In this document: one piece after another, positions 1 to 21,745 of the stretch
Layout of the letters: the number at the start of each line of letters is the position of its first letter
How positions within the stretch are numbered: the first letter of the stretch is position 1
DNA from: a virus
Lineage: Duplodnaviria > Heunggongvirae > Uroviricota > Caudoviricetes
IMG/VR virus record: IMGVR_UViG_3300029102_000023
Reading direction: 5' to 3' (one strand)
DNA: 21,745 nucleotides
The notes under the pieces: model-generated
Seen by the model: only the letters and a program-made list of their open reading frames with translations
Told to the model about the DNA's origin: nothing
Databases searched by the model: none
Position numbers and translations under genes: made by a program

Positions 1-157
1 GTGTACCGGGTTGAGAAGCGGTGTAAGTGAACTGCAGTTGCCATGTTTTACGGCAGTGAGAGCAGAGATAGCGCTGATGTCCGGCAGTACTTTTACCGTT
101 ACGCACCACGCCTTCAGTAGCTGAGCAGGAGGGACAACTGATGGAGATGGAAGCCAC
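1..157 (-). CDS. insA: IS1 InsA, N-terminal fragment (52 codons, 5' partial at window edge)
   Basis: Minus-strand translation from GTG at 157 gives (M)[51 protein letters not shown], matching the InsA zinc-finger N-terminus; runs off the window start. Confidence 0.75.
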
Positions 158-212
158 GGGAGCACCTCAAAAACACCATCATACACTAAATCAGTAAGTT
201 GGCACCATTACC
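1..212 (-). mobile_element. IS1 insertion sequence, partial (insA-proximal end; remainder lies outside the window)
   Basis: Positions 1-212 match my recollection of the IS1 end including the terminal inverted repeat (ggcaccattacc ending at 212) and the 5' part of insA on the minus strand. Element is cut by the window edge. Confidence 0.8.
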
Positions 213-254
213 CTGAATTGTTGGTTAATACGCTTGAGGGTGAATGCGAATAAT

Positions 255-275
255 AAAAAAGGAGCCTGTAGCTCC
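255..275 (-). terminator. Rho-independent terminator candidate on the leftward transcript
   Basis: Inverted repeat GGAGC(261-265)/GCTCC(271-275) with 5-nt loop; A6 run at 255-260 on plus strand gives a T-run after the hairpin on the minus strand; lies just downstream of the 298-579 gene. Confidence 0.5.
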
Positions 276-297
276 CTGATGATTTTGCTTTTCATGT

Positions 298-579
298 TCA
301 CCGTTCCTTAAAGACGCCGTTTAACATGCCGATCGCCAGGCTTAAATGAGTCGGTGTGAATCCCATCAGCGTTACCGTTTCGCGGTGCTTCTTTAGTACG
401 CTACGGCAAATGTCATCGACGTTTTTATCCGGAAACTGCTGTCTGGCTTTTTTGATTTCAGAATTAGCCTGACGGGCAATGCTGCGAAGGGCGTTTTCTT
501 GCTGAGGTGTCACTGAACAAGCCCCATGTCGGCAAGCATAAGCACACAGAATATGAAGCCCGCTGCCAGAAAAATGCAT
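298..579 (-). CDS. Hypothetical protein, 93 aa (position of lambda b-region small ORFs, orf60a-like position)
   Basis: Intact ORF in the six-frame track, same strand and operon as exo/bet; family not recognised. Confidence 0.5.
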   Translation of the reverse strand: MHFSGSGLHILCAYACRHGACSVTPQQENALRSIARQANSEIKKARQQFPDKNVDDICRSVLKKHRETVTLMGFTPTHLSLAIGMLNGVFKER

Positions 580-589
580 TCAGTGGTTG

Positions 590-781
590 TCATACCTGGT
601 CTCTCTCATCTGCTTCTGCTTTCGCCACCATCATTTCCAGCTTTTGTGAAAGGGATGTGGCTAACGTATGAAATTCTTCGTCTGTTTCTACTGGTATTGG
701 CACAAACCTGACTCCAATTTGAGCAAGGCTATGTGCCATCTCAATACTCGTTCTTAACTCAACAGGAGATGCTTTGTGCAT
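590..781 (-). CDS. Small lambda-type hypothetical protein, 63 aa (orf61/orf63 family by position)
   Basis: [26 protein letters not shown]...; overlaps next ORF by 28 nt as in the lambda orf61/orf63 pair; name assignment from memory and uncertain. Confidence 0.5.
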   Translation of the reverse strand: MHKASPVELRTSIEMAHSLAQIGVRFVPIPVETDEEFHTLATSLSQKLEMMVAKAEADERDQV

Positions 782-942
782 ACCGCCTCCCGTTTATTAT
801 TTATCTTCTCAGCCAGCCGCTGTGCTTTCAGTGGATTTCTGATAACAGAAAGGCCGGGAAATACCCAGCCTCGCTTTGTAACGGAGTAGACGAAAGTGAT
901 CGCGCCTACCCGGATATTATCGTGAGGATGCGTCATCGCCAT
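754..942 (-). CDS. Small lambda-type hypothetical protein, 62 aa (orf63/orf61 family by position)
   Basis: ORF starts 10 nt inside the exo 3' end on the same strand, typical compact lambda arrangement. Confidence 0.5.
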
Positions 943-1613
943 TGCTCCCCAAATACAAAACTAATTTCAGCCAGTGCCTCGTCCATTTTTTCGATGAACT
1001 CCGGCACCATCTCGTCAAAACTCGCCATGTACTTTTCATCCCGCTCAACCACGACATAATGCAGTCCTTCACGCTTCATACGCGGGTCATAGTTGGCAAA
1101 GTACCAGGCATCTTTTCGCGTCACCCACATGCTGTACTGCACCTGGGCCATGTAAGCCGATTTTATGGCCTCGAAACCACCGAGCCGGAACTTCATGAAA
1201 TCCCGGGAGGTAAACGGGCATTTCAGCTCAAGGCCGTTGCCGTCACTGCATAAACCATCGGGAGAGCAGGCGGTGCGCATACTTTCGTCGCGATAGATGA
1301 TCGGGGATTCAGTAACATTCACGCCGGAAGTAAACTCAAACAGGGCTCTGGCGTCGTTCTCGTACTGTTTTCCCCAAGCCAGCGCCTTAGCGTTAACTTC
1401 CGGAGCCACACCGGTGCAAACCTCAGCAAGCAGGGTGTGGAAGTAGGACATTTTCATGTCAGGCCATTTCTTTCCGGAGCGGGGTTTTGCTATCACGTTG
1501 TGAACTTCTGAAGCGGTGATGACGCCGAGCCGTAATTTGTGCCATGCATCATCCCCCTGTTCGACAGCTCTCACGTCGATCCCGGTACGCTGCAGGATAA
1601 TGTCCGGTGTCAT
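933..1613 (-). CDS. exo: Lambda-type 5'-3' exonuclease (Red alpha)
   Basis: 226 aa protein [43 protein letters not shown]... matches lambda Exo over its length as I recall it; 4-nt overlap with bet. Confidence 0.97.
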
Positions 1614-2395
1614 GCTGCCACCTTCTGCTCAGTGGCTTTCTGTTTCAGGAATCCAAGAGCTTTCACTGCTTCGGCCTGTGTCAGTTCTGACGATGCGCGA
1701 ATGTCGCGGCGAAATATCTGGGAACAGAGCGGCAATAAGTCGTCATCCCATGTTTTATCCAGGGCGATCAGCAGAGTGTTAATCTCCTGCATGGTTTCAT
1801 CGTTAACCGGAGTGATGTCGCGTTCCGGCTGACGTTCTGCAGTGTATGCGGTATTTTCGACAATGCGCTCGGCTTCATCCTTGTCATAGATACCAGCAAA
1901 TCCGAAGGCGAGACGGGCACACTGAATCATGGCTTTATGCCGTAACATCCGTTTGGGATGCGACTGCCACGGCCCCGTGATTTCTCTGCCTTCGCGGGTT
2001 TTGAATGGTTCGCGGCGGCATTCATCCATCCACTCGGTAACGCAGATCGGATGATTGCGGTCTTTGCGGTAAATCCGGCATGTACATGATTCATTGTCCT
2101 GCTCAAAGTCCATACCATCAAACTGCTGGTTTTCATTGATGATGCGGGACCAGCCATCAACGCCCACCACCGGAACAATGCCGTTCTGCTTATCAGGGAA
2201 GGCGTAAATTTCTTTCGTCCACGGATTAAGGCCGTACTGGTTGGCGACGATCAACAATGCGATGAACTGCGCATCGCTGGCATCACCTTTAAATGCCGTC
2301 TGGCGAAGAGTGGTGATCAGTTCCTGTGGGTCGACAGAATCCATGCCGACACGTTCAGCCAGCTTCCCTGCCAGCGTTGCGAGTGCTGTACTCAT
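1610..2395 (-). CDS. bet: Lambda-type single-strand annealing protein (Red beta)
   Basis: 261 aa [59 protein letters not shown]... matches lambda Bet. Confidence 0.97.
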
Positions 2396-2400
2396 CCGTT

Positions 2401-2697
2401 TTATACCTCTGAATCAATATCAGCCTGATGGTGAGCAATGGTTTCAACTATGTACCGGATGTGTTCTGCCATGCGCTCCTGAAACTCAACATCGTCATCA
2501 AACGCACGGGTAATGGCTTTTTTGCTGGCCCCGTGGCGTTGTAAATGATCGATGCATAGCGATTCAAACAGGTGCTGGGGCAGGCCTTTTTCCATGTCGT
2601 CTGCCAGTTCTGCCTCTTTCTCTTCACGGGCGATCTGCTGGTAGTGACGCGCCCAGCTCTGAGCCTCAAGACGATCCTGAATGTAATAAGCGTTCAT
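2401..2697 (-). CDS. gam: RecBCD inhibitor Gam (98-aa GamS form)
   Basis: [60 protein letters not shown]... matches lambda GamS; AGGAG Shine-Dalgarno immediately upstream. Confidence 0.93.
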
Positions 2698-2772
2698 GGC
2701 TGAACTCCTGAAAATGGCTGTGAAAATATCGCCCGCGAAATGCCAGGCTGATTAGGAAAACAGGAAAGGGGG

Positions 2773-2916
2773 TTAGTGAATGCTTTTGCTTGATCTCAGT
2801 TTCAGTATTAATATCCATTTTTTATAAGCGTCGACGGCCTCACGAAACATCTTTTCATCGCCAATAAAAGTGGCGATAGTGAATTTAGTCTGGATAGCCA
2901 TAATTGTTTGATCCAT
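2773..2916 (-). CDS. kil: Host-killing protein Kil (FtsZ inhibitor), 47 aa
   Basis: Internal Met of the 2773-3042 ORF gives [47 protein letters not shown], lambda Kil as I recall it; overlaps cIII 3' end. Confidence 0.85.
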
Positions 2917-3049
2917 TTTTTGGGACTCCTGGCTGATTAAGTATGTCGATAAGGCGTTTCCATCCGTCACGTAATTTACGGGTGATTCGTTCAAGTAAAG
3001 ATTCGGAAGGGCAGCCAGCAACAGGCCACCCTGCAATGGCATATTGCAT
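2885..3049 (-). CDS. cIII: CIII protease inhibitor (FtsH/HflB inhibitor), 54 aa
   Basis: Hand translation of minus strand from ATG at 3049: [54 protein letters not shown], stop TAA at 2885-2887; below the ORF-track length threshold. Confidence 0.85.
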   Translation of the reverse strand: MQYAIAGWPVAGCPSESLLERITRKLRDGWKRLIDILNQPGVPKNGSNNYGYPD

Positions 3050-3121
3050 GGTGTGCTCCTTATTTATACATAACGAAAAACGCCTCGAGTGAAGCGTAAT
3101 TGGTATGCGGTAACGCCGCGC

Positions 3122-3490
3122 TCAGGCGGCCTTGATAGTCATATCATCTGAATCAAATATTCCTGATGTATCGATATCGGTAATTCTTATTCCTTCACTA
3201 CCATCCATTGGAGGCCATCCTTCCTGACCATTTCCATCATTCCAGTCGAACTCACACACAACACCATATGCATTTAAGTCGCTTGAAATTGCTATAAGCA
3301 GAGCATGTTGCGCCAGCATGATTAATACAGCATTTAATACAGAGCCGTGTTTATTGAGTCGGTATTCAGAGTCTGACCAGAAATTATTAATCTGGTGAAG
3401 TTTTTCCTCTGTCATTACGTCATGGTCAATTTCAATTTCTATTGATGCTTTCCAGTCGTAATCAATGATGTATTTTTTGATGTTTGACAT
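3122..3490 (-). CDS. ea10: Lambda Ea10-type protein, 122 aa
   Basis: MSNIKKYIIDYDWKASIEIEIDHDVMTEEKLHQINNFWSDSEYRLNKHG... matches lambda Ea10 from memory; correct position between cIII and ral. Confidence 0.85.
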   Translation of the reverse strand: MSNIKKYIIDYDWKASIEIEIDHDVMTEEKLHQINNFWSDSEYRLNKHGSVLNAVLIMLAQHALLIAISSDLNAYGVVCEFDWNDGNGQEGWPPMDGSEGIRITDIDTSGIFDSDDMTIKAA

Positions 3491-3509
3491 CTATTCATAT
3501 CCTCATAGA

Positions 3510-3536
3510 TAAAAAATCGCCCTCACACTGGAGGGC
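3510..3536 (-). terminator. Rho-independent terminator candidate (tL2-like) between ral and ea10
   Basis: Inverted repeat GCCCTC(3519-3524)/GAGGGC(3531-3536), 6-nt loop; A6 at 3511-3516 on plus strand gives the T-run after the hairpin on the minus strand. Confidence 0.5.
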
Positions 3537-3672
3537 AAAGAAGATTTCCAATAATCAGAACAAGTCGGCTCCTGTTTAGTTACGAGCGACATTGCTCCGT
3601 GTATTCACTCGTTGGAATGAATACACAGTGCAGTGTTTATTCTGTTATTTATGCCAAAAATAAAGGCCACTA

Positions 3673-3873
3673 TCAGGCAGCTTTGTTGTTCTGTTTACCA
3701 AGTTCTCTGGCAATCATTGCCGTCGTTCGTATTGCCCATTTATCGACATATTTCCCATCTTCCATTACAGGAAACATTTCTTCAGGCTTAACCATGCATT
3801 CCGATTGCAGCTTGCATCCATTGCATCGTTTGAATTGTCCACACCATTGATTTGTATCAATAGTCGTAGTCAT
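3673..3873 (-). CDS. ral: Restriction alleviation protein Ral, 66 aa
   Basis: MTTTIDTNQWCGQFKRCNGCKLQSECMVKPEEMFPVMEDGKYVDKWAIRTTAMIARELGKQNNKAA matches lambda Ral. Confidence 0.9.
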   Translation of the reverse strand: MTTTIDTNQWCGQFKRCNGCKLQSECMVKPEEMFPVMEDGKYVDKWAIRTTAMIARELGKQNNKAA

Positions 3874-3943
3874 ACGGATAGTCCTGGTATTGTTCCATCA
3901 CATCTTGAGGATGCTCTTCGAACTCTTCAAATTCTTCTTCCAT
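3857..3943 (-). CDS. Small acidic ORF (lambda orf28-like), 28 aa
   Basis: Hand translation: MEEEFEEFEEHPQDVMEQYQDYPYDYDY, stop TGA at 3857-3859 overlapping the ral start; not in ORF track (too short). Confidence 0.4.
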   Translation of the reverse strand: MEEEFEEFEEHPQDVMEQYQDYPYDYDY

Positions 3944-4086
3944 ATATCACCTTAAATAGTGGATTGCGGTAGTAAAGATTGTGCCTGTCTTTTAACCACA
4001 TCAGGCTCGGTGGTTCTCGTGTACCCCTACAACGAGAAATCGGATAAACTCTATTCACCCCTACAGAGAGCAAAAGAGAAACGCCG

Positions 4087-4668
4087 ATGAACAACTCATG
4101 GTGGCAGGAACTAATGCATTTTTTCCTGCAAGGAATGACACTTAAACAGTTGATTCATATGCTAATCATCCTGATCATATTGATTATTGTTATGCCGGTA
4201 AGCGTAAAAGAATGGATAAACCTGCATAGTCCAGAAATCCTTCCTCATTACTGGATGTATTACATCCTGTTGTTTTGCGTTAGCTATGTGCTTAACGGCG
4301 TTGTTAATTCCGCTTATCACGCTGTGACTGAAAGAATTGAGGTATTCGCTGCTCAGAAGCGCAAATCTAAAGAAGAAAAATATGTGCAAGATTTGTTTGA
4401 TTCGTTAACTCTTGGAGAAAGAGCGTATTTGGCATTCGCTGTAGCCGCTAATAACCAGCTACAAACGGAAAAGGGCGCTCATGAATCAATTTCATTGCTC
4501 AAAAAAGGACTCCTCGTTCGAAGGCCTCCTGCTGTTGGATATCCTGATACCGACCGTTTCGTTATCCCTGAAAGCTATAGACATGAGTGCTACATTAGGT
4601 TTGCCGGGAAGGCAGACAGCCTTATGGATGAACTTATCGCTCAGGATAAGCATGGCAAAAACAAGTAA
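4087..4668 (+). CDS. sieB: Superinfection exclusion protein B (membrane protein)
   Basis: 193 aa with hydrophobic N-terminal segments (LIHMLIILIILIIVMPV, YWMYYILLFCVSYVLNGVV); matches lambda SieB; antisense to the pL operon and convergent with N as in lambda. Confidence 0.9.
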   Translation: MNNSWWQELMHFFLQGMTLKQLIHMLIILIILIIVMPVSVKEWINLHSPEILPHYWMYYILLFCVSYVLNGVVNSAYHAVTERIEVFAAQKRKSKEEKYVQDLFDSLTLGERAYLAFAVAANNQLQTEKGAHESISLLKKGLLVRRPPAVGYPDTDRFVIPESYRHECYIRFAGKADSLMDELIAQDKHGKNK

Positions 4669-4684
4669 TTAGCAAATGAATTTA

Positions 4685-4957
4685 TCATCTCGCCGTCAGT
4701 TGTTTTGATTTCCGGTAGCCTGCCGCGTAAAGAGCTACGTTCGGAAGACAAGTTGAACCTTCATATTTTCTGGTCAACGTTGTCAGAGTTATCACTTCTG
4801 CTCTCATTGCTGGTTTGAGCTTGCATTGCAAGACCACTCGTGAAGGGGTTGGCCTGTGTAGCTTGTCGGAGCTGATCGCCTCCTGACTTTGCAGATTTGC
4901 GCGACGAGCTCTACGGCGAGAAGCTGCGGTGCCTTTAAATTCTGTTTTTCTGGACAT
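4685..4957 (-). CDS. N: N-type transcription antiterminator (non-lambda specificity), 90 aa
   Basis: Position directly downstream of the nutL/pL candidates; arginine-rich motif near the N-terminus (KGTAASRRRARRANLQ); strong GGGAGG Shine-Dalgarno 5 nt before ATG at 4957. The track ORF extends to 5029 but that start lacks an RBS. Confidence 0.6.
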   Translation of the reverse strand: MSRKTEFKGTAASRRRARRANLQSQEAISSDKLHRPTPSRVVLQCKLKPAMRAEVITLTTLTRKYEGSTCLPNVALYAAGYRKSKQLTAR

Positions 4958-5055
4958 GGATTCCTCCCGAATAAACTTTGGCGATGCAATCTCGAAGCTC
5001 CTCCTGAGACGGTTGCTTCGGCATTGCATCCCACAGCTTATGTGGTTGGGTGATC

Positions 5056-5100
5056 TGGCTTTTCAGCCACGTAGTCGAGAGTCGACGTTGTTTAAAGAGC
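5056..5100 (-). promoter_or_regulatory. nutL candidate (boxA GCTCTTTAA plus boxB hairpin TGGCTGAAAAGCCA) on the leftward transcript
   Basis: Minus-strand reading gives GCTCTTTAA...cgactacgt-GGCTGAAAAGCC, nearly parallel to the nutR candidate at 7737-7782 (GCTCTTTG...cctacgt-CGCTGAAAAGCG). Both lie immediately downstream of the divergent early promoters. Confidence 0.5.
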
Positions 5101-5148
5101 CTGCCAGTCTGTTCCATTTGGCTTCCAGCGTCCTGCTGACGGTTAAAT

Positions 5149-5190
5149 AGTACGATATGTACTTTACAAGATCAATACAATTTGTTGTAA
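5149..5190. promoter_or_regulatory. OL/pL region candidate: dyad symmetries AGTACGATATGTACT and TTACAA-N15-TTGTAA
   Basis: Imperfect palindromes upstream of nutL/N; the AGTAC...GTACT motif recurs in the cI-cro intergenic region (AAGTACATATTGTAT). Exact operator boundaries and the -35/-10 elements are not resolved. Confidence 0.35.
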
Positions 5191-5361
5191 GTTGGCGTGG
5201 TTTTTTATAACGCTTTGTATTTAATAGTGTTGTTTTTTAGCGTGGATGTATTGCCTCGGCGATGTAAGGAGAGATCAGAATTGCGTGGTTTAGTGGGTTG
5301 CATCTATTTATTTTTCAATAAATATAATTGGTTATGTGTTTTTAGGTGGGCGAACGTGAGG

Positions 5362-5388
5362 CAAAGAAAACCCGGCGCTGAGGCCGGG
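5362..5388 (-). terminator. Rho-independent terminator downstream of the cI-geneA-geneB operon
   Basis: Inverted repeat CCCGGC(5371-5376)/GCCGGG(5383-5388) with 6-nt loop; A-rich run 5364-5370 on plus strand gives T-run TTTTCTT after the hairpin on the minus strand; 6 nt beyond the gene B stop. Confidence 0.6.
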
Positions 5389-5393
5389 TTGTA

Positions 5394-6146
5394 TTATGCT
5401 GCAAGTCTCTTAACCCAAGTCTCTCTTTTGGAGAATGGTAGAACTTGGCTTGATTCATGGAAGAGTAAGGAGAGTTGTTGCATTTGATCACCAATTGCTT
5501 CGCTGTCTATAACAACAAATCTGTTGTTATACTCCTCACTTGAAGCTTTAAGATCAATTAGTTTCCCAAGCAATGAGTAAGCACTATTCCAGCTTCCTCC
5601 GTGTTTCACGCTTGATGTAAAAACGTATTTAGGTATGTCGGTTTTTATTGTTACAGGGACGGTAATTTGATGTCCACTCAAGCCATATACGTTTTCACGA
5701 AGAGAAAGTGCGTCTCTAAGCTCTGTGTGATATAGATAATCAATAACCATACTTTCAAACTTTTCAGCTTGAACTGGCTGATACCAGTCTAACGACAAAG
5801 TTGATGCGAGTATACCAGCTCTAATTATGTTCGATGTAATCGCACCGACATCCTTTTCTGTTGCCCAAGCAATGATTTCTCCTCGAGCATTGAGTTCTGC
5901 GCCTTCTTTAAGCAGTAATTGTCGTATCTCATCAAGTCGTTTTTTGGTAAGCGAGATCCCTCTTGCCTCCATATTCATTAAGGCATCGCATCTGTCACTA
6001 ACTAAATACCTACCATTGACTTCACGGATAAAGGCACCGACATGCTCTCCATCATCACAGTAAGTGAATGGACTGATAATTCTCAAGGTCTTGCCTATTG
6101 GATGGCATTCGAAACCTAGTTGTGAGATCACTGTTGAGCACATCAT
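5394..6146 (-). CDS. Unknown protein B, 250 aa (second gene of the two-gene cassette in the rexAB-equivalent position)
   Basis: Long intact ORF; ATG at 6146 overlaps the gene A stop (ATGA), indicating translational coupling; no obvious transmembrane segments; family not recognised. Confidence 0.7.
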   Translation of the reverse strand: MMCSTVISQLGFECHPIGKTLRIISPFTYCDDGEHVGAFIREVNGRYLVSDRCDALMNMEARGISLTKKRLDEIRQLLLKEGAELNARGEIIAWATEKDVGAITSNIIRAGILASTLSLDWYQPVQAEKFESMVIDYLYHTELRDALSLRENVYGLSGHQITVPVTIKTDIPKYVFTSSVKHGGSWNSAYSLLGKLIDLKASSEEYNNRFVVIDSEAIGDQMQQLSLLFHESSQVLPFSKRETWVKRLAA

Positions 6147-6700
6147 ATTCCAAACCCCATTTGCCCCGACTCATCTTCAAGCGGTAAAGGTATTCTCCCA
6201 GAGTAAGTTATGTTCAGATGTTTACAGAAGTAATTCCAATACCCTACCAGGTCATCTGGGTTTATGTCATCTTCGATTGGAAACGCTATTCTATCACTAT
6301 AGTATCCAGCTTCTTCATAGTATACATGGTAGTGAGCACCGTAAATGATATCTTGGTACTTCGGATGATCGACCTTGTAACTATTCGTGTGTTTGTCAAA
6401 GTGATAGGTATCTACCGCGAAAACCCTCTTGTTATGATAGAAAGCAATAATATTTATTTTAGGGTAAGAAATCGGGTCATCAGGTTCTGAATCCTGATCT
6501 GGTTTCCATTTCAGTTCAAACTTTAGCCCTTGTATAGGTATACAATCCTCATCCAAGGGGATGATATGGGCTTGTAGCCACATATCAGAGCGACTTGGTT
6601 TCTGTTTCCATTTAACGCCAGAAAAGTTAACTATTTTTTTACAATAAAGTACTTTATCAACTTCTACTTGGCTTGGCTGATAATCATCTATTTTTGCCAA
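6143..6700 (-). CDS. Unknown protein A, 185 aa (first gene of the cassette downstream of cI)
   Basis: Intact ORF 39 nt downstream of the cI stop on the same strand; acidic, Tyr/His-rich, no hydrophobic segments; the track start at 6700 is a TTG codon (next in-frame ATG is at codon 40), so the true start is uncertain. Confidence 0.65.
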   Translation of the reverse strand: MAKIDDYQPSQVEVDKVLYCKKIVNFSGVKWKQKPSRSDMWLQAHIIPLDEDCIPIQGLKFELKWKPDQDSEPDDPISYPKINIIAFYHNKRVFAVDTYHFDKHTNSYKVDHPKYQDIIYGAHYHVYYEEAGYYSDRIAFPIEDDINPDDLVGYWNYFCKHLNITYSGRIPLPLEDESGQMGFGI

Positions 6701-6739
6701 TGTTTACCGCCCTGTAAATTGTAGATAAAAGTGGTTTCA

Positions 6740-7399
6740 TCACCCAAACGTCTCTTCAGGCCATTGGCTGGCGATAACTTTCCCCACAACGGAACAACTC
6801 TCATTGCATGGGATCATTGGGTATTGTGGGTTTAGTGGCTGTAGAAACACCTGACCGCTATCCCTGATCAGTTTCTTGAAGGTAAATTCATCACCACCAA
6901 GTCTGGCTATGCAGAAATCGCCGGGCTCAACAGCTTGCTCAGGGTCAACCAGAATTAACATCCCGTCAGGAAAGCTGGGTTTGGAACCTGTTGGTGCGGT
7001 CATTGAGTTACCTTCAACCTCAAGCCAGAATGCAGAGTCACTGGCTTTTTTGGTTGTGCTTACCAATCTCTCCGCATCGCCTTTGGTAAAGGTTCTGAGT
7101 TCTGGAGAGAACATCCCAGCCTGAACATGAGAAAAAACAGGGTACTCATATTGTTTTTTAACTGGGGCCGATGAGTATTCGCCAACAGGTGAAAATGTCC
7201 CGTCGTGGTTGAATGATATGTTATCAATACCAAGGTATTTAAACACCACACCAATATCACTAAGAGATGGATGACGAGATCCGCGCAACCAGTGTCCAAT
7301 CCCACCCTGCGTCATACCTAGCTCTTCGGCTAACTTCTCTTGAGTTATGCCGAGCTCTTTCATTCTGGATCTAGCCAGTTCATACCATTTCATTTTCAT
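6740..7399 (-). CDS. cI: CI-type prophage repressor (N-terminal HTH, C-terminal LexA/S24-like autocleavage domain)
   Basis: HTH-like segment [23 protein letters not shown]; C-terminal domain with GNSM serine motif and downstream FKKL lysine; divergent from cro. Track ORF begins at a TTG (7441); ATG at 7399 or 7393 more likely, the latter with AAGGA 7 nt upstream. Confidence 0.9.
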
Positions 7400-7440
7400 G
7401 TCCTTATTATTACGCTCTGTACTGGAACCATCCATGCACA

Positions 7441-7510
7441 ATGTGTATTTTTACTTGTATTCGCAAAGTACATATTGTATTTTTTTATTCGTGTTTACTA
7501 TGGAGGGCAT
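7441..7510. promoter_or_regulatory. OR/pR/pRM region candidate between cI and cro
   Basis: Contains dyads TACTTgtattcgcAAAGTA (7452-7470) and AAGTACATATTGTAT (7466-7480), -35/-10-like hexamers (TTGTAT, TACTAT) and a GGAGGG Shine-Dalgarno before cro. Confidence 0.4.
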
Positions 7511-7726
7511 ATGAGCAACCTACGAAAATATCGAGAGTCACTGAATATCTCTCAAACAACACTTGCTAAGGCAGTTGGATGCACACAGGGAGCTATCGGA
7601 CATTGGGAATCTGGTCGTCGCTTCCCAGACCTTAAAACATGCCGTGCTCTTGTTGCGTGCCTAAACAAGTTAGGCGCAAAAGTCAGTCTTGATGACGTGT
7701 TCCCGCCGGAACACAAAGCCGCTTAA
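7511..7726 (+). CDS. cro: Cro-type HTH transcriptional regulator, 71 aa
   Basis: MSNLRKYRESLNISQTTLAKAVGCTQGAIGHWESGRRFPDLKTCRALVACLNKLGAKVSLDDVF; GGAGGG Shine-Dalgarno upstream; divergent from cI. The track's longer N-terminal extension overlaps the cI start and is rejected. Confidence 0.8.
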   Translation: MSNLRKYRESLNISQTTLAKAVGCTQGAIGHWESGRRFPDLKTCRALVACLNKLGAKVSLDDVFPPEHKAA

Positions 7727-7736
7727 TAAGCGGATC

Positions 7737-7782
7737 CGCTCTTTGTAACAACGGACATTCGTCCTACGTCGCTGAAAAGCGA
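7737..7782 (+). promoter_or_regulatory. nutR candidate (boxA CGCTCTTTG, boxB hairpin TCGCTGAAAAGCGA)
   Basis: Immediately after the cro stop; boxA-like CGCTCTTTG at 7737-7745 and stem-loop at 7769-7782; mirrors the nutL candidate. Confidence 0.55.
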
Positions 7783-7867
7783 GTTCCAAGATATCTGACC
7801 AACTAAGGCCATATGCGTTTCCACGCATACCTTTCAACTAACTATTCACTATTGGAAATCTTAAGAA

Positions 7868-8164
7868 ATGGAAAGAACAAGTTACAGCAAACTATCACAG
7901 CGTGACGTTGATCGCGCAGAAACAGATTTACTTATCAATCTGTCAGCTATTACCCAGCGCGGTCTGGCAAAGATGATTGGCTGTCATGAATCGAAGATAA
8001 GCAGAACGGACTGGAGATTTATTGCTTCGGTCTTGTGTGCTTTCGGAATGGCATCAGACATCAGTCCGATTAGCAGGGCTTTTAAGTATGCGCTTGATGG
8101 ACTCACCAATAAAAAACGCCCGGCGGCAACCGAGCGTTCTGAACAAATCCAGATGGAATTCTGA
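7868..8164 (+). CDS. cII: CII-type transcriptional activator, 98 aa (mosaic: divergent N-terminus, lambda-identical C-terminus)
   Basis: C-terminal 19 residues TNKKRPAATERSEQIQMEF equal the lambda CII C-terminus as I recall it; N-terminal HTH portion differs from lambda. Confidence 0.85.
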   Translation: MERTSYSKLSQRDVDRAETDLLINLSAITQRGLAKMIGCHESKISRTDWRFIASVLCAFGMASDISPISRAFKYALDGLTNKKRPAATERSEQIQMEF

Positions 8165-8196
8165 GGTCATTACTGGATCAATCCACAGGAGTCATT

Positions 8197-9096
8197 ATGA
8201 CAAATACAGCAAAAATACTCAACTTCTGCAGAGGTAACTTTGCCAAACAGGAGCGTAATGTGGCAGATCTCGATGATGGTTACGCCAGACTATCAAATAT
8301 GCTGCTTGAGGCTTATTCAGGCGCAGATCTGACCAAGCGACAGTTTAAAGTGCTGCTTGCCATTCTGCGTAAAACCTATGGATGGAATAAACCAATGGAC
8401 AGAATCACCGATTCTCAACTTAGCGAGATTACAAAGTTACCCGTCAAACGGTGCAATGAAGCCAAGTTAGAACTCGTCAGAATGAATATTATCAAGCAGC
8501 AAGGCGGCATGTTTGGACCAAATAAAAACATCTCAGAATGGTGTATCCCTCAAAACGAGGGAAAATCCCCTAAAACGAGGGATAAAACATCCCTCAAATT
8601 GGGGGATTGCTATCCCTCAAAACAGGGGGACACAAAAGACACTATTACAAAAGAAAAAAGAAAAGATTATTCGTCAGAGAATTCTGGCGAATCCTCTGAC
8701 CAGCCAGAAAACGACCTTTCTGTGGTGAAACCGGATGCTGCAATTCAGAGCGGCAGCAAGTGGGGGACAGCAGAAGACCTGACCGCCGCAGAATGGATGT
8801 TTGACATGGTGAAGACCATCGCGCCATCAGCCAGAAAACCGAATTTTGCAGGGTGGGCTAACGATATCCGCCTGATGCGTGAACGTGACGGACGTAACCA
8901 TCGCGACATGTGTGTACTGTTCCGCTGGGCATGCCAGGACAACTTCTGGTCCGGTAACGTGCTGAGCCCGGCCAAACTCCGCGACAAGTGGACCCAGCTC
9001 GAAATCAACCGTAACAAGCAACAGGCAGGTGTGACAGCCTGCAAACCAAAACTCGACCTGACAAACACTGACTGGATTTACGGGGTGGATTTATGA
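8197..9096 (+). CDS. O: Replication initiator protein O
   Basis: 299 aa MTNTAKILNFCRGNFAKQERNVADLDDGYARLSNMLLEAYSGADLTKRQFKVLLAILRK... matches lambda O; contains the origin iterons. Confidence 0.97.
   Translation: MTNTAKILNFCRGNFAKQERNVADLDDGYARLSNMLLEAYSGADLTKRQFKVLLAILRKTYGWNKPMDRITDSQLSEITKLPVKRCNEAKLELVRMNIIKQQGGMFGPNKNISEWCIPQNEGKSPKTRDKTSLKLGDCYPSKQGDTKDTITKEKRKDYSSENSGESSDQPENDLSVVKPDAAIQSGSKWGTAEDLTAAEWMFDMVKTIAPSARKPNFAGWANDIRLMRERDGRNHRDMCVLFRWACQDNFWSGNVLSPAKLRDKWTQLEINRNKQQAGVTACKPKLDLTNTDWIYGVDL
8545..8680 (+). repeat. ori-lambda-type replication origin: four ~18-bp iterons plus AT-rich segment inside O
   Basis: Direct repeats ATCCCTCAAAACGAGGGA (8545-8562), ATCCCCTAAAACGAGGGAT (8564-8583), ATCCCTCAAATTGGGGGATT (8589-8608), ATCCCTCAAAACAGGGGGAC (8612-8630), then A-rich stretch 8640-8680. 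Confidence 0.85.
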
Positions 9097-9794
9097 AAAA
9101 CATCGCCGCACAGATGGTTAATTTTGACCGTGAGCAGATGCGTCGGATCGCCAACAACATGCCGGAACAGTACGACGAAAAGCCGCAGGTACAGCAGGTA
9201 GCGCAGATCATCAACGGTGTGTTCAGCCAGTTACTGGCAACTTTCCCGGCGAGTCTGGCTAACCGTGACCAGAACGAACTGAACGAAATCCGCCGCCAGT
9301 GGGTTCTGGCTTTCCGGGAAAACGGGATCACCACAATGGAACAGGTTAACGCAGGAATGCGCGTAGCCCGTCGGCAGAATCGACCATTTCTGCCATCACC
9401 CGGGCAGTTTGTTGCATGGTGCCGGGAAGAAGCATCCGTTATCGCCGGACTGCCAAACGTCAGCGAGCTGGTTGATATGGTTTACGAGTATTGCCGGAAG
9501 CGAGGCCTGTATCCGGATGCAGAGTCTTATCCGTGGAAATCGAACGCGCACTACTGGCTGGTTACCAACCTGTACCAGAACATGCGGGCCAATGCGCTGA
9601 CTGACGCGGAATTACGACGCAAGGCTGCCGATGAACTGACCTGTATGACAGCGCGAATTAACCGTGGTGAGACGATACCTGAACCAGTAAAACAACTTCC
9701 TGTCATGGGCGGCAGACCTCTAAATCGTGTTCAGGCGCTGGCGAAGATCGCAGAAATTAAAGCTAAGTTAGGACTGAAAGGAGCAAGTGTATGA
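9093..9794 (+). CDS. P: Replication protein P (DnaB helicase loader)
   Basis: 233 aa MKNIAAQMVNFDREQMRRIANNMPEQYDEKPQVQQVAQIINGVF... matches lambda P; 4-nt overlap with O. Confidence 0.97.
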   Translation: MKNIAAQMVNFDREQMRRIANNMPEQYDEKPQVQQVAQIINGVFSQLLATFPASLANRDQNELNEIRRQWVLAFRENGITTMEQVNAGMRVARRQNRPFLPSPGQFVAWCREEASVIAGLPNVSELVDMVYEYCRKRGLYPDAESYPWKSNAHYWLVTNLYQNMRANALTDAELRRKAADELTCMTARINRGETIPEPVKQLPVMGGRPLNRVQALAKIAEIKAKLGLKGASV

Positions 9795-10081
9795 CGGGCA
9801 AAGAGGCAATTATTCATTACCTGGGGACGCATAATAGCTTCTGTGCGCCGGACGTTGCCGCGCTAACAGGCGCAACAGTAACCAGCATAAATCAGGCCGC
9901 GGCTAAAATGGCACGGGCAGGTCTTCTGGTTATCGAAGGTAAGGTCTGGCGAACGGTGTATTACCGGTTTGCTACCAAGGAAGAACGGGAAGGAAAGATG
10001 AGCACGAACCTGATTTTTAAGGAGTGTCGCCAGAGTGCCACGATGAAACGGATATTGGCGGTATATGGAGTTAAAAGATGA
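9791..10081 (+). CDS. ren: Ren protein (Rex exclusion resistance), 96 aa
   Basis: MTGKEAIIHYLGTHNSFCAPDVAALTGATVTSINQAAAKMARAGLLVIEGKVWRTVYYRF... matches lambda Ren; overlaps the P stop. Confidence 0.9.
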   Translation: MTGKEAIIHYLGTHNSFCAPDVAALTGATVTSINQAAAKMARAGLLVIEGKVWRTVYYRFATKEEREGKMSTNLIFKECRQSATMKRILAVYGVKR

Positions 10082-10106
10082 CCATCTACATCACTGAGCT
10101 AATAAC

Positions 10107-10138
10107 AGGCCTGCAGGTAATCGCAGGCCTTTTTATTT
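10107..10138 (+). terminator. Rho-independent terminator (tR2-like) between ren and ninB
   Basis: Perfect 8-bp stem AGGCCTGC(10107-10114)/GCAGGCCT(10123-10130), 8-nt loop, followed by TTTTATTT (10131-10138). Confidence 0.7.
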
Positions 10139-10154
10139 GGGGGAGAGGGAAGTC

Positions 10155-10595
10155 ATGAAAAAACTAACCTTTGAAATTCGATCTCCGGCACATCAGCAAA
10201 ACGCTATTCACGCAGTACAGCAAATCCTTCCAGACCCAACCAAACCAATCGTAGTAACCATTCAGGAACGCAACCGCAGCTTAGACCAAAACAGGAAGCT
10301 ATGGGCCTGCTTAGGTGACGTCTCTCGTCAGGTTGAATGGCATGGTCGCTGGCTGGATGCAGAAAGCTGGAAGTGTGTGTTTACCGCAGCATTAAAGCAG
10401 CAGGATGTTGTTCCTAACCTTGCCGGGAATGGCTTTGTGGTAATAGGCCAGTCAACCAGCAGGATGCGTGTAAGCGAATTTGCGGAGCTATTAGAGCTTA
10501 TACAGGCATTCGGTACAGAGCGTGGCGTTAAGTGGTCAGACGAAGCGCGACTGGCTCTCGAATGGAAAGCGCGATGGGGAGATCGGGCTGCATGA
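10155..10595 (+). CDS. ninB: NinB (Orf recombination mediator), 146 aa
   Basis: MKKLTFEIRSPAHQQNAIHAVQQILPDPTKPIVVTIQERNRSLDQNRKLWACLGDVSRQVEWHGRWLDAESWK... matches lambda NinB; GGGAGAGGG Shine-Dalgarno before ATG at 10155. Confidence 0.9.
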   Translation: MKKLTFEIRSPAHQQNAIHAVQQILPDPTKPIVVTIQERNRSLDQNRKLWACLGDVSRQVEWHGRWLDAESWKCVFTAALKQQDVVPNLAGNGFVVIGQSTSRMRVSEFAELLELIQAFGTERGVKWSDEARLALEWKARWGDRAA

Positions 10596-11119
10596 CTATC
10601 AAATCAAATACGCCAGCACACGACAAGGACTGCTGGCAAACGCCGCTTTGGCTTTTTGATGCACTGGATATTGAGTTTGGATTCTGGCTGGATTCGGCAG
10701 CGAGCGACAAAAATGCTCTGTGCGCTCACTGGCTAACTGAGGACGACGACGCGCTCAATTCTGAGTGGGTAAGCCACGGTGCAATCTGGAATAACCCACC
10801 GTACAGCAATATCAGGCCGTGGGTGGAAAAAGCCGCTGAGCAGTGTATACAACAGCGACAGACGGTAGTGATGCTTGTGCCAGAGGATATGTCTGTCGGA
10901 TGGTTCAGCAAGGCTCTGGAGAGTGTTGACGAAGTTCGTATTATCACTGATGGACGGATTAATTTTATCGAACCATCGACAGGGCTGGAGAAGAAGGGAA
11001 ACAGCAAAGGCTCCATGCTGCTGATTTGGCGACCGTTCATCAGTCCTCGACGGATGTTTACTACCGTATCCAAAGCGGCATTGATGGCGATCGGGCAGGG
11101 CGTCAGGAGGGCTGCATGA
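10592..11119 (+). CDS. Phage DNA N6-adenine methyltransferase (orphan, Dam-like family), ~175 aa
   Basis: Contains the N6-adenine MTase catalytic motif NPPY (IWNNPPYSN); ATG at 10592 overlaps the ninB stop (ATGA); occupies the ninC/ninD position; no adjacent restriction endonuclease gene. Confidence 0.8.
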
Positions 11120-11292
11120 GACGACAGCGACGAAGCATCACCGACATAATCTGCGAAAACTGCAAATACCTTCCAACGAAACGCTCCAGAAATAAACGCA
11201 AGCTAATCCCAAAAGAATCTGACGTAAAAACCTTCAATTACACAGCCCACCTGTGGGATATCCGGTGGCTAAGATATCGTGCGAGGAAATGA
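11116..11292 (+). CDS. ninE: NinE, 58 aa
   Basis: [58 protein letters not shown] resembles lambda NinE; ATG overlaps the methyltransferase stop (ATGA). Confidence 0.85.
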
Positions 11293-11636
11293 CAATGGAT
11301 TATTCACAGTTAAGTGATTTTGAAATTAACAGAATGGTAGGAGACATAATTTTTAAAGGCCTTTGGGCAAGTAAACCGGAAACATCAGGGAATAACACCA
11401 ACAAATGGTATTACGGAAATGCTGATACAACTTTTGAGCCATTAAATCATTTGCCTGACTACTGCAATGATCCGAGCGCTTCATGGCCGATTATTGAGAA
11501 ATACAGGATTTCTATCTTAGACCAGTTAACTGAATGGTGTGTGGATGCAAAAGGCGTAAGCCCAATATTTGATACCAGACCTCTCCGCGCCGCCATGATT
11601 GTCTTTCTCCTGATGCAGGAGGCCAATAATGCTTAG
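11289..11636 (+). CDS. Hypothetical nin-region protein, ~115 aa
   Basis: ORF (M)[71 protein letters not shown]...; ATG at 11289 overlaps the ninE stop (ATGA), alternative ATG at 11295; family not recognised. Confidence 0.55.
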
Positions 11637-11823
11637 CCCATCTCAATCCCTTCAATACCTGAAAGAAAGCATAGAGCGGGCTTCAATGTGCACAGAGTGG
11701 ATTCTATCTAGGTTTAGCGCATACAGAAGATTGCCGGTAAAGGGCATGCCAAGCAAGTCGATGCTGCATATGCAAAAGAATGCGCGCTGGAAGGTATGGC
11801 GAGAACACAGGTTATGTGGCTGA
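11629..11823 (+). CDS. Hypothetical small ORF, 64 aa (possibly part of a frameshifted ybcO-like gene)
   Basis: ATG at 11629 overlaps the end of the preceding ORF; a different frame (11718-11846) encodes ...[25 protein letters not shown] and ends in TGA overlapping the rusA GTG start, suggesting coding potential split across two frames. Confidence 0.3.
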
Positions 11824-11842
11824 AAGAGGGGGTTATTAAGGC

Positions 11843-12205
11843 GTGAATACCTACAGCATCACATTACCCTGGCCTCCGAGCAATAATCGCTATTACCGCC
11901 ATAATCGCGGGCGCACGCACGTCAGCGCAGAGGGGCAGGCATACCGCGATAACGTCGCCCGAATCATTAAAAACGCAATGCTGGATATCGGCCTGGCTAT
12001 GCCTGTGAAAATCCGCATTGAGTGCCACATGCCGGATCGCCGTCGCCGTGACCTGGATAATCTGCAAAAAGCCGCTTTTGACGCACTCACTAAAGCAGGT
12101 TTCTGGCTGGATGATGCTCAGGTCGTTGATTACCGCGTTGTGAAGATGCCTGTTACCAAAGGTGGGAGGCTGGAACTGACCATCACCGAAATGGGGAATG
12201 AATGA
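11843..12205 (+). CDS. rusA: Holliday junction resolvase RusA, 120 aa
   Basis: [100 protein letters not shown]... matches E. coli prophage RusA; start codon is GTG. Confidence 0.95.
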
Positions 12206-12342
12206 TGTTTGAGTTTAATATGGCAGAACTTCTTCGCCACCGCTGGGGGCGTCTGCGCTTATATCGTTTCCTCGGTTCTGTTTTGACCGATTACCGAATA
12301 CTGAAGAATTACGCCAAAACCCTGACAGGAACAGGAGTATGA
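12202..12342 (+). CDS. ylcG: YlcG-like small protein, 46 aa
   Basis: Hand translation: [46 protein letters not shown]; ATG overlaps the rusA stop (ATGA); matches the DLP12 rusA-ylcG-Q order; below ORF-track threshold. Confidence 0.75.
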
Positions 12343-12427
12343 AGTCAGAGATAACAATCAACTAATACTGTTTTGTTGATTTTTGCTTGTAATTGGCGTT
12401 CTGGTCTGATTTTTGTGGAGTAAGTTG

Positions 12428-12811
12428 ATGCGTGATATTCAGATGGTTCTTGAGCGTTGGGGTGCGTGGGCGGCTAATAATCATGAAGATGTGACCTGGT
12501 CGTCCATTGCCGCCGGTTTTAAGGGATTAATTCCTTCAAAAGTAAAATCTCGCCCGCAATGTTGTGACGATGACGCGATGATCATTTGCGGGTGCATGGC
12601 CCGTCTGAAAAAGAACAACAGCGATTTACACGATTTATTAGTAGATTATTATGTATGTGGTATGACATTCATGTCACTGGCAAGTAAGCATTGCTGCTCG
12701 GATGGTTATATCGGGAAAAGGTTACAGAAGGCTGAGGGCATAATTGAAGGGATGTTAATGGCATTAGATATCCGGTTAGATATGGATATCGTTGCTAATA
12801 ATTCTAATTGA
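12428..12811 (+). CDS. quuD: Late-gene antiterminator Q (DLP12 QuuD / phage 82-21 type), 127 aa
   Basis: [62 protein letters not shown]... with Cys-rich zinc-binding region; GGAG Shine-Dalgarno before ATG at 12428; the track start at 12413 is a TTG extension. Confidence 0.85.
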
Positions 12812-12834
12812 TATGCAATTGTTTACTAAAAGTT

Positions 12835-12861
12835 ATTAAAAATGGGGCGTGGAAACGCCCC
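12835..12861 (-). terminator. Rho-independent terminator candidate downstream of the porin gene
   Basis: Stem GGGGCG(12844-12849)/CGCCCC(12856-12861), 6-nt loop; on the minus strand the hairpin is followed by ATTTTTAAT. Confidence 0.5.
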
Positions 12862-12950
12862 CAAAATAAAGGGTAATATATAACAGAAGGTTTATATAGT
12901 AAGAAGCAAGGTAGTGCTTCTAAAGGAAGTGGCTTGAGGGCTCCACTTAT

Positions 12951-12988
12951 ATGTTGCGGAGGCAAAGCCTCCCGCAACATATCTTTTT
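12951..12988 (+). terminator. Plus-strand hairpin with T-run (tR'-like candidate) shortly downstream of Q
   Basis: Imperfect 13-bp stem ATGTTGCGGAGGC/GCCTCCCGCAACAT (12951-12980) followed by ATCTTTTTCG. Confidence 0.45.
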
Positions 12989-12999
12989 CGTAAGTCAGA

Positions 13000-14082
13000 T
13001 TAGAACTGATAAACCAGACCTACAGCGACGATGTCGTCGGTATCAATACCAGCTGTTTTGGTAAACTTACTATCGTCAATTAAGTTGATTTTGTAATCAA
13101 CAAAAGTGGACATGTTTTTATTAAAGTAGTAAGTAGCACCGACATCGACATACTTGACTAAGTCTCGGTCACCATGAACACCAAGGTCTTTACCTTTTGA
13201 CTGAAGGTAAGCAACAGATGGACGCAGACCGAAGTCAAACTGATATTGTGCTACTGCTTCAAAGTTTTGTGCTTTGTTTGCAATATGGTTATTACCAAAA
13301 ACGGTCATATTCTGAGTTTCAGAATATGTGGTAGCCAGATAGATATTGTTCGCATCATATTTCAGGCCTGCAGCCCATACTTCCGCATTTTTGCCGGAGG
13401 CATTGAATTTGCTCTTACCATAGGCGACCTGACCGTCAGTGCGATCTGATTTAGCATAGGTTGCACCCACGCCGAATCCTTCATACTCATAAGTAGTGGA
13501 GAAACCGAAACCATCACCATTGGCTTCAGTTACGTCAGTGCGGTCATTTTTACCCTGATACTGAGCAGCAAAGTTCAGGCCATCGACCAGACCAAAGAAG
13601 TCGTTGTTACGATAAGTTGCAACACCAGTAGTGCGACCAGTCATGAACACATCTGTTTGGGTCCAGGTATCACCACCGAATTCTGGCAGAACGTCAGTCC
13701 ACGCACCGATGTCGTATGCTACACCGTAGTTACGGCCGTAATCGATTGAGCCGTAATCACCAAATTTCAGGCCTGCAAATGCAAGACGGGTTTTGTCTTT
13801 GGAAGAACCTTGAGATTCAGCACGGTTGCCTTTGAATTCATATTCCCACTGACCGAAACCAGTCAGTTGATCGTTGATTTGGGTTTCACCTTTGAAGCCA
13901 AGACGGGCATAAGTAGTATCACCATCATCTGCATCATTAGAGGAGAAGTAGTGCTTGGCATTAACTTTCCCGTATAGATCCAGCTTGTTACTGTCTTTAT
14001 TATAAATTTCAGCTGCCTGAGCAGACATCGCCATCAGTACTGATGCAGCTACAGCAGAAATTGCCACTGTTAATTTTTTCAT
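13000..14082 (-). CDS. nmpC: Outer-membrane general porin (OmpC/OmpF/NmpC family), prophage-encoded, 360 aa precursor
   Basis: Signal peptide [23 protein letters not shown] then [23 protein letters not shown]... and C-terminal ...VAVGLVYQF (terminal Phe, beta-barrel signature); antisense between Q and the lysis genes as in DLP12. Track ORF start at 14142 is an upstream in-frame extension. Confidence 0.93.
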
Positions 14083-14450
14083 TGTACGCCCTTTTTTTGA
14101 ACTTTTATTAAAAAATGATGTCACTGCGCGATAAATATTCATCTAATCAATGTGATTATTTCAAGATGTAAGTTTTAGTTTCTCATTTAATTTGTGAAGT
14201 AGATCTCTATTTTTATCTGAACCTTTTCTATCTAATCCTATTCATGGCTCTTGTCTGAACAAAAATAAATCTATTAGCTAATTTATATTAATGGCACTTA
14301 TTTATAAGTGCTCTATAATTCTTTAGCTTAATTTAAACAAACTAAAAATAACATCGGAAATTATTAACTGGTTATTTGTTGAAGTTTTCTTATGCATTTG
14401 TGGTGGTGTTTTGAACACTCGGTGGCATTCTCACAAATATCATTTAGTAG

Positions 14451-14478
14451 TTTACGTACGTAAAAAATTGGTTATGCT
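14451..14478 (+). promoter_or_regulatory. Candidate promoter with perfect 14-bp palindrome TTTACGTACGTAAA (possible late promoter pR' or qut-associated site)
   Basis: TTTACG (14451-14456), 16-bp spacer, TATGCT (14473-14478); the palindrome at 14451-14464 overlaps the -35 hexamer; lies ~30 bp upstream of a strong plus-strand terminator and ~190 bp upstream of the holin gene. Confidence 0.3.
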
Positions 14479-14508
14479 GTTAAGAGTGGTTACTTCGTCA
14501 CACAGCTT

Positions 14509-14541
14509 AAACCCGCCGTCGAGCGGGTTTTTCCATTTTTT
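14509..14541 (+). terminator. Rho-independent terminator upstream of the lysis cassette (tR'-like candidate)
   Basis: Stem AAACCCGC(14509-14516)/GCGGGTTT(14523-14530), loop CGTCGA, followed by TTCCATTTTTT. Confidence 0.65.
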
Positions 14542-14670
14542 GAGTCTCGATATTAGCTGATAACCCAATACCTGAGTTATTCACTGACTCCGAATCTGTT
14601 ACGTTTCTGCCTTTATTGCGATACGTAGTATCCCCTTAATTTACACCCGCTTTGTCTGCGAGGTGGGGTT

Positions 14671-14886
14671 ATGAAATCCATGGATAAGTTAACAACGGGT
14701 GTCGCCTATGGTACCTCAGCAGGTAGTGCCGGGTACTGGTTTTTACAGTTGCTCGATAAAGTCACGCCCTCACAGTGGGCGGCAATAGGTGTGCTGGGTA
14801 GCCTGGTATTTGGCCTGCTGACGTACCTGACAAACCTTTATTTCAAGATTAAAGAAGATAAGCGCAAGGCTGCGAGAGGTGAATAA
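14671..14886 (+). CDS. essD: Class II holin (phage 21 S-type pinholin), 71 aa with dual start
   Basis: [71 protein letters not shown]; two TM segments; M1-K-S-M4 dual-start motif typical of holin/antiholin pairs. Confidence 0.9.
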
Positions 14887-15383
14887 TGCCTCCATCATTA
14901 CGAAAAGCCGTTGCTGCTGCTATTGGTGGCGGAGCAATTGCTATAGCATCAGTGTTAATCACTGGCCCAAGTGGTAACGATGGTCTGGAAGGTGTCAGCT
15001 ACATACCATACAAAGATATTGTTGGTGTATGGACTGTATGTCACGGGCATACAGGAAAAGACATCATGCTCGGTAAAACGTATACCAAAGCAGAATGCAA
15101 AGCCCTCCTGAATAAAGACCTTGCCACGGTCGCCAGACAAATTAACCCGTACATCAAAGTCGATATACCGGAAACAATGCGCGGCGCTCTTTACTCATTC
15201 GTTTACAACGTGGGTGCTGGCAATTTCAGAACATCGACGCTTCTTCGCAAAATAAACCAGGGCGATATCAAAGGCGCATGTGATCAGCTACGTCGCTGGA
15301 CATATGCTGGCGGTAAGCAATGGAAAGGTCTCATGACTCGTCGTGAGATTGAGCGTGAAATCTGTTTGTGGGGTCAGCAATGA
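14886..15383 (+). CDS. rrrD: SAR endolysin (lysozyme, phage 21 R-type)
   Basis: 165 aa with N-terminal Gly/Ala-rich signal-anchor-release segment ([20 protein letters not shown]) followed by a lysozyme-like domain; start overlaps the holin stop. Confidence 0.92.
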
Positions 15384-15841
15384 ACAGAGTAACCGCGATT
15401 ATCTCCGCTCTGGTTATCTGCATCATCGTCTGCCTGTCATGGGCTGTTAATCATTACCGTGATAACGCCATTACCTACAAAGCCCAGCGCGACAAAAATG
15501 CCAGAGAACTGACGCTGGCGAACGCGGCAATTACTGACATACAGATGCGTCAGCGTGATGTTGCTGCGCTCGATGCAAAATACACGAAGGAGTTAGCTGA
15601 TGCGAAAGCTGAAAATGATGCTCTGCGTGATGATGTTGCCGCTGGTCGTCGTCGGTTGCACATCAAAGCAGTCTGTCAGTCAGTGCGTGAAGCCACCACC
15701 GCCTCCGGCGTGGATAATGCAGCCTCCCCCCGACTGGCAGACACCGCTGAACGGGATTATTTCACCCTCAGAGAGAGGCTGATCACTATGCAAAAACAAC
15801 TGGAAGGAACCCAGAAGTATATTAATGAGCAGTGCAGATAG
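15380..15841 (+). CDS. rzpD: Spanin inner-membrane subunit Rz (i-spanin), 153 aa
   Basis: [26 protein letters not shown]... N-terminal TM segment then coiled-coil-like region; ATG at 15380 overlaps the endolysin stop (ATGA). Confidence 0.9.
15600..15782 (+). CDS. rzoD: Spanin outer-membrane lipoprotein subunit Rz1 (o-spanin), embedded in Rz in the +1 frame
   Basis: [23 protein letters not shown]... lipobox VVGC; proline-rich ([15 protein letters not shown]); fully nested within Rz. Confidence 0.85.
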
Positions 15842-15872
15842 AGCTGCCCATATCGATGGGCAACTCATGCAA

Positions 15873-16166
15873 TTATTGTGAGCAATACACACGCGCTTCC
15901 AGCGGAGTATAAATGCCTAAAGTAATAAAACCGAGCAATCCATTTACGAATGTTTGCTGGGTTTCTGTTTTAACAACATTTTCTGCACCACCACAAATTT
16001 TTGCTGCATCGACAGTTTTCTTCTGCCCAATTCCCGAAACGAAGAAATGATGGGTGATGGTTTCCTTTGGTGTTACTGCTGTAGGTTTGTTTCCAACAGT
16101 AAACGTCTGTTGAGCACATCCTGTAATAAGCATTGCCAGAGCGGCAGAAAACAACATTTTTTTCAT
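15873..16166 (-). CDS. bor: Bor lipoprotein (serum-resistance moron), 97 aa
   Basis: MKKMLFSAALAMLITGCAQQTFTVGNKPTAVTPKETITHHFFVSGIGQKKTVDAAKICGGAENVVKTETQQTFVNGLLGFITLGIYTPLEARVYCSQ; lipobox ITGC; matches lambda Bor. Confidence 0.9.
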   Translation of the reverse strand: MKKMLFSAALAMLITGCAQQTFTVGNKPTAVTPKETITHHFFVSGIGQKKTVDAAKICGGAENVVKTETQQTFVNGLLGFITLGIYTPLEARVYCSQ

Positions 16167-16646
16167 CTTATTATCCTGCATTGTTAAAAACGGCAGAATC
16201 CTATGTGACAACAATTAAACGATAGTTAAATGGATTGATGAAAATTAAAACTACACAGGTGGGCTCAGACTATTGGAGGAAGTTGGGGACACTCAGAATC
16301 CTGTGGAATGAAATAAACCGGTCTATCCGTCCATTACCCTTTTAGCTGCGCTGTATCGTCGCCGTATTCCCGCATTAACCATGACCGTAGCCCGACGGGG
16401 AATTCCTTCTGCGTGAGTGTGCGGGAATAATTAAAAACGATGCACACCGGGTTTTTACCGCGTTAATGATTCGCGGGTTTATCCCGGTGCGATGGTGGAA
16501 GAAACAGGAAGCTGTATTACAGAAAGTGCTACTACTGTATCCCGATGCGATGTATGTAATGTGAGTCAGATAATGGCACAGGATGTGGTGATGTGGCAGT
16601 CTGGAACACAGGATATATTGTCAGAATAAGACCCGTAGGAATAAAA

Positions 16647-16973
16647 ATGAAAAGACGCCTTTTACTACTTTTTCTGTTATCTGTCCTGGCAGTGGGATGC
16701 TCGCAGCAAAAAGCTGATGAGCCCCGGCAATTAGTGACGGTGTATCCACGATATCCGGAATATGCTGCAGCAAATTATATCAAGGGGCTGGTTGAGGTTA
16801 AGTTCGATATTGGTGCTGATGGGACTGTGACACGGATCGTTTTTCTCCGCTCAGAGCCTCATAATTTGTTTCGTGATGAAGTGGTGAAGGCCATGGCGAA
16901 ATGGCGATTTGAAAAGAATCGCCCCTGTCAGGGAGTGAAGAGACAATTTATCTTTACGCCGTCACGTCCTTGA
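16647..16973 (+). CDS. Lipoprotein with TonB C-terminal-like domain, 108 aa (prophage moron)
   Basis: Signal peptide plus lipobox MKRRLLLLFLLSVLAVGC; mature region YPRYPEYAAANYIKGLVEVKFDIGADGTVTRIVFLRSEPHNLFRDEVVKAMAKWRFEK resembles the TonB C-terminal fold motif pattern; domain call is from motif resemblance only. Confidence 0.6.
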   Translation: MKRRLLLLFLLSVLAVGCSQQKADEPRQLVTVYPRYPEYAAANYIKGLVEVKFDIGADGTVTRIVFLRSEPHNLFRDEVVKAMAKWRFEKNRPCQGVKRQFIFTPSRP

Positions 16974-17095
16974 TGCTTCCAGGTAGAGAGGGGCTGGAAG
17001 CAGGAGAAAAATGAAAGAGCCAGCGGTTATATTTTTGTCATGGCTGACGAGGAATGATGGAAGAAGGCGTTGTATGCCACACAACGCCTCACTGT

Positions 17096-17449
17096 TCATT
17101 TCTTCTTTTTCTCTGGTGGAACCCGATGAATAAGAGTTGCACTGGTTTCCGATGAGATGGCGATATACTCGGGCAAAGTATGCTGGCAGTTTTCCAACTG
17201 GTCAAAAATACCTGCTCTCGTCTGTTGCAATGCCTGCAGCATGCGGCGGCAATGCGCCTTGCTTTTACTAACCATCTTTCCTTCCTCTATCAGTCGCTGC
17301 GTGAACTCATCATGGAATACCAGGTAAATGCGGATGTTATCGGTTTTGGCTACGCAGCATAGTACAAAACGGACAGGTGCATCCCGGGACGGGGGAGGCG
17401 TCACATGTCCCTGTGATGGTTGTTCCGGGTAATGTACTGTGTGGGGCAT
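17096..17449 (-). CDS. Hypothetical protein, 117 aa (possibly 3' part of a frameshifted gene)
   Basis: ORF overlapping the preceding one by 113 nt in a different frame; C-terminal two-thirds (IYLVFHDEFTQRLIEEGKMVSKSKAHCRRMLQALQQTRAGIFDQLENCQHTLPEYIAISS...) looks protein-like. Confidence 0.3.
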   Translation of the reverse strand: MPHTVHYPEQPSQGHVTPPPSRDAPVRFVLCCVAKTDNIRIYLVFHDEFTQRLIEEGKMVSKSKAHCRRMLQALQQTRAGIFDQLENCQHTLPEYIAISSETSATLIHRVPPEKKKK

Positions 17450-17588
17450 AAAAATGTCCGATAATTTTACTTTCTACCGCAGTTAGTTGATTCGTTGGTC
17501 CTGGTAGCACATTGGGCGAGGATTTAAATGCCAGGCAACTGAAGGATGATGTCGCAAGGGAGATAGCGAGAATATTTCTGATTTTCAT
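17337..17588 (-). CDS. Hypothetical small exported protein (possibly 5' part of a frameshifted gene)
   Basis: ATG at 17588 with GAGG upstream gives MKIRNILAISLATSSFSCLAFKSS... (signal-peptide-like); C-terminal portion is low-complexity and overlaps the next ORF in another frame. Confidence 0.3.
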   Translation of the reverse strand: MKIRNILAISLATSSFSCLAFKSSPNVLPGPTNQLTAVESKIIGHFYAPHSTLPGTTITGTCDASPVPGCTCPFCTMLRSQNR

Positions 17589-17736
17589 TTGATGATGCCT
17601 CTGTGTGAAATGACGGTAAACGACGCACTTGTGCCGGCACATAATAGCAAGCACCATAATAGATCAGATTCGATTCTTGCTGTAAGTGATAATTATTCTC
17701 GTTTTCGGGTCCTTTCCGTCGATCCAACAGGTTACG

Positions 17737-17748
17737 GGGCGGCGACCT
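17737..17748 (+). other. cos: cos site: cosN 12-nt cohesive-end sequence GGGCGGCGACCT (cosQ upstream, cosB downstream to nu1)
   Basis: Sequence cagGTTACG-GGGCGGCGACCT-CGCGGTTTTTCACTATTTATGAAAATTTTT matches the lambda cohesive-end junction as I recall it, placed correctly between the lysis region and nu1. Confidence 0.85.
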
Positions 17749-17924
17749 CGCGGTTTTTCACTATTTATGAAAATTTTTCAGGGAAAATCGTGTCGGTACT
17801 TCTCGAATATAACTTTTTGTTTTTTTTAATATTGCATCCGTAAAGGTCCGACATGAAAGTGTCCGAAAATGCCTTTTTCTGGCGTTTTCATGTCGGGCCT
17901 TGTATTTGATAATGGGTTGTTTTC

Positions 17925-18473
17925 ATGAAGGTTAATAAAAAGAGGCTTGCCGAAATTTTCAACGTGGACCCGCGGACGATTGAACGCTGGCAGTCTCAGG
18001 GACTCCCTTGCGCCTCCAAAGGTAGTAAGGGCATTGAATCTGTATTTGATACTGCCATGGCAATTCAGTGGTATGCGCAGAGGGAAACTGATATCGAAAA
18101 CGAAAAGCTCCGCAAAGAACTGGACGATTTGCGTGCGGCAGCGGAGTCAGATTTACAACCCGGCACCATTGACTATGAACGCTACCGGCTCACAAAAGCG
18201 CAGGCAGATGCGCAGGAACTGAAAAATGCCCGTGAAGACGGAGTAGTGCTGGAAACTGAACTGTTTACCTTCATTCTGCAACGTGTGGCACAGGAGATTT
18301 CGGGGATACTTGTGCGTGTGCCGTTGACATTACAGCGTAAATATCCGGACATTTCACCATCACACCTTGATGTGGTGAAAACTGAAATCGCGAAAGCCTC
18401 CAATGTTGCAGCTAAGGCCGGTGAAAACGTGGGCGGGTGGATCGATGATTTCAGACGCGCAGAAGGCAGCTAA
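17925..18473 (+). CDS. nu1: Terminase small subunit Nu1
   Basis: 182 aa [65 protein letters not shown]... clearly homologous to lambda Nu1 (N-terminal winged HTH). Confidence 0.92.
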
Positions 18474-20373
18474 TGCAGCCGGTGCGATAGCTACAGGGCT
18501 TTTATCTCTCATTATTCCTGTTCCACTGACGACAGTTCAGTGGGCCAATAAACATTATTACCTTCCTAAAGAGTCGTCTTATACCCCGGGGCGATGGGAA
18601 ACACTGCCGTTTCAGGTTGGCATCATGAACTGTATGGGCAACGATCTGATTCGCACGGTTAACCTGATTAAATCTGCCCGTGTTGGTTATACAAAGATGT
18701 TGCTGGGAGTGGAGGCTTATTTTATTGAGCATAAATCACGCAACAGCCTTCTTTTTCAGCCCACGGACTCAGCTGCTGAAGATTTTATGAAATCTCATGT
18801 TGAGCCAACGATAAGGGATGTTCCTGCATTGCTGGAGCTGGCTCCATGGTTCGGAAGAAAACACCGCGATAATACGCTCACCCTGAAGCGTTTTTCCTCC
18901 GGTGTGGGGTTCTGGTGTCTGGGTGGTGCGGCAGCAAAAAACTACCGTGAAAAATCCGTGGATGTGGTCTGTTATGACGAGCTTTCCTCGTTCGAACCGG
19001 ATGTTGAAAAAGAGGGTTCGCCAACCCTGCTGGGGGATAAACGTATTGAGGGCTCTGTATGGTCAAAATCCATTCGCGGCTCGACGCCTAAAATCAAAGG
19101 CTCCTGCCAGATCGAAAAAGCCGCTAACGAGTCGGCACACTTCATGCGTTTTTATGTGCCCTGTCCGCACTGTGGGGAGGAGCAGTATCTGAAATTTGGC
19201 GATGATGCCTCGCCTTTCGGTCTTAAGTGGGAGAAGAATAAGCCAGAAAGTGTTTTCTACCTTTGTGAGCATCATGGCTGTGTGATCCATCAGTCTGAGC
19301 TTGACCAGAGTAACGGGCGGTGGATCTGTGAAAACACGGGCATGTGGACCCGTGACGGCCTGATGTTTTTCAGCGCCCGGGGTGATGAAATTCCGCCGCC
19401 GCGCTCCATCACTTTCCATATCTGGACGGCGTACAGTCCGTTCACCACCTGGGTACAGATTGTCTATGACTGGCTGGATGCACTGAAAGATCCCAACGGC
19501 CTGAAAACCTTTGTGAACACCACGCTGGGCGAGACCTGGGAAGAGGCTGTGGGCGAAAAACTCGATCACCAGGTGCTGATGGATAAGGTTGTGCGTTACA
19601 CGGCGGCGGTGCCTGCCCGGGTGGTTTATCTGACGGCGGGCATTGACTCGCAGCGAAACCGTTTTGAGATGTATGTCTGGGGATGGGCTCCGGGAGAGGA
19701 AGCCTTTCTGGTGGATAAAATCATCATTATGGGGCGTCCCGATGAGGAAGAGACGCTGTTACGTGTGGATGTGGCGATCAACAAAAAATACCGCCATGCA
19801 GACGGAACCGAAATGACCATTTCCCGTGTCTGCTGGGACACCGGGGGGATCGATGGCGAAATTGTCTATCAGAGGTCAAAAAAACACGGTGTTTTCCGGG
19901 TGCTGCCGGTAAAAGGTGCATCTGTTTATGGCAAGCCGGTGATCACCATGCCAAAAACCCGCAATCAGCGGGGCGTGTATCTGTGCGAAGTGGGGACGGA
20001 CACCGCAAAAGAAATTCTCTATGCCCGTATGAAAGCCGATCCCACGCCTGCGGATGAAGCCACGTCGTATGCCATCCGTTTTCCTGATGATCCGGAGATT
20101 TTTTCGCAGACAGAGGCGCAGCAACTGGTCGCGGAAGAGCTTGTGGAGAAGTGGGAAAAAGGAAAGATGCGTCTGCTGTGGGATAACAAAAAGCGGCGTA
20201 ACGAAGCGCTGGACTGCCTGGTGTATGCCTACGCGGCATTACGTGTGTCCGTGCAACGCTGGCAGCTTGATCTGGCTGTACTGGCAAAATCCCGGGAAGA
20301 AGAGACGACCCGGCCAACCCTTAAAGAACTGGCAGCGAAGCTGTCCGGAGGAGTGAATGGTTACAGTCGCTGA
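18445..20373 (+). CDS. A: Terminase large subunit A (ATPase/nuclease)
   Basis: About 642 aa homologous to lambda gpA throughout ([25 protein letters not shown]..., [42 protein letters not shown]); ATG at 18445 overlaps the nu1 3' end as in lambda; the track start at 18403 is an upstream extension. Confidence 0.95.
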
Positions 20374-20563
20374 ACTGCAGGCGCTGCGTCAGGCGCGCCT
20401 TGATTTATTAACCGGTAAACGGGTGGTGTCTGTCCAGAAAGATGGTCGCAGAATTGAATATACGGCGGCTTCTCTGGATGAGCTTAACCGGGCGATCAAT
20501 GATGCGGAGTCGGTACTGGGGACAACCCGGTGTCGCCGTCGTCCGCTGGGAGTGAGGTTATGA
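20357..20563 (+). CDS. W: Head-tail joining protein W, 68 aa
   Basis: [68 protein letters not shown], homologous to lambda gpW. Confidence 0.88.
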   Translation: MVTVAELQALRQARLDLLTGKRVVSVQKDGRRIEYTAASLDELNRAINDAESVLGTTRCRRRPLGVRL

Positions 20564-21745
20564 AACGAACGCCTGTCCTGATTGATGTGAACGGCGTTCC
20601 GCTTCGTGAGAGTCTCAGCTACAACGGGGGCGGTGCAGGATTTGGCGGGCAAATGGCTGAGTGGTTGCCACCGGCGCAGAGTGCCGATGCGGCCCTGCTG
20701 CCCGCGTTGCGTCTGGGGAATGCCCGGGCAGATGATCTGGTGCGCAATAACGGAATAGCGGCTAATGCGGTGGCTCTGCATAAGGATCACATTGTCGGGC
20801 ATATGTTTCTGATCAGCTACCGTCCGAACTGGCGCTGGCTGGGGATGCGGGAGACCGCAGCAAAAAGCTTTGTCGATGAGGTGGAGGCGGCCTGGTCGGA
20901 ATACGCCGAAGGGATGTTTGGCGAGATCGACGTGGAAGGAAAACGCACGTTCACGGAATTTATCCGTGAAGGTGTGGGCGTTCATGCGTTTAACGGCGAA
21001 ATCTTTGTGCAGCCGGTCTGGGATACGGAAACCACGCAGTTATTCCGTACGCGTTTTAAAGCCGTGAGTCCGAAACGGGTGGACACGCCTGGACACGGTA
21101 TGGGGAACCGTTTTCTGCGGGCCGGTGTGGAGGTCGATCGATATGGCCGTGCCGTCGCGTACCATATCTGTGAGGATGATTTTCCGTTCTCTGGTAGTGG
21201 ACGATGGGAACGGATCCCGCGTGAACTTCCCACCGGGCGTCCGGCCATGCTGCATATTTTCGAGCCGGTGGAGGACGGGCAGACCCGTGGGGCTAATCAG
21301 TTTTACAGCGTCATGGAACGGCTGAAGATGCTCGATTCCCTGCAGGCAACACAGCTTCAGTCGGCCATAGTGAAGGCGATGTATGCAGCGACGATTGAAA
21401 GTGAACTTGATACCGAAAAGGCCTTTGAATATATCGCCGGCGCGCCACAGGAGCAGAAGGATAATCCGCTTATTAATATTCTGGAGAAGTTCTCCAGCTG
21501 GTATGACACGAATAACGTGACACTGGGCGGTGTCAAAATTCCGCACCTTTTCCCTGGTGATGATCTGAAACTACAGACTGCGCAGGATTCAGACAATGGA
21601 TTTTCTGCGCTTGAACAGGCGCTGCTGCGGTATATCGCCGCCGGTCTTGGCGTTTCCTACGAACAGTTGTCCCGTGATTACTCGAAGGTCAGTTACTCAA
21701 GTGCCCGCGCCTCCGCCAATGAGTCGTGGCGCTATTTTATGGGGC
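20560..21745 (+). CDS. B: Portal protein B, N-terminal ~395 codons (3' partial; continues past window end)
   Basis: ATG at 20560 overlaps the W stop (ATGA); frame stays open to the window end: MKRTPVLIDVNGVPLRESLSYNGGGAGFGGQMAEWLPPAQSADAALLPALRLGNARADDLVRNNGIAANAV..., homologous to lambda gpB. Absent from the ORF track because it lacks a stop. Confidence 0.92.
   Translation, partial: MKRTPVLIDVNGVPLRESLSYNGGGAGFGGQMAEWLPPAQSADAALLPALRLGNARADDLVRNNGIAANAVALHKDHIVGHMFLISYRPNWRWLGMRETAAKSFVDEVEAAWSEYAEGMFGEIDVEGKRTFTEFIREGVGVHAFNGEIFVQPVWDTETTQLFRTRFKAVSPKRVDTPGHGMGNRFLRAGVEVDRYGRAVAYHICEDDFPFSGSGRWERIPRELPTGRPAMLHIFEPVEDGQTRGANQFYSVMERLKMLDSLQATQLQSAIVKAMYAATIESELDTEKAFEYIAGAPQEQKDNPLINILEKFSSWYDTNNVTLGGVKIPHLFPGDDLKLQTAQDSDNGFSALEQALLRYIAAGLGVSYEQLSRDYSKVSYSSARASANESWRYFMG

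Follow-up and report, generated by a model that had tools for sequence, protein, structure and literature searches.

The first 212 positions of the window (the whole stretch of DNA analysed here, 21,745 nucleotides in length) are confirmed as the IRL end of an IS1 element, which is joined at 212|213 to the DNA of a lambdoid prophage. The insertion site is fixed to the base, in an intergenic spacer at the distal end of the leftward early genes, and a simple IS1 insertion, with an intact left arm of the prophage beyond the element, is probable. The idea of a defective prophage, which the initial annotation had put forward alongside that of a plain hop, is unsupported.

IS1 is a 768-bp element that encodes the InsA repressor and, via a -1 frameshift, the InsAB' DDE transposase. 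The window starts inside such an element, 212 of the 768 bp being visible, and the following features lie on this side of the junction (coordinates, strand, description):

1..212, minus strand: nt 1-212 of IS1 with the left (IRL) end, truncated where the window begins; the isoform is neither IS1A nor IS1F of K-12.
1..157, minus strand: 5' part of insA, with a GTG start at 157-155, 52 codons, running off the window; found through Pfam and NCBIfam matches.
178..205, minus strand: sigma-70-like site GTGCCA-16-TATGAT, in and beside the IRL; found by consensus scan.
190..212, minus strand: IRL, the 23-bp terminal inverted repeat, GGTAATGGTGCCAACTTACTGAT; 21/23 identical to the IRL of IS1A and 23/23 to that of the UPEC_U013 copy.

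Alignment to reference IS1 copies places the reverse complement of window 1-212 on nt 1-212 of IS1, and hence the element on the minus strand. That this segment is an IS1 terminus with the 5' region of insA had been claimed from the letters alone, and the claim is borne out by the IRL, by the match of the encoded peptide to Pfam PF03811 and by an identity of 212/212 with the complete 768-bp IS1 of E. coli UPEC_U013. The alignment to IS1 variants, proposed at the same time as a check, gives 100% for this UPEC_U013 copy, 197/212 (92.9%) for the K-12 copy IS1A and 194/212 (91.5%) for the K-12 copy IS1F. Over its full length, the UPEC_U013 copy shares 93.2% identity with IS1A and 95.4% with IS1F, which sets the isoform of the window about 7% apart from the former and 5-8% from the latter. 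Megablast searches of complete E. coli genomes with window 1-215 returned 100% matches (E = 7e-108) annotated as 'IS1 family transposase', and IS1 matches in 4965 of 5426 genomes, at a median of 10 places per genome.

The features that define an IS1 and fall within the visible part are all present, namely the IRL and an insA with the expected position and domain. The GTG of insA corresponds to IS1 nt 56, a start about 55 nt from the IRL as expected of IS1, and the peptide of 52 residues matches the InsA N-terminal domain (PF03811) with E = 2e-21 and 75.9 bits, for a cut-off of 26.1; it also matches NCBIfam IS1 models (NF050000, E = 6.3e-11). The sigma-70-like site at 178..205 presumably occupies the position of the element's own insA promoter (IRL promoter).

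The junction was mapped on IS-free loci: the IS ends at the last base of the IRL, and phage sequence begins at the next one, 212|213. Across this point, IS-free relatives read ...TTCATTAATCC|CTGAATTGTTGG... (in longer form, ...CCGCCATCTTTCATTAATCC|CTGAATTGTTGGTTAATACGC...), and the empty site is present in three independent IS-free loci, those of UPEC_U013, ABU 83972 and lambda. An overlap between the IS end and phage sequence, suggested by alignment starts of 206 or 211 in BLAST, was rejected, the partial resemblance of CATTACC to (C)ATTAATCC being fortuitous. On the phage side, the features close to the junction and the early genes beyond them are:

213..221, no strand: the 9 bases of phage sequence next to the IS, CTGAATTGT; expected to be the target-site duplication in the case of a simple insertion, with one flank visible.
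277-259 (stem) and 258-249 (T-run), minus strand: hairpin resembling an intrinsic terminator, after the orf61-like gene; found by scan and fold.
298..579, minus strand: orf61-like ORF, 93 aa from an ATG at 579 (71 aa from a GTG at 513 according to PGAP); the last gene on the pL side before the IS.
850-872, minus strand: second, stronger terminator-like hairpin, with 9 pairs (6 G-C), in the orf60a-like gene (754-942) and about 60 nt downstream of exo.
cIII, kil, gam, bet, exo, orf60a, orf63 and orf61, minus strand: leftward early genes, identified by synteny with lambda.

The insertion point falls in a 98-bp AT-rich spacer between the stop codon of the orf61-like gene, 85 bp away, and the ATG of a TraR/DksA-type zinc-finger gene, 13 bp away, which encodes a TraR/DksA-family product of 73 aa; the insertion is intergenic, with no annotated gene interrupted by IS1. 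The GC content is 30% within 10 bp on either side of the site and 37-42% within 20 to 50 bp, compared with 47% for the window, and this local AT-richness fits the reported preference of IS1 for AT-rich targets, in which 8-9-bp duplications are made (PMC5009759). The lambda counterpart of the insertion point is 30626|30627, between ea22 and orf61. The position of the IS on the int-proximal side of the early-left genes, as initially described, is upheld by this correspondence, and so is, to within a few bases, its location just past a minus-strand terminator: the latter had been placed at 255-275, and the hairpin was found at 277-259. The insA gene reads leftward on the minus strand, in the same direction as the leftward phage early genes defined by synteny with lambda. 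A small ORF that crosses the junction (191-301, minus strand, 36 aa) was discarded as a gene, because the terminator hairpin falls within it and its sequence departs from lambda in the final residues alone.

The hairpin at 277-259 is real as a predicted terminator motif. In the consensus scan, it shows 8 pairs, 4 of them G-C, followed by TTTTATTATT, the arrangement of a rho-independent terminator; it appears in both the MFE and the centroid folds, with a fold z-score for the 65-nt segment of -1.43, which is not significant alone. It is kept base for base in lambda (about 30673-30691), and the IS1 end lies about 36 nt beyond its T-run. The stronger hairpin at 872-850 may correspond to lambda tL3, a terminator situated a short way past exo (lambda about 31.26 kb). 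That position points to 872-850 rather than to 259-277, and as the literature searched gave no coordinates for tL3, the hairpin at 259-277 is left unnamed.

The orf61-like ORF has no Pfam or NCBIfam match, and a stop codon lies upstream of its ATG at 579 in the window. In the collection searched, 19,682 blocks list a protein identical to the 93-aa product, and some PGAP records name its homologues 'ZapA'. A difference of one extra base in a T-run (window 447-451) puts lambda orf61 (61 aa, L004 3440-3625) in another frame than the widespread 93/71-aa ORF, and the reference gene of lambda seems to be a frameshifted form of it. At 30392-30613 (minus strand; L004 2993-3214), lambda also contains a 73-aa ORF unannotated in NC_001416, with a dksA/traR C4 zinc finger (PF01258, E = 1.6e-8), which is orthologous to the TraR/DksA-family gene beside the insertion site in the prophages.

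Between the junction and the right end of the window (213-21745), identity to the icd-integrated lambdoid prophage present in CFT073, ABU 83972, UPEC_U013 and many other strains amounts to 99.9%. With only 12 substitutions and no indels relative to ABU 83972 in this part, nothing else is disrupted in the window. Ten of these 12 substitutions fall at 19063-20073, within terL (18445-20373, plus strand), where they cause 4 amino-acid changes, and such a cluster suggests a recombination patch acquired from another lambdoid prophage; no 100% match to the terL/portal segment was found among complete E. coli genomes (best 99.7%), and no record matched the exact TerL protein with either plausible start codon. 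According to the annotation of the 99.9% identical loci, the prophage carries cargo between Q and the lysis/terminase genes, namely an OmpC-family porin (13000-14082, minus strand) and an Iss (Bor-like) serum-survival lipoprotein (about 15873-16166, minus strand), as well as sieB and a DUF1828/hypothetical gene pair near the immunity region. The window yielded no tRNA gene and a single Rfam match at the gathering threshold, the lambda cIII thermoregulator (Lambda_thermo, RF01804; 3004-3062, minus strand, 88.5 bits).

On analysis, a plain hop into non-essential DNA is the preferred explanation. In an icd-integrated prophage like those of CFT073 and ABU 83972, IS1 would have entered the AT-rich spacer, at the distal and non-essential end of the leftward early operon. 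The remaining 556 bp of the element, its IRR and the 9-bp repeat CTGAATTGT would then be located just left of the window, and the prophage would resume beyond the IS with ...TTCATTAATCCCTGAATTGT and the traR-like gene, followed by the ea22-like gene, xis, int and attL at icd. In IS-free relatives, the left arm is ordered as traR-like, ea22-like, small genes, dATP/dGTP pyrophosphohydrolase or DUF550, ASCH, DUF4222, xis, int and icd, with the int end about 4.8 kb from the insertion site. For a simple insertion, the reciprocal junction is expected to read ...CATTAATCCCTGAATTGT|GGTAATGACTCC..., also written 5'-...CCGCCATCTTTCATTAATCCCTGAATTGT|GGTAATGACTCCAACTTA...-3', and, given a 9-bp duplication, the 13 bases in front of the traR-like gene would be preserved, together with ACAATTCAG. 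To reach the traR-like and ea22-like genes, xis and int, leftward phage transcription would need to pass through IS1.

A simple hop is favoured because all the IS1 copies examined in related prophage loci (n = 5: two in NCTC9040, two in 1332KP and one in UPEC_U013) are simple insertions. Each copy is 768 bp long and flanked by direct repeats of 8 or 9 bp (TAAGAATT twice, CCATCAGCG, ATCTACGCC and GTTATTCAC), and int and xis are shown to be retained in the prophages that hold four of the five. The UPEC_U013 copy (NZ_CP058596.1 2917756-2918523; L002 26375-27142), whose transposase is annotated with a 'programmed frameshift', occupies the window-equivalent position 14576-14584, between the ompC-like porin gene and essD, in the same orientation as in the window and with the 9-bp duplication GTTATTCAC. 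As the identical isoform sits elsewhere in the same prophage of UPEC_U013 with a duplication, these sequences indicate that the isoform of the window is demonstrably mobile in the hosts of this prophage. The small number of substitutions that separate the rest of the window from the IS-free prophage also weighs in favour of a simple hop, and so does the excess of IS insertions over IS recombinations in mutation-accumulation lines, 758 vs 98 (PMC5009759). The right end of the window falls at an arbitrary position within the portal gene, in terminase/portal DNA that has a median of 2 places per genome; with both ends in multi-copy DNA, the window is probably an assembly contig broken at repeats, which would explain its start inside IS1.

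An identical 212|213 junction would be produced by an IS1 adjacent deletion ending at 213, or by recombination with another IS1 that deletes or inverts the intervening DNA, and this counts against the simple-insertion reading. Following such a rearrangement, the traR-ea22-xis-int-attL arm would be lost or moved, and the prophage would be cryptic. In its favour, IS1 is multi-copy in most E. coli genomes, IS-IS recombination is a real class of events (98/857; PMC5009759), the window shows nothing left of IS1 nt 212, and related attB(ybhC) prophages with IS1 have decayed, as in NCTC9040, where the prophage at ybhC has a truncated bet and a partial ren, though these truncations are not at IS1 ends. 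No positive evidence points to a rearrangement, however: the five related copies all have intact target duplications, the 21.5 kb that are visible are as intact as in IS-free relatives, and insertions outnumber recombinations by about 8:1 without selection (PMC5009759). A rearrangement is accordingly judged unlikely.

A second alternative is that the junction is an artefact, an IS1 stub misassembled onto phage DNA at a repeat, or that the segment is a short, dead remnant of IS1. Both ends of the window fall in repeated DNA, and the junction is unique to the window among all the collections searched. It has no contiguous match in 5426 complete E. coli genomes and is absent from 50,697 phage records; neither the exact junction of 42 nt nor a relaxed form (CATYACC followed by phage sequence, for any IS1 end) matched GTDB species representatives, IMG/VR gave 0 matches to the exact junction, and JGI metagenomes gave 0 matches to the relaxed form. 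Against an artefact, the break falls exactly at the last IRL base and the phage sequence resumes cleanly, as in a real transposition junction, whereas assemblers normally stop contigs within repeats rather than create joins that are precise to an IS end. In addition, independent insertions of IS1, IS21-family and IS3-family elements within the same few hundred bases indicate that such events are common. An artefact or a dead remnant is thus very unlikely.

The geometry of the insertion, with IS1 in sense orientation and placed between the early operon read leftward and the xis/int module, lends itself to two functional scenarios: the element could form a polar block that lowers Xis/Int on induction, so that the prophage is locked in as a step to domestication, or SOS-induced read-through into the IRL could drive a burst of transposase and couple IS1 hopping to induction. 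Both scenarios are very improbable, this geometry being the one thing in the sequence that speaks for them. IS1 is polar, and classical work indicates that N-modified (antiterminated) polymerase reads through IS polarity, so that a strong effect on excision would not be expected.

Simple insertion remains the probable reading, and its implications are modest. The left edge of the window is a repeat boundary rather than the end of the prophage, and the completeness of the prophage (int, xis, attL) is not to be judged from this window. The finding of an IS1 end in a lambdoid prophage is ordinary and already known, and IS insertions in the non-essential int-proximal region are commonplace, as related loci show. 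The spacer and its neighbours have been hit by several IS families in different strains, which is usual for non-essential prophage DNA.

Compared with its closest relatives, the window differs by the occupied site, the prophages of CFT073, ABU 83972 and UPEC_U013 being empty at 212|213. The UPEC_U013 prophage carries the same IS1 isoform 14.4 kb away from this site, and that of CFT073 has an IS3-family insertion instead of IS1. Near the site, NCTC9040 and 1332KP each have an IS1A copy in the orientation seen in the window, at other positions; the NCTC9040 copy (L001 5443-6210) lies inside the orf61-like gene, at the window-equivalent position 361-369, about 150 bp from the site, in the same orientation and with the duplication CCATCAGCG. 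Ten contexts of the 93-aa ORF included none with IS1 at 212|213 and one with an IS21-family element 60 bp away. In GCA_964046605.1 (L014 about 4302-6260), an IS21-family element (IstA/IstB) is inserted between the orf61-like stop codon and the terminator hairpin, and in GCA_014140565.1 and GCA_017357505.1 (L010 2634-3847; L012 2751-3898), IS3-family elements have taken the place of the DUF1382 (orf63) gene or disrupted it. These IS1A, IS21-family and IS3-family landings are independent of one another and lie within a few hundred bp, none of them with the 212|213 junction, and the prophages with such neighbouring insertions have kept int and xis where these are visible.

The likeness to lambda (NC_001416) is close on the right of the junction, with 97% identity to window 206-1700 over 1498 aligned bases and a conserved gene order. 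The exo-bet-gam-kil-cIII block, together with orf60a, orf63 and orf61, is syntenic with that of lambda, and homologues are found in the same order in the loci L002 and L003. The terminator hairpin and the sequence of the site itself, CATTAATCC|CTGAAC..., are conserved in lambda, which differs by the absence of an IS at this site. In contrast, the left arm of the closest prophages, with its icd integrase, DUF4222, ASCH and dATP/dGTP pyrophosphohydrolase genes, is not that of lambda.

Follow-up and report, generated by a model that had tools for sequence, protein, structure and literature searches.

Several segments of different kinship make up the early-control region of a lambdoid prophage, with probable exchanges in conserved linkers

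The region described here, part of a stretch of 21,745 nucleotides to which we refer as the window, is in all probability (about 0.88 by our own estimate) the early regulatory centre of a natural lambdoid prophage and phage lineage, and relative to lambda it would be a multi-piece mosaic made by homologous recombination in conserved linkers. It shares pieces with lambda, P22, phage 21 and Shiga-toxin phages, and on the alignments it consists of at least eight segments with different nearest relatives rather than of one swap with two junctions. The segment structure, its breakpoints and its distribution were observed directly. From left to right, lambda-type exo to ral are followed by sieB (nearest relative P22), a 1717/Nil2-type N with two-hairpin nutL and nutR sites (N, nutL and OL being closest to 1717), a cargo slot, a chimeric cI with 1717/Nil2-type operators and cro (cI N-terminal domain, OR, cro and nutR again closest to 1717), a CII with a 21/HK97 body (nearest relatives 21, HK97 and HK022) and a lambda/434 tail, and finally lambda-type oop, O, P, ren and ninB, with lambda and 434 as the nearest relatives of oop-O-P. 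Identity to lambda changes in sharp steps at 4066, 5269/5390, 6739/7150 and 8102, and the heterologous block at 4067-8101 contains two lambda-like islands, 5269-5390 (90%) and 6739-7150 (93%). It needs to be mentioned that nothing of this is without precedent: it is a textbook mosaic, and the early-control region is the ordinary one of a lambda-like prophage which is common in E. coli and had been sequenced previously.

The early-left block (orf61, orf63, orf60a, exo, bet, gam, kil, cIII, ea10 and ral; 206-4066, minus strand), within which lies the cIII thermoregulator RF01804 (3004-3062), aligns with lambda 30618-34480 (orf61 to ral) at 97.6% with 3 gaps, just as the first-pass annotation had supposed for exo to ral. 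That annotation had also taken sieB for lambda-like and put the left junction between sieB and N, at about 4670; both statements proved wrong. The true junction lies about 600 bp away, at 4051-4066 in the ral-sieB intergenic region. A 100-bp identity plot against lambda, which had been proposed as a check with steps near 4670 and 8100, does rise sharply at 8100 (0.38 to 0.95), but its left step, from 0.99 to about 0.4, falls near 4066. The intergenic sequence at ~3935-4050 is nearly identical in the window, lambda and P22; the window then changes from lambda-like to P22-like at ACTCTATTCACCCCTACAG, and after 4066 lambda is wholly divergent in the alignment. Where the P22 match begins, it overlaps with the P_sieB promoter annotated in P22 (AF527608 29690-29720), and sieB starts ~20 bp downstream of the junction. 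This superinfection exclusion gene (4087-4668, plus strand; Pfam SieB, E 9e-22) is a P22-type allele, with 88.5% nucleotide identity to P22 sieB and 82% amino acid identity between the proteins (E 5e-111), whereas BLASTP against lambda SieB gave ~21% over 82 aa (E 0.023) and no match to sieB was found in lambda DNA. Homology to P22 sieB stops at 4646-4661 and homology to the N genes of 1717 and HK97 begins at 4685; positions 4669-4684 are a module boundary only relative to phages other than lambda.

The N antiterminator gene (4685-4957, minus strand; Pfam N_peptide, E 1.5e-32) encodes 90 aa, or 114 aa if the alternative upstream ATG at 5029 were used. It is of the 1717/Nil2 type: 89 of its 90 residues match 1717 N, identity to lambda N is 25%, and identity to HK97 N is 43% overall, with the last 21 aa the same. 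Both nut sites share one architecture, distinct from that of lambda, and form a matched pair with compensatory stem changes: nutL (5056-5100, minus strand) comprises boxA at 5092-5100, a spacer hairpin at 5074-5086 and boxB UGGCU-GAAA-AGCCA at 5056-5069, and nutR (7737-7782, plus strand) comprises boxA at 7737-7745, a spacer hairpin at 7753-7764 and boxB UCGCU-GAAA-AGCGA at 7769-7782. A motif search with [CG]GCTGAAAAGC[CG] found this boxB at nutL and nutR only; nutR is 98% identical to 1717 and 87% to HK97. In the OL/pL region there is an operator-like 15-bp near-palindrome, AGTACATATCGTACT on the minus strand (5149-5163), whose sole close relative in the window is a site with one mismatch in OR, between cI and cro (AGTACATATTGTATT, 7467-7481); we estimate that ~0.007 such matches would be expected in the window by chance. 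As there is just one strong operator-like site in OL and one in OR, the operator sets are partly defined. The operator and boxB sequences of lambda are absent; N, nut sites and operators all differ from lambda, as first supposed.

The cro gene (7511-7726, plus strand; 71 aa, Pfam HTH_3) is likewise of the 1717/Nil2 type, its product being 100% identical to 1717 Cro and 31% to lambda Cro, which bears out the early assessment of this gene. For cI (6740-7435, minus strand; Pfam HTH_3 and Peptidase_S24) that assessment was correct in respect of the N-terminal half only. The repressor is a domain chimera, in which a 1717/Nil2-type HTH domain (7151-7435) is joined to a lambda-type C-terminal S24 domain (6739-7150, 93% DNA identity to lambda 37226-37637) that differs from lambda cI in one residue. 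The repressor is identical to 1717 cI across 217 aa, and it has the Ala-Gly site and the GNSM and FKKL motifs. The idea that N travels with its cognate nut sites, and the repressor with its operators, holds in general: N is linked to matching nut sites, and the cI DNA-binding domain to the operator regions and cro, from which heteroimmunity and a distinct N/nut specificity would be expected. The part of that idea which did not survive is the single swap, cI being a chimera itself.

Downstream of the cI operon, the patch at 5269-5390 (minus strand) is 90% identical to lambda 35708-35826, just 3' of rexB, and contains an intrinsic-terminator hairpin (5369-5390); lambda, 1717, HK97 and 2G7b all have the end of the patch at practically the same point, to ~5 bp. 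This patch forms the left flank of a cargo slot which corresponds to the rexAB position of lambda and holds two genes overlapping by 4 bp. Gene A (6143-6700, minus strand) encodes a DUF6978-like, all-beta protein of 185 aa with an invariant G-x-H-x-H-x-Y-x-E, and gene B (5394-6146, minus strand) a protein of 250 aa with a DUF1828 N-domain and a PD-(D/E)xK-like, nuclease-like C-domain. The pair is uncharacterised and matches the PADLOC candidate PDC-M24; neither Pfam nor PADLOC matched the two proteins to RexA, RexB or BstA. The slot has practically the same limits, to ~5 bp, in the window as in lambda, HK97, 1717 and 2G7b, while the cargo differs among lambda, HK97, 1717 and the window, and that of 2G7b is also unlike the window's. 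Of 5426 complete E. coli genomes, 241 carry the cassette. Both the lambda-like patch (90%) and the two genes in the rexAB position had gone unnoticed in the first-pass annotation. Unrelated prophages of Aeromonas and Pectobacterium also have this gene pair behind their S24 repressors.

On the right side, identity to lambda steps up from ~40% to 97% at 8102 (lambda 38591), in good agreement with the junction first placed near 8100, and in a site-by-site alignment the switch falls inside CTCAC (8102-8106). It lies within cII (7868-8164, plus strand; 98 aa, Pfam Phage_CII, E 7e-34), codons 1-78 of which form a 21/HK97/HK022/1717-type body and codons 79-98 a lambda/434-type tail. As originally noticed, residues 1-78 are heterologous to lambda CII in the protein comparison and residues 79-98 (LTNKKRPAATERSEQIQMEF) are the same as 78-97 of lambda CII; overall, the protein is 87-89% identical to CII of 21 and 1717 and 41% to that of lambda, and codons 32-74 show 100% nucleotide identity with 21, HK97 and HK022. 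A CII site for pRE, TTGC-N6-TTGT, is located at 7877-7890 (minus strand). From 8102 the match continues to 10595 (lambda 38591-41084; cII tail, O, P, ren, ninB) at 97.3% without gaps, and the replication block O, P, ren and ninB (8197-10595, plus strand) is thus as near to lambda as it was thought to be. Lambda homology stops at 10595; a DNA methyltransferase stands there in place of ninC, and no lambda match was found for this gene or for the antiterminator Q and porin genes beyond ninB.

Given flanks that are 97% lambda-like, a right junction at 8102, and N, nut sites, operators and cro that are all heterologous, it might be assumed that one contiguous block, from N to most of cII (4670-8100), replaced that of lambda in a single modular swap. 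We consider this unlikely, because sieB is of the P22 type, identity to lambda stops at 4066, the block is interrupted by two lambda-like islands and its inner segments have different nearest relatives, the backbone beyond ninB is not that of lambda, and no donor in the phage collection outside the same lineage carries the whole block.

The right lambda junction is the left edge of a linker island (8102-8204, minus strand; cII 3' end, oop and pO promoter region, to the O start). This island is conserved in all lambdoids compared (lambda 97%, 434 96%, phage 21 88%, 1717/HK97/HK022 72%), and it is the sole stretch that lambda has in common with HK97, HK022 and 1717 (lambda 38592-38693, 79%). Predicted features coincide with it, namely the oop antisense RNA (about 8105-8187, minus strand), its promoter, its terminator (8113-8140 plus T-run) and a two-hairpin fold (-28.4 kcal/mol, z -2.4); micro-mosaicism is seen within it as HK97-type bases at 8180 and 8184. 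Such conservation would also be expected from dual coding (cII tail and oop) alone, which counts against the recombination reading. One could imagine descent from a common ancestor, in which islands and flanks stayed lambda-like under stronger purifying selection, and the 72-79% conservation of the dual-coding island between phages with unrelated neighbours fits that idea. It is nevertheless hardly credible for the region as a whole: identity goes from ~40% to 97% in <10 bp, the flanks are 97% identical over kilobases, third codon positions included, the heterologous segments are 88-100% identical, each to a different phage, and the island, 97% lambda-type as opposed to 72% HK97-type, tracks the replication module.

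Each junction lies where a short sequence common to lambdoid phages of otherwise no kinship begins or ends. Such sequences are the intergenic region of ral and sieB, the patch with the terminator behind the cI operon, the C-terminal domain of cI, and the island of 102 bp with cII tail, oop and pO. Both the recombination mechanism and the order of events are inferred. Homologous recombination (by host RecA or a phage Red/Erf-type system) between co-infecting phages and resident prophages may start in these linkers and proceed until homology stops, which would swap whole functional units. Where the parts of a unit have to recognise one another, as N and boxB do, or the cI N-terminal domain and the operators and cro, they would not be separated, since one pair of linkers encloses them; the lambda-derived part of cI would be the oligomerisation/autocleavage domain. 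The C-terminal tail of CII is an FtsH degradation tag, and the cII junction may be viable as it sits at the border of the folded core and this tail, as the tail DNA doubles as oop coding DNA, and as TTGC-N6-TTGY sites are common to both CII types. Because the switch at 8102-8106 has just 5 bp of identity on its left side, the original event could have been illegitimate and then spread via homologous exchange in the flanks.

The same arrangement was found elsewhere. The chromosomal prophage at icd of the E. coli type strain ATCC 11775 is 99.7% collinear over 206-21745 (~21.5 kb), lambda-like left arm included; Nissle 1917 prophage 3 is 100% identical over 4063-11238, and phages ev017, ev207 and PhiR57_1 over 4670-8105. 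These five would constitute one lineage with the window. The primers that Bury et al. (2018) used for the 'phage repressor pr' of Nissle fall on the cII gene described here. Nissle prophage 3 is cut off by an IS left of sieB, and the window opens with the end of an IS1 that adjoins the prophage at ~205. As the closest phage records, PhiR57_1 and PhiR63_2, were grown on ECOR13, and identity to the defective Nissle prophage is complete from 4063 rightward, near the lambda/P22 junction, one might suspect an imm hybrid of laboratory origin, a chimera of the assembly or a recent recombinant of an infecting lambda-like phage with a resident defective prophage. This is very improbable, since the arrangement is chromosomal in the type strain, the cassette occurs in 241 complete genomes, the imm region is identical in the independently isolated ev017 and ev207, and in Nissle the identity stops on the left at an IS insertion rather than at a joint made by recombination.

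Compared with known systems, the natural mosaic resembles phage 21 and lambda imm21 at its right end: phage 21 returns to lambda homology at lambda 38591, the same coordinate as in the window, with a 21-type CII body (87% aa) followed by lambda-type O, P, ren and ninB. In an imm21 hybrid, the cII sequence was reported to be altered left of oop (PMC3349717). The cII break is the classical phage 21-type boundary, neither new nor specific to this genome; in 1028 of 5426 complete E. coli genomes, a 100-bp probe spanning it has a match that covers at least 80% of the probe, with ~90% to 100% identity. The cI, cro, N, operators and nutR of the window are unrelated to those of phage 21 (cI 32%, Cro 21%, N 33% aa identity). 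Phage 21 also lacks a sieB gene at this place and cargo genes behind cI, and its cII/oop overlap bears its own 3-base insertion and several substitutions (KKKRPVCKTE), where the window is lambda/434-type.

The Stx phages 1717, Nil2, 2851, YYZ-2008 and Stx2-II share N, nutL and OL (4685-5391, 93%) as well as cI, OR, cro, nutR and the cII body (6742-8101, ~97%), and in the otherwise different Stx2 phage 1717 the two groups, the second at 96.8% over 6742-8204, recur together. In contrast to the window, these phages have replication genes of the HK97/P22 type, their cII tail and oop are HK97-type (72% in the island), the cargo after cI is another one, and a P22-type sieB is lacking. The order boxA, spacer hairpin, boxB is that of H-19B/HK97-class N-nut modules, two hairpins having been reported for H-19B nutR (PMC3526286), but the boxB loop is the 4-nt GAAA here and GACAA in HK97. 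Finally, lambda rexAB and Salmonella BTP1 bstA are defence genes co-transcribed with the prophage repressor. The window's cargo genes have the same position and orientation, directly 3' of cI and before the operon terminator, with slot flanks common to lambda at 90-93%, although, unlike rexAB and bstA, the candidate pair is predicted to consist of a DUF6978-like protein and a DUF1828 protein with a nuclease-like domain. The interval between cI and N is a recognised mosaic hotspot holding rexAB or bstA (PMC8585504).

Comparison of the window with lambda (J02459), by blastn and by a global alignment scored per 100-bp bin, revealed four matching blocks: 206-4066 (lambda 30618-34480, 97.6% identity), 5269-5390 (lambda 35708-35826, 90%), 6739-7150 (lambda 37226-37637, 93%) and 8102-10595 (lambda 38591-41084, 97.3%, without gaps). 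Blastn against J02459 gave no alignment in the stretches separating these blocks. Identity per bin stays at 0.98-1.00 as far as 3999; from 4100 onward it is about 0.4, with peaks inside the heterologous block of 0.86 at 5300 and 0.92-0.95 at 6800-7000. The gene order, as annotated in Escherichia phage PhiR57_1 (99.9% identical to the window), is exo, bet, gam, kil, cIII, ea10, ral, sieB, N, two hypothetical genes, cI, cro, cII, O, P, ren and ninB. Phages ev017 and ev207 are 100% identical to the window across the immunity region, the prophage integrated at icd in E. coli ATCC 11775 is collinear with window 206-21745 (99.7%), and prophage 3 of E. coli Nissle 1917, which is defective, is 100.000% identical to window 4063-11238. 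The immunity region is an ordinary one and is already known: its sequence, its immunity type and its cII/oop boundary are all on record.

The outer parts of the window deserve a brief description. It starts with an IS1 end (1-212, 93-98% identical to IS1 copies), which abuts the prophage at about 205, where the closest relatives, PhiR57_1, the ATCC 11775 prophage, phage 21 and the Stx2 phage 1717, carry a TraR/DksA-like gene. The source was therefore a bacterial chromosome with an IS-interrupted prophage; the joint was absent from the complete E. coli genomes of our collection. Past ninB (10592-17736) likeness to lambda is lost. A DNA adenine methyltransferase gene replaces ninC and is followed by genes for NinX, RusA, YlcG and an antiterminator Q of 127 aa, which RefSeq lists as QuuD-type; a porin gene of the OmpD/OmpC type lies on the opposite strand at 13000-14142, and holin and lysozyme genes without a lambda match come before bor/iss. 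Alignment with lambda's right end, where its cos end lies, stops at about 17736.

The first-pass annotation had described a single heterologous immunity module at 4670-8105, and its left junction had to be moved. The ral-sieB intergenic region is nearly identical in the window, lambda and P22 in a three-way alignment; P22-type bases begin at about 4051 and lambda diverges completely past 4066. The gene sieB (4087-4668), which had been regarded as lambda-like, is in fact a P22 allele: its product is 82% identical to P22 SieB (E 5e-111), and its identity to lambda SieB is only 21% across 82 aa (E 0.023). A boundary near 4670 does exist relative to other phages, as P22 homology stops at 4646-4661 and homology to the N genes of 1717 and HK97 begins at 4685, but relative to lambda there is none at this place. 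One might also read the start of the 100% identity to the Nissle prophage, at 4063, as a recombination joint. We rejected this reading because an IS is inserted there in Nissle, and it is further contradicted by the intact ATCC 11775 prophage, which is collinear with the window through 4063. In the Nissle locus (1931-3171) the prophage is cut short by ISEc52, an element of the IS3 family, a few bases at most from the place upstream of sieB where the lambda and P22 types meet, with loss of exo through ral.

Downstream of sieB, N (4685-4957; Pfam N_peptide, E 1.5e-32) encodes a protein that shares 89 of its 90 residues with 1717 N and is 25% identical to lambda N; its last 21 residues are common to HK97 N and its arginine-rich motif is GTAASRRRARRANL. 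The layout of nutL (5056-5100, minus strand) and nutR (7737-7782) is identical, namely boxA GCTCTTT, AACAACG, a spacer hairpin, TACGT and boxB. The two spacer hairpins differ in sequence with pairing kept in both, and between the two boxB stems a G-C pair is exchanged for C-G, a compensatory change flanking the loop. A nutR with two hairpins was reported for phage H-19B (PMC3526286). Within the window the boxB motif occurs in nutL and nutR only (5056-5069 and 7769-7782), each time as a 5-bp stem with a 4-nt GAAA loop, in contrast to GACAA at the same place in HK97 and GAAAA or GAAGA in lambda; a motif search of the window found no lambda boxB. The window thus has the elements of an N/nut antitermination module: an N protein with an arginine-rich motif and, after pL as well as after pR, a boxA with a boxB hairpin.

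In cI (6740-7435; Pfam HTH_3 and Peptidase_S24) a joint falls inside the gene, so the earlier view that the whole of cI is heterologous could not be sustained. Over its N-terminal ~96 residues the protein is heterologous to lambda cI and the same as 1717 cI, whereas the DNA at 6739-7150 is 93% lambda. This DNA encodes the C-terminal (oligomerisation and RecA-cleavage) domain, which is that of lambda with one substitution and is joined to a foreign DNA-binding domain. The Ala-Gly site (QAGMF) and the GNSM and FKKL motifs are kept, as in LexA-like S24 repressors. The same C-terminal domain DNA is carried by lambda, by HK97 (of lambda immunity) and by 1717 (of the window's immunity); it is conceivable that heteroimmune repressors sharing this domain could form mixed oligomers. 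Cro is identical to that of 1717 and 31% identical to that of lambda. A dyad-symmetry scan and a pattern search returned one convincing 15-bp operator-like site per region: a near-palindrome in single copy in the OL region (5149-5163), and the same site with one mismatch, likewise in single copy, between cI and cro (7467-7481). Lambda operators are absent from the OL and OR regions, where the best match has at least 6 mismatches in 17 positions. Allowing up to three mismatches, the operator pattern was observed 5 times in the window versus 1.3 expected, with no overall enrichment, and from one convincing candidate site per region we do not claim full three-site operators. The DNA-binding domain of cI, cro and the operators are non-lambda, as in an imm21/imm434-like substitution, and N, the nut sites, the operators and cro do differ from lambda, as the first-pass annotation had stated.

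On the right side the earlier description was correct. Identity to lambda rises from 0.38 to 0.95 at 8100, with the match starting at 8102 (lambda 38591), and CII, whose first 78 residues are heterologous, returns to lambda with the identical end LTNKKRPAATERSEQIQMEF. HK97, HK022 and 1717, whose replication module differs from the lambda type, have just a 102-bp island in common with lambda (38592-38693 in lambda, 79%). In the window the corresponding island (8102-8204) includes the last 21 cII codons. Its minus-strand RNA folds into two hairpins, and scans of this strand located an intrinsic terminator running from 8140 to 8113, with a T-run after it, as well as a site resembling a promoter (8222 to 8194); we take these to be the lambda oop antisense RNA with its promoter pO. 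The sole match in an Rfam gathering scan of the whole window was the lambda cIII thermoregulator RNA (RF01804, 3004-3062, minus strand, 88.5 bits), with no oop or nut family, and both of these elements were therefore defined by promoter and terminator scans, folding and alignment.

Around this junction the sequence is a fine mosaic. Codons 1-31 of cII are 91% identical to 1717, codons 32-74 are 100% identical to 21, HK97 and HK022, and 8091-8101 is identical to phage 21. The following stretch, 8102-8164, is 98% identical to lambda, 100% to 434, 83% to phage 21 and 75% to 1717 and HK97, and phage 21-specific substitutions are absent from this cII/oop overlap. Informative sites place the switch to the lambda type within CTCAC (8102-8106), and HK97-type bases occur at 8180 and 8184 in the otherwise lambda-type island. 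The island thus tracks the replication module, and the CII body tracks the widely shared 21/HK97 allele. Of 5426 complete E. coli genomes, 1028 match a 100-bp probe spanning the junction over at least 80% of its length, at ~90% to 100% identity. The CII site at pRE, TTGCTGTAACTTGT (7877-7890), has the TTGC-N6-TTGY pattern annotated in phage 21, and the fact that this pattern is kept helps to explain how either CII type could work with any neighbouring module.

The cII region bears on a published phenotype. Bury et al. (2018) described a Nissle "phage repressor pr" (EcN_1294) that reportedly protects K-12 from lambda and Stx phages, plating of these phages being reduced more than 200-fold when the gene was carried on pUC19. 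By exact match of their priming portions, the primers of that study map to window positions 7822-7840, 8065-8082, 8105-8123 and 8171-8189, and the region covered by pr corresponds to 7822-8191. The cloned fragment is therefore the cII gene with most of oop, and not a cI-type repressor. This suggests a different mechanism: the phenotype may result from overexpression of CII or OOP rather than from repressor immunity.

Between the cI stop codon and the terminator patch (5269-5390), in the position of lambda rexAB, lie two genes which the first-pass annotation had passed over and which are the only element of the window with unexplored biology. Gene A (6143-6700, minus strand) encodes a 185-aa DUF6978-like protein and overlaps by 4 bp gene B (5394-6146, minus strand), which encodes 250 aa with a DUF1828 domain and a PD-(D/E)xK-like domain. 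B matches the PADLOC candidate PDC-M24B nearly over its full length (E 5e-10); the matches of A to PDC-M24A (E 5e-4 over 60 residues) and to DUF6978 are weak. Pfam and PADLOC scans gave no Rex family match for either protein, so genomic position is all that the pair has in common with lambda RexAB. The edges of the slot agree within about 5 bp among lambda (35826 and 37226, rexAB), 1717 (9718 and 11044), HK97 (26903 and 28243), phage 2G7b (35482 and 36959) and the window (5390 and 6739), each slot holding about 1.3-1.5 kb. In their cargoes, lambda, 1717, HK97 and the window show no DNA homology to one another, and the cargo of 2G7b, compared with the window's only, differs from it. A mosaic hotspot with rexAB or bstA in the cI-N interval was described by Owen et al. 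(2021; PMC8585504).

Among 5426 complete E. coli genomes, 241 (about 4%), Nissle 1917 included, carry the A+B pair at 99% identity or more, as do just 8 phage records. Homologues occur across Enterobacterales and in Aeromonas; in prophages of Aeromonas caviae and Pectobacterium carotovorum that are otherwise unrelated, the pair stands directly behind an S24 repressor, to which a cro-like gene is divergently oriented. Position, conservation beside repressors and fold led us to consider a candidate role in defence. We regard it as possible, at somewhat less than even odds, that A and B form an anti-phage system, as yet uncharacterised, which the prophage encodes and expresses as part of its repressor operon. 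In B, a sensor or chaperone-like domain of the YbjN/DUF1828 type appears to be joined to an effector domain resembling PD-(D/E)xK nucleases, and A, a small all-beta protein of unassigned fold, may be its partner. In the literature we found no functional test of PDC-M24, and nothing useful on DUF1828, DUF6978 or PDC-M24, nor on the origin of ev017 and PhiR57_1. A very common E. coli prophage, including that of the probiotic Nissle 1917, holds a candidate defence pair in its rexAB slot.

Each junction described here lies where a stretch ends that lambdoid phages have kept in common although they are otherwise unrelated. Exchange probably took place by homologous recombination between lambdoid genomes resident in the same cell, beginning within such conserved linkers, running as far as homology lasts and trading the units between them. 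We also weighed divergence in the absence of recombination, a hybrid made in the laboratory and an artefact of assembly, and each was contradicted. N with its nut sites, and the N-terminal domain of cI with cro and the operator regions, recur together in 1717, which has a different replication module and a different cargo; this argues for their co-inheritance, as the first-pass annotation had proposed. Its observation is partly confirmed: the modular immunity swap was right in spirit, but too simple, and wrong on sieB, cI and the left junction. The region illustrates cleanly how lambdoid phages evolve by modules, as textbooks describe, and brings nothing new to this picture, though the map does show exchange below the level of the gene, at the cI domain linker and at the boundary between the CII core and tail, always through short conserved linkers.

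With imm21- and imm434-like substitutions the window shares collinear early flanks that are at least 95% lambda, here 97.6% at 206-4066 and 97.3% at 8102-10595. With the imm21 type in particular it shares the right edge, since lambda homology begins again inside cII, where oop has its 3' edge, at lambda 38591, both in the window (8102) and in phage 21 (35521). The boundary between the CII body and the island is the right boundary classically known for imm21 (Hayes et al.).

What the first reader, a model, noticed from the sequence alone, without database searches (positions are those of the whole stretch)
5056..5100. Paired nutL/nutR candidates with non-lambda boxB (short stem, GAAA-type loop)
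Two independently located sites share the pattern boxA GCTCTTT(A/G), a spacer ending in CTACGT, then a boxB-like hairpin (C/G)GCTGAAAAGC(G/C): nutL on the minus strand at 5056-5100 and nutR on the plus strand at 7737-7782. Each is immediately downstream of its early promoter and upstream of N or cII. The boxB differs from lambda (GCCCTGAA(G/A)AAGGGC), implying a distinct N-boxB recognition specificity that matches the heterologous N at 4685-4957.
Basis: seen in the sequence. Interest (0 to 1): 0.45.

Follow-up and report, generated by a model that had tools for sequence, protein, structure and literature searches.

The report
Known nut sites with tetraloop boxB
The two sites are real N-utilisation (nut) sites of a common E. 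coli lambdoid prophage, already annotated in VT2-Sakai and epsilon34; the only unusual point is that their boxB hairpin carries a plain four-base GNRA loop, not the five-base loop of lambda or P22.

Summary
The composite motif (boxA GCTCTTT, spacer ending in CTACGT, hairpin NGCTGAAAAGCN') occurs exactly twice in the window, at 5100-5056(-) and 7737-7782(+), with 0 expected by chance.

- nutL lies about 40 nt downstream of pL and about 100 nt upstream of a 90-aa N protein (Pfam N_peptide, E=1.5e-32).
- nutR lies between cro and cII.
- Both sites are 100% identical to DNA annotated 'putative N-utilization leftward/rightward' in VT2-Sakai.
- The 14-nt nutR hairpin is the one annotated 'putative NutR - boxB' in Salmonella phage epsilon34.

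Each site has an rrn-consensus boxA, a short spacer hairpin, the motif CUACG, and a boxB with a 5-bp stem closed by U-A and a GAAA tetraloop.

Across 148 related loci, this N type always has GAAA at both nut sites. H-19B-type N always has GACAA. This holds across about 39 immunity cassettes. Relatives carry GCAA, which is also GNRA.

The module sits in 759 of 5426 complete E. coli genomes. It is ordinary and already annotated. The tetraloop N-boxB class has not, as far as I could find, been studied biochemically.

The parts
5147..5175 (-). pL promoter (-35 TTGATC at 5175-5170, 17-nt spacer, -10 TACTAT at 5152-5147). The transcript start is near 5140, by homology to the lambda pL leader ATCAGCAGGACGC.
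   Evidence: Maps without indels onto the VT2-Sakai feature 'putative major leftward promoter'. The leader motif is shared with lambda and H-19B. The simple consensus scan did not call it.
5093..5100 (-). nutL boxA, GCUCUUUA, followed by AACAAC. It matches the rrn boxA consensus.
   Evidence: The rrn boxA UGCUCUUUA and lambda boxA CGCUCUUA are quoted in PMC2724277.
5074..5086 (-). nutL spacer hairpin, GUCGA-CUC-UCGAC
   Evidence: Folds and gives -3.5 kcal/mol alone. Four of its 5 pairs show compensatory changes across 23 distinct sites.
5056..5069 (-). nutL boxB, UGGCU-GAAA-AGCCA (loop 5064-5061), preceded by the conserved CUACG at 5074-5070
4967..5045 (-). Long imperfect hairpin in the N leader, between boxB and the N ribosome-binding site
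   Evidence: The MFE of the 191-nt leader is -68.3 kcal/mol, z=-3.67. It is conserved in POCJ13. A role such as an RNase III site is inferred from lambda only.
4685..4957 (-). N antiterminator, 90 aa. N-terminal arginine-rich motif: MSRKTEFKGTAASRRRARRANLQSQ.
   Evidence: PF25694 E=1.5e-32. 98.9% identical to VT2-Sakai N. 42% identical to H-19B N.
7455..7483 (+). pR promoter (-35 TTGTAT, -10 TATTTT)
   Evidence: Maps onto the VT2-Sakai feature 'putative major rightward promoter'.
7511..7726 (+). cro
   Evidence: HTH_3 E=4e-12. Corresponds to the cro annotated in VT2-Sakai.
7738..7745 (+). nutR boxA, GCUCUUUG, followed by UAACAAC
7753..7764 (+). nutR spacer hairpin, GGAC-AUUC-GUCC. Identical to the one in H-19B nutR.
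   Evidence: [quoted passage not shown]
7769..7782 (+). nutR boxB, UCGCU-GAAA-AGCGA (loop 7774-7777), preceded by CUACG at 7764-7768
   Evidence: These 14 nt are identical to the feature 'putative NutR - boxB' of epsilon34.
7812..7837 (+). tR1-like terminator region (hairpin UAUGCG-UUUCCA-CGCAUA) between nutR and cII
   Evidence: Identical to the VT2-Sakai feature 'putative rho dependent terminator for pR transcript'. Folds.
7868..8164 (+). cII
   Evidence: PF05269 E=7e-34

Best explanation
These are the nutL and nutR sites of a VT2-Sakai-type lambdoid prophage.

Proposed mechanism (every binding and antitermination step below is inferred from lambda and H-19B, not shown here):
1. After induction, transcripts from pL and pR carry a single-stranded boxA (GCUCUUUA/G) that can recruit NusB-NusE.
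2. A short spacer hairpin folds away 12-13 nt. This leaves about 10-11 single-stranded spacer bases, including the invariant CUACG, which is a likely NusA contact.
3. The boxB hairpin follows. Its GAAA loop is a true GNRA tetraloop closed by a U-A pair.
4. The arginine-rich N-terminus of the 90-aa N protein binds boxB.
5. The rest of N, with NusA and NusG, modifies RNA polymerase so that it reads through tR1 and the downstream terminators.

Shown here: the sequence, the positions, the folds, the covariation, the homology, and the N/boxB co-inheritance.
For: Statistics and position:
- The motif occurs exactly twice, with 0 expected.
- The sites hold the canonical positions relative to pL, N, cro, tR1 and cII.

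Identity and homology to known sites:
- They are 100% identical to the VT2-Sakai 'putative N-utilization' features.
- The nutR hairpin is identical to the epsilon34 'putative NutR - boxB'.
- nutR is homologous to H-19B nutR, which has been used in vivo and in vitro for N antitermination.

Structure:
- 96% of cells pair, and 0 of 500 shuffles reach the observed covariation score.
- The spacer helix has 4 of 5 pairs with double changes. The variable boxB pair is G-C, C-G or A-U.
- All 23 distinct sites with a boxA context have a complementary variable pair.
- Loop-agnostic scans find only GAAA, GCAA and GACAA in a boxA context.

Coupling of N type and loop:
- 73/73 Sakai-type N loci carry GAAA at both sites. 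75/75 H-19B-type N loci carry GACAA at both.
- This spans about 39 immunity-region clusters, 6 of which occur with both N types.
- epsilon34 N has an H-19B-like body but a tetraloop-class ARM, and it has GAAA boxBs.

General mechanism: PMC8632103, PMC2724277, PMC12027372.
Against: - There is no direct experiment for this N/nut pair in anything I could read.
- In longer contexts the MFE fold pairs boxA with the 3' half of boxB instead of forming boxB. The z-scores of the short nut segments are modest (-0.9 to -2.6).
- The GCU/AGC core of boxB was fixed by my search patterns, so its invariance carries no information.
- N and nutL are only about 100 nt apart, so their concordance is partly plain linkage. 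Only the nutR concordance is informative.
Confidence: 0.9

Rival explanations
1. The N-binding hairpin is the first (spacer) hairpin, and the GAAA hairpin is an accessory or terminator-related element.
For: The VT2-Sakai nut features end inside the GAAA loop (5061 and 7776). The original annotators therefore did not delimit the second hairpin as boxB. The spacer hairpin is structurally conserved.
Against: The stem and loop sequences of the spacer hairpin differ between nutL and nutR of the same phage (GUCGA-CUC against GGAC-AUUC), and across phages, while one N must serve both sites. The GAAA/GCAA hairpin is the shared element and tracks the N ARM type. The same spacer hairpin is present in H-19B nutR, which works with a different N. 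From memory, Neely & Friedman 2000 found that this dyad in H-19B can be deleted.
Confidence: 0.04
2. The sites work as rrn-like, boxA-driven antiterminators or as Rho-loading (rut) elements without needing N. The boxB similarity would then be incidental.
For: The boxA matches the rrn consensus GCUCUUUA-ACAA better than lambda's does. In H-19B, Rho footprints on the nutR spacer.
Against: The loop type is perfectly concordant with the N ARM class at nutR across mosaic immunity regions. That concordance is hard to explain without an N-boxB interaction. epsilon34 and H-19B nutL lack a recognisable boxA yet keep boxB.
Confidence: 0.03
3. The sites are real nut sites, but the specificity is not distinct. 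Sakai-type N and H-19B/P22-type N cross-react on GAAA and GACAA loops, and the concordance reflects co-ancestry rather than selection.
For: Both loops present a GNRA fold. POCJ13 tolerates GCAA at nutL and GAAA at nutR with a single N. The relatives sampled are close: at least 98% N identity within each set.
Against: 148/148 loci are concordant despite about 39 immunity cassettes, 6 of them shared by both N classes. The flanks of nutR differ by only four substitutions between the classes, while the loop always switches with N. In P22 the looped-out C contacts the N peptide (PMC12550061).
Confidence: 0.2

Closest known systems
VT2-Sakai (Sp5) 'putative N-utilization leftward/rightward' features, GenBank AP000422.1
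   Same: The DNA is 100% identical over boxA, the spacer hairpin and boxB at both sites. N is 98.9% identical. The gene order is the same: pL-nutL-N and cro-nutR-tR1-cII.
   Different: The public features stop inside the boxB loop (equivalent to 5101-5061 and 7737-7776) and do not mark boxA or boxB. They are labelled putative. The window belongs to a non-Stx relative; it is 100% identical to phages ev207, ev017 and PhiR57_1.
Salmonella phage epsilon34 'putative NutR - boxB' (NC_011976; Villafane et al. 2008, PMC2629481)
   Same: The annotated 14-nt boxB, UCGCUGAAAAGCGA, is identical to window 7769-7782. Its nutL also has a GAAA tetraloop. The N ARM is of the same class (GSAAGRRRERRA). The authors predicted a novel boxB specificity.
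   Different: epsilon34 N is 120 aa with an H-19B-like body. Neither epsilon34 nut site has a recognisable consensus boxA.
H-19B nutR/nutL with H-19B N (also the HK97 and 933W class)
   Same: The architecture is the same: boxA region, spacer hairpin, CUACG, then boxB. The nutR spacer hairpin GGACAUUCGUCC is identical, and the flanks up to cII differ by only four substitutions. N is 42% identical, with the same C-terminal 21 aa. H-19B nutR supports N antitermination in vivo and in vitro.
   Different: The boxB loop is GACAA, a P22-type pentaloop, not GAAA. H-19B has CGCUAUUU in place of a consensus boxA at nutR and no evident boxA at nutL. From memory (Neely & Friedman 2000, not readable here), H-19B N does not need NusB, S10 or boxA.
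Lambda nutL/nutR
   Same: The positions are the same, boxA lies 5' of boxB, the stem is 5 bp and closed by U-A, and the loop presents a GNRA fold.
   Different: Lambda has a GNRNA pentaloop (GAAGA/GAAAA) with one base extruded, an 8-9 nt unstructured spacer and boxA CGCUCUUA. Its N ARM (MDAQTRRRERRAEKQAQW) is unrelated, and lambda N has no detectable sequence similarity here.
phi21 / VT1-Sakai nut sites
   Same: N is 90 aa with the same C-terminal 21 aa and a partly similar ARM (GTAKSRYKARRAEL against GTAASRRRARRANL). The boxA is GCUCUUU.
   Different: The boxB has a 6-7 bp stem and a CUAACC-type hexaloop, not GNRA in sequence.

Membership tests
Lambdoid N-utilisation (nut) site | One copy in the pL transcript upstream of N, and one in the pR transcript between cro and the first terminator/cII | tested here: met
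   nutL lies about 40 nt after the pL start and about 100 nt before the N ATG. nutR lies 11 nt after the cro stop and 30 nt before the tR1-like hairpin. The promoters were placed by homology to annotated ones, not mapped experimentally.
Lambdoid N-utilisation (nut) site | A boxA element (consensus GCUCUUUA) 5' of boxB | tested here: met
   GCUCUUUA at 5100-5093 and GCUCUUUG at 7738-7745. The consensus is taken from PMC2724277.
Lambdoid N-utilisation (nut) site | A boxB stem-loop shared by nutL and nutR, with pairing maintained by compensatory change | tested here: met
   The G-C pair in nutL is C-G in nutR and A-U in a relative. All 23 distinct sites pair at this position. The hairpins fold at -6.3 and -5.7 kcal/mol.
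Lambdoid N-utilisation (nut) site | [quoted passage not shown] | tested here: met
   PF25694 N_peptide, E=1.5e-32, covering residues 1-90. The ARM is SRRRARR.
Lambdoid N-utilisation (nut) site | N binds boxB RNA, and N-dependent read-through of downstream terminators occurs | not testable with these tools
   Only indirect support is available: N-ARM class and loop type are concordant in 148/148 loci.
Lambda-type boxB (GNRNA pentaloop) | A five-base loop GNRNA with one base extruded, closed by U-A | tested here: not met
   The loop is four bases (GAAA). The only register that keeps the stem is U-A closing plus GAAA. The U-A closing pair is present.
P22/H-19B-type boxB (GACAA pentaloop) | A GACAA loop with a looped-out C | tested here: not met
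   Relative to H-19B, the window sites lack the C. No locus with Sakai-type N carries GACAA at its nut sites.
H-19B-type nut architecture | A dyad-symmetric hairpin within the boxA-boxB spacer, whose structure rather than sequence is conserved | tested here: met
   Five different stems were seen (GUCGA, GGAC, GGUGA, GGUGAA, GGCC), all paired. Four of 5 pairs show double changes. The functional meaning rests on H-19B genetics recalled from memory.

The most novel reading that the evidence does not exclude
The VT2-Sakai/epsilon34 class may be a fourth N-boxB recognition mode that has not been characterised biochemically. In it, an arginine-rich helix reads a genuine four-base GNRA tetraloop (GAAA or GCAA) closed by U-A, with no extruded loop base.

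Relative to the H-19B/P22 class, the specificity switch would come down to a one-base loop indel plus a few ARM substitutions (G-N-S-R-S to G-T/S-A-A-S/G).

If so, the extruded base is not a general requirement for assembling an N antitermination complex. That base contacts the peptide in P22. From memory, it is needed for NusA-dependent assembly in lambda.
Probability: 0.4. Interest if true: 0.4.

Novelty: already known. Interest (0 to 1): 0.2.

Why it matters
For annotation, the value is practical. This N/nut module is in about 14% of complete E. coli genomes, including Nissle 1917 and the type strain. There, PGAP calls N a hypothetical protein and no nut sites are marked. The full anatomy given here could be propagated: boxA, spacer hairpin, CUACG, and a 14-nt tetraloop boxB.

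For mechanism, the module offers a natural comparison with H-19B. The two nutR regions differ by only four substitutions apart from one loop base, and each is served by a different N ARM. That would allow a clean test of how N peptides tell a GNRA tetraloop from a GNRA-like pentaloop, and of whether an extruded loop base matters for assembling the complex. It does not change the known picture of N antitermination.

Tried and rejected
- Rfam, evalue mode on the whole window: no nut or boxB family matched. The only hit was the cIII thermoregulator.
- PDB sequence search with N: no hits even at E=10, so the N-peptide structures could not be aligned by this tool.
- The simple promoter scan did not call pL or pR. 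The promoters were placed by homology instead.
- Genome-contig scan with an N alignment: only 6 loci were returned and they were of little use.
- Literature: Neely & Friedman 2000 and Chattopadhyay 1995 are not held. A sequence-string search and the VT2-Sakai/VT2-Sa and nutL/nutR/Stx2 searches found no paper on this boxB.
- An alternative fold pairs boxA GCUCUUU with the boxB 3' half AAAAGC. It appears in MFE folds. The extra flanking base does not co-vary across the 23 sites (read from the alignment), so I do not propose it as functional.
- A pentaloop register for GCUGAAAAGC was considered and rejected, because it would need a C-C mismatch.
- Extra 'GAAA/GACA/GAAGA' hits more than 4.7 kb from N in some loci lie at 4.7-5.7 kb from nutL in flanks unrelated to nut sites (no boxA, spacer hairpin or CUACGU), and were discarded as chance matches.
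- A few loci lack a detectable nutR (for example L068). No cII-like motif was found in them either, and they were not pursued.

Full report
**What is in the sequence**

Read on the minus strand, 5101-5056 is G-GCUCUUUA-AACAAC-GUCGACUCUCGAC-UACG-UGGCUGAAAAGCCA. Read on the plus strand, 7737-7782 is C-GCUCUUUG-UAACAAC-GGACAUUCGUCC-UACG-UCGCUGAAAAGCGA. It matched none of 100 dinucleotide-preserving shuffles. The 18-nt core also has no other match with up to two mismatches.

**Genomic context**

The window is a lambdoid prophage early region. The genes identified are:
- SieB, 4087-4668(+)
- N, 4685-4957(-), Pfam N_peptide PF25694, E=1.5e-32, covering the full length
- two genes in the rex position, 5394-6700(-)
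- a cI repressor, 6740-7441(-), with HTH and Peptidase_S24 domains
- cro, 7511-7726(+)
- cII, 7868-8164(+), Phage_CII, E=7e-34
- the lambda-like replication genes O, P and ren

The 801 bp around nutL are 100% identical to Escherichia phages ev207, ev017 and PhiR57_1, and 93% identical to VT2-Sakai and many Stx phages. The N plus nutL module is present at 80% coverage or more in 759 of 5426 complete E. coli genomes, including Nissle 1917 and ATCC 11775. In those records N is annotated as 'hypothetical protein', and no NCBIfam model matches it.

**Already annotated elsewhere**

GenBank AP000422.1 (VT2-Sakai) carries the features 'putative N-utilization leftward' and 'putative N-utilization rightward'. 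Their sequences occur verbatim in the window, at 5101-5061(-) and 7737-7776(+). Both features start at boxA but stop inside the boxB loop, so they do not delimit the hairpin.

The VT2-Sakai pL and pR promoter features map without indels to 5175-5147(-) and 7455-7483(+). Its 'putative rho dependent terminator for pR transcript' is identical to 7812-7837.

In Salmonella phage epsilon34 the feature 'putative NutR - boxB' is the 14-mer UCGCUGAAAAGCGA, identical to 7769-7782. The epsilon34 paper predicted a novel boxB specificity for its N (PMC2629481).

**Anatomy**

Each site has four parts.
1. A boxA. It matches the rrn consensus UGCUCUUUA (followed by ACAA) better than lambda's CGCUCUUA does (PMC2724277).
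2. A short spacer hairpin: GUCGA-CUC-UCGAC in nutL and GGAC-AUUC-GUCC in nutR.
3. The single-stranded motif CUACG.
4. A boxB whose only consistent register is a 5-bp stem (U-A, G-C or C-G, G-C, C-G, U-A) closing a four-base GAAA loop (-6.3 and -5.7 kcal/mol alone).

With the spacer hairpin folded, about 10-11 unpaired bases separate boxA from boxB. This is close to the 8-9 nt spacers of lambda.

**Comparison with characterised nut sites**

H-19B nutR reads CGCUAUUU-UCACAAU-GGACAUUCGUCC-UACG-UCGCUGACAAAGCGA. From the spacer hairpin to the cII start it differs from the window by four substitutions and by one extra C in the loop. H-19B nutL has the same GACAA loop.

H-19B nutR has been used extensively for N antitermination in vivo and in vitro. 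It is described as having two hairpins, with N and NusA protecting the spacer and boxB (PMC3526286 and PMC4499122).

GACAA is the P22 boxB pentaloop, in which the C is looped out and touches the N peptide (PMC12550061). Lambda N prefers a GNRNA pentaloop with one base extruded and a U-A closing pair (PMC12027372).

The window's boxB is therefore the same GNRA fold with no inserted base. VT1-Sakai, whose N is phi21-like, uses CUAACC-type loops instead.

**Covariation**

Two pattern scans of IMG/VR and two scans with N proteins yielded 23 distinct tetraloop-class sites.
- On their alignment, 96% of cells pair. None of 500 shuffles reaches the observed covariation score, and slid-partner controls collapse to 22-45% paired.
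- The spacer helix has compensatory double changes at 4 of 5 pairs, with five different stems.
- In boxB only one pair was free of my search pattern. It is G-C, C-G or A-U, and it is complementary in 23 of 23 distinct sites with a boxA context. The GCU/AGC core was fixed by the pattern, so its invariance tells nothing.
- With the loop left free at 2 positions or at 4-6 nt, the only loops seen in a boxA context are GAAA, GCAA and GACAA. That is two GNRA tetraloops and the P22-type pentaloop.

**Coupling of N type and loop type**

Among 160 loci retrieved with the two N proteins, 148 contain both nut sites.
- All 73 loci with Sakai-type N have GAAA at nutL and at nutR.
- All 75 loci with H-19B-type N have GACAA at both.

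nutL is only about 100 nt from N, so that half of the result is largely linkage. nutR is 1.25-3.5 kb away, across the most mosaic part of the genome. The intervening DNA falls into about 39 clusters, and 6 of them occur with both N types.

More divergent N proteins point the same way:
- POCJ13 has ARM GTAASRRRAHRAEL, with GCAA at nutL and GAAA at nutR.
- MSRRTAFNGSSAARRRERRAHL goes with GCAA at both sites.
- epsilon34 N has an H-19B-like 120-aa body but the ARM GSAAGRRRERRAAL, and GAAA at both sites.

The loop class therefore follows the ARM, not the rest of N. The C-terminal 21 residues (CLPNVALYAAGYRKSKQLTAR) are shared by the Sakai, H-19B and phi21-like classes.

**Mechanism**

By analogy with lambda, N's ARM binds boxB, the NusA KH domains also contact boxB, NusB-NusE bind the linear boxA, and N threads into RNA polymerase (PMC8632103). 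I conclude with about 0.9 confidence that these are the functional nut sites of this phage.

The steps that are shown are position, fold, covariation, homology and N/loop co-inheritance. The steps that are inferred are N binding, Nus factor use and read-through of tR1.

From memory (Neely & Friedman 2000, Mol Microbiol 38:1074; not readable here), the H-19B spacer dyad acts as a structural 'reducer' whose sequence is unimportant, and H-19B N does not need boxA, NusB or S10. The covariation fits the first point. The consensus boxA here suggests that this class may differ on the second point, but that is untested.

**Caveats**

- In longer contexts the MFE fold pairs boxA with the 3' half of boxB. 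Their complementarity follows from the boxA consensus and the A-rich loop, and the flanking base does not co-vary. I treat this as a folding artefact, although co-transcriptional competition cannot be excluded.
- Cross-reactivity between the tetraloop and pentaloop classes is not excluded (rival at 0.2).

**Verdict**

The feature is an ordinary, widespread and already annotated element. The one point with some residual scientific interest is that this class uses a true GNRA tetraloop as boxB. I found no biochemical study of it in the library searched.

Noticed in passing
window 5394-6146(-) and 6143-6700(-): Two overlapping genes sit between pL and cI, in the position of lambda rexAB. One has a DUF1828 domain (phrog_1960); the other is DUF6978-like (phrog_2017). 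They match the two components of the PADLOC candidate defence system PDC-M24: PDC-M24B at E=4.7e-10 and PDC-M24A at E=4.8e-4. This may be a prophage-encoded exclusion or defence cassette expressed from pRM.
   Followed up: partly
window 4967-5045(-): The N leader between boxB and the N ribosome-binding site forms a long imperfect hairpin. The whole 191-nt leader has z=-3.67. It is conserved with changes in POCJ13. It resembles the RNase III-processed N leader of lambda (recalled from memory), which would imply translational control of N.
   Followed up: partly
window 3004-3062(-): Full-length match to Rfam RF01804, the lambda cIII thermoregulator RNA (88.5 bits, E=1e-20), overlapping the cIII start.
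   Followed up: no
window 4685-4747(-) (N residues 70-90): The C-terminal 21 aa of N (CLPNVALYAAGYRKSKQLTAR) are near-identical in N proteins of three boxB classes: VT2-Sakai, H-19B/HK97/933W and phi21-like VT1-Sakai. The N-terminal ARMs differ. N looks like a modular protein whose RNA-binding head is swapped.
   Followed up: partly
window 4685-5029(-): A longer in-frame ORF of 114 aa starts at 5029, inside the leader hairpin. It is what some records (Stx1 phage AP005153) annotate as N. The 90-aa form starting at 4957 has a GGGAGG ribosome-binding site and aligns from residue 1 to the Pfam model. In RefSeq E. coli genomes the gene is called 'hypothetical protein'.
   Followed up: partly
window 5093-5101 with 5056-5063(-); 7737-7745 with 7775-7782(+): boxA (GCUCUUU) is complementary to the 3' half of boxB (AAAAGC). 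An alternative fold enclosing the spacer hairpin therefore competes with boxB in MFE predictions. The flanking base does not co-vary across 23 sites (read).
   Followed up: partly
window 5369-5390(-): A strong intrinsic-terminator-like hairpin followed by a T run lies just upstream of the pL operators. It corresponds to the VT2-Sakai feature 'putative rho independent terminator for pRM transcript'.
   Followed up: no
L166 (Shigella phage POCJ13) 4365-4378(+) and 2963-2976(-): One phage carries two different GNRA tetraloops: GCAA at nutL and GAAA at nutR, served by one N. This suggests that the second loop base is not read specifically.
   Followed up: partly

Follow-up and report, generated by a model that had tools for sequence, protein, structure and literature searches.

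A two-gene cassette behind the cI repressor of a lambda-like Escherichia coli prophage as a candidate lysogen-expressed phage defence module

In phage lambda the rexAB genes lie between cI and oL/pL, and RexB is a polytopic (multi-pass) inner-membrane protein. PADLOC lists a further pair, PDC-M24, made up of a DUF6978-type and a DUF1828-type protein, which is a computational candidate only and for which no validation was found in the literature. In Salmonella, the Gifsy immunity region holds two experimentally validated defences, RemAIN and GiPD474 (PMC12724215, PMC13043305). RemAIN combines an ATPase with an immunity protein and a HEPN nuclease, whereas GiPD474 consists of one ATPase. Here we describe a cassette of two genes, A and B, that occupies the rexAB position in a lambda-like E. 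coli prophage, which CFT073 and Nissle 1917 carry as well. We consider A-B to be a lysogen-expressed accessory module (moron) that most likely protects the lysogen from other phages, and assign this reading a probability of roughly 0.55.

The window, by which we mean the whole stretch of 21,745 nucleotides that was analysed (IMG/VR record IMGVR_UViG_3300029102_000023), carries cI, A and B on the minus strand, and all coordinates below are in window numbering. The operator annotation was taken from AP005153, the record of a homologous Stx1 phage. The features of the region are as follows:

5148–5222: oL operators with pL (5148–5164, 5173–5189 and 5206–5222), 0–1 mismatch to the operators annotated in AP005153; left edge of the immunity region
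5362–5390, minus strand: intrinsic terminator, AACCCGGCC-TCAGCG-CCGGGTT with a T-rich tail behind it; closes the cI-A-B unit before oL/pL
5391–6737, minus strand: exchangeable cargo segment, exactly A, B and the cI-A spacer
5394–6146, minus strand: gene B, 250 aa, ATG start
6143–6700, minus strand: gene A, 185 aa, TTG start
6701–6739, minus strand: cI-A spacer, 39 nt, with a Shine-Dalgarno-like AGGGCGG ahead of the TTG start of A
6740–7435, minus strand: cI repressor, HTH_3 (Pfam E 1.3e-28) and Peptidase_S24 (E 2.1e-10)
7408–7482: oR operators, three 17-mers (7408–7424, 7434–7450 and 7466–7482) matching the operators annotated in AP005153 exactly

Because the AP005153 operators map to either side of it, the A-B pair lies inside the immunity region; the oR region shows inverted-repeat links with the oL region, and pRM/pR at oR is the presumed source of a cI-A-B transcript. 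The repressor ORF extends from 6740 to 7441, its annotated extent in relatives being that listed above, and the gene is labelled cI in PhiR57_1, while the annotation of E. coli Nissle calls it a LexA-family regulator. The stop codon of A and the start codon of B overlap as ATGA at 6143–6146, and a terminator scan found no terminator-like site in the spacer between cI and A. The terminator hairpin begins 3 nt past the stop codon of B and has an 8 bp stem (6 GC pairs) at 5369–5390, with the T-rich tail running to about 5362; 83 of 88 related loci have the same type of hairpin 3' of their B gene. A-B is one translationally coupled unit right behind the repressor gene, closed by a terminator before oL/pL. 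This layout reproduces what the preliminary description had read from the letters, namely two ORFs joined by an ATGA overlap, directly downstream of cI and co-oriented with it, ending at an intrinsic terminator and arranged as in cI-rexA-rexB. Like lambda rexAB, the pair is flanked by oL and oR.

A promoter search returned 5 promoter-like consensus matches against 6.5 expected from shuffles, and since this is below the shuffle expectation no internal promoter for A or B is claimed; the layout suggests that A-B is transcribed from pRM. The gap between repressor and A is about 150 nt in the Salmonella loci and could hold a promoter of its own. The segment is AT-richer than its surroundings, as had been remarked: the GC content is 0.463 in cI and 0.470 over the window as a whole, but falls to 0.382 in A and 0.406 in B.

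In PhiR11_1, which has the same cI with other cargo, homology to the window ends at 5390 and resumes at 6738, and in the Stx1 phage it ends at 5391 and resumes at 6742, the swap junctions being the cI stop codon and the terminator. Phages sharing the cI carry different cargo, and a 98.5–99% identical cassette sits beside other repressors, all of which supports the proposal of a horizontally acquired moron. A co-oriented ORF is present within 400 nt upstream of A in 88 of 89 loci; clustering at 60% identity sorts these upstream ORFs into 22 groups, of which 21 are repressor-like, and those sampled have either HTH and S24 domains or a short Gifsy-type HTH. In prophages of Enterobacterales and Aeromonas the pair follows at least 20 different repressors, which in Salmonella are short and of Gifsy type, whereas in Betaproteobacteria it occurs without any repressor. 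A-B moves between immunity regions as a unit and is also found outside prophages, beside restriction-modification (R-M) and toxin-antitoxin (TA) genes. Of 5426 complete E. coli genomes, 241 (about 4%) have the cassette at 99% identity or more, among them the uropathogen CFT073 and the probiotic Nissle 1917, where the pair is EcN_1291 and EcN_1292; one Stx1a phage carries it too. Prophage 3 of Nissle has been proposed to hold further factors for resistance to lambda and Stx phages (PMC5987069). The 'phage repressor pr' of Nissle is not the cI of the window, as the published primers map to cII.

Full-length homologues of both proteins occur in many genera. At loci with enough flanking sequence to check, A is followed immediately by a co-oriented B in 79 of 79 IMG/VR viral contigs and in 8 of 8 distant betaproteobacterial loci, and no locus with A and B apart was found among these 87; the pair is likewise present in all 9 genome loci retrieved via B. 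The preliminary description had proposed to check conservation of the pair downstream of repressors; the pairing is seen in 87/87 loci and the co-oriented upstream ORF in 88/89, which goes beyond chance. The pairing is kept in the betaproteobacterial loci at A identities of 24–28%. The ATGA overlap is present in 79 of 95 loci, and the start codon of A is GTG or TTG in 91 of 95. The divergence of A and that of B are correlated (r = 0.97), with A evolving faster than B; dN ranges from 0.09 to 0.68 and dS is saturated, so that dN/dS is incomputable for most pairs.

Models of both A and B are globular and soluble, with neither signal peptide nor transmembrane (TM) segment, and the highest 19-residue Kyte-Doolittle mean is 0.45 in A and 1.19 in B, in agreement with the solubility claimed earlier. 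Protein A is also, as claimed, acidic (pI 5.27) and rich in Tyr and His (16 and 8 residues, respectively), and it is beta-rich. Residues W31, R92, D97, H104, N106, G121, H123 and H125 are conserved in A and include a D/H/N/HxH cluster, in which H104, H123-x-H125, D97 and N106 probably form a metal-binding site, as predicted from sequence and secondary structure. No solved structural relative of A was found, and a Foldseek search against BFVD matched one uncharacterised phage protein and nothing else. The PDB sequence-profile search gave chance matches only, and a designed Kelch-repeat protein was rejected as an artefact in which one short motif was matched six times.

Protein B has two domains. 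Its N-terminal part (residues 26–110) matches DUF1828 with 33.5 bits against a Pfam cut-off of 22, in keeping with its RefSeq name of DUF1828 domain-containing protein, and has a type III secretion (T3SS) chaperone-like or DUF2170-like fold. The C-terminal domain has the restriction-endonuclease-like alpha/beta fold of the PD-(D/E)xK superfamily. In an alignment of 21 sequences its invariant residues are G155, S157, G158, H159, P164, W186, G194, D198, L199, R209 and W244, the first of which belong to a G-x-S-G-H loop that places H159 where the canonical first Asp would be; in the same alignment no conserved acid-x-Lys is found in strand 3, which reads KYVFTS in the window and FIQPVA in Betaproteobacteria. 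The fold is thus supported, and assignment of B as a canonical PD-(D/E)xK nuclease was rejected since the D...(D/E)xK motif is absent.

Neither protein resembles Rex proteins in Pfam, PADLOC or NCBIfam at E ≤ 1, and a PHROGs scan at E ≤ 0.01 returned unnamed families only, PHROG 2017 for A and PHROG 1960 for B. The earlier statement that the pair is not RexA/RexB stands, but the accompanying statement that it belongs to no nameable family needs correcting, given that B has a domain of an uncharacterised Pfam family, DUF1828, and that the pair matches PDC-M24, weakly in the case of A. The match of B to PDC-M24B is full-length (E 4.7e-10, residues 2–249 against positions 4–254 of the 256-position profile), and the betaproteobacterial B proteins match likewise; in NCBIfam, B has no match. 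A matches PDC-M24A with an E value of 4.8e-4 over residues 104–163 only, the part holding the conserved H...HxH...W..F, and scores 22 bits against Pfam DUF6978, below the cut-off of 29.6 and with an alignment confined to the C-terminal third of the profile. Within the A family, 3 and 2 of 23 members match two PDC-M24A models and 3 to 5 of 23 match PDC-M24A or DUF6978; three betaproteobacterial A proteins gave no match to PDC-M24A, and NCBIfam returned only noise for A. No similarity of A or B to phage structural or replication proteins, an outcome named beforehand as speaking against the interpretation, was found, and the earlier interpretation is supported in every part that can be tested computationally.

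The case for defence has three independent, circumstantial supports, namely the PDC-M24 matches, the R-M and TA neighbours and the position behind short Gifsy-type repressors in Salmonella. Distant pairs in Betaproteobacteria adjoin a type III methyltransferase and restriction endonuclease (E 1e-141 and E 0), and other neighbours of such pairs include Dcm with Vsr and EcoRII, Gp49/HTH and PIN TA genes, and a P4-type primase. Full-text literature searches returned no experimental study of A, B or PDC-M24: the DUF names and PDC-M24 appear as incidental mentions, and nothing was found under the protein accessions or EcN locus tags. Guilt by association cannot tell defence from addiction or other mobile-element roles.

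Among the alternatives, an addiction module of toxin-antitoxin type is unlikely; in such a module acidic A would neutralise B, the main role would be to stabilise the prophage or island, and any defence would be incidental. A coupled two-gene operon whose first gene encodes the acidic, faster-evolving protein would suit this reading, as would its residence on mobile elements next to other TA genes and the weak start codons of A, which fit tight dosage control. Against this, no HTH or other recognised DNA-binding motif that could serve autoregulation was found in A or B with Pfam, Pfam, NCBIfam and PADLOC gave no match of either protein to a known toxin or antitoxin family, and the two proteins are bigger than is usual in type II pairs. 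The placement behind a repressor in 88 of 89 loci is also easier to reconcile with a function specific to the lysogen than with addiction alone, and the addiction explanation overlaps with the defence reading in that many TA systems are defence systems.

Morons in slots of this kind can aid host fitness, and the cassette might accordingly serve a lysogenic conversion unrelated to phages, such as stress tolerance, metabolism or host colonisation, simply by using a lysogen-expressed slot. Extraintestinal and commensal B2 strains such as CFT073, Nissle and the type strain ATCC 11775 commonly carry the cassette, and the conserved His cluster of A could suit any small enzyme. We nevertheless regard conversion as rather improbable, because distant homologues in unrelated Betaproteobacteria adjoin R-M and TA genes, no conserved metabolic neighbours of the pair were found, PADLOC already lists the family as a defence candidate, and A and B have no signal peptide or TM segment.

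It is very unlikely that A-B acts on the phage's own lysis-lysogeny switch or on induction instead of on foreign phages. The tight linkage to repressors that belong to many immunity types would agree with such a role, for which RexA, reported to influence the lambda switch (PMC11077077), offers a precedent. The pair is, however, found with at least 20 unrelated repressors, and with none in Betaproteobacteria, which makes a specific interaction with one switch unlikely, and the lack of a recognised DNA-binding motif counts against this role too. Finally, superinfection exclusion at the membrane is unlikely since neither protein has a TM segment.

If A-B does protect the lysogen, the following mechanism may be proposed. 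Transcription of the pair would start at the promoters that serve the repressor gene, pRM and, during establishment, pRE, so that A and B would be made in the lysogen and switched off once Cro takes over, like lambda rexAB. The overlapping stop and start codons, together with the weak GTG or TTG start of A, could set a fixed A:B ratio, and the two proteins would form a complex. The chaperone-like DUF1828 domain of B may bind A or a phage product, and its endonuclease-like domain may act on nucleic acid, by binding or by cleavage, with a non-canonical centre made up of S157, H159, D198, R209 and D/E214. A, as the probably metal-binding partner, would sense infection, restrain B, or both. Heterologous infection would then release or activate the effector, whereupon the nucleic acid of the invader would be destroyed or the cell would be stopped (abortive infection).

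A bolder form of the defence reading, which we put forward tentatively and consider doubtful, is that A-B represents the founding, experimentally accessible member of a widespread, unstudied immune system whose components resemble no characterised defence protein, and in which A is a small beta-sheet metalloprotein of new fold and B joins a chaperone-like sensor to an endonuclease fold whose catalytic Asp is replaced by His. Such a system would use undescribed chemistry, for example metal-independent cleavage of RNA or DNA, or capture of a trigger by the T3SS-chaperone-like domain, and it would explain the full resistance of Nissle 1917 to lambda and Stx phages.

If the defence reading is true, the slot next to the repressor gene would be a general hotspot for lysogen-expressed immunity in lambdoid and Gifsy-type prophages and not a peculiarity of lambda, and the window would contribute to it two proteins that lack any characterised relative. 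This would bear on host range in phage therapy, on the safety argument based on resistance of Nissle to Stx phages, and, through the Stx1a carrier, on the spread of Stx phages; a validated mechanism could add a new sensor/effector architecture to bacterial immunity. The hypothesis is directly testable, since PhiR57_1, with A-B, and PhiR11_1, with the same cI and other cargo, are near-isogenic and provide natural controls.

Compared with the systems introduced above, A-B shares with lambda rexAB its position between cI and oL/pL, its orientation and its closing terminator, although this is an analogy of position only. Both are two-gene, replaceable morons of lambdoid phages, and A-B is presumably transcribed from pRM and pRE as well. 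The folds differ, however, A having no solved relative and B combining DUF1828 with an endonuclease-like domain; RexB is a membrane protein whereas A and B are both free of TM segments, and the A-B genes, unlike rexAB, overlap (ATGA). A role in defence would not make A-B a Rex homologue. RemAIN and GiPD474 sit beside the kind of short Gifsy-type repressor that the Salmonella A-B homologues follow (PMC12724215, PMC13043305), and A-B would likewise be a lysogen-expressed moron, but the proteins are unrelated, with neither an ATPase nor a HEPN domain in A-B. For B, the known PD-(D/E)xK counterparts are the two-domain sensor-nuclease effectors Can2/Card1, NucS and Bax1 and the CCGG-family restriction enzymes NgoMIV, PspGI and Cfr10I. 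They follow the same plan as B, with a non-catalytic N-terminal domain ahead of a C-terminal endonuclease fold; in contrast to them, B has no conserved D...(D/E)xK, with H159 replacing the first Asp, and its N-terminal domain is T3SS-chaperone or DUF2170-like and not CARF. PDC-M24 agrees with A-B in its two-gene make-up and gene order, and distant A-B relatives sit in defence-island contexts, whereas the matches of the window pair to it are weak, with A below the DUF6978 cut-off. These weak matches suggest that the window pair is a divergent sister branch of PDC-M24 that has become specialised to prophage immunity regions.

Over 5300-7500 the window matches Escherichia phages ev207, ev017, PhiR57_1 and PhiR63_2 at 100% identity; the window is a lambda-like coliphage, and the annotation of PhiR57_1 gives the order exo-bet-gam-kil-cIII-ea10-ral, sieB, N, two hypothetical genes, cI, and cro-cII-O-P-ren-nin-Q. 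The immunity region of the window contains the following features:

7435 to 6740 (longest ORF from 7441), minus strand: cI, with HTH_3 and Peptidase_S24 domains
6700 to 6143, minus strand: gene A, 185 aa, TTG start
6146 to 5394, minus strand: gene B, 250 aa
5369-5390, minus strand: terminator hairpin with an 8-bp stem, beginning 3 nt past the B stop, with a T-rich tail to about 5362
5148-5222: oL, placed by matches with 0-1 mismatch to the annotated operators of a related Stx1 phage, AP005153
7408-7482: oR, matched to AP005153 operators in the same way

The preliminary description, a model's reading of the sequence, had placed two coupled genes behind cI on the same strand, in a slot equivalent to that of rexAB and closed by an intrinsic terminator, and each element was recovered. 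The stop of A overlaps the start of B in an ATGA, a terminator scan of the cI-A interval returned no terminator-like site, and since oL and oR lie on either side, the pair falls within the immunity region, upstream of pL and N, in the very place of lambda rexA-rexB. The segment is also AT-richer than its flanks, as described (GC is 0.38 in A and 0.41 in B; cI has 0.46 and the window as a whole 0.47), and protein A is indeed acidic (pI 5.3) and rich in Tyr (16) and His (8), with no TM-like segment in either protein.

A sieB superinfection-exclusion gene (4087-4668, plus strand) lies just left of N on the opposite strand, less than 1 kb from the cassette, so the prophage has a second lysogen-type exclusion function besides it. 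Between pL and N, overlapping the N 5' end and the nutL region, RefSeq annotates a putative 60-aa ORF (4935-5117, minus strand; WP_000438342.1). Downstream of Q, an OmpD/NmpC-type porin gene (minus strand) is followed by strongly AT-rich DNA (GC 0.29-0.33 at 14000-14600), and the two together look like a further moron region of this prophage, at about 13000-14600.

Both proteins have homologues in Salmonella, Klebsiella, Yersinia, Erwinia, Serratia, Photorhabdus, Xenorhabdus, Providencia, Edwardsiella and Aeromonas, and the expectation that the genes are conserved as a pair is borne out wherever the locus leaves room. B directly follows A in 79 of 79 IMG/VR loci found with an A profile (38-100% identity; the 80th contig ends), A lies directly upstream in all nine genome loci fetched through B, and B directly follows A in 8/8 betaproteobacterial MAG loci (A 24-28% identical), mostly with a 4-nt overlap. 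Identity to the window copies is correlated between A and B (r = 0.97), A diverging faster than B, and the pair is under purifying selection (dN 0.09-0.68 with dS saturated). The ATGA overlap is present in 79 of 95 loci, and a hairpin and T-run of the same type stand behind B in 83/88. A script that took the conserved MAK motif as its anchor placed the start of A at a GTG or TTG codon in 91 of the 95 loci (6698-6700 in the window), which points to deliberately weak initiation of translation for the coupled pair. In one IMG/VR contig (L039, 4001-4557) A is split into ORFs of 58 and 145 aa beside an intact B, the cause being a frameshift, in which case A may be a pseudogene, or else an error of sequencing.

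That the segment is a horizontally acquired moron, as had been proposed, is upheld by the exchange of cargo around it. Phages PhiR11_1 and 2G7b have the same cI, and their homology to the window ends with the top of the terminator stem (5390) and restarts at the cI stop codon (6738); the slot holds an unrelated gene pair of 283 and 163 aa (locus L002, 3089-4469). With the same cI and flanks, Stx1 phage AP005153 carries a 173-aa ORF there (b63; locus L013, 2976-3497). These alternative ORFs have no Pfam or PADLOC match and are further candidates in a hotspot slot corresponding to 5391-6737. Conversely, a Stx1a phage contains a 98.5% identical cassette with different flanks on both sides, and IMG/VR contigs L020 and L022 have a 99% identical A behind a different repressor. 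At ≥99% identity the cassette is found in 241 of 5426 complete E. coli genomes, always chromosomal and single-copy, including CFT073, Nissle 1917 and ATCC 11775 (RefSeq WP_001062368.1 for A, WP_000968518.1 for B). The terminator (5362-5390 in the window; within 80 nt past B in loci L004-L093), AACCCGGCC-N5/6-GCCGGGTT plus a T-run, is almost unchanged even where A and B are at 40-50% identity; it is also the left junction of cargo exchange and may serve lambdoid immunity regions as a common module boundary or recombination joint.

The pair stands directly behind a repressor, in the same orientation, in Enterobacterales and Aeromonas. A co-oriented ORF lies at most 400 nt upstream of A in 88 of 89 loci; these ORFs form 22 clusters at 60% identity, 21 of them repressor-like, and those sampled are HTH plus Peptidase_S24 proteins or short HTH repressors of the kind usual in Gifsy-type Salmonella prophages. 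Six viral contigs (L052-L057, 3609-3950) have a DUF3024 gene between repressor and A, immediately upstream of A in the position that the repressor takes at the other loci; it matches the PADLOC candidate PDC-S43 (E 4e-37), which would place two candidates in a single operon. The betaproteobacterial loci have no repressor among the neighbours and are classical defence-island or mobile-element settings, with a type III methyltransferase and restriction enzyme (PADLOC E 1e-141 and 0), a Dcm-Vsr-EcoRII set, Gp49/HTH and PIN toxin-antitoxin genes, and a P4-type primase.

The preliminary description assigned neither protein to a nameable family, which is not right for B. For A, the matches to DUF6978 (22 bits, under the 29.6 cut-off) and PDC-M24A (E 4.8e-4) are weak and partial, and HMMER, run in full against 1.84 billion representatives, returned only 32 clusters. 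Its residues W31, R92, N106, H123, H125, F158 and P173 are invariant and K22, D97, H104, G121 and Q180 nearly so; H104/N106 and H123/H125 lie with alternating spacing on β-strands and could form a metal site. B passes the DUF1828 threshold (residues 26-110) and matches PDC-M24B over its full length (E 4.7e-10). Its AlphaFold model (pLDDT 84.5, pTM 0.54) has two domains, the C-terminal one resembling restriction-endonuclease folds (BstEII 10.0, NgoMIV 9.9, PspGI 9.8, Can2 10.1, Bax1 8.6). Across Gamma- and Betaproteobacteria, G155, S157, G158, H159, P164, W186, G194, D198, L199, R209 and W244 of this domain are invariant and position 214 is D or E. A conserved D...(D/E)xK is not present in that set and H159 occupies the place of the first catalytic Asp, so the predicted restriction-endonuclease-like fold is supported and canonical nuclease chemistry is not.

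The best-supported reading is that A-B is a lysogen-expressed anti-phage module (probability roughly 0.55). The pair would be transcribed from pRM and pRE, and A, perhaps binding metal, may form a complex with B, whose endonuclease-like domain could act as effector or nucleic-acid sensor while its chaperone-like domain would bind A or a phage trigger. An addiction-type toxin-antitoxin module seems unlikely, and a conversion function unrelated to phage is rather improbable. A modulator of the phage's own switch is very doubtful, since the pair goes with at least 20 repressors and is found without one as well.

In 'prophage 3' of Nissle 1917, A is EcN_1292 and B is EcN_1291; an ISEc52 element lies immediately beyond sieB and the integrase is truncated. 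Bury et al. (PMC5987069) suggested that Nissle owes its complete resistance to lambda and Stx phages to further genes of this prophage. A roughly 200-fold drop in lambda and Stx plating has been published for its 'phage repressor pr' (EcN_1294). We rejected the identification of pr with cI (EcN_1293); the published primers map to 7822-8192 of the window, that is to cII (7868-8164), and the 'repressor' effect is thus that of a cII homologue carried by a high-copy plasmid. The importance of the pair would clearly be greater if its mechanism proves new or if it explains the phage resistance of Nissle.

Neither protein resembles RexA or RexB, as anticipated, and homology to structural or replication proteins, which would have counted against a defence role, was looked for and is absent for both. 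The literature yielded no paper dealing with either protein, only incidental mentions of the DUF names in four unrelated papers, and no match to PDC-M24, the accession numbers or the Nissle locus tags. Defence morons adjoining a repressor are an established concept: the Gifsy immunity region carries the validated systems RemAIN, which comprises an ATPase, an immunity protein and a HEPN nuclease, and GiPD474 (PMC12724215, PMC13043305), both without sequence relation to A and B. The A-B family itself was previously flagged as PDC-M24, the PDC systems being computational candidates in PADLOC. The two proteins are themselves uncharacterised, A with a fold that has no known relative and B with a non-canonical active-site pattern.

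Follow-up and report, generated by a model that had tools for sequence, protein, structure and literature searches.

An orphan Dam-like N6-adenine DNA methyltransferase gene of phage type in a lambdoid nin region

The question raised by this locus is why a gene for an adenine methyltransferase should reside in the nin region of a lambdoid phage, which site its product would modify and at what stage of phage development it would be made. The window considered here is the whole analyzed stretch of DNA (21,745 nucleotides, IMG/VR record IMGVR_UViG_3300029102_000023). A previous inspection of its letters and open reading frames (hereinafter, the sequence-only reading) proposed an orphan N6-adenine DNA methyltransferase (MTase) situated in the nin region in place of lambda ninC/ninD, and this core statement was borne out. 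The gene and its immediate neighbors are listed below.

10592-11119, plus strand: phage Dam-like N6-adenine DNA methyltransferase gene, 175 aa, near-identical to VT2-Sakai orf32 / M.EcoVT2Dam
10155-10595, plus strand: ninB/orf recombination mediator gene (PF05772, 1.1e-54), 96.8% identical to lambda up to 10595
11116-11292, plus strand: ninE gene (PF05322, 1.8e-41), its start overlapping the MTase stop

The MTase frame opens with ATG at 10592 and closes with TGA at 11117-11119, giving 528 bp and, upon translation, a product of 175 aa with the NPPY motif intact at residues 68-71, exactly of the kind described by the first reading. The longest frame mechanically drawn over this region begins at GTG 10532; ATG 10592 was chosen as the start because it is preceded by GGGGAG, the resulting 175-aa length matches aligned homologues, the RefSeq model WP_000153286.1 agrees and the ninB stop is overlapped. 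The latter codon (TGA, 10593-10595) shares two letters with the MTase ATG (10592-10594), while the MTase stop is overlapped in the same way by the ninE ATG (11116-11118), so that the ATGA junctions from which translational coupling on both sides had been proposed are indeed present. SD-like elements, GGGGAG and AGGAGG, are located 10 nt upstream of the MTase ATG and 7 nt upstream of the ninE ATG, respectively. Gene packing of this ATGA type is typical of nin regions (PMC8022706). Downstream of ninE, Pfam search recognized NinX and then RusA.

Assignment of the product to a protein family is straightforward. The Pfam profile PF05869 “DNA N-6-adenine-methyltransferase (Dam)” was matched with E 3.7e-65 and 219.1 bits over positions 1-167 of 169 (cut-off 28.1 bits), and the NCBIfam equivalog TIGR01712 “phage N-6-adenine-methyltransferase” with E 1.2e-79 and 265.6 bits over positions 1-165 of 165 (cut-off 97.05 bits), meaning that both curated thresholds are exceeded over the full model length. 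As judged by these two profile matches, it is confirmed that the frame is no chance ORF. The same protein matched phrog_111 (PHROG 111, “DNA methyltransferase”) at 8.3e-88 and orphan-methyltransferase models of PADLOC at 1.6e-19. Homology might have pointed to something other than a DNA methyltransferase, a doubt expressed along with the initial proposal; PF05869, TIGR01712 and phrog_111 all designate adenine or DNA methyltransferases. The catalytic residues were inspected in an alignment of the MTase with 31 homologues sharing 59-98% identity (32 sequences), which has 47 invariant positions including D34 and N68-P69-P70-Y71-S72; none of the 47 is lost in this protein. Two segments are of primary interest.

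10793-10804, plus strand: codons of catalytic motif IV, N68-P69-P70-Y71, invariant in the 32-sequence alignment and also in HP1 and T1 Dam
10688-10702, plus strand: codons of L33-D34-x-A-A37, putative AdoMet-binding (motif I-like) segment, distinguished by conservation

Within the second segment L33, D34 and A36 are invariant in the 32-sequence alignment, and L33, D34 and A37 are invariant when HP1 and T1 Dam are compared; its designation as the AdoMet-binding region is putative, follows the motif order and concerns a portion of low model confidence. Blocks conserved with the HP1 and T1 methyltransferases comprise D-W-TP, LD..A, NPPYS, D-S-WF and R..FI..TG..N.K.

Sequence search for a solved structure related to the MTase detected none, and an AlphaFold2 model was built from the 32-sequence alignment. 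Its quality is moderate overall (mean pLDDT 75, pTM 0.76), with residues 31-64 being weak. With its length close to 170 aa and a Rossmann catalytic core, the protein looks like a small single-domain enzyme, in which no separate target-recognition domain was recognizable; according to the model, it is essentially a bare catalytic core. Recognition of DNA is then probably accomplished by the N-terminal D-W-TP segment, the 35-64 region and the 121-140 hairpin (R..FI...TG.....N.K), of which the first and the last are conserved and the second is poorly modeled.

The site of modification was regarded as unknown by the sequence-only reading, and this point is outdated. The protein is identical in 174 of 175 positions (99.4%) to the product of orf32 of phage VT2-Sakai, the sole difference being D51 here versus A51 there, in a loop that the alignment shows to be variable and acidic. 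Since no other ORF of VT2-Sakai carries a methylase annotation, orf32 was equated with M.EcoVT2Dam; orf4, tried as a candidate for the published “VT-2 Dam”, was rejected as a DUF551 protein. M.EcoVT2Dam of prophage VT2-Sa was reported in 2001 to be a GATC-specific m6A methyltransferase (Radlinska and Bujnicki, 2001, as cited in PMC6602927, PMC7556043, and PMC7139368), and citing papers put on record GATC activity for three diverged members of PF05869, namely VT-2, HP1 and T1 (PMC7556043; PMC7139368). By analogy with the near-identical protein described in this literature, the MTase most likely methylates adenine of GATC, i.e., the same site as host Dam. The window itself contains 73 GATC against 102 expected from a Markov model (ratio 0.72), which is within the range of other 4-bp palindromes, and this mild deficit by itself speaks neither for nor against GATC specificity. 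DpnI/MboI-type assays reveal methylation of GATC, and extra, weaker sites would escape them. Literature search combining the nin region with adenine methyltransferase returned no match.

The position of the gene can be defined relative to lambda. Lambda homology (96.8%) extends over P, ren and ninB, ends at 10595, that is, at the ninB stop, and resumes at 11123 inside ninE; the corresponding lambda interval holds ninC and ninD, so that the replacement of these two genes suggested earlier is positionally exact. Homology with VT2-Sakai (97.7%) is limited to 10585-11289, covering the MTase gene and ninE. From the limits of both homologies it follows that the MTase gene is a clean mosaic cassette, and its borders are marked by a short repeat.

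10585-10595, plus strand: upstream copy of the 11-mer GGGCTGCATGA, at the ninB/MTase boundary and mosaic breakpoint
11109-11119, plus strand: downstream copy of the same 11-mer, at the MTase/ninE boundary

Nowhere else in the window does the 11-mer occur, and its two copies form a perfect direct repeat that flanks the MTase gene, with 0.48 matches expected at up to one mismatch. It is also found at the lambda ninB/ninC junction and at the VT2-Sakai ninB/orf32 junction, and the breakpoints relative to lambda coincide exactly with the junctions carrying it. It may therefore serve as a conserved junction for cassette exchange; it also provides NinB and the MTase with the same ending, ...R-A-A-stop. 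Between ninX and rusA (about 11757-11846), RefSeq annotation of matching genomes places a truncated DUF1364 pseudogene fragment, left over from another cassette of the nin region and again pointing to mosaic exchange.

Distribution of the gene is wide. At 95-100% nucleotide identity it occurs in 244 phage records, including wild lambda-like phages, HK140, Sf101 and many Stx1/Stx2-converting phages, always between NinB and NinE or beside NinB wherever the flanking genes are named, and it is 100% identical in the deposited phage genomes ev207, ev017, PhiR57_1 and PhiR63_2. Among complete E. coli genomes, 1566 of 5426 (29%) carry it in up to five copies per genome, under the PGAP name “phage N-6-adenine-methyltransferase”. 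Protein-level relatives were found in 1906 phage records, mostly from Escherichia, Klebsiella and Vibrio phages and less frequently from those of Salmonella, Lactococcus and Campylobacter. Over its entire length the window shares 99.9% identity with a lambdoid prophage present in E. coli UPEC_U013, ABU 83972 and CFT073, by which it is placed in the CFT073/ABU 83972 lineage as a lambdoid (lambda-type, non-Stx) prophage. Copies of the gene with 100% identity are also present in E. coli Nissle 1917 and ATCC 11775. In Nissle 1917 (NZ_CP022686, 3795-5400) the same prophage lies next to icd, its integrase is truncated and ISEc52 replaces the left arm, hence this copy is probably defective; the version present in the window keeps exo/bet/gam, as do ABU 83972 and CFT073.

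Several other genes of this prophage deserve mention. Directly downstream of the cI-like repressor gene, where lambda has rexAB, there is a two-gene cassette (5397-6146 and 6146-6700, both on the minus strand) coding for a DUF1828 protein and a weakly DUF6978-like protein, with PADLOC PDC-M24 matches of 4.7e-10 for the B subunit and 4.8e-4 for the A subunit; this pair is a candidate that may act as a prophage anti-phage system expressed in lysogens. The pL region contains genes for anti-restriction protein Ral (3676-3873, minus strand; PF11058, 1.7e-48) and superinfection exclusion protein SieB (4087-4668, plus strand). The presence of ral means that the prophage has a second way against type I restriction, unrelated to the Dam-like MTase. 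Between the Q antiterminator and lysis genes, an OmpC-family porin gene (13000-14142, minus strand, i.e., opposite; a 380-aa ORF) is named “porin OmpC” in matching genomes, and next after the lysis cassette the annotation of the matching prophage places a gene for an iss/bor-type serum-resistance lipoprotein; these two are lysogenic-conversion cargo.

The time of MTase synthesis can be approached from the arrangement of the operon, in which the order of elements is O-P-ren-terminator-ninB-MTase-ninE-ninX-rusA-Q. This places the gene among delayed-early genes of the lambdoid nin region: it belongs to the pR operon, lies between the replication genes and Q, is located past a terminator and is joined to its neighbors by ATGA overlaps. 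Two elements would control its accessibility to transcription.

10107-10138, plus strand: tR2-like intrinsic terminator in the ren-ninB interval, upstream of the MTase gene (hairpin 10107-10130 followed by a T-tract)
4688-5029, minus strand: N antiterminator gene (PF25694 N_peptide, 9.7e-33), needed for read-through of the terminator preceding the nin genes

The terminator is composed of an 8-bp GC-rich stem followed by TTTTTATTT (fold -16.4 kcal/mol, z = -2.4), at a position which we take to be that of lambda tR2. Promoter scan of the DNA revealed promoter-like sites no more frequently than in shuffled sequence and no convincing promoter belonging to the MTase gene itself. Being placed behind this terminator in a repressor-controlled pR operon, the gene is expected to be expressed only after induction or infection, once N acts; by analogy with lambda biology, the MTase should be made in lytic growth and not in lysogens. 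An effect on host gene expression in lysogens, which the sequence-only reading had envisaged, is thus unlikely: the operon is repressed, no promoter convincingly belongs to the gene itself, and host Dam already keeps about 99.9% of GATC sites methylated (PMC6602927). The accompanying statement that the enzyme has no restriction endonuclease partner held: none is found among the 50 features annotated in the matching prophage, the neighbors being ninB, ninE, ninX and rusA, and the PADLOC matches are to orphan-MTase models.

Taken as a whole, the locus is very probably best explained by a single-domain, AdoMet-dependent orphan phage Dam (PF05869/TIGR01712) directed to GATC, carried as a mosaic cassette between ninB and ninE, expected to be made in lytic growth only and likely serving for topping up GATC methylation. 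The enzyme would complete methylation of phage DNA replicating faster than host Dam can follow, yielding fully methylated progeny genomes that would resist m6A-sensitive GATC-cutting restriction enzymes and would be a poor substrate for MutH, which nicks at unmethylated GATC. Virion DNAs of P22 and lambda are under-methylated at Dam sites, possibly as replication outruns host Dam (PMC8022706), and a phage-encoded MTase would close this gap. The benefit could lie in shielding the DNA, in new hosts, from GATC endonucleases that are m6A-sensitive or in MutH avoidance; one paper citing VT-2 Dam says of phage Dam enzymes that their function “is still not well understood”. A rather unlikely version shifts the main purpose from anti-restriction to blinding of MutH (and SeqA) during lytic growth. 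Un- and hemimethylated phage GATC would then be instantly converted to the fully methylated state, and the heteroduplexes arising through the neighboring recombination genes (Red, NinB/Orf and RusA) would be spared mismatch-provoked cleavage; if true, diverged lambdoid phages would thereby be free to recombine with each other. The same low probability is given to its variant, in which weaker secondary sites are modified beyond GATC, these being conceivable because the MTase is devoid of a target-recognition domain.

An enzyme active on adenine with specificity broader than or different from GATC, which would confer wide anti-restriction like Hia5 or M.EcoGII, appears quite improbable. The absence of a recognizable target-recognition domain would suit it, the restriction-protection assays usually applied to phage Dam are blind to additional sites, and non-specific phage adenine MTases do exist according to the accounts given in PMC3299994, PMC5778455 and PMC7556043; these, however, belong to other families, Hia5 being Dam-related with DPPY/FxGxG and M.EcoGII falling into class beta as described in PMC5778455, while citing papers ascribe GATC activity to such diverged PF05869 members as VT-2, HP1 and T1, and a strain with two copies of M.EcoVT2Dam displayed no extra methylated motif (PMC6602927), where the gene may be silent. 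That the enzyme acts physiologically on RNA instead of DNA and requires a partner subunit, as in the other “GATC Dam-like” MTase of Stx prophages, we regard as very improbable, given that this precedent is an MT-A70/DPPW enzyme of another family and another locus. The view of the gene as an inert, decaying remnant of a cryptic prophage deserves equally little credence: the matching Nissle 1917 prophage does have a truncated integrase and an IS insertion, and prophage MTases are often silent in lysogens as stated in PMC5778455 and PMC6602927, but the frame is full-length, every invariant position is intact, and the gene is preserved at 100% identity in ev207, ev017, PhiR57_1 and PhiR63_2 and at a level of at least 95% in 244 phage records. 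It is almost inconceivable that the MTase is the modification half of an unrecognized restriction-modification or other defense system nearby. SieB, Ral and the PDC-M24-like gene pair are indeed encoded in the prophage, but elsewhere: some 4 kb separate the candidate defense genes from the MTase gene, and they belong to a different operon on the other strand, whereas the neighbors of the MTase are standard nin genes, hundreds of phages and about 1500 genomes show the same ninB-MTase-ninE order without a nuclease, and the PADLOC class is that of orphan MTases.

The orphan phage Dam reading, which we prefer, describes a gene that is already known and very common; the finding is real and correctly identified, and at the same time ordinary. 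Its discovery value is small: the standard pipeline names the MTase, about 29% of complete E. coli genomes carry it, and GATC specificity of a relative differing by one residue was reported in 2001. What retains interest is the biological part that a second GATC methylase plays for phages whose hosts are Dam+ and the way in which GATC is read by a 175-aa enzyme lacking a recognition domain.

Comparison with known systems delimits the family to which the MTase belongs. Its closest counterpart, VT2-Sakai orf32 (AP000363, nt 16434-16961), likewise codes for 175 aa and is also situated between a ninB-type gene and ninE, with DNA 97.7% identical across the MTase gene and ninE; VT2-Sakai has a ninB allele different from the lambda-like ninB of the window, and the prophage described here is non-Stx. 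Dam of Haemophilus phage HP1 (orf13, 173 aa; 38% identity, E 5e-33), cloned as a Dam methyltransferase according to papers citing this work (PMC7556043; PMC7139368), has size, family and core motifs in common with the MTase and likewise belongs to an early operon, of which orf13 is the last gene ahead of a terminator. It differs in originating from a P2-like phage of another host, in the genomic context and in the C-terminal tail. Coliphage T1 Dam (237 aa; 33% identity, E 8e-27), cited in the same two papers as a purified and characterized phage DNA methyltransferase, shares the catalytic core, whereas its N terminus is longer by about 45 residues, a 14-residue insertion is present and T1 is a virulent phage.

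Outside this family, likeness to other enzymes is limited. Within the phage Dam enzymes, homology to cellular Dam is confined to those of the T-even phages (PMC6602927; PMC7556043; PMC7139368). E. coli Dam and T4 Dam (alpha class, PF02086) possess DPPY and FxGxG motifs and a dedicated DNA-recognition domain, in contrast to the MTase with its NPPY and no such domain; Pfam search found no PF02086 match in the MTase, structural alignment gave 6-8% identity, and the attributes of that family (MethyltransfD12 homology, DPPY, FxGxG, Dam-type DNA-binding domain) are missing. The MTase is unrelated to host Dam beyond the common fold, and papers citing VT-2 Dam treat the GATC specificity of phage and cellular Dam as convergent. 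Hia5/Hin1523 (PMC3299994) were tried as members of PF05869 and rejected, Hia5 and its relatives being Dam-related with DPPY/FxGxG; the relaxed MTase of Serratia phage OS31 was rejected too, as it groups with ARM81ld_p56 and phiP27-type proteins (PMC7556043), and no link from Hia5/Hin1523 or the OS31 enzyme to PF05869 was found. The MT-A70-type MTase of Stx prophages (M.EcoGV / M.EcoPA8orf6770P) resembles the gene studied here in being likewise a prophage-borne orphan of the same phage group annotated as a GATC adenine MTase. This enzyme requires the partner PNB-2 and prefers 16S rRNA (PMC10810198), and its identification with the present gene was rejected: it represents another family with a DPPW motif and is encoded together with a partner gene (gp5/gp6) at another locus of the prophage, whereas the MTase of the window has no match to the MT-A70 Pfam domain, carries NPPY and is preceded by the gene for NinB.

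Follow-up and report, generated by a model that had tools for sequence, protein, structure and literature searches.

Remnants of ninF and ybcO between ninE and rusA of a lambdoid prophage: a probable mosaic join

The DNA analysed here, a stretch of 21,745 nucleotides from the IMG/VR record IMGVR_UViG_3300029102_000023 (termed “the window” in the following), carries a short composite interval between the nin gene ninE and the Holliday-junction resolvase gene rusA. In this interval, an intact ninX gene is followed by the first 21 codons of ninF, 65 nt of filler DNA and the last 29 codons of ybcO (Table 1). The gene upstream, ninE, starts with an ATG that overlaps the TGA of a Dam-type methyltransferase gene (ATGA), and the nin genes in general are non-essential, densely packed and linked by ATGA overlaps (PMC8022706). 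The mosaicism of lambdoid phages is attributed to relaxed and possibly also illegitimate recombination, where the former is homologous, and includes exchange with the prophage DLP12 (PMC3945230).

In this study we map the breakpoints and the missing gene parts of the interval, document the presence of the joint throughout the population and analyse the remnants, which lack coding constraint. The ninE-rusA interval is very probably an ordinary mosaic join in a lambdoid prophage, annotated before and harbouring no frameshifted or recoded gene.

Table 1. Features of the ninE-rusA interval (positions in the window)
Feature	Position	Strand	Evidence
ninE	11116..11292	+	Pfam NinE E=1.4e-40; RefSeq “NinE family protein”, same coordinates
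ninX, intact, 113 aa	11295..11636	+	PF10765; PHROG 444; RefSeq WP_000386643.1
ninF' (P22-type ninF codons 1-21)	11629..11691	+	tblastn; blastn; PHROG 672 positions 1-22/58
Filler, 65 nt	11692..11756	no strand	between ninF' and ybcO'; similar to neither ninF nor ybcO alleles
ybcO' (DUF1364; last 29 codons + stop), pseudogene remnant	11757..11846	+	blastn; tblastn; 3g27 match; RefSeq
ORF64, 64-codon chimeric ORF	11629..11823	+	ORF listing; blastn/tblastn composition
rusA ribosome-binding site AGGGGG	11827..11832	+	aligned to annotated rus site, phage 82 X92588.1
rusA, Holliday-junction resolvase gene	11843..12205	+	PF05866 E=6.9e-23; RefSeq rusA

Building blocks of the interval

The anatomy of the interval was defined by blastn comparison with three reference arrangements. 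Window positions 11105-11691 are 94.4% identical at the DNA level to the genes ninE-ninX-ninF of the P22-like phage ST64T, and positions 11757-12250 are 99.2% identical to the segment of E. coli K-12 DLP12 that extends from the 3' end of ybcO through rusA to ylcG. The 65 nt in between are similar to neither of these blocks. A P22-type block comprising ninE, ninX and the start of ninF is thus joined via foreign filler to a block of the DLP12/phage-82 type, which contributes the end of ybcO, rusA, ylcG and quuD. Within positions 11289-11846 we detected no promoter-like or terminator-like site (counts in the scanned region did not exceed those of shuffles), no Rfam family, no stable RNA fold and no meaningful repeats.

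The first gene after ninE had been described, from the letters alone, as an ORF of about 115 aa of unknown family. The ORF is indeed present, with an ATG at 11289 and a TAG at 11634-11636, yet its family is known: the product is NinX (PF10765). RefSeq places the start at the ATG at 11295 (113 aa), and the alternative ATG at 11289 (115 aa) overlaps the stop codon of ninE (ATGA). The protein matches PF10765 (Phage_P22_NinX) with 62 bits (cutoff 22.6; E=8e-17) over profile positions 1-114 of 114, and PHROG 444 with E=3e-44. Its gene is approximately 94-95% identical at the DNA level to ninX of ST64T, and the two proteins are nearly identical across 115 residues. All motifs of the family are retained, namely the N-terminal MDYSxLSDFEIN, the central DYCN..WPII and the C-terminal helix, which correspond to invariant or nearly invariant columns in an alignment of 32 sequences. 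The gene also occupies the place typical of the family in the nin operon, as it immediately follows ninE and precedes ninF, with start and stop codons that overlap.

The native start of ninF is preserved in the remnant and overlaps with the stop codon of ninX; the ATG at 11629 lies within ...AATAATGCTTAG. Using ST64T NinF as a tblastn query, residues 1-21 are found at 81% identity, and the rest of NinF is encoded nowhere in the window. At the DNA level, homology to ST64T stops at 11691. The P22-like phages ST64T, L and ST104 share the order ninE-ninX-ninF and the overlapping start and stop signals with the window. However, their ninF is complete, encodes 57 aa with a four-Cys motif (C-x2-C...C-x2-C) and is followed by other genes, whereas ninF of the window ends after codon 21.

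Downstream of the filler, a segment in a third frame had been interpreted as the C-terminal part of a possibly frameshifted or decayed ybcO-like gene. This segment is open from 11718 to a TGA at 11844-11846, and the overlap of the TGA with the GTG start of rusA at 11843 is confirmed (GTGA, 11843-11846). Decay is the correct description: positions 11757-11846 represent the last 29 codons of ybcO plus the stop codon, with 99% DNA identity to the matching segment of K-12 DLP12. A tblastn search with K-12 YbcO identified residues 68-96 (11757-11843) as the sole part of YbcO encoded in the window, and residues 1-67 yielded a best match of E=0.65 in any frame. Since residues 1-67 are missing from all six frames, the gene is truncated at its 5' end by a recombination or deletion joint and is not frameshifted. 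Correspondingly, the gene could not be restored by any indel, and the DNA upstream of 11757 consists of the ninF 5' end and unrelated filler. The remnant matches residues 67-96 of the solved 96-residue YbcO structure 3g27 (E=7e-13) and reaches 17.7 bits against PF07102, below the cutoff of 29.9 and over profile positions 62-92 of 92 only. According to its published classification, DUF1364/YbcO belongs to the His-Me-finger nuclease domains (PMC5714182). This single domain is incomplete here, as the N-terminal two-thirds are missing.

Directly downstream, rusA encodes a product that matches PF05866 with 82 bits (cutoff 22.8) over profile positions 1-123 of 124. The location of ybcO' immediately upstream of rusA, with its stop codon on the rusA start, agrees with that in DLP12 and phage 82, and the likeness to these two extends to the GTGA overlap, the rusA ribosome-binding site and the downstream genes ylcG and quuD. 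The site annotated as the rus ribosome-binding site in phage 82 maps inside the retained ybcO tail. DLP12 has the gene order ninE-ybcO-rusA-ylcG-quuD, and its 99.2% DNA identity with the window extends rightwards from 11757; phage 82 has the order orf56-orf96-rus-orf45-Q. In both, a complete ybcO (orf96) of 96 codons comes straight after ninE, whereas the window keeps codons 68-96 only and, unlike either, carries ninX, ninF' and the filler between ninE and the ybcO remnant.

Distribution and history of the joints

The segment 11100-12250 is found with 100% identity in many independent complete genomes, including those of CFT073, Nissle 1917, UTI89 and ATCC 11775. A total of 562 complete E. coli genomes cover at least 80% of this segment, and the joint itself is present in 584. 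In addition, the arrangement occurs in 27 phage records, which contain the same 572 bases at an identity of at least 98.4%. A sequencing or assembly artefact is ruled out by the recurrence of the identical sequence in many independently finished genomes and in these phage records.

The locus has been read in this way before, as RefSeq annotation gives the same interpretation. In CFT073, ATCC 11775, Nissle 1917 and other genomes, RefSeq/PGAP annotates a “phage protein NinX family protein” (WP_000386643.1) and, at the equivalent of window positions 11757-11846, a DUF1364 domain-containing pseudogene described as “incomplete; missing N-terminus”. The 64-codon frame that starts in ninF' (ORF64) receives no call in the current RefSeq/PGAP annotation of chromosomes. 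Older records and phage records label it “hypothetical protein” or “protein ninF”, and under the latter name it has been deposited on at least 1000 contigs. This name is misleading, because just 21 of the residues are NinF.

To trace the origin of the filler, we scanned phages, IMG/VR and a set comprising one genome for each species. The filler is known in two contexts, both of them in E. coli, i.e., the present arrangement and Stx1-converting phages or EHEC prophage remnants; in the scan of one genome per species it was found in E. coli only. The copies in the Stx1 phages AU6Stx1 and SH2026Stx1 and in EHEC prophage remnants are approximately 88-90% identical to the filler of the window and share the ninF'/filler joint after ...ERAS, and they adjoin a reverse-strand insert. 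Otherwise the two arrangements differ substantially. The Stx1 type lacks ninX and has a ninF remnant of the lambda type after ninE, whose frame mostly contains a TAA at codon 4. Its filler continues into a non-coding stretch of approximately 380 nt, after which come a reverse-strand ORF of 590 aa (no Pfam match) and, in place of ybcO'-rusA, HNH-ninG-ninH-Q.

Two sources of the filler were considered and rejected. A divergent ybcO allele is not supported, as the 42-aa peptide of frame 0 aligns with intact YbcO only from residue 11-14 onwards (around 11748-11757) in a tblastn search of phages. Nor does a divergent ninF allele account for the filler: at blastn sensitivity, none extends past 11691 in E. 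coli genomes or phages. Minus-strand ORFs (34 aa) that cross the filler were rejected as coding sequences, since most of the differences from the Stx-type copy alter their amino acids. Over positions 11663-11763, the window shows 12 differences from the Stx-type copy, which are distributed over the codon positions as 5/3/4.

Since the ninF'/filler joint is common to both arrangements, it is probably older than the joint between filler and ybcO'. The latter falls into a 7-nt patch, which reads GTCGATG in the window, AACGATG in the Stx type and GTTGACG in ybcO, such that each parent agrees with the window at 5 of 7 positions. Judged by this patch, the filler/ybcO' joint looks like an illegitimate deletion at partial microhomology. 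In the proposed course of events, the ninF/filler joint shared with Stx1 phages would have formed first, and a later deletion would have connected the filler with ybcO. All 85 IMG/VR loci belong to one of the two types or to small indel variants thereof, and no intermediate arrangement occurs among them; the order of events is therefore one that we infer. The filler of the present arrangement varies at 1 site in 65 nt, compared to 12-15% in the flanking remnants. This low diversity would be expected if the filler had arisen once and recently and had no other alleles with which to recombine, and a constraint on the nearly invariant filler at the level of DNA or RNA is also conceivable.

Coding capacity and proposed working of the remnants

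The 64-aa ORF noticed in another frame is present as described, with an ATG at 11629 and a TGA at 11821-11823. Since residues 1-21 of NinF and residues 68-96 of YbcO are the sole encoded parts of these proteins, ORF64 is by its composition a three-part chimera, in which the NinF codons are followed by the filler as read in this frame and then by the ybcO tail outside its own frame. Its match to PHROG 672 is confined to positions 1-22 of 58. The length of ORF64 is unremarkable, because after 21 NinF codons the chance of 43 more open codons is approximately 0.15 at the frequency of stop triplets in the window.

Coding constraint was assessed in 75 copies spanning ninX to rusA, which represent 48 haplotypes. 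Variable sites at codon positions 1/2/3 number 6/4/15 in ninX and 17/9/34 in rusA, and this excess at third positions indicates purifying selection. No such signal is seen in the remnant frames: in the ORF64 frame the corresponding numbers are 2/3/3 for the ninF' part and 3/2/3 for the ybcO' part, and in the YbcO frame of ybcO' they are 4/3/4. Non-synonymous and synonymous variants occur at a ratio of 13:5 in ORF64 versus 38:50 in ninX and rusA combined (Fisher p=0.037), and the ratio in the YbcO' frame is 8:4. The finding that none of the 75 copies of ORF64 has gained a new stop codon is expected about half the time without selection, given approximately 17 variable sites. The intact ninX is thus subject to purifying selection, whereas ninF and ybcO, of which codons 1-21 and 68-96 alone survive, are dead remnants.

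Based on the arrangement of starts, stops and the ribosome-binding site, the region may work as follows. Transcription of the early-right operon would proceed across ninE and ninX and enter the scar, with ninX being translated normally. Ribosomes would probably start at the kept ninF start and continue across the filler into the ybcO tail, which is out of frame, thus producing the 64-residue chimera. Translation of ORF64 would end 20 nt before rusA, which would then be translated from its own ribosome-binding site within the ybcO tail. The 90-nt tail was most likely kept because it contains this site and the start context of rusA, and because it forms the left homology edge for the exchange of rusA modules between phages. 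Both the translation of ORF64 and the reason for the retention of the tail are points that we infer from the sequence. ORF64 is probably translated as a by-product and would have no function of its own.

We consider it improbable that ORF64 is instead a functional small protein, i.e., a NinF variant whose C-terminus is new and basic and which is kept for the benefit of the phage. Such a role would agree with a frame that is uninterrupted in all 75 copies, that still begins with the native start of ninF and its coupling to the ninX stop, and whose sole length variant, seen in one copy, is an in-frame duplication of 18 nt and not a frameshift; it would also agree with the frequent deposition as “protein ninF” and with the viability of the phages that carry ORF64. 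However, the product contains NinF for its 21 N-terminal residues only, retains Cys21 alone of the four-Cys motif and ends with 22 residues that are ybcO read out of frame. Moreover, the conserved Glu13 of NinF is replaced by Gly in most copies, the variants accumulate without the third-position excess seen in ninX and rusA, and ORF64 has no match in Pfam, NCBIfam or PADLOC. The sister arrangement in Stx1 phages has the stop at codon 4 in most copies, and PGAP does not call the frame on chromosomes.

Somewhat less likely still is a composite reading, according to which the scar is not inert and, separately, NinX acts as an anti-defence or host-takeover factor, a role raised in the sequence-only reading. 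Ribosomes from the ninF start would here be delivered to rusA, either by termination and reinitiation from the ORF64 stop 20 nt upstream, or by a low-level -1 slip at A_AAG_GGC. If this were true, the invariant filler and the always-open ORF64 would be maintained for the translation of rusA.

A programmed -1 frameshift had also been proposed to explain the split coding potential, and we regard it as very unlikely. By shifting from ORF64 into the YbcO' frame, ribosomes would produce a fusion that ends at the GTGA and restores the translational coupling to rusA; the move requires a -1 shift between 11718 and 11821. The frame-0 stop does overlap the rusA start, and one X_XXY_YYZ heptamer, A_AAG_GGC at 11739-11745, lies in the right frame past the last preceding frame-0 stop (11715-11717). 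Yet a heptamer of this type is expected approximately 0.14 times by chance in the overlap of about 35 codons (1/256 per codon), and this one offers a poor A-site codon; in E. coli, G_GGC is not known to slip efficiently in the A site. Stimulatory elements are lacking as well, given that the fold of positions 11625-11860 is no more stable than those of shuffled sequences (MFE z=+1.2) and no SD-like stimulator is located upstream. The YbcO' frame is free of purifying selection by the counts given above, and in one copy (L034) the run at window positions 11828-11832 is longer by one G, which breaks the GTGA overlap of this frame. In addition, rusA possesses its own ribosome-binding site, and the fused product would hold no complete domain. 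Finally, although the three-frame pattern outwardly resembles a frameshifted gene, the probability of a sequencing or assembly error, or of a point frameshift recently acquired by an otherwise complete ybcO, is negligible, given that phage isolates and hundreds of complete genomes, sequenced independently, contain the identical sequence and that two-thirds of ybcO are missing in every frame.

NinX and the wider setting of the join

Remote-homology searches and structure prediction, as suggested in the sequence-only reading for the 115-aa protein, provided a confident fold model but no analogue in the PDB. The AF2 model, calculated from the 32-sequence alignment, has a mean pLDDT of 86 and a pTM of 0.79. 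From the N-terminus onwards, it predicts a helix, a variable middle part of low confidence, a second helix, a sheet of three strands and, at the C-terminus, a long helix. A Foldseek search of the PDB yielded no fold analogue (best E=0.33, TM 0.31 or lower), and in BFVD the model matched uncharacterised phage proteins only. Weak PDB sequence matches to thioredoxins (E=0.04-1.8) were discounted, as thioredoxin-like domains reach a TM of less than 0.2 in the fold search. NinX, a widespread phage protein, matches no NCBIfam family and none of the defence-system families in PADLOC, and the literature on NinX/DUF2591 is limited to gene-table entries without functional data.

Beyond annotation hygiene, the importance of the locus is little. 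It serves as an example of how joins and deletions build up the nin regions of lambdoid phages and leave truncated genes behind. The records of mEp332 and PhiR11_1, both of which carry the joint, give K-12 MG1655 as the host, and in phages whose records list a laboratory propagation host, ybcO and ninF are dispensable. Deletion fusions recur in nin regions, as exemplified by P0030, in which residues 1-87 of NinX are fused in frame to a YbcO-like C-terminus. P0030 thus likewise represents a fusion by deletion of nin genes that left a chimeric ORF; it keeps most of the YbcO-like domain and still matches PF07102, whereas the joint in the window is out of frame and retains the tail only.

Variability of the filler and its setting in Stx1 phages

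The filler, a 65-nt segment (window 11692-11756) that lies between the gene remnants ninF' and ybcO', is nearly invariant among copies of the window-type arrangement, with one variable site in its 65 nt, while 12-15% of the sites are variable in the adjoining remnants of the same copies. In Stx1 phages the filler is adjoined by a reverse-strand ORF of 590 aa, which occupies the place expected for ninF and yielded no Pfam match. The loci concerned are the Stx1 phage AU6Stx1 (L006) and the EHEC prophage remnant L004. The frame running through ninF' and filler contains a TAA at codon 4 in 35 of the 39 Stx1-type copies, and it is open over 51 codons in 4/39.

Natural indel variants and deletion fusions

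Individual copies of the locus harbour small insertions or deletions. In the IMG/VR locus L091 the ninF' part is longer by 18 nt through in-frame expansion of TCAATCCCT, a 9-nt repeat, so that the chimeric ORF of ninF', filler and out-of-frame ybcO' comprises 70 codons in this locus. In one natural copy, L034, the G-run within the rusA ribosome-binding site (equivalent of window 11828-11832) is longer by one G, and one other copy has lost 1 nt within ninX, at window 11511.

Two proteins encoded on other E. coli contigs represent additional nin-region deletion fusions: NinX residues 1-87 are followed in the same reading frame by a C-terminal part resembling YbcO in P0030 and by a PF11134 domain in P0033.

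Further features of the prophage

Compared with the CFT073 prophage copy (L001), the window lacks an IS3-family insertion between ren and ninB (L001 261-1474). The left 4 kb of the window are unlike Nissle 1917, in which ISEc52 and a truncated integrase gene take their place. An Rfam scan of the entire window revealed no family other than the cIII thermoregulator element Lambda_thermo.

Features and their coordinates
Feature	Location	Strand	Remark
Lambda_thermo	window 3004-3062	-	Rfam, 88.5 bits, E=1e-20
590-aa ORF	L006 2955-4727	-	borders filler
18-nt expansion in L091	equivalent of window about 11645-11662		within ninF'
OmpC/NmpC-like porin moron	window 13000-14142	-	between quuD (Q) and lysis genes
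iss moron (bor-like serum-survival lipoprotein)	window about 15873-16166	-	past lysis cassette

The late region of the window accommodates two inserted genes (morons), the porin gene and iss, both on the reverse strand.

Follow-up and report, generated by a model that had tools for sequence, protein, structure and literature searches.

An ipeX allele behind the porin gene of a lambdoid prophage and its predicted complementarity to the ompC leader

The ipeX gene is said to have been described in 2006 by Castillo-Keller et al., and in that original study dependence on Hfq was reportedly observed for ompF only. Type II small RNAs derived from 3' untranslated regions (3' UTRs), for example CpxQ and SroC, are released by processing. 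According to reviews, IpeX of DLP12/PA-2 is driven by the phage porin promoter and processed out of the porin transcript, and its effect on ompC is independent of both Hfq and pairing. The same literature states that OmpC and OmpF are lowered by this RNA, so that expression of the phage porin displaces the host porins. Two reviews citing the original study add that there is no complementary sequence and that neither ompC nor ompF is a pairing partner of IpeX. IpeX has been described as a 167-nt RNA of DLP12 and PA-2 which originates in the porin transcript (PMC12197685).

MicC and MicF are the other RNAs with which the locus described here can be compared. Each of them contains a short, largely unpaired stretch that is complementary to a porin leader and its Shine-Dalgarno sequence, as is predicted below for IpeX, and each of the three RNAs is also linked to a further porin gene, the expression of which goes along with the repression. 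The differences concern gene organisation and sequence. IpeX lies in a 3' UTR and its candidate pairing block is internal, whereas MicC and MicF are divergently transcribed genes with the block at the 5' end; outside the pairing block, IpeX has no homology to them and gives no match to the Rfam families of MicC or MicF. Moreover, the pairing of IpeX is a prediction, and one that is denied by the published reviews.

Identity of the gap between the Q and porin genes

The window, that is the whole stretch of 21,745 nt of viral DNA that was analysed (IMG/VR record IMGVR_UViG_3300029102_000023), is a lambdoid prophage. The gap under study is located between the Q gene, which ends at position 12811, and the stop codon (13000-13002) of a porin gene lying in the antisense orientation. 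The surrounding genes are the following:

11843-12205: rusA
12428-12811, plus strand: Q antiterminator gene of the QuuD type, 127 codons (Pfam PF06530, E = 6.7e-54)
13000-14082, minus strand: prophage porin gene of the Lc/NmpC type, antisense (Pfam PF00267, E = 1.9e-151)
from 14671: holin gene of the phage-21 type, then lysozyme

The matching Q gene carries the annotation quuD in E. coli genomes, and the porin of the window is 91% identical to Lc of PA-2. When the gap was compared with the one between quuD and nmpC in DLP12 of E. coli K-12, the two were found to be homologous, on the same strand and at the same position, with 93.8% identity over 191 nt and 96% over a wider span of 251 nt. In the record of phage PA-2 (J02580), the lc porin gene is directly followed by the same sequence, which shows no difference from K-12 over the part that was aligned. 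On this basis, the following features were assigned:

12838-13004, minus strand: IpeX RNA of about 167 nt, allelic to ipeX of DLP12/PA-2, forming the 3' UTR of the transcript of the prophage porin gene (assigned by homology, the 5' limit being inferred from the published length)
12949-12982, minus strand: large hairpin, serving as the 5' stem-loop of IpeX and probably also as the 3' end of the porin message (K-12 3' end at 574476)
12927-12948, minus strand: IpeX stem-loop 2, 6 bp with a large loop
12903-12920, minus strand: IpeX stem-loop 3, 6-7 bp
12864-12892, minus strand: largely unpaired IpeX block flanked by a weak AU-only hairpin and by the terminator, with predicted pairing to ompC and ompF
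12838-12861, minus strand: intrinsic terminator of the porin/IpeX transcript (stem 12861 to 12844, U-run 12842 to 12838; terminator scan)

As in DLP12 and PA-2, the RNA directly follows the stop codon of an nmpC/lc-type porin gene on the same strand and ends at the same terminator; the stem-loops are the same, the candidate pairing block is identical and the sequence as a whole is 94-96% identical. It differs from the K-12 copy in two respects: the porin gene of the window is intact, whereas nmpC of K-12 is split by IS5, and the allele is a distinct one, separated from K-12 ipeX by about nine substitutions and three single-base indels. Each difference from K-12 or PA-2 falls in a loop or linker, in the shifting bulge of the large hairpin, or outside the IpeX RNA.

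Folding of the whole gap (12812-13002) gave -56.6 kcal/mol for the minus strand (z = -5.8) and -57.8 kcal/mol for the plus strand (z = -4.2), and in neither case did any of 200 shuffles reach so low a value. The minus-strand terminator, folded alone, gave -13.8 kcal/mol (z = -3.0); its stem consists of 7 pairs, 6 of them G-C, closed by a loop of 4 and followed by ATTTTTAATA (AUUUUU). Stem-loop 3 folded at -5.9 kcal/mol (z = -3.4), while stem-loop 2, at -5.4 kcal/mol (z = -1.2), is weak alone. The stretch that begins with the porin stop codon and closes with the terminator's last U (13002 to 12838) measures 165 nt. A preliminary description of this DNA had recognised here, from the letters alone, a minus-strand hairpin with a T-run and, in the approximately 165 nt between the porin stop and that terminator, the layout of a 3'-UTR-derived sRNA resembling IpeX. 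The hairpin and its T-run were recovered both by the terminator scan and by folding, the length was exact, and the proposed kinship was borne out by the comparison with the ipeX region of DLP12 (93.8-96% identity), by the PA-2 sequence and by the K-12 3' end reported below.

Eleven E. coli alleles of ipeX, 88-100% identical to one another, were then compared. Their differences lie mostly in loops or in the bulge of the large hairpin, which shifts while the 15 bp are kept. The terminator stem is identical in all of them and only its loop varies; in most alleles the changes within stem-loop 3 are in its loop, and stem-loop 2 is longer by two pairs in K-12 and most of the others. The block 12864-12892 is unchanged in 11 out of 11 and forms the longest invariant stretch of IpeX. 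Alleles so similar offer too little variation for covariation, and their conservation may reflect recent shared ancestry.

In order to locate transcript ends, the curated Term-seq table of Adams et al. (2021), covering three conditions, was used; its source is K-12, in which nmpC is interrupted by IS5, and not the prophage of the window. Two minus-strand 3' ends, 574367 and 574366, which come from two separate parts of the table, correspond to positions 12838 and 12837, the former being the final U of the U-run and the latter the base that follows. This result confirms the minus-strand terminator. Another minus-strand 3' end, 574476, corresponds to position 12946, 3 nt past the large hairpin, and suggests that this hairpin caps a shorter RNA, the porin message. 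Upon scanning the 3' end of the porin gene for promoters, no promoter-like site was found, which fits an IpeX RNA derived from the porin transcript. The RNA thus has the features of a type II 3'-UTR sRNA, with no predicted promoter of its own and a terminator common with the parent mRNA, and the K-12 3' end just past the 5' hairpin suggests a cleavage that would release a downstream core.

The distribution of the sequence was examined at several levels. The region 12413-13002 (590 nt), which takes in Q, the porin stop codon and the gap separating them, is shared at 100% identity with phages ev017, ev207, 2G7b and PhiR11_1, and the region 12700-13100 (401 nt) is 100% identical to many E. coli chromosomes, Nissle 1917 and ATCC 11775 among them. 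Homologous gap sequence is present in 2503 of 5426 complete E. coli genomes; the allele of the window is found at 99% identity or more in 680 records of such genomes, unchanged in several hundred of these, and it is likewise unchanged in 18 phage records. When the gap was searched with blastn against 50,697 phage records, the only homologues were 36 lambdoid phages of E. coli with at least 93% identity, and a search of genome contigs with QuuD detected IpeX in E. coli only. A search of viral contigs with the porin protein returned 80 loci, every one of them 100% identical. None of the genome or phage records inspected carries an ipeX annotation under the match. Furthermore, Rfam gave no IpeX, MicC or MicF family, either for the whole window at the gathering score or for the gap up to E = 10; the only hits obtained, sau-19 and a frameshift site, are sub-threshold and due to chance. 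The locus is an already known one, a member of the IpeX family in which the defining features examined (homology, position behind the porin gene, terminator) are all present.

The plus-strand hairpin and the position of tR'

On the plus strand, the large hairpin has a second possible role:

12949-12988, plus strand: strong hairpin (12949-12982) with T-run (12984-12988), candidate intrinsic terminator for Q read-through

Its stem of 15 bp is interrupted by a single bulged base, and the sequence after it is C-TTTTT-CG. Its folding energy of -21.9 kcal/mol (z = -6.7) was equalled by none of 200 shuffles; the terminator scan missed it because of the bulged base. In all alleles the stem is retained, with a shifted bulge, and the T-run contains 5, 4 or 3 T depending on the allele.

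A hairpin with a T-run downstream of the Q gene is also found in the pR'-qut-tR' arrangement of lambda, where it is the terminator of the 6S RNA. In contrast with lambda, no promoter or Q-utilisation element precedes 12949-12988: the promoter scan of 12812-12948, from the Q stop codon to the hairpin, gave no promoter-like site, and the real module was located 1.6 kb further on. It is made up as follows:

14451-14541, plus strand: late-gene control module, upstream of the holin gene (14671), assigned by homology to the VT2-Sakai annotation
14451-14500, plus strand: promoter and qut part of the module, conserved
14451-14456, plus strand: -35 element TTTACG of the module
14473-14478, plus strand: -10 element TATGCT of the module, which also contains the conserved GTTAAGAGTGGT
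14509-14530, plus strand: tR' hairpin, with its T-run (to 14541)

The stretch 14448-14532 is homologous to the one found just after Q in Stx phages, which the VT2-Sakai record labels as putative late promoter, Q-utilisation (qut) site and terminator. To see how this module is placed elsewhere, 30 loci encoding QuuD relatives were retrieved, 11 of which have no porin gene (in Shigella, Trabulsiella, Pantoea, Citrobacter, Xenorhabdus, Providencia and one E. coli strain). In each of these 11 the module begins within about 20-75 bp of the stop codon of Q, and none of them has the gap sequence. TTTACG, a 16-nt spacer, TAT.CT and GTTAAGAGTGGT are conserved across the genera; the stem sequence of the terminator varies between them, and a hairpin with a T-run is always formed. 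Since the module directly follows Q in the relatives lacking the porin, the porin gene and ipeX, together about 1.65 kb, are an insertion that separates Q from pR'. The DLP12 lysis operon has been reported to be under the control of Q.

We conclude that tR' is the hairpin at 14509-14530 and not the one at 12949-12988. The latter has a hairpin and T-run on the late strand, as a tR' should; it has no pR'/qut upstream and does not travel with Q. The preliminary description had correctly delimited this second hairpin and its T-run, and had offered it as a possible tR' for a Q-regulated late transcript alongside the IpeX-like RNA of the other strand. Of this two-way interpretation, the sRNA part stood and the tR' part fell, given the missing promoter upstream and the module at 14451-14541. 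The 3'-end mapping that it asked for exists for K-12, with ends at the minus-strand U-run and no plus-strand end listed at the plus-strand T-run, nor any at tR'. Nothing can be read from this absence, since DLP12 may hardly be transcribed on its plus strand. A plausible role for the plus-strand hairpin is that of an intrinsic terminator acting on the Q (delayed-early) transcript rather than on the Q-modified late transcript, and most likely it serves, with its TTTTT, to stop Q read-through into the porin antisense strand. Taken jointly, the two statements that the locus is ipeX and that its plus-strand hairpin is not tR' are very probably correct.

Predicted base pairing to the leaders of ompC and ompF

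Duplex predictions between whole-length IpeX and 210-nt targets gave meaninglessly long duplexes, and the tests were limited to the pairing block and to cofolding. The plus strand of 12864-12892 reads AAATAAAGG-GTAAT-ATATAACAGAAGGTT, and the ompC leader from -31 to -7 reads AAAUAAAGG-C-AUAUAACAGAGGGUU. The predicted IpeX/ompC duplex thus consists of a 15-bp helix (one G-U), a 5-nt loop and a 9-bp helix covering the Shine-Dalgarno sequence, for a total of 24 bp. Its energy is -26.7 kcal/mol, as against -26.5 kcal/mol for MicC/ompC, and the ompC segments engaged in the two duplexes overlap. The 5' end of MicC, GUUAUAUGCCUUUAUUG, resembles GUUAUAUAUUACCCUUUAUUUU of IpeX. Among the 5371 matching E. 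coli records, 5365 have an ompC leader with at least 99% identity.

The significance of this duplex was evaluated in three ways. Shuffled AU-rich sequences already form duplexes of -18 +/- 3 kcal/mol, and the energy obtained with ompC was matched by 5 of 1000 shuffles of the sRNA and by 12 of 1000 shuffles of the target. Against a background of real sequence (27,994 windows of enterobacterial and prophage DNA, 424 kb with both strands counted), the ompC leader was the top site after the antisense strand of the locus itself, the runner-up being at -26.0 kcal/mol. Finally, full-length cofolding with ompC gave a ddG of -18.3 kcal/mol, compared with -8.4 +/- 2.7 for a null in which the block alone was shuffled (z = -3.6), and 1 of 150 shuffles reached this value; ompA, taken as control in this test, was not significant. 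The cofold with ompC leaves all IpeX stem-loops intact. Part of the block lies within the weak AU hairpin, so that some of its bases have a low probability of being unpaired.

For ompF, the pairing predicted between -15 and +9 is weaker than for ompC: its energy of -18.6 kcal/mol is attained by about 0.4% of the background windows, and it was not significant in two of the three tests (shuffling and cofolding).

When the plus strand was aligned with porin genes, similarity was found to the ompC leader (z = 5.9) and to the ompN leader with its first codons (z = 4.3). Judging from these alignments, the origin of ipeX may lie in the 5' end of a porin gene that was copied in inverted orientation.

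The reading that we put forward is that IpeX is a phage-borne mimic of MicC/MicF, whose block 12864-12892 would bind ompC from -31 to -7 and, more weakly, the start of ompF; we hold it tentatively, with a probability of about 0.45. For the mechanism alone, namely that IpeX acts by pairing with the ompC leader, the predictions leave the chances evenly balanced. It could instead be supposed that OmpC and OmpF are repressed without pairing, for example by titration of a protein or through the structured 5' part of the RNA, and that the complementarity is due to AU-rich composition or to shared descent from porin leaders. The reviews speak for this, since they report an effect on ompC that depends neither on complementarity nor on Hfq, and so do the energies of the shuffled AU-rich duplexes, the chance background site at -26.0 kcal/mol and the lack of significance for ompF. 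However, the known target ompC came out as the first non-self site among 27,994 windows, with a stability equal to that of MicC on the same leader segment and Shine-Dalgarno sequence, and the block concerned is the RNA's longest invariant stretch. In addition, the longest exact matches between IpeX and ompC are only 10 and 9 nt, and by our own reasoning an 11-nt word-based search would miss them, so the complementarity could have escaped notice. On balance, repression without pairing appears rather unlikely.

Three other explanations of the gap were weighed. According to one of them, it would contain nothing beyond a pair of convergent terminators and a structured 3' UTR with a stabilising effect on the porin mRNA, and would have no trans-acting role in the prophage of the window. 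Terminators of this kind are common at convergent genes and the allele does differ from K-12 ipeX, but the differences spare the pairing block and are confined to loops, linkers, the bulge or the outside of the RNA, and the approximately 110 nt of conserved sequence that separate the two hairpins exceed what termination needs; this explanation is improbable. The view that the plus-strand hairpin is a tR' overridden by Q, the short RNA ending there being a counterpart of lambda 6S RNA, can draw on a lambda-like layout, with a strong hairpin and T-run about 140-175 nt past the Q stop. Against it stand the lack of a promoter-like site from Q to the hairpin, the module of VT2-Sakai type at 14451-14541 and its position directly after Q in the 11 relatives where the gap sequence is absent, as well as a T-run that is not conserved among alleles and a late transcript that would have to cross the porin gene in antisense for 1.1 kb, all of which makes it very hard to sustain. 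A small protein is still less credible, whether encoded by the 58-codon frame at 12804-12980 (minus strand) or by the 37-codon frame at 12951-13064 (plus strand). Both frames were listed mechanically, and the PA-2 and 434B records annotate hypothetical frames here; nevertheless, the start codon of the 58-codon frame lies inside the 15-bp hairpin, and coding was rejected because single-base indels between alleles, for instance in the T-run before the terminator, shift this frame.

Proposed action of IpeX and its significance

The porin gene and its structured tail of 165 nt form one cassette, inserted between Q and the late promoter pR'. Starting at the porin promoter, transcription would continue past the stop codon, through the strong hairpin and the two small stem-loops, and end at 12861-12838. 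The product would be IpeX, either as the 3' UTR itself or as an RNA processed from it; a cleavage just past the 5' hairpin would presumably leave the porin message capped by that hairpin and set free a core sRNA of about 109 nt. In the manner of MicC and MicF, the block 12864-12892 would then cover the Shine-Dalgarno sequence of ompC and, more weakly, the start of ompF, and translation initiation would be blocked.

On the opposite strand, the large hairpin and TTTTT would halt Q read-through before it runs antisense to the porin gene. As the two terminators are convergent and enclose the body of IpeX, a Q transcript that stops near 12990 would be fully complementary to IpeX. Such a transcript, ending at the plus-strand terminator, would be both an antisense RNA to IpeX and a look-alike of the ompC leader, and for this reason it could counteract IpeX, and perhaps MicC, during lytic growth.

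The locus itself is ordinary, and the complementarity to ompC, as it appears from the sequences, is an unreported addition to it. An annotation gap is also brought to light, as ipeX is unlabelled in the matching records inspected and has no Rfam family. In addition, the true late-control module of a widespread type of Q is placed 1.6 kb downstream, behind an inserted porin cassette. The literature still presents IpeX as a regulator that has no complementarity to its targets; should the 24-bp match with the ribosome-binding region of ompC be functional, IpeX would be a plain antisense regulator. If this is true, it would provide a clear case of a phage that copies the target site of a host sRNA so that its own porin replaces that of the host.

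Cargo between Q and the late promoter

The following features of the window were recorded:

12788-14447, between Q and pR': insert of about 1.65 kb, made up of the porin gene together with ipeX and the two terminators that face each other
14451-14541, plus strand: conserved module of late promoter, qut and tR' that belongs to Q proteins of the QuuD type
3004-3062, minus strand: lambda cIII thermoregulator element (full-length Rfam match, 88.5 bits, E = 1e-20)

When the window was compared with porin-less phages, the homology was found to end about 25 nt upstream of the Q stop codon, and the last few Q codons therefore differ. At the same spot, different cargo is carried by other relatives: Lambda_ev087 has a lipocalin gene there, and Citrobacter braakii has unrelated ORFs. 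In the module that follows the insert, TTTACG is succeeded by a 16-nt spacer, TATGCT, GTTAAGAGTGGT, a hairpin (14509-14530) and a T-run. This arrangement is also carried by Stx phages and SfII, with about 78% identity; the terminator stems vary in sequence between genera, and the hairpin is kept.

A relative of QuuD (85% identity) is also encoded on a contig of 2.1 kb (JARKOR010000135.1) that had been assigned to 'Candidatus Nanosynbacter'; this contig is most likely a misbinned piece of an enterobacterial prophage.

Transcript ends at the K-12 locus

In K-12, published Term-seq data place a strong minus-strand 3' end at genome position 574476 (6477 of the K-12 locus, L001), which is equivalent to window position 12946 and lies 3 bases past the large hairpin. 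This position suggests a processing or stalling site, which would divide the transcript into the porin message and a core some 109 nt long. As K-12 nmpC is broken by IS5 58 nt upstream of its stop codon and these RNAs are still made, another promoter must feed them.

The DLP12 Q-ipeX-nmpC::IS5-lysis block was also observed, as a recombinant substitution, in phage 434B (OL657227), in whose record a spurious joined 'hypothetical protein' is annotated across ipeX.

Resemblances to porin leaders

In the background scan, the top chance competitor for the predicted pairing block of IpeX was found at 5386-5460 on the minus strand (-26.0 kcal/mol), a stretch that includes AAAAGGGTAAT; this match is probably a coincidence.

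On the plus strand, the stretch 12817-12850 is similar to positions -34 to -3 in the leader of the porin gene that the prophage itself carries (ATTTTTTAATAAAAGT..AAAAAAAGGGCGT; z = 4.6), and it overlaps half of the IpeX terminator.

On the same strand, positions 12863-12916 align to the ompC leader (z = 5.9) and also to the leader and first codons of ompN (z = 4.3). The ipeX locus may derive from the 5' end of a porin gene, copied in inverted orientation and since decayed.

Follow-up and report, generated by a model that had tools for sequence, protein, structure and literature searches.

The window, by which we mean the whole stretch of 21,745 nucleotides that was analysed, carries on its minus strand a porin gene of the Lc/NmpC type at positions 13000–14082 (360 aa plus stop). 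The minus-strand open reading frame here runs from 14142 to 13000 and would encode 380 aa, and starting from the ATG at 14082 gives the 360-aa protein. Inspection of the 38 nt that precede this ATG located a Shine-Dalgarno sequence, AAGGG (14089–14093, minus strand), 7 nt before it. The ATG at 14142 was also considered as a start and was rejected, as it has no Shine-Dalgarno sequence and overlaps the candidate promoter. The RefSeq annotation of E. coli Nissle 1917 holds the same 1083-nt gene, and the limits given for the gene in an earlier sequence-only reading of this DNA coincide exactly with the frame that starts at ATG 14082.

Porin sequence and family

The protein matches the Pfam Porin_1 profile from end to end (1–337 of 337; E=1.9e-151; 504.7 bits against a cutoff of 23.7), and it scores 521 bits with the NCBIfam model of the OmpC subfamily, above the cutoff of 484. 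Residues 24–360 align to the solved chains of OmpC, OmpK36, OmpF and PhoE, with E=1e-137 for trimeric porins. The first 23 residues (14014–14082, minus strand; cleavage AQA/AEIYNK) are identical to the sig_peptide annotated for lc of phage PA-2 (GenBank J02580), and mature OmpC aligns from residue 24, so that we read them as a cleavable Sec signal peptide. The loop-3 pore motif PEFGGD is present (VLPEFGGDT, residues 131–139), and the C-terminus is VYQF, with a terminal Phe. Identity to K-12 OmpC is 63% over the full length, PEFGGD and the C-terminal YQF being common to both, and from this identity and the matches to solved porins a 16-stranded β-barrel and a trimer-forming pore would be expected. 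Along 13000–14082 no frameshift or insertion was seen. Thus, the description of the product as a full-length porin of the OmpC/OmpF/NmpC family, with a signal peptide and a C-terminal Phe and encoded by an intact gene, was correct: the profile match is complete, the subfamily score exceeds its cutoff, the protein ends in YQF and the frame is uninterrupted. The alternative that the frame arose by chance or is a decayed pseudogene, for which we found no supporting point, is refuted by the same full-length profile match, the alignment to solved porins and the lack of interruption, and its probability is close to nil.

Comparison with named porins places the protein more closely. Lc (protein 2) of PA-2 has 92% amino acid identity to the window porin. 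The two differ in 34 alignment columns, two short deletions among them, and just two differing positions lie in the first 181 residues, the pore loop region included; barrel and pore loop are identical. The differences cluster at residues 182–187, 217–227, 263–267, 303/306 and 335–347, which we take, from the loop numbering of OmpF and OmpC, to be surface loops L4–L8. NmpC of the cryptic K-12 prophage DLP12 (qsr') is 93% identical over the part that is present; there nmpC is a pseudogene, split by an IS5 close to the 3′ end, and in the 434B hybrid the porin gene is split by IS5 as in K-12, whereas the window copy is unsplit and intact. NmpC of P7, a P1-family plasmid prophage, is 81% identical, and its gene occupies a slot between odaA and ssb in a phage of an unrelated type. 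In contrast to the chromosomal OmpC, OmpK36, OmpF and PhoE, the window porin has a shorter L4 and other surface loops, is borne by a prophage and has an annotated CRP site upstream; PGAP nevertheless labels it ‘porin OmpC’.

Position in the prophage and the probable late promoter

The source element is a lambda-like prophage. Genes or elements for exo/RecT, the cIII thermoregulator, SieB, a cI-type repressor, cro, cII, O and P are found in the left part of the window, and those for terminase and portal in its right part. The cIII thermoregulator RNA (Rfam Lambda_thermo; 3004–3062, minus strand) is a full-length match at 88.5 bits, which confirms a lambda-type early left operon. The SieB superinfection-exclusion gene (4087–4668, plus strand; Pfam SieB, E=9e-22) is a further exclusion function of this prophage, distinct from the porin locus. 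Two overlapping minus-strand genes (5394–6146 and 6143–6700), one with a DUF1828 match and one with a weak DUF6978 match, adjoin the cI-type repressor (6740–7441) at the place of rexAB in lambda, and this pair may be defence genes of the immunity region.

To the left of the porin lie genes for Dam methylase, NinX, RusA and the antiterminator Q (12413–12811, plus strand), the last a distant relative of Q21, and to its right lie a P21-type holin (14671–14886), an endolysin/lysozyme and Rz/Rz1 (14671–15841 in all, plus strand). The porin is thus located, as had been claimed, between Q and the lysis cassette. The accompanying claim that it is antisense to all surrounding late genes holds for Q and the lysis genes but not for bor (15873–16214; Pfam Lambda_Bor), which comes right after Rz and shares the minus strand with the porin. 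The product of bor is a lipoprotein of the Bor/Iss family, annotated as ‘iss’ (increased serum survival) in Nissle 1917, and the gene is a second moron on the strand of the first. Further to the right, an ORF at 16593–16973 (plus strand) encodes a TonB C-terminal domain only; in the lysogen LF82, transcription of the ‘TonB fragment’ of prophage Perceval exceeded the background 8-fold (PMC9928086).

The order Q, porin (minus strand), S R Rz and bor (minus strand) is common to the window, DLP12 and PA-2. In DLP12 the genes are rusA, ylcG, quuD, nmpC (minus strand), essD, rrrD, rzpD and borD (minus strand), and in PA-2 lc is divergent from the lysis genes as here. Judged by its identity, its position between Q and the lysis genes and its opposite orientation, the window porin is the Lc/NmpC prophage porin module. 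This element has been described since the work on PA-2 and nmpC in the 1970s and 1980s; thousands of genome annotations include it, and its expression is already known. The sequence-only reading missed this textbook, already annotated status. Its observation is confirmed, but the porin module that it singled out is known, annotated and experimentally studied.

A promoter scan gave a probable late promoter pR′ at 14291–14319 (plus strand; ATGGCA, 17 nt, TATAAT; 10/12 matches), and a terminator scan gave a probable tR′ at 14509–14540 (plus strand), between pR′ and the holin gene S and ∼140 nt before the latter. The promoter would be pR′ by its position, ∼190–215 nt upstream of the putative tR′, and a promoter and terminator placed in this way before the holin gene resemble the pR′–tR′ arrangement known from lambda. 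The porin appears to sit between Q and this late promoter, back to back with pR′. Because it lies upstream of the probable late promoter, it would be outside the late transcription unit. Within the spacer of the pR′-like promoter we also noticed a perfect 18-bp palindrome, GCACTTAT-TT-ATAAGTGC (14294–14311, plus strand), whose counterparts in PA-2 and DLP12 are imperfect; Q or another regulator could bind here.

A 60-bp element comprising tR′ is also present ∼150 nt upstream of the holin gene of SfIV, and SfII and phage cdtI also have a match to it; these three phages, of which SfII and SfIV are Shigella phages, gave no porin match in either search. Among the matches listed, this 60-bp terminator piece is the only part of 14230–14700 that is common to porin-free phages. 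No porin-free ‘empty site’ was found, as every listed record covering at least 80% of 14230–14700 is also among the porin matches. In the stretch of SfIV that was examined, the corresponding slot, which precedes the shared terminator and holin gene, is taken by another minus-strand gene, annotated as hypothetical (positions 1–1050; at least 350 aa). The slot upstream of the late terminator and holin may be a general insertion point for morons.

Signals upstream and downstream of the porin gene

A strict sigma-70 scan of the minus strand upstream of the porin found no promoter. A relaxed hexamer scan gave a weak candidate, TTGAAA-18 nt-GAATAT (14135–14164, minus strand; 8/12 matches), and its TTGAAA and the downstream CGCAGTGAC block are kept in PA-2, DLP12 and nmpC of phage P7. 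A predicted CRP site, ATAGAGATCTACTTCACAAAT (14190–14210, minus strand), lies ∼72 nt upstream of the inferred start of porin transcription and is identical to the 21-bp site annotated upstream of lc in J02580. P7 nmpC retains the promoter core and has a perfect TGTGA-N6-TCACA at the position aligned to this site. The upstream region as a whole is ∼90% conserved in comparison with PA-2 and DLP12, and the G+C content of the 500 bp upstream of the porin is only 30%. Transcription of the porin gene may be dependent on CRP.

Within the gene, the motif CAGTGGC (14063–14069, minus strand), which spans porin codons 5–7, is presumably the complement of the 5′-end of RybB. It fits the report that nmpC mRNA is a target of this RNA (PMC3333887).

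Downstream of the gene, the terminator scan called an intrinsic terminator of the porin transcript at 12838–12861 (minus strand), which consists of a G+C-rich hairpin, GGGGCGTTTCCACGCCCC (12844–12861), followed by the T-run ATTTTT, and starts 140 nt past the porin stop codon. The terminator of its own that the sequence-only reading had assigned to the porin is therefore present, and it is conserved in DLP12, PA-2, phage Kati and P7. Together with the preceding sequence it forms a structured 3′UTR of 162 nt (12838–12999, minus strand) with ∼93% identity to the sequence downstream of DLP12 nmpC, and conservation in PA-2 and Kati is similar. Comparison of its folding with shuffled controls gave z=−7.0. 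In P7 nmpC the 3′UTR sequence has largely diverged, and it keeps the same hairpin layout with a z of −7.35 for its own fold. A covariation test on three sequences, which were too few and were misaligned in hairpins 1 and 3, found a few compensatory changes; it shows only that the hairpin layout is kept, as the separate fold of P7 confirms.

IpeX is a 167-nt RNA of DLP12 (PMC12197685). It is transcribed from the phage porin promoter within the porin transcript, undergoes processing and lowers the production of OmpC and OmpF (PMC12197685; PMC5069750; PMC7177473; PMC3333887). In the PA-2 and DLP12 homologues the effect on host porins has been attributed to the IpeX RNA and not to the porin protein (PMC12197685; PMC5069750). 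From the conservation of the 3′UTR and the published description of IpeX, we read 12838–12999 as the IpeX counterpart, an assignment made by sequence identity to DLP12 and from secondary literature, with 162 nt here compared with the 167 nt reported. By analogy, the 3′UTR of the present copy would repress OmpC and OmpF. When the window was scanned with Rfam to look for a known sRNA in the 3′UTR, the lambda cIII thermoregulator was the only hit; IpeX has no Rfam family.

Direct reading and folding also revealed a long hairpin just after the porin stop codon (12949–12982), which on the plus strand is followed by CTTTTT and may serve as a plus-strand terminator of rightward transcription that has passed Q. 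This hairpin was not called by the terminator scanner, probably because of a bulge in its stem.

Expression and proposed role of the module

Over the 1.9 kb around the porin gene the window is 100% identical to phages ev017 and PhiR57_1, the latter an inducible phage, and the 1.4 kb that comprise the gene and its upstream region (13000–14400) are 100% identical to the chromosome of Nissle 1917. The window as a whole shares 99.9% identity with PhiR57_1 and with prophages of CFT073, ABU 83972 and other human isolates. Bases 1–205 of the window are not covered by the phage records, which are otherwise 99.9–100% identical, or by most genome records; in these, matches begin at base 206. The right end of PhiR57_1 (10299–13748 of the stretch examined) carries the sitABCD manganese/iron transporter operon, which is also reported for Perceval. 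The porin gene region was matched in 3154 of 5426 complete E. coli genomes, with 653 records at 99% identity or above. The exact protein is found on at least 1000 contigs, under the label ‘porin OmpC’ or ‘outer membrane porin protein LC’. Such conservation of the protein at 100%, across many phages and at least 1000 contigs, argues for purifying selection.

Copies with no difference of substance from that in the window are expressed. The NmpC protein of Perceval is 100% identical to the window porin, and its gene, annotated ‘outer membrane porin NmpC’, was transcribed 10-fold above the prophage background in the LF82 lysogen and counted among the morons (PMC9928086). CFT073 has a prophage with 99.9% identity over the window. 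In this strain, RNA and protein of nmpC/c1560 and c2348 are both made preferentially at 37°C, and ompC is favoured at 23°C and falls at 37°C (PMC12890032); the window copy corresponds to locus c1560 and not c2348, as assigned by map position only. Moreover, outer-membrane proteomics detected NmpC in 89% of UPEC isolates (PMC9609314). Taken with the conservation of the protein, these reports make it improbable that the gene is intact but silent, a passenger without phenotype, even though the weak promoter hexamers (8/12) and the upstream G+C content of 30%, which is typical of H-NS-silenced DNA, would suit a quiescent gene, and nmpC is called quiescent in E. coli B in the title of Prilipov et al. 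1998, as cited in PMC3333887. The proposal that the porin is a lysogenic-conversion moron is supported by its own terminator, the conserved upstream region with the CRP site and a candidate promoter, and the transcription of the identical Perceval gene in a lysogen (PMC9928086).

The explanation that we favour, at a probability of roughly 85%, is that the locus is a self-contained moron of the Lc/NmpC type, located in a lambda-like prophage in the slot that separates Q from the probable late promoter, and that it would bring about a porin swap by way of its IpeX-type 3′UTR. In the lysogen, the porin would be transcribed leftward from its own promoter with the CRP site in the 30% G+C region. 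The precursor would be exported by means of its Sec signal peptide, and the mature protein would be expected to insert as a trimeric, 16-stranded general diffusion porin. The same transcript would bear the 162-nt structured 3′UTR that corresponds to IpeX, and this RNA, as in the DLP12 and PA-2 homologues, would lower host OmpC and OmpF. The net outcome would be a swap of porins, in which the phage porin keeps the outer membrane permeable and the host porins, which are receptors for phages and colicins, are reduced.

An exclusion function of the porin locus, which the sequence-only reading had raised, is plausible, and any exclusion probably acts through the 3′UTR RNA and not through the porin protein, as the homologous systems suggest. 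The receptor of PA-2 is OmpC, and production of Lc accompanies the loss of OmpC. The C-terminus of the J protein of PhiR57_1, the full-length relative, is 100% identical to that of phage 21 J and 56–57% identical to those of lambda and 434 J, and a literature search for the phage 21 receptor returned nothing usable. The identical porin is found with at least five different J tips (receptor-binding domains). With a phage 21-type J tip in this relative, and with the porin paired with several J types, self-exclusion by loss of OmpC is unsupported for the phage of the window.

The association with many receptor-binding domains, which does not tie the porin to one receptor, speaks for a rival reading in which the porin serves host fitness alone, through permeability to nutrients or antibiotics, tolerance of heat or growth at 37°C in the host. 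It would then have no part in exclusion, and the 3′UTR would provide only mRNA stability and termination. In UPEC the porin is thermoregulated and linked to heat resistance (PMC12890032) and is common in outer membranes (PMC9609314), and the levels of ipeX in clinical isolates did not explain the levels of OmpC (PMC7177473). However, the conservation of the 3′UTR exceeds the need of a plain terminator, its multi-hairpin layout is kept in P7, and the homologous RNA was reported to repress ompC and ompF (PMC12197685; PMC5069750). A general fitness role is a live alternative, which we consider rather unlikely.

The porin swap that we favour may take a particular form in strains of the ST73 lineage (CFT073, Nissle 1917 and ABU 83972), and we suggest this form tentatively, as a rather unlikely one. 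There, the porin and its IpeX-type 3′UTR might act as a switch controlled by temperature and CRP, in which de-repression of the AT-rich promoter at 37°C would raise the phage porin, and its 3′UTR RNA would lower OmpC. Such a switch, if true, would explain why OmpC thermoregulation runs in opposite directions in CFT073 and K-12 (PMC12890032).

What is added here to the known module is its IpeX-type 3′UTR, the conservation of the CRP site and a probable location outside the late operon. The copy in the window resides in strains of clinical or commercial relevance (CFT073, ABU 83972 and Nissle 1917), and prophage porins alter both passage through the outer membrane and the surface that phages, colicins and antibodies encounter. 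The attached 3′UTR RNA is a likelier agent of any effect on host porins than the porin protein. If the ST73 switch is true, variation confined to the surface loops would mean that each prophage allele shows a different surface to phages, colicins and antibodies.

Follow-up and report, generated by a model that had tools for sequence, protein, structure and literature searches.

Background

In the Stx phages 933W, VT2-Sakai (Sp5) and SC370, the late regulatory unit overlaps the stop codon of the antiterminator gene Q, and a second terminator at +258, tRNA genes and stx follow it before the lysis genes are reached. The late promoter of the 933W homologue is textbook material, and phage records mark the segment at the end of gene Q with the annotations 'putative late promoter', 'putative Q-utilization' and 'possible rho-independent terminator'. 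For Sakai, the promoter is given as pR', a constitutive late promoter whose primary start dRNA-seq has mapped; dRNA-seq together with Term-seq sets 258 nt between the pR' start and the 3' terminus of the terminated RNA (PMC7547250). The leader yields the small RNA StxS, a 74-nt Hfq-binding 3' fragment of a 258-nt precursor.

Q proteins of Pfam family PF06530 form the Q21 family (PMC9388147), to which the Q of phage 21 (structures 6P18 and 6JNX) belongs. Phage 21 pR' is compact: the -35, the Q-binding element, the -10, the start, a pause element (TAAGCTG) and the terminator lie within ~85 bp, the terminator falls within ~50 nt of the start, and the Q21 site consists of two direct 8-bp repeats (ATTGAGCA and AATGAGCA) from -27 to -12. 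Lambda, with pR', 6S RNA and tR', has a Q protein of an unrelated family (PF03589) and a terminated RNA of 194 nt.

The prophage locus

The window (the whole 21,745-nucleotide stretch of viral DNA that was analyzed, IMGVR_UViG_3300029102_000023) represents the right arm of a lambdoid prophage of the PA-2/DLP12 type; E. coli strains CFT073, Nissle 1917 and ATCC 25922 carry a prophage that matches it at 100% identity. The RefSeq gene order in CFT073 and Nissle 1917 is rusA, ylcG, quuD, porin, essD, rrrD, rzpD, iss, and Pfam concurs (Phage_antitermQ, Porin_1, P21 holin, lysozyme, Rz); the porin gene matches the PA-2 lc record J02580. The features of the locus are as follows.

12428..12811, + strand: quuD, Q antiterminator of 127 aa, Q21 family (Pfam PF06530, RefSeq name)
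12844..12861, - strand: hairpin and T-run, probably the distal terminator of the porin transcript (terminator scan; -13.8 kcal/mol, z-score -2.4)
12942..12982, no strand assigned: long hairpin directly after the porin stop codon, then CTTTTTC on the + strand (-22 kcal/mol on either strand, z-score -3.5)
13000..14082, - strand: porin gene (lc/nmpC/OmpC family), cargo between Q and the predicted late promoter (Pfam Porin_1, E 2e-151; RefSeq porin)
14083..14447, no strand assigned: AT-rich stretch 5' of the porin gene, with 26-29% GC, part of the inserted cassette (composition; homology to porin-less relatives resumes at ~14448)
14451-14464, no strand assigned: perfect 14-bp palindrome TTTACGTACGTAAA, candidate Q-binding element (sequence reading)
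14451-14456, + strand: predicted -35 hexamer TTTACG, the left half of the palindrome (4 of 6 positions of TTGACA)
14457-14472, + strand: spacer of 16 bp (sequence reading)
14473-14478, + strand: predicted late-promoter -10 hexamer TATGCT (matches TATAAT at 4 of 6 positions, including the critical T-12, A-11 and T-7)
14481..14501, + strand: conserved block TAAGAGTGGTTACTTCGTCAC with candidate pause element and small 5' RNA hairpin (invariant alignment columns; once in the window)
14485, + strand: predicted transcription start, an A (homology to the Sakai start)
14509..14541, + strand: tR'-like intrinsic terminator, 8-bp stem, 6-nt loop, then UUUUUCCAUUUUUU (terminator scan and fold)
14671..14886, + strand: essD, phage 21-type holin S, first late gene 3' of the unit (Phage_holin_2_1, E 2e-35; RefSeq)
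14886-15383, + strand: rrrD, endolysin (Pfam Phage_lysozyme; RefSeq)
15380-15841, + strand: rzpD, spanin (Pfam Phage_lysis; RefSeq)

The preliminary description had placed a perfect 14-bp palindrome over a -35-like hexamer, with TATGCT as a -10-like element 16 bp downstream, and direct reading found all three where it had put them; the whole was said to lie upstream of the lysis genes, and the ATG of the holin gene (14671) indeed follows the hairpin by 130 bp. Each element by itself could be a chance occurrence: perfect 14-bp palindromes number three in the window, compared with 1.46 +/- 1.15 in dinucleotide shuffles; a consensus promoter scan at a threshold of 9/12 did not list the late promoter, which scores 8/12; and the fold of the leader has a z-score of only -1.4. 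Rfam returned no credible RNA family match to the unit, giving two sub-threshold chance matches. The case rests on comparison with other sequences, and what sets the unit apart from chance is conservation. A single copy of the block TAAGAGTGGTTACNTNGNCAC is present in the window, where 0.01 would be expected, and the block recurs with the same architecture in at least 120 viral contigs; a literature search for the literal sequence of the conserved block gave chance matches only. From palindrome through terminator, the unit is 100% identical to its counterpart upstream of essD in K-12 DLP12 (95% for the porin-holin intergenic region as a whole), and a 101-bp version of it is present in 2,656 of 5,426 complete E. 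coli genomes, with no annotation in RefSeq.

Homology to the late promoter of Stx phages

A sensitive DNA search of phage records aligned 14448-14532 of the window, at ~78% identity, with the block at the 3' end of Q in 933W, VT2-Sakai and SC370. The identity spans the -35 through the first hairpin, and the Stx phages share with the window the -35 TTTACG, the 16-bp spacer, a -10 of the form TAnnnT, the invariant TAAGAGTGGTTAC block and the stem CCCGC/GCGGG; the centre of the palindrome is AT in 933W and TA in the window. The VT2-Sakai promoter (TTTACG-16 bp-TATCAT) has the same -35, spacing and TAnnnT pattern as that of the window, and the TATGCT of the window aligns with the annotated TATCAT of VT2-Sakai and SC370; nearly all variants among the loci listed retain TAnnnT. 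The hexamers chosen in the preliminary description are the ones annotated in 933W-type records, and they also fit the start found by dRNA-seq in Sakai. They make up a predicted sigma-70-type promoter (8 of 12 consensus positions) that faces the late genes. The second annotated terminator of the VT2-Sakai locus has a T-run whose last base is 1195, so that the start falls at ~938, an A located 7 bases after TATCAT; this base aligns with 14485 of the window, near which transcription would be expected to start in the window strain.

The Q protein points in the same direction. QuuD scores 181 bits against PF06530 (cut-off 26; E 7.7e-54), which places it in the Q21 family by sequence, and is 81% identical to Q933W over residues 1-120; it is a distant relation of the solved Q21 structures (6p18_P/6jnx_P, E 4e-8, residues 13-93). 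Its gene lies upstream on the same strand as the unit, 1.67 kb away and not adjacent to it. The pR'/qut/tR'-type arrangement that had been proposed for the locus is supported by this kinship of the Q proteins together with the homology to the annotated Stx unit, and the 91 bp from 14451 to 14541 are best read as the Q-controlled late regulatory unit (pR', Q-loading site and tR') of a PA-2/DLP12-type prophage, with a probability of roughly 0.87.

The unit differs from that of the Stx phages in what surrounds it. In the Stx phages it overlaps the stop codon of Q, whereas in the window a porin gene intervenes and the distance from Q is 1.67 kb; a single hairpin precedes the holin gene of the window by 130 bp, in place of the second terminator, tRNA genes and stx of the Stx phages. 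The leader of the window has no counterpart of the StxS precursor and its Hfq-binding fragment, as the Stx homology stops at the first hairpin, ~+48. The preliminary description had recommended comparison with phages 21 and 82; phage 21 is apt, with a Q of family PF06530 and the same compact layout, including a terminator equally close to the start, but phage 82 has a Q of another family (PF06323) and was off target. There is no DNA homology between the promoter units of phage 21 and the window, nor sequence homology between the window and the lambda unit, whose 194-nt terminated RNA compares with one of ~50 nt predicted for the window.

In the proposed mechanism, a sigma-70 promoter (-35 TTTACG, 16-bp spacer, -10 TATGCT) would direct transcription from near 14485, and in the absence of Q the resulting ~50-nt RNA would stop at the hairpin and U-run of 14509-14541, leaving the holin, endolysin and spanin genes off. 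After induction, QuuD made from the early rightward transcript would act in trans, binding the promoter, most likely at the palindrome overlapping the -35, and loading onto RNA polymerase paused just after initiation, probably with sigma region 2 on AAGAGT-GG at -3 to +5. The modified polymerase would then pass the terminator into the late operon. The ancestral layout would have had the promoter overlapping the last codons of Q, the porin cassette with its own promoter and terminators being a later insertion.

Candidate pause element and predicted terminator

The invariant block extends from -4 to +9, and the only nAnnnT hexamer followed by GG in it is AAGAGT (14482-14487, -3 to +3), which overlaps the start. 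AAGAGT-GG (14482-14489, -3 to +5) resembles the pause element TAAGCTG of phage 21, and also AACGAT-GGG of lambda, of which the GGG discriminator is the part confirmed. No textbook -10-like pause element is found within +1 to +25 of the window unit; TACTTC at +7 to +12 is without T-7, and 933W has TACATT there. Pausing is predicted to occur at ~+10 to +13 on AAGAGT-GG. Reading TGnTAAGAG instead as the true extended -10 promoter conflicts with the start deduced from the Sakai data, and was rejected. The block also contributes to a small RNA hairpin, GUGG...(U/C)CAC (14486-14501, +2 to +17), that is conserved; a CRP site of the PA-2 record, at ~14486-14506, was set aside, as it coincides with this 5' hairpin, which is found in porin-less phages as well.

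Between promoter and late genes stands the terminator, with a stem AAACCCGC/GCGGGTTT (14509-14530) of 8 pairs, 5 of them G-C, around the loop CGTCGA, followed by TTCCATTTTTT to 14541. Related loci keep a hairpin and U-run with varied stems (CCCGC/GCGGG, CCCUGCC/GGCGGGG, CCUCGC/GCGGGG and GGCCUCG/CGCGGGGC). RNAalifold, applied to 50 distinct leaders, gave weak covariation in the terminator, where no more than 2 pairs differ in both partners. A single type of stem prevails in this set, and the divergent leaders are misaligned by indels; the latter were also folded individually, which is more informative than the joint alignment. A G-to-T change in the 3' arm, seen in 17 sampled loci and in the PA-2 record, abolishes the predicted hairpin. 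In Sakai, the homologous hairpin is not a mapped 3' end, the RNA running 258 nt to the second terminator, and in the window no second terminator was found between the hairpin ending at 14541 and the holin gene. The text of the K-12 3'-end tables of Adams et al., so far as available, contains no essD or nmpC entry. The terminator of the preliminary description is present on the + strand at 14509-14541 as a hairpin and T-run, but 'strong' overstated it, the hairpin being moderate and its Sakai homologue read through. The single hairpin is predicted to terminate efficiently; since it is the only terminator before the holin gene and its Sakai homologue is read through, termination may be leaky.

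These facts leave some room, though not much, for a promoter that is real and a hairpin that is ineffective, in which case promoter weakness, the 5' leader or translation would control the lysis genes and Q would mainly boost elongation along the lengthy late operon. The 258-nt StxS precursor passes the Sakai homologue even though that hairpin has the better U-run, the U-run of the window being interrupted (UUUUUCCAUUUUUU), and the loci with the stem-abolishing substitution agree with such a view. Against it, a GC-rich hairpin with U-run is kept in all the other variants among the loci sampled, with several different stems, RNAs of ~50 nt are easily missed by standard libraries, and constitutive transcription running unterminated into the holin-endolysin operon would harm the lysogen.

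Promoter type and the DLP12 literature

Another account would have the lysis genes preceded by a sigma-E-dependent, host-controlled promoter, with QuuD an activator and not a classical antiterminator; it is improbable as a replacement for the Q-controlled late unit, although the two are compatible. In DLP12 the -35 region is said to have mattered for both RpoE and Q, a requirement that would fit a Q site overlapping the -35. The DLP12 literature accounts for the expression of essD by a host-controlled promoter of this kind. The lysis operon is reported to be under a Q-type antiterminator, RpoE and Hha (PMC7918800, citing Rueggeberg et al. 2013, 2015), and the title of a study cited in the same source has the DLP12 lysis cassette regulated by RpoE. 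The promoter fragment of PMC7918800, mapped by its primers, covers 14010 to ~14795 of the window, but its designation '-121 to +650' locates no start, and equally describes -650 to +121 from the essD ATG. No good match to GGAACTT-N16-TCAAA was found by reading 14380-14480, and the nearest GAAC is not conserved in K-12; a candidate sigma-E promoter at ~14413-14437, which includes this GAAC, was rejected for wrong spacing as well. Moreover, the homologous promoter of Sakai is the constitutive pR', with its primary start mapped by dRNA-seq.

The palindrome as candidate Q site

Variants of the unit among the loci listed share one plan: a palindrome, a run of A (sometimes T), TAnnnT and G-n-TAAGAGTGGTTAC. 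When the 60 nt upstream are searched for their longest perfect palindrome, its centre falls 23-23.5 bp before TAAGAG in 41 of 48 distinct sequences, as against 3.5% of shuffles. The palindrome differs in sequence from group to group, following the C-terminal helix-turn-helix of the upstream Q, as set out below.

Q motif ...KH.CSD..IGKRL.KAEG, palindrome TTTACG(TA/AT)CGTAAA (window and 933W)
Q motif ...KRKCSDGTIRKELQTA, palindrome GCGTACGC
Q motif ...KDEKLIRIEIQ.AEG, palindrome GCGG-T-CCGC
Q motif ...KCSEGKVRLKLMIAETF, palindrome TTCGT-T-ACGAA
Q motif ...LG.SHT.VLKRLQAAEG, palindrome TGGAATTCCA
Q motif ...LGISLNQVVIRLQKAEG, palindrome TGTTATAACA

Palindromes of types other than that of the window include GCGTACGC, GCGGTCCGC, TGGAATTCCA and TGTTATAACA.

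The Q type with LGISLNQVVIRLQKAEG has a QuuD-like N-terminal half, and therefore it is the C-terminal half that the palindrome follows. After a crude clustering of helix-turn-helix and operator types, the mutual information between the two was 2.08 bits, compared with a maximum of 1.0 over 2,000 permutations, a value to which linkage could contribute because the C-terminal half of Q is encoded nearest the promoter. That six different sequences are all palindromic at a single position suggests a binder that is dimeric and phage-specific, for which Q is the obvious candidate and the likely one. [quoted passage not shown] The direct repeats of phage 21 are likewise not to be found: the window has no pair of 8-bp subsites between -35 and -10, and presents an inverted repeat from -34 to -21 where the Q21 repeats occupy -27 to -12.

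These observations may be combined into a broader reading, to which we would give about even odds, in which the palindrome is the Q-binding element of the large QuuD/Q933W branch of the Q21 family, the pause element overlaps the start, and the gap between Q and its promoter has become, through the action of Q in trans, a recurrent slot for cargo genes in reverse orientation that are expressed in the lysogen, Kiwa and other candidate defense genes among them. The Q site would then be an inverted repeat that overlaps the -35 and whose half-sites have centres separated by 8 bp, in place of the direct repeats by the -10 on which Q21 relies; loading of Q would coincide with promoter escape or come just after it, at ~+10 to +13; and there would be at least six specificity classes, each pairing a recognition helix with its own palindrome at the same position. 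Three features may be new: the inverted-repeat Q site and its six classes, the start-overlapping pause element and the cargo slot.

The preliminary description had also entertained the palindrome as an operator for regulation of the porin gene, and a regulator of that gene, or a host factor unrelated to Q, might be imagined to act on a palindrome that lies in the porin-holin intergenic region with putative CRP sites nearby in the PA-2 record. This is very unlikely, and the idea can be dropped. The palindrome is 370 bp from the porin start codon; in porin-less phages, those of 933W type among them, the same or a type-specific palindrome stands at the same fixed distance from the -10, overlapping the stop codon of Q; and a host factor would not explain the one-to-one correspondence of six palindrome families with six families of Q helix-turn-helix.

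Displacement of the unit by a porin cassette

Homology between the window and 933W-type phages covers codons 1-120 of Q and resumes only at 14448. At the position of the palindrome, 933W has TTTACGATCGTAAA, which holds the stop codon of Q (AGT TTA CGA TCG TAA), and the window has, at 14449-14463, an apparent relic of this ancestral stop (AGT TTA CGT ACG TAA). The break in Q homology at ~codon 120, its resumption at 14448 and the stop-codon relic together indicate that a cassette of ~1.66 kb was inserted into the 3' end of an ancestral Q gene, moving the unit 1.67 kb downstream and giving Q a new seven-residue tail. Besides two hairpins, the cassette contains the porin gene, in reverse orientation, with the AT-rich stretch that precedes it; of the hairpins, that at 12942-12982 is likely a bidirectional terminator that would insulate Q from the porin gene. 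That the late promoter instead directly follows Q (12811-13000), with Q-modified polymerase transcribing antisense through the porin gene to the lysis genes and the 14451-14541 unit a relic or an unrelated promoter, is hardly credible. In its favor are the canonical lambdoid layout, in which pR' abuts Q, and a + strand hairpin with T-run at 12942-12990. Against it, the conserved block has a single copy (no second one in the window, even with 3 mismatches, and none adjoining Q), the scan finds no promoter-like + strand site between Q and the porin stop codon, Q933W homology is lost near codon 120 until 14448, and thousands of genomes carry the 14451-14541 unit without a base change.

The same element is present in DLP12 of K-12 (quuD-nmpC-essD), in PA-2 (lc) and in phage 434B, the latter two with the same gene order as the window. 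In K-12 and 434B, IS5 sits within the porin gene and the leader has lost 17 bp by deletion, and PA-2 has the G-to-T change in the terminator stem. In the plaque-forming phage 434B, which is viable, Q, the late promoter and the lysis region are replaced by a DLP12 segment, and IS5 adds a further 1.2 kb between Q and the unit; the layout is also found in PA-2 and many isolated phages. The viability of these phages lends indirect support to Q-dependent readthrough of the terminator. The separation would be harmless because Q finds its target through DNA binding. It had been suggested that the porin gene sits between Q and the target promoter of Q and not inside the late transcript, and this was borne out, with no copy of the unit adjoining Q. 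The porin gene would lie outside both the early and the late transcripts, and can be expressed in the lysogen.

Among at least 120 loci listed, 105 have a PF06530 Q upstream of the block on the same strand, with a distance from Q stop codon to block of 6-41 bp in 26 of these and 627-2462 bp in the other 79. Cargo in this slot among the loci listed is diverse and almost always on the opposite strand, with examples that include porins, lipoproteins, the Kiwa protein KwaB, a KAP-type NTPase (PDC-S20), PDC-M53A and an HNH protein; the authors of the SfIV study called the region a moron in that phage (PMC3851460). The gap between Q and its promoter is thus a recurrent cargo slot. Such a use of the gap is understandable, since Q works in trans at its DNA target and phage promoters leave the slot silent in the lysogen.

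Significance

The finding is correct, yet the element is already known and very common, having been studied in E. coli K-12. The gain is mainly one of annotation: the start of late transcription would be marked for a very common E. coli prophage family, in a unit that lacks RefSeq annotation in about half of complete E. coli genomes. Its position would explain the porin as a lysogen-expressed gene and not a late one, outside the Q-dependent transcript, and the slot that the porin occupies would be a practical place to seek genes of lysogenic conversion and anti-phage defense. If the palindrome is indeed the site of Q, one Q family would have two different DNA-recognition geometries, and the natural pairs of Q and palindrome would provide a table of specificities, ready for use, for the antiterminators of Q933W type that govern the expression of Shiga toxin.

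The late promoter and the ancestral end of Q

At 14449-14463, overlapping the late promoter (14451-14541, including the terminator hairpin), the window retains a remnant of the final codons and the stop of an ancestral antiterminator gene Q (AGT TTA CGT ACG TAA), the counterpart of which in the Stx phage 933W, where the late promoter overlaps the 3' end of Q, reads AGT TTA CGA TCG TAA. It follows that, in the ancestral arrangement, the candidate Q-binding palindrome lies within the Q reading frame. The window contains two further perfect 14-bp palindromes:

6644-6657, ATAAAGTACTTTAT
14032-14045, CATCAGTACTGATG

The second falls within the region of the porin gene that encodes the signal peptide. 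Also inside the porin gene, GTTACGGCCGTAAT (13729-13742) fits the palindrome pattern TTTACGNNCGTAAA with two mismatches, a match not beyond chance (0.75 expected per window).

A recurrent cargo slot between Q and the late promoter

The interval from the Q stop codon to the late promoter is repeatedly used as a slot for cargo; it measures 627-2462 bp in 79 of the 105 related loci that have Q upstream on the same strand, and its genes lie nearly always on the opposite strand (both among the matches listed). In related loci, several of these genes match families with a known or candidate role in defence against phages. Occupants of the slot include:

12812-14447 of the window, porin version
L096, KwaB
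L027, L067, L106 and L112, PDC-S20 KAP NTPase
L117, PDC-M53A
L055, HNH/PDC-M68A
L051 and L068, lipoproteins

Outside the slot, directly past the spanin genes, an iss/bor-type serum-survival lipoprotein gene (15873-16166, minus strand) is a further reverse-oriented gene expressed in the lysogen.

The porin version of the slot contains these predicted elements:

12844-12861, hairpin between the Q and porin stop codons
12942-12982, hairpin between the Q and porin stop codons
14291-14319, plus strand, promoter-like site ATGGCA-17-TATAAT upstream of the porin gene (10 of 12 consensus positions)

The hairpin at 12942-12982 (about -22 kcal/mol, with a T-run on the plus strand) could serve as a stop for both early rightward transcripts and the porin transcript. 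The promoter-like site is closer to consensus than the late promoter and is overlapped by an inverted repeat, GCACTTAT-TT-ATAAGTGC (14294-14311); in K-12 its TATAAT is conserved, but neither its -35 element nor the repeat's left arm is.

Variation of the late terminator

In VT2-Sakai (L005), a hairpin homologous to the window terminator (964-986) is followed by a second terminator (1167-1195); in Stx phages this second terminator is located at +258, where published Term-seq places the RNA 3' end (PMC7547250), whereas the window is without one. The leader of K-12 DLP12 has a 17-bp deletion relative to window positions 14608-14624, downstream of the terminator and ahead of the holin start. In a PA-2-type variant, carried by the PA-2 record (L002) and, among the matches listed, by L104 and 16 further loci, the 3' arm of the terminator stem reads GAGCTGG where the usual sequence is GAGCGGG (aligned to window position 14526). 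The minimum-energy fold of this variant no longer contains the predicted terminator hairpin, which suggests that the late terminator is leaky in phages that carry it.

Follow-up and report, generated by a model that had tools for sequence, protein, structure and literature searches.

Between the bor gene and the cos site of the lambda-like prophage analysed here (the window, 21,745 nt of tailed-phage DNA) lie a small lipoprotein gene and a long non-coding region in front of it. What does each of them do, and do they belong together? The earlier note had described the gene as a moron with a TonB-like mature part and had taken the dyads upstream to suggest regulatory or RNA structure. In our analysis, the locus is best read as two separable units, a lipoprotein gene whose product would act as a Ton-box decoy, and an independent element that would act in cis as RNA. 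We give this reading a probability of about 0.45. The features are collected in the table.

Features of the locus and helices of the element (positions refer to the window).
Feature	Positions	Strand	Remarks
Rz/Rz1 pair, complete	15368–15841 and 15600–15782		
bor/iss-type outer-membrane lipoprotein gene	15873–16166	-	Pfam Lambda_Bor E=1.7e-30; left neighbour ('cargo A' slot)
AT-rich spacer upstream of bor	16167–16345		GC 0.385; ~95% identity with lambda-like phages
Conserved non-coding structured element	16346–16509	+	candidate late-transcript RNA
P1, 5' arm GUAUCGU	16353–16359	+	pairs with ACGAUGC 16437–16443
P2, 5' arm UAUUCCCGCA	16365–16374	+	pairs with UGCGGGAAUA 16420–16429
P2b and hairpin P3	16387–16412	+	P2b GUAG 16387–16390 with CUGC 16409–16412
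Mosaic recombination junction within the element	16455/16456		left side lambda/ev207-like, right side phage-21-like
P4 hairpin CCGCG/CGCGG	16458–16476	+	closed by GGG 16449–16451 with CCC 16483–16485
H-type pseudoknot remnant	16484–16508	+	S2 arms CCGGU 16484–16488, ACAGG 16504–16508
TonB_C gene leader	16510–16646	+	Shine-Dalgarno AGGAA at 16637–16641
TonB_C-only lipoprotein gene, 108 aa	16647–16973	+	
58-aa conserved phage ORF, phrog_4843	17096–17272	-	right neighbour
cosQ	17707–17713	+	mapped from the phage 21 annotation
cosN, cohesive-end sequence GGGCGGCGACCT	17737–17748	+	sequence read directly

The placement of the lipoprotein gene between bor and cos is borne out by the Lambda_Bor match of its left neighbour, which is named Bor in phage 21 and iss in E. 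coli IHE3034, and by the coordinates of cosQ and cosN, which close the cargo zone of the late region on the right. The AT-rich spacer presumably contains the promoter from which bor is transcribed in this variant. Phages ev207, 2G7b and the Lambda_* phages are 95–99% identical to the window up to 16455 and then lack the TonB_C gene. Otherwise near-identical phages either carry or lack the gene between conserved flanks, and a census of 130 contexts agrees, which supports its description as a moron. The region upstream, given earlier as 16215–16646, is indeed non-coding by our analysis, whereas its true intergenic start lies at 16167, at the bor ATG.

Within this region, we notice a discrete element of ~165 nt, which is independent of the TonB_C gene. 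The element occurs in 432 phage records, lambda, Stx phages, ES18 and the K-12 prophage DLP12 among them, and in 4583 of the 5426 complete E. coli genomes (84%), where it is never annotated. Its position and orientation are fixed in the context census, always after Rz/Rz1 and before cos or terminase, and it remains ~90% identical between contexts whose adjoining genes are synonymously saturated. An exact-pattern scan of species-representative genomes recovered the element core only in Escherichia, E. albertii, Intestinirhabdus and a few likely contaminant contigs; more divergent copies were found with a second pattern.

Several candidates for a coding or known RNA identity of the element were rejected. 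The 45-aa ORF CPT_21_72 of phage 21 (16492–16629) is truncated to 21 codons in type B, and neither the 37-aa ORF on the minus strand nor ORF B85 of Stx phages, both of which overlap the element, shows codon periodicity in variable columns. Stops break the frame of the overlapping ORFs in the window, lambda and ES18 copies. The covariance models of Rfam 15, among them AgvB, AsxR, STnc100, IpeX and DicF, gave no match at E≤10 in 16320–16660 and none at E≤1 across 16215–16973, and a scan of 15800–18000 returned three weak matches only, all outside 16215–16973. The prophage sRNAs AgvB, AsxR, Pas and STnc100 map near PR' or Q, with AgvB, AsxR and Pas near PR', upstream of the lysis genes. A literature search for the sequence of the element found nothing.

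The predicted fold of the element consists of a 5' domain of 95 nt, containing P1, P2, P2b and P3, and a 3' domain containing the GGG/CCC helix, P4 and a pseudoknot. In P1, 99.2% of cells are paired, and pair 4-93 varies among UG, UA and CG. The dyad ATTCCCGC/GCGGGAAT of the earlier note is real and corresponds to helix P2, but it is longer than claimed and the coordinates of its 3' arm were off by 2: TATTCCCGCA at 16365–16374 and TGCGGGAATA at 16420–16429 are complementary at 10/10 positions. A perfect inverted repeat of at least 10 nt arises in 6 of 300 shuffles of the region, which makes it modestly unusual alone, yet this one is conserved and covaries. Compensatory double changes occur in six of the ten P2 pairs, for example ACCUCCACA/UGUGGAGGU in the locus L148. 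Inside P2b, the P3 hairpin joins CCC (16391–16393) to GGG (16398–16400), and its stem is kept while its loop varies. Pair 39-61 of the element flips from A-U to U-A in three sequences.

In the 3' domain, the P4 stem reads CCGCG/CGCGG, CUGUG/CGCAG, CAGC/GCUG or CGGCGA/UCGCUG, depending on the lineage. In the window copy, a deletion of 17 nt, judged against most other copies, has removed the S1 5' arm of the pseudoknot, and S2 contains a G16486·A16506 mismatch. The invariant loop GGAAGAA is at 16497–16503. In other copies, an S1 pair occurs as GU14/CG14/UG2/AU1, and the ES18-like copies (7/34 sequences) have three of the S2 pairs swapped. Double changes are present in 3/5 S1 pairs and 4/6 S2 pairs. 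An alternative pairing, CACCGGG/CCCGGUG, is possible in the window copy and is less supported than S2 across sequences.

Superimposing these helices on the collected copies, we found that 95.8% of cells are paired, compared with 89.6±0.4% in shuffles (0/500), although the sequences used in this test had also served in part to derive the structure. Pairs with double changes number 17, against 9.4±1.5 in shuffles (0/500), and double-change cells 89, against 24.9 (0/500); the sequences are limited in diversity and related by recombination, and therefore the independent compensatory events are modest in number. Slid controls gave 36–59% pairing. The signal is also stranded. G·U cells outnumber A·C cells by 134 to 21, pairing falls from 95.8% on the + strand to 87.9% on the - strand, and folding gives a z-score of -2.59 for the + strand, compared with -1.71 for the - strand. 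Covariation thus gives significant support to a putative multi-helix 5' domain with a 3' H-type pseudoknot on the strand of the late transcript. The suggestion of a regulatory or RNA structure upstream of the lipoprotein gene was right in spirit, in that a covarying fold is found there; it belongs to a separate, widespread element and is not specific to the TonB_C gene.

In our preferred reading, the element would work as a cis-acting RNA of the late transcript, where the lysis genes give way to those for packaging and morphogenesis. It may govern the processing or stability of the mRNA, or serve the packaging genes as a leader. Its shared sequence may also provide the homology patch where cargo such as bor and the TonB_C gene is exchanged, and in one locus (L022) a duplicated copy brackets cargo. 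The copies in lambda, DLP12 and phage 21 are partly degenerate, and therefore the element is dispensable at least there. Minimal cos fragments suffice for packaging, which likewise counts against the proposed role.

Cis-acting RNA structures are known in phages, such as the put antiterminator RNAs of HK022 and the pseudoknot in the leader of T4 gene 32. The element resembles them as a compact, conserved, non-coding structure in a phage operon, and its predicted H-type pseudoknot with a purine-rich loop is of a kind found in this class. It also resembles the 'boundary/linker sequences' of lambdoid mosaics, which are said to have been described by Juhala in 2000 and Clark in 2001, since it stands at a module boundary where recombination junctions fall. 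It differs from all of these in its location, after Rz/Rz1 and before cos or terminase, and in the combination of a 95-nt 5' domain with a pseudoknot.

An alternative is that the element is conserved only as DNA, as a homology linker for the exchange of lambdoid modules, as the bor promoter, or as both, and not as a functional RNA. Several points are in favour of this view: the mosaic junction at 16455 falls inside the element, hybrid copies exist (e.g. the Stx type), the L022 duplication surrounds cargo, a minus-strand promoter is annotated inside the element in lambda and HK630, and the lambda and phage 21 copies have degenerated. A homology patch, however, needs no particular sequence, whereas the helices here are kept by compensatory changes and the substitutions favour G·U on one strand. 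Conservation through the lambda bor promoter was rejected in its own right, as the hexamers of Pbor (TGGACA, TACAAT) are not conserved in most copies, the window's included, and the element is also present in phages without bor. We therefore consider a role as DNA only to be unlikely, and retain an RNA acting in cis as the preferred reading of the element.

The second unit is the TonB_C gene. Its product begins with MKRRLLLLFLLSVLAVGC followed by SQQ, and contains a positively charged n-region (MKRR), a hydrophobic h-region (LLLLFLLSVL) and the lipobox AVGC. Residues 1–17 form the predicted signal peptide, the predicted lipidation site is Cys18 (16698–16700), and the residue at +2 is Ser and not Asp. 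By pattern, the product has the features of an outer-membrane lipoprotein. Every full-length relative keeps the lipobox Cys, followed at +2 by S, T or A, and the protein should be sorted to the outer membrane.

After the Cys, a tether of ~8 residues leads into a complete TonB C-terminal domain (approximately aa 26–104). The resemblance of the mature part to TonB is confirmed by Pfam TonB_C (PF03544; E=7e-13, 49.2 bits against a cut-off of 24.6) and by TIGR01352 (47.4 against 27.1), and the best matches among solved structures are E. coli TonB C-terminal domains. Aligned with residues 150–230 of E. coli TonB, the protein is 41% identical without a gap, including the β3 strand, which in TonB pairs with Ton boxes (PMC11658791). 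Among seven functionally important TonB residues (Y163, F180, G186, F202, W213, Y215 and F230; bioRxiv 10.1101/2021.12.08.471779), six are identical, and Y215 is replaced by F. The YP motif and the aromatic cluster of the TonB_C domain are both present. Residues Q160 and R166 of TonB are implicated in contacts with the Ton box and FhuA. Both positions are Y in the lipoprotein, which we count against a decoy.

An AlphaFold model of the protein shows an α-β-β-α-β arrangement (H36-42, E47-55, E61-70, H77-90, E97-103), in line with the TonB-like structure that had been proposed. Its pLDDT is 61, a moderate confidence owing to the shallow alignment of 16 sequences. In a Foldseek search with this model, the 14 best PDB matches are all C-terminal domains of TonB or TonB homologues, and ranks 1–9 have a probability of 1.00.

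The C-terminal domain of E. coli TonB (PDB 1U07; 2GSK with BtuB; 2GRX with FhuA) thus belongs to the same Pfam family and shares the predicted fold, whereas the rest of TonB has no counterpart. TonB carries a transmembrane anchor, the His20 region and a proline-rich spacer. The lipoprotein lacks all three, including the anchor and spacer that couple TonB to ExbB/ExbD, and therefore has no link to ExbB/ExbD energy; it carries instead a lipoprotein signal with predicted placement in the outer membrane. TonB equivalog models score it at 45–69 bits, below their cut-offs of 265–448, and it is not a TonB energy transducer proper. Homology to Cor or Llp was not found: Pfam at E≤1 and PHROGs at E≤0.01 yield only TonB_C, phrog_1267 and phrog_34172. 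A PADLOC search with the protein gave no match.

It is plausible that the lipoprotein is a Ton-box decoy, which would block TonB-dependent phages and colicins. In this model, the protein would be anchored in the inner leaflet of the outer membrane, level with the Ton boxes, and would dock by β-strand pairing on the Ton boxes of TonB-dependent transporters while delivering no energy. The Ton boxes of imported group-B colicins would be docked likewise, and the C-termini of TonB or ExbD may also be trapped. Competition with cellular TonB would lower TonB-dependent uptake and would thereby partly protect the lysogen or infected cell from TonB-dependent phages (T1, phi80, HK022 type) and from colicins, microcins and sideromycins, at the price of reduced siderophore iron uptake. 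The conserved Ton-box-pairing strand and aromatics, the predicted outer-membrane targeting, purifying selection and recurrence in several lineages are consistent with such a decoy.

Two further observations bear on the consequences for the carrier. All six phages that carry type-A TonB_C genes also carry sitABCD, and Sit is an uptake route for Fe/Mn that does not need TonB; the carrier phages are related, and the co-carriage is for this reason weak evidence for the decoy. The receptor of phage 21 is LamB, so self-exclusion by the lipoprotein is unlikely.

A precedent for the proposed mechanism exists in C-terminal fragments of TonB exported to the periplasm, which, as Howard et al. reportedly found in 2001, inhibit transport by FhuA and FecA and reduce sensitivity to phi80 and colicin M. 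These fragments are likewise uncoupled, periplasmic and of similar length. They are engineered, soluble and overexpressed, whereas the lipoprotein is natural, phage-borne, predicted to be lipid-anchored and anciently diverged from tonB, as dS is saturated. Llp of T5 and Cor of phi80, HK022 and N15 are, as described in a preprint, small phage lipoproteins of the outer membrane that act periplasmically on FhuA and exclude phages (bioRxiv 10.64898/2026.03.26.714494). They target one receptor, in contrast to a TonB-domain decoy, which would act on the Ton box common to all transporters. The lambda morons bor/iss and lom are likewise accessory late-region genes for envelope proteins, found in some phages and missing from others between conserved flanks, and the TonB_C gene adjoins bor/iss. 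For bor, a promoter is mapped and a serum-resistance phenotype is known, whereas the TonB_C gene has weak promoter candidates only.

The gene is 100% identical to CPT_21_73 of phage 21. It is present in 1225 of the 5426 complete E. coli genomes, with copies at least 99% identical in 1203 genomes, and is labelled 'TonB family protein'; it is therefore already annotated. A literature search for a functional study of the phage TonB-like protein found none, and the paper on the genome of phage 21 gives the gene no discussion. Between its lineages A and B, dN/dS is 0.10–0.13 at a dS of ~1.5, and the gene is under strong purifying selection. The same lipoprotein-TonB_C architecture occupies the same slot in 21-like and HK97-like E. 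coli phages, one Klebsiella phage and one HNH/Terminase_4 phage, and it recurs between lysis and packaging genes on no fewer than four phage backbones. Short TonB_C lipoproteins related to it are also encoded in ordinary, non-phage chromosomal surroundings, which suggests a more general envelope role.

Such a role is the core of another explanation, that the lipoprotein is a lysis or envelope accessory, anchored in the outer membrane and binding peptidoglycan or other periplasmic partners, which is made late with the lysis genes and modulates envelope integrity or spanin action. We judge it improbable, somewhat more so than a DNA-only role of the element. The gene does always follow directly after the holin, endolysin and spanin genes in the same orientation, lacks a clear promoter of its own, has the chromosomal homologues just mentioned, and belongs to a family that PHROGs places under lysis as 'Rz-like spanin'. 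This label has the look of a transferred annotation, since ORF B85, which overlaps the element, is likewise called 'Rz-like spanin' in the same RefSeq record. The window already holds a complete Rz/Rz1 pair, and the globular TonB_C fold shows zero spanin features in a test of spanin architecture. Many phages with identical lysis cassettes lack the gene, and the same zone is occupied by bor, a proven lysogenic-conversion gene. A Ton-box decoy remains our preferred reading of the lipoprotein.

A standard promoter and terminator scan at the TonB_C gene revealed no convincing sigma-70 promoter and no terminator. Two islands of the leader, GATAAT (16569–16574) and the extended -10-like TGTCAGAAT (16619–16627), are conserved in type A, type B and the 85% variants, the latter as TGT(C/T)AGAAT, and we infer from their sequence that they are weak promoter candidates only. 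The gene may be expressed from the weak extended -10-like candidate, from the Q-antiterminated late transcript, or from both. The absence of a convincing promoter or terminator counts against assuming that the lipoprotein is made in the lysogen.

The dyads could be thought to form an intrinsic terminator or attenuator, which ends transcription of the bor region or the lysis genes ahead of the TonB_C gene; we hold this to be very improbable. In the window copy, GCACACCGGGTTTTT does follow a possible stem, but the T-run is not conserved and is replaced by GGGGTTTACC, GGGTTTAGC and similar sequences in other copies, and the terminator scan of the + strand finds nothing there. The second dyad of the earlier note, GTGTGC (16417–16422) with GCACAC (16442–16447), is present and does not hold up as a structure: it is a 6-mer at chance level, one of 16 such pairs in 550 nt, and its closing C-G would be a C·A mismatch in 36 of the 77 distinct sequences, those with GATACACAC. 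A GC-rich stem with a conserved U-tract is not found, and an intrinsic terminator was rejected.

That the ORF is a functionless, decaying fragment of a captured tonB is strongly disfavoured: names such as 'TonB fragment' and 'partial tonB-like' in ev017, Perceval and EDL933 and truncated variants in databases hint at decay, whereas the dN/dS of ~0.1 over a dS of ~1.5, the added and conserved lipoprotein signal, the full domain, the architecture shared by four or more phage lineages and by many relatives on chromosomes, and the near-identity across 1203 genomes speak for a maintained gene.

Of the two units, the upstream element is the more novel result. In the late operon of the phage family that has been studied best, and in the majority of E. 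coli genomes, a conserved, covarying RNA-like structure has gone without annotation. It would add a level of late-gene control that is still to be explored, and would give a sequence landmark for the shuffling of bor/iss and TonB_C cargo between phages. If the decoy is true, approximately one-fifth of sequenced E. coli would carry a phage gene that tunes all TonB-dependent traffic, namely siderophores, vitamin B12, colicins, microcins, sideromycin antibiotics and several phages. The carriers include many ExPEC strains, in which the TonB_C gene lies beside iss. The decoy would then bear on the host range in phage therapy, bacteriocin ecology and siderophore-conjugate antibiotics.

A stronger joint proposal is tentative, and we doubt that it will hold in full: the element would represent an undescribed class of cis-acting RNA that controls late mRNA, and the lipoprotein a new exclusion factor for TonB import. 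Under this proposal, the element RNA would mark the boundary between lysis and packaging in lambdoid late operons and control mRNA processing, stability or translation, and the lipoprotein would shut down TonB-coupled import altogether, and with it the entry of phages, colicins and microcins, as a Ton-box decoy acting on the outer-membrane side. The co-carried sitABCD would then make up for the lost siderophore iron.

Two minor observations concern the sequence to the right. A Fur-box-like palindrome, GATAACCATTATC, located 3' of the element in some phages, is cos-proximal sequence and was rejected as a sign of iron-regulated cargo. The 58-aa ORF on the right accompanies the type-A TonB_C loci and lies outside the finding proper.

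The window is a lambdoid prophage with 99.9% identity to Escherichia phage PhiR57_1, and phage ev017 matches it at 100% identity over most of its length. The interval 16215-16973, comprising the TonB_C lipoprotein gene and the upstream non-coding region, agrees at 100% identity with classical phage 21 (OL657228). In the curated annotation of phage 21, this interval lies 3' of the pinholin, SAR endolysin, Rz/Rz1 and bor genes and 5' of cosQ, which, together with the window coordinates, bears out a lipoprotein gene between bor and cos, as the earlier note had placed it.

Features of the TonB_C locus, the conserved element and compared loci
Feature	Position	Strand or remark
bor	15873-16166	minus strand
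P1	16353-16359 with 16437-16443	5' domain of the element
P2	16365-16374 with 16420-16429	5' domain of the element
TonB_C lipoprotein gene	16647-16973	+
cosQ	17707-17713	phage 21 annotation mapped on the window
Cohesive-end sequence GGGCGGCGACCT	17737-17748	
Nu1 start	17925	
Element copy in DLP12 (L134)	NC_000913 about 579004-579177	between borD and ybcV
sitABCD (Fe/Mn ABC transporter)	phage 21 OL657228 21967-24500 (L135 7468-10001)	beside side tail fibre genes
Fur-box-like palindrome	loci L041, L017, L021, L083, L100, L105, L107, L108	directly 3' of the element

The dyad symmetries that the earlier note had described upstream of the gene belong, as judged from comparative sequence analysis, to a widespread and previously unannotated element with a predicted RNA fold. 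We delimited the element by aligning loci with the window's version of the TonB_C gene (type A), loci with a diverged version (type B) and the 85% loci. From approximately 16346 to 16509 (+), identity stays at ~90% between contexts in which the neighbouring genes have reached synonymous saturation, and in the same alignment homology stops exactly at the stop codon of the TonB_C gene. A sensitive search finds the element in 432 phage records, always in late-gene orientation; the carriers include lambda, HK629/HK630, 933W-type and other Stx phages, mEp460, ES18 and SPN3UB. Among 5426 complete E. coli genomes, 4583 contain 11,733 sites (median 2, maximum 11 per genome), and none of the 12 matches listed has an annotated feature under it. 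In K-12 MG1655, the element sits without annotated feature in the borD-ybcV interval of the cryptic prophage DLP12, so K-12 transcriptome data could be mined for it.

A census of 130 contexts revealed a single invariant gene order around the element. Rz/Rz1 comes first, and the slot between it and the element may hold cargo (minus-strand bor, a 74-aa ORF, a 166-aa ORF or Rha). Beyond the element come, again optionally, cargo genes (TonB_C, or minus-strand YbcV/p78), in many cases followed by a small minus-strand gene, and at the end cos/Nu1, HNH-TerS or Stx TerS. Where downstream cargo is absent, cosQ-proximal sequence starts at most ~40 nt 3' of the element. Neither flank is related from one context to another, and the element is therefore a discrete unit rather than a portion of the TonB_C gene. 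A palindrome 3' of the element, GATAACCATTATC with GCGGGTCCT after it, was considered as a Fur box and rejected, being cos-proximal sequence (window equivalent 17701-17717).

No reading frame is kept in the element: the most frequent open frame is interrupted by stops in the copies of the window, lambda and ES18, and variable columns fall 18/19/15 on the three codon positions, in agreement with the earlier description of the region as non-coding. Rfam 15 returned no match even at E<=10, no paper on the element was found in the literature searched, and the known prophage sRNAs are located elsewhere. On 78 sequences, RNAalifold predicts two long-range helices, P1 and P2, together with a terminal hairpin, and shows compensatory changes; the first inverted repeat of the earlier note corresponds to helix P2. 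A manual fold model became feasible once diverged copies had been added from Salmonella phage ES18, Intestinirhabdus alba and additional viral contigs. Its 5' domain contains P1, P2, P2b and P3. Its 3' domain contains a GGG/CCC closing helix, hairpin P4 and an H-type pseudoknot, in which stems S1 (e.g. GUCGC/GCGAU) and S2 (UCCGGU/ACCGGA) accompany an invariant purine loop containing GGAAGAA.

Covariation was assessed in 34 sequences, namely 29 cluster representatives at <=95.5% identity and five divergent copies. Paired cells amount to 95.8% versus 89.6±0.4 after shuffling, 17 pairs versus 9.4±1.5 are changed on both sides, and 89 cells versus 24.9 are changed on both sides (0/500 shuffles in each comparison), figures to be read with the low divergence, the linkage of the sequences by recombination and the partial derivation of the model from the same data in mind. 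A slid-partner control pairs at 36-59%. In P2, UAUUCCCGCA/UGCGGGAAUA changes to ACCUCCACA/UGUGGAGGU; in S2, UCCGGU/ACCGGA changes to UCCUGU/ACAGGA or CUCGAU/AUCGAG; and the first pair of S1 occurs as G.U, C-G or A-U. Of the cells outside Watson-Crick pairing, 134 are G.U versus 21 A.C, and therefore the plus strand pairs at 95.8% and the minus strand at 87.9%. This bias is indicative of an RNA with the polarity of the late transcript. The earlier suggestion of a regulatory or RNA structure is borne out in broad terms by the covarying element, and is not supported for the second dyad and the T-run: neither is conserved, and no terminator is predicted.

In the window's phage-21-type copy, a 17-nt deletion removes the 5' arm of S1, and S2 contains a G.A mismatch (16486 with 16506); P1 and S1 mismatches also occur in the lambda and DLP12 copies. 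A mosaic junction with lambda/ev207-like phages lies inside the element at 16455/16456, between the 5' and 3' domains, with lambda/ev207-like sequence on the left and phage-21-like sequence on the right. The Stx-type copies are hybrids. One locus (L022) has two copies (5061-5234 and 6011-6184), ~950 bp apart, bracketing the 74-aa ORF that lies upstream of a single copy in other phages, which looks like a recombination intermediate for cargo shuffling. Because of the internal junction, the hybrids and the duplicated copies around cargo, the element is also a homology patch for cargo exchange; this role alone, however, leaves the compensatory changes and the strand bias unexplained. The lambda bor promoter annotated in HK630 falls within the element on the opposite strand, and was dismissed as the reason for conservation since most copies do not keep its hexamers and the element is found in phages without bor as well.

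Phages 95-99% identical to the window up to 16455 lack the TonB_C gene, which therefore behaves as movable cargo and by its placement fits the name of moron that it had been given. A standard promoter scan found none for the gene; a weak promoter candidate, the conserved TGT(C/T)AGAAT at 16619-16627, is extended -10-like in every lineage. No terminator lies 3' of the gene.

The product has 108 aa (MKRRLLLLFLLSVLAVGC followed by SQQKADEPRQ...). In profile searches it scores above the curated cut-offs of Pfam TonB_C and TIGR01352, and reaches 69 bits with full-length TonB equivalog models, far below their cut-off of at least 265. The top matches among solved structures are E. coli TonB C-terminal domains, and TonB residues 150 to 230 align without gaps at 41% identity. 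An AlphaFold model from a shallow alignment, of moderate confidence only (pLDDT 61), has an alpha-beta-beta-alpha-beta order; its best PDB neighbours are all C-terminal domains of TonB or TonB homologues, the first nine at probability 1.00. Of seven functionally important carboxy-terminal TonB residues listed by Postle and colleagues (bioRxiv 10.1101/2021.12.08.471779), six are identical (Y163, F180, G186, F202, W213, F230) and Y215 is replaced by F. The strand equivalent to beta3, with which the Ton box pairs in FhuA and BtuB complexes (PMC11658791), is kept at residues 97-103. A lipoprotein signal stands in place of the membrane anchor and proline-rich spacer of TonB. The TonB-C-like lipoprotein was thus correctly recognised, with a predicted TonB-like fold; the product is a member of the TonB_C domain family, not a TonB.

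As annotation the gene is not new, because public records already name it 'TonB C-terminal domain protein', 'TonB family protein', 'TonB fragment' or 'partial tonB-like membrane protein encoded within prophage CP-933N'; we found no functional study in the literature searched. Among 5426 complete E. coli genomes, 1225 carry it, and in 1203 of these the identity is at least 99%. In the ExPEC strain IHE3034 (NC_017628, L147 718-1818), the TonB family protein WP_000830178.1 is ~480 bp from iss, the bor homologue annotated there as a virulence marker, and the two genes flank the conserved element.

Relatives split into types A and B with ~70% identity between them, and the lipobox Cys, followed by S, T or A at +2, is present in all full-length members. 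The dN/dS of 0.10-0.13 at dS ~1.5 between types argues for an old gene under purifying selection and strongly against a decaying tonB fragment. Type B is carried by HK97-like phages (HNH, Terminase_2, TerL) and Stx1a phages, 3' of Rz/Rz1 and 5' of packaging genes on the late-gene strand, without bor. Klebsiella phage ST13-OXA48phi12.4 has a 41%-identical lipoprotein (LLGC followed by SSS) in the same slot, and another phage a 44%-identical version between a DUF2514 spanin gene and HNH/Terminase_4. An exhaustive profile search gave 11 clusters at 50% identity (12 with the ambiguous P0120) of 110-152 aa with lipobox and TonB_C. The three clusters checked for context (P0041, P0050, P0117; loci L196, L198, L200) lie in ordinary non-phage chromosomal neighbourhoods, and these short TonB_C-only lipoproteins therefore suggest a cellular family not yet characterised, a possible origin of the phage genes. 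Their neighbours are ahpC/ahpF-type genes with a GST, an acetyltransferase with a PTS gene, or a hydrolase.

The best-supported reading, plausible and of moderate confidence, is that the lipoprotein may act as a Ton-box decoy, in agreement with the idea of the earlier note. An uncoupled TonB C-terminal domain, anchored at the inner face of the outer membrane through a tether of ~8 residues, could occupy Ton boxes, or the C-termini of TonB and ExbD, without energy transduction. Periplasmically exported TonB C-terminal fragments reportedly inhibit FhuA- and FecA-dependent transport and sensitivity to phi80 and colicin M, and the lipoprotein would work like such engineered dominant-negative fragments. 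The outcome would resemble that of Cor and Llp without relatedness: Pfam and PHROGs searches give no sequence relationship to either, and PADLOC gives no match. Against the decoy stand the replacement of TonB Q160 and R166 by Tyr, the existence of chromosomal homologues, and the PHROGs label 'Rz-like spanin' for the family (phrog_1267). We regard this label as transferred, given the full Rz/Rz1 pair already in the window and the TonB_C fold of the product. In RefSeq, ORF B85 of an Stx1 phage (NC_004913, L011 1496-1741), which overlaps the element, bears that name too; both look like annotation transfer errors.

The sitABCD genes are present in 6/6 type-A carrier phages (phage 21, ev017, Perceval, PhiR47_2, PhiR57_1, PhiR63_2). 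Sit is a TonB-independent Fe/Mn uptake route, and its co-carriage would fit compensation for reduced siderophore uptake, or simply shared ancestry. The association is weak, because the type-A carriers are close relatives, many sit-positive phages lack the TonB_C gene and type-B carriers lack sit.

Overall, the earlier observation is largely confirmed and its interpretation partly supported. Both parts fall within kinds already known, an accessory phage lipoprotein and a candidate structured RNA acting in cis; its presence in lambda and K-12 makes the element the more surprising of the two.

We also notice two minus-strand ORFs between the TonB_C gene and Nu1. A 58-aa ORF (17096-17272, MVSKSKAHCRR...) is covered in full by a match to phrog_4843 (E=5.5e-46) and takes the slot of a minus-strand DUF3950/YlcI gene of other phages; the phage 21 record lacks it and annotates small plus-strand ORFs instead. 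A 106-aa ORF (17337-17657), without Pfam or PHROG match, contains a signal-peptide-like segment (MKIRNILAISLATSSFSCLA...) after an internal start, and this candidate gene co-occurs with type-A TonB_C loci.
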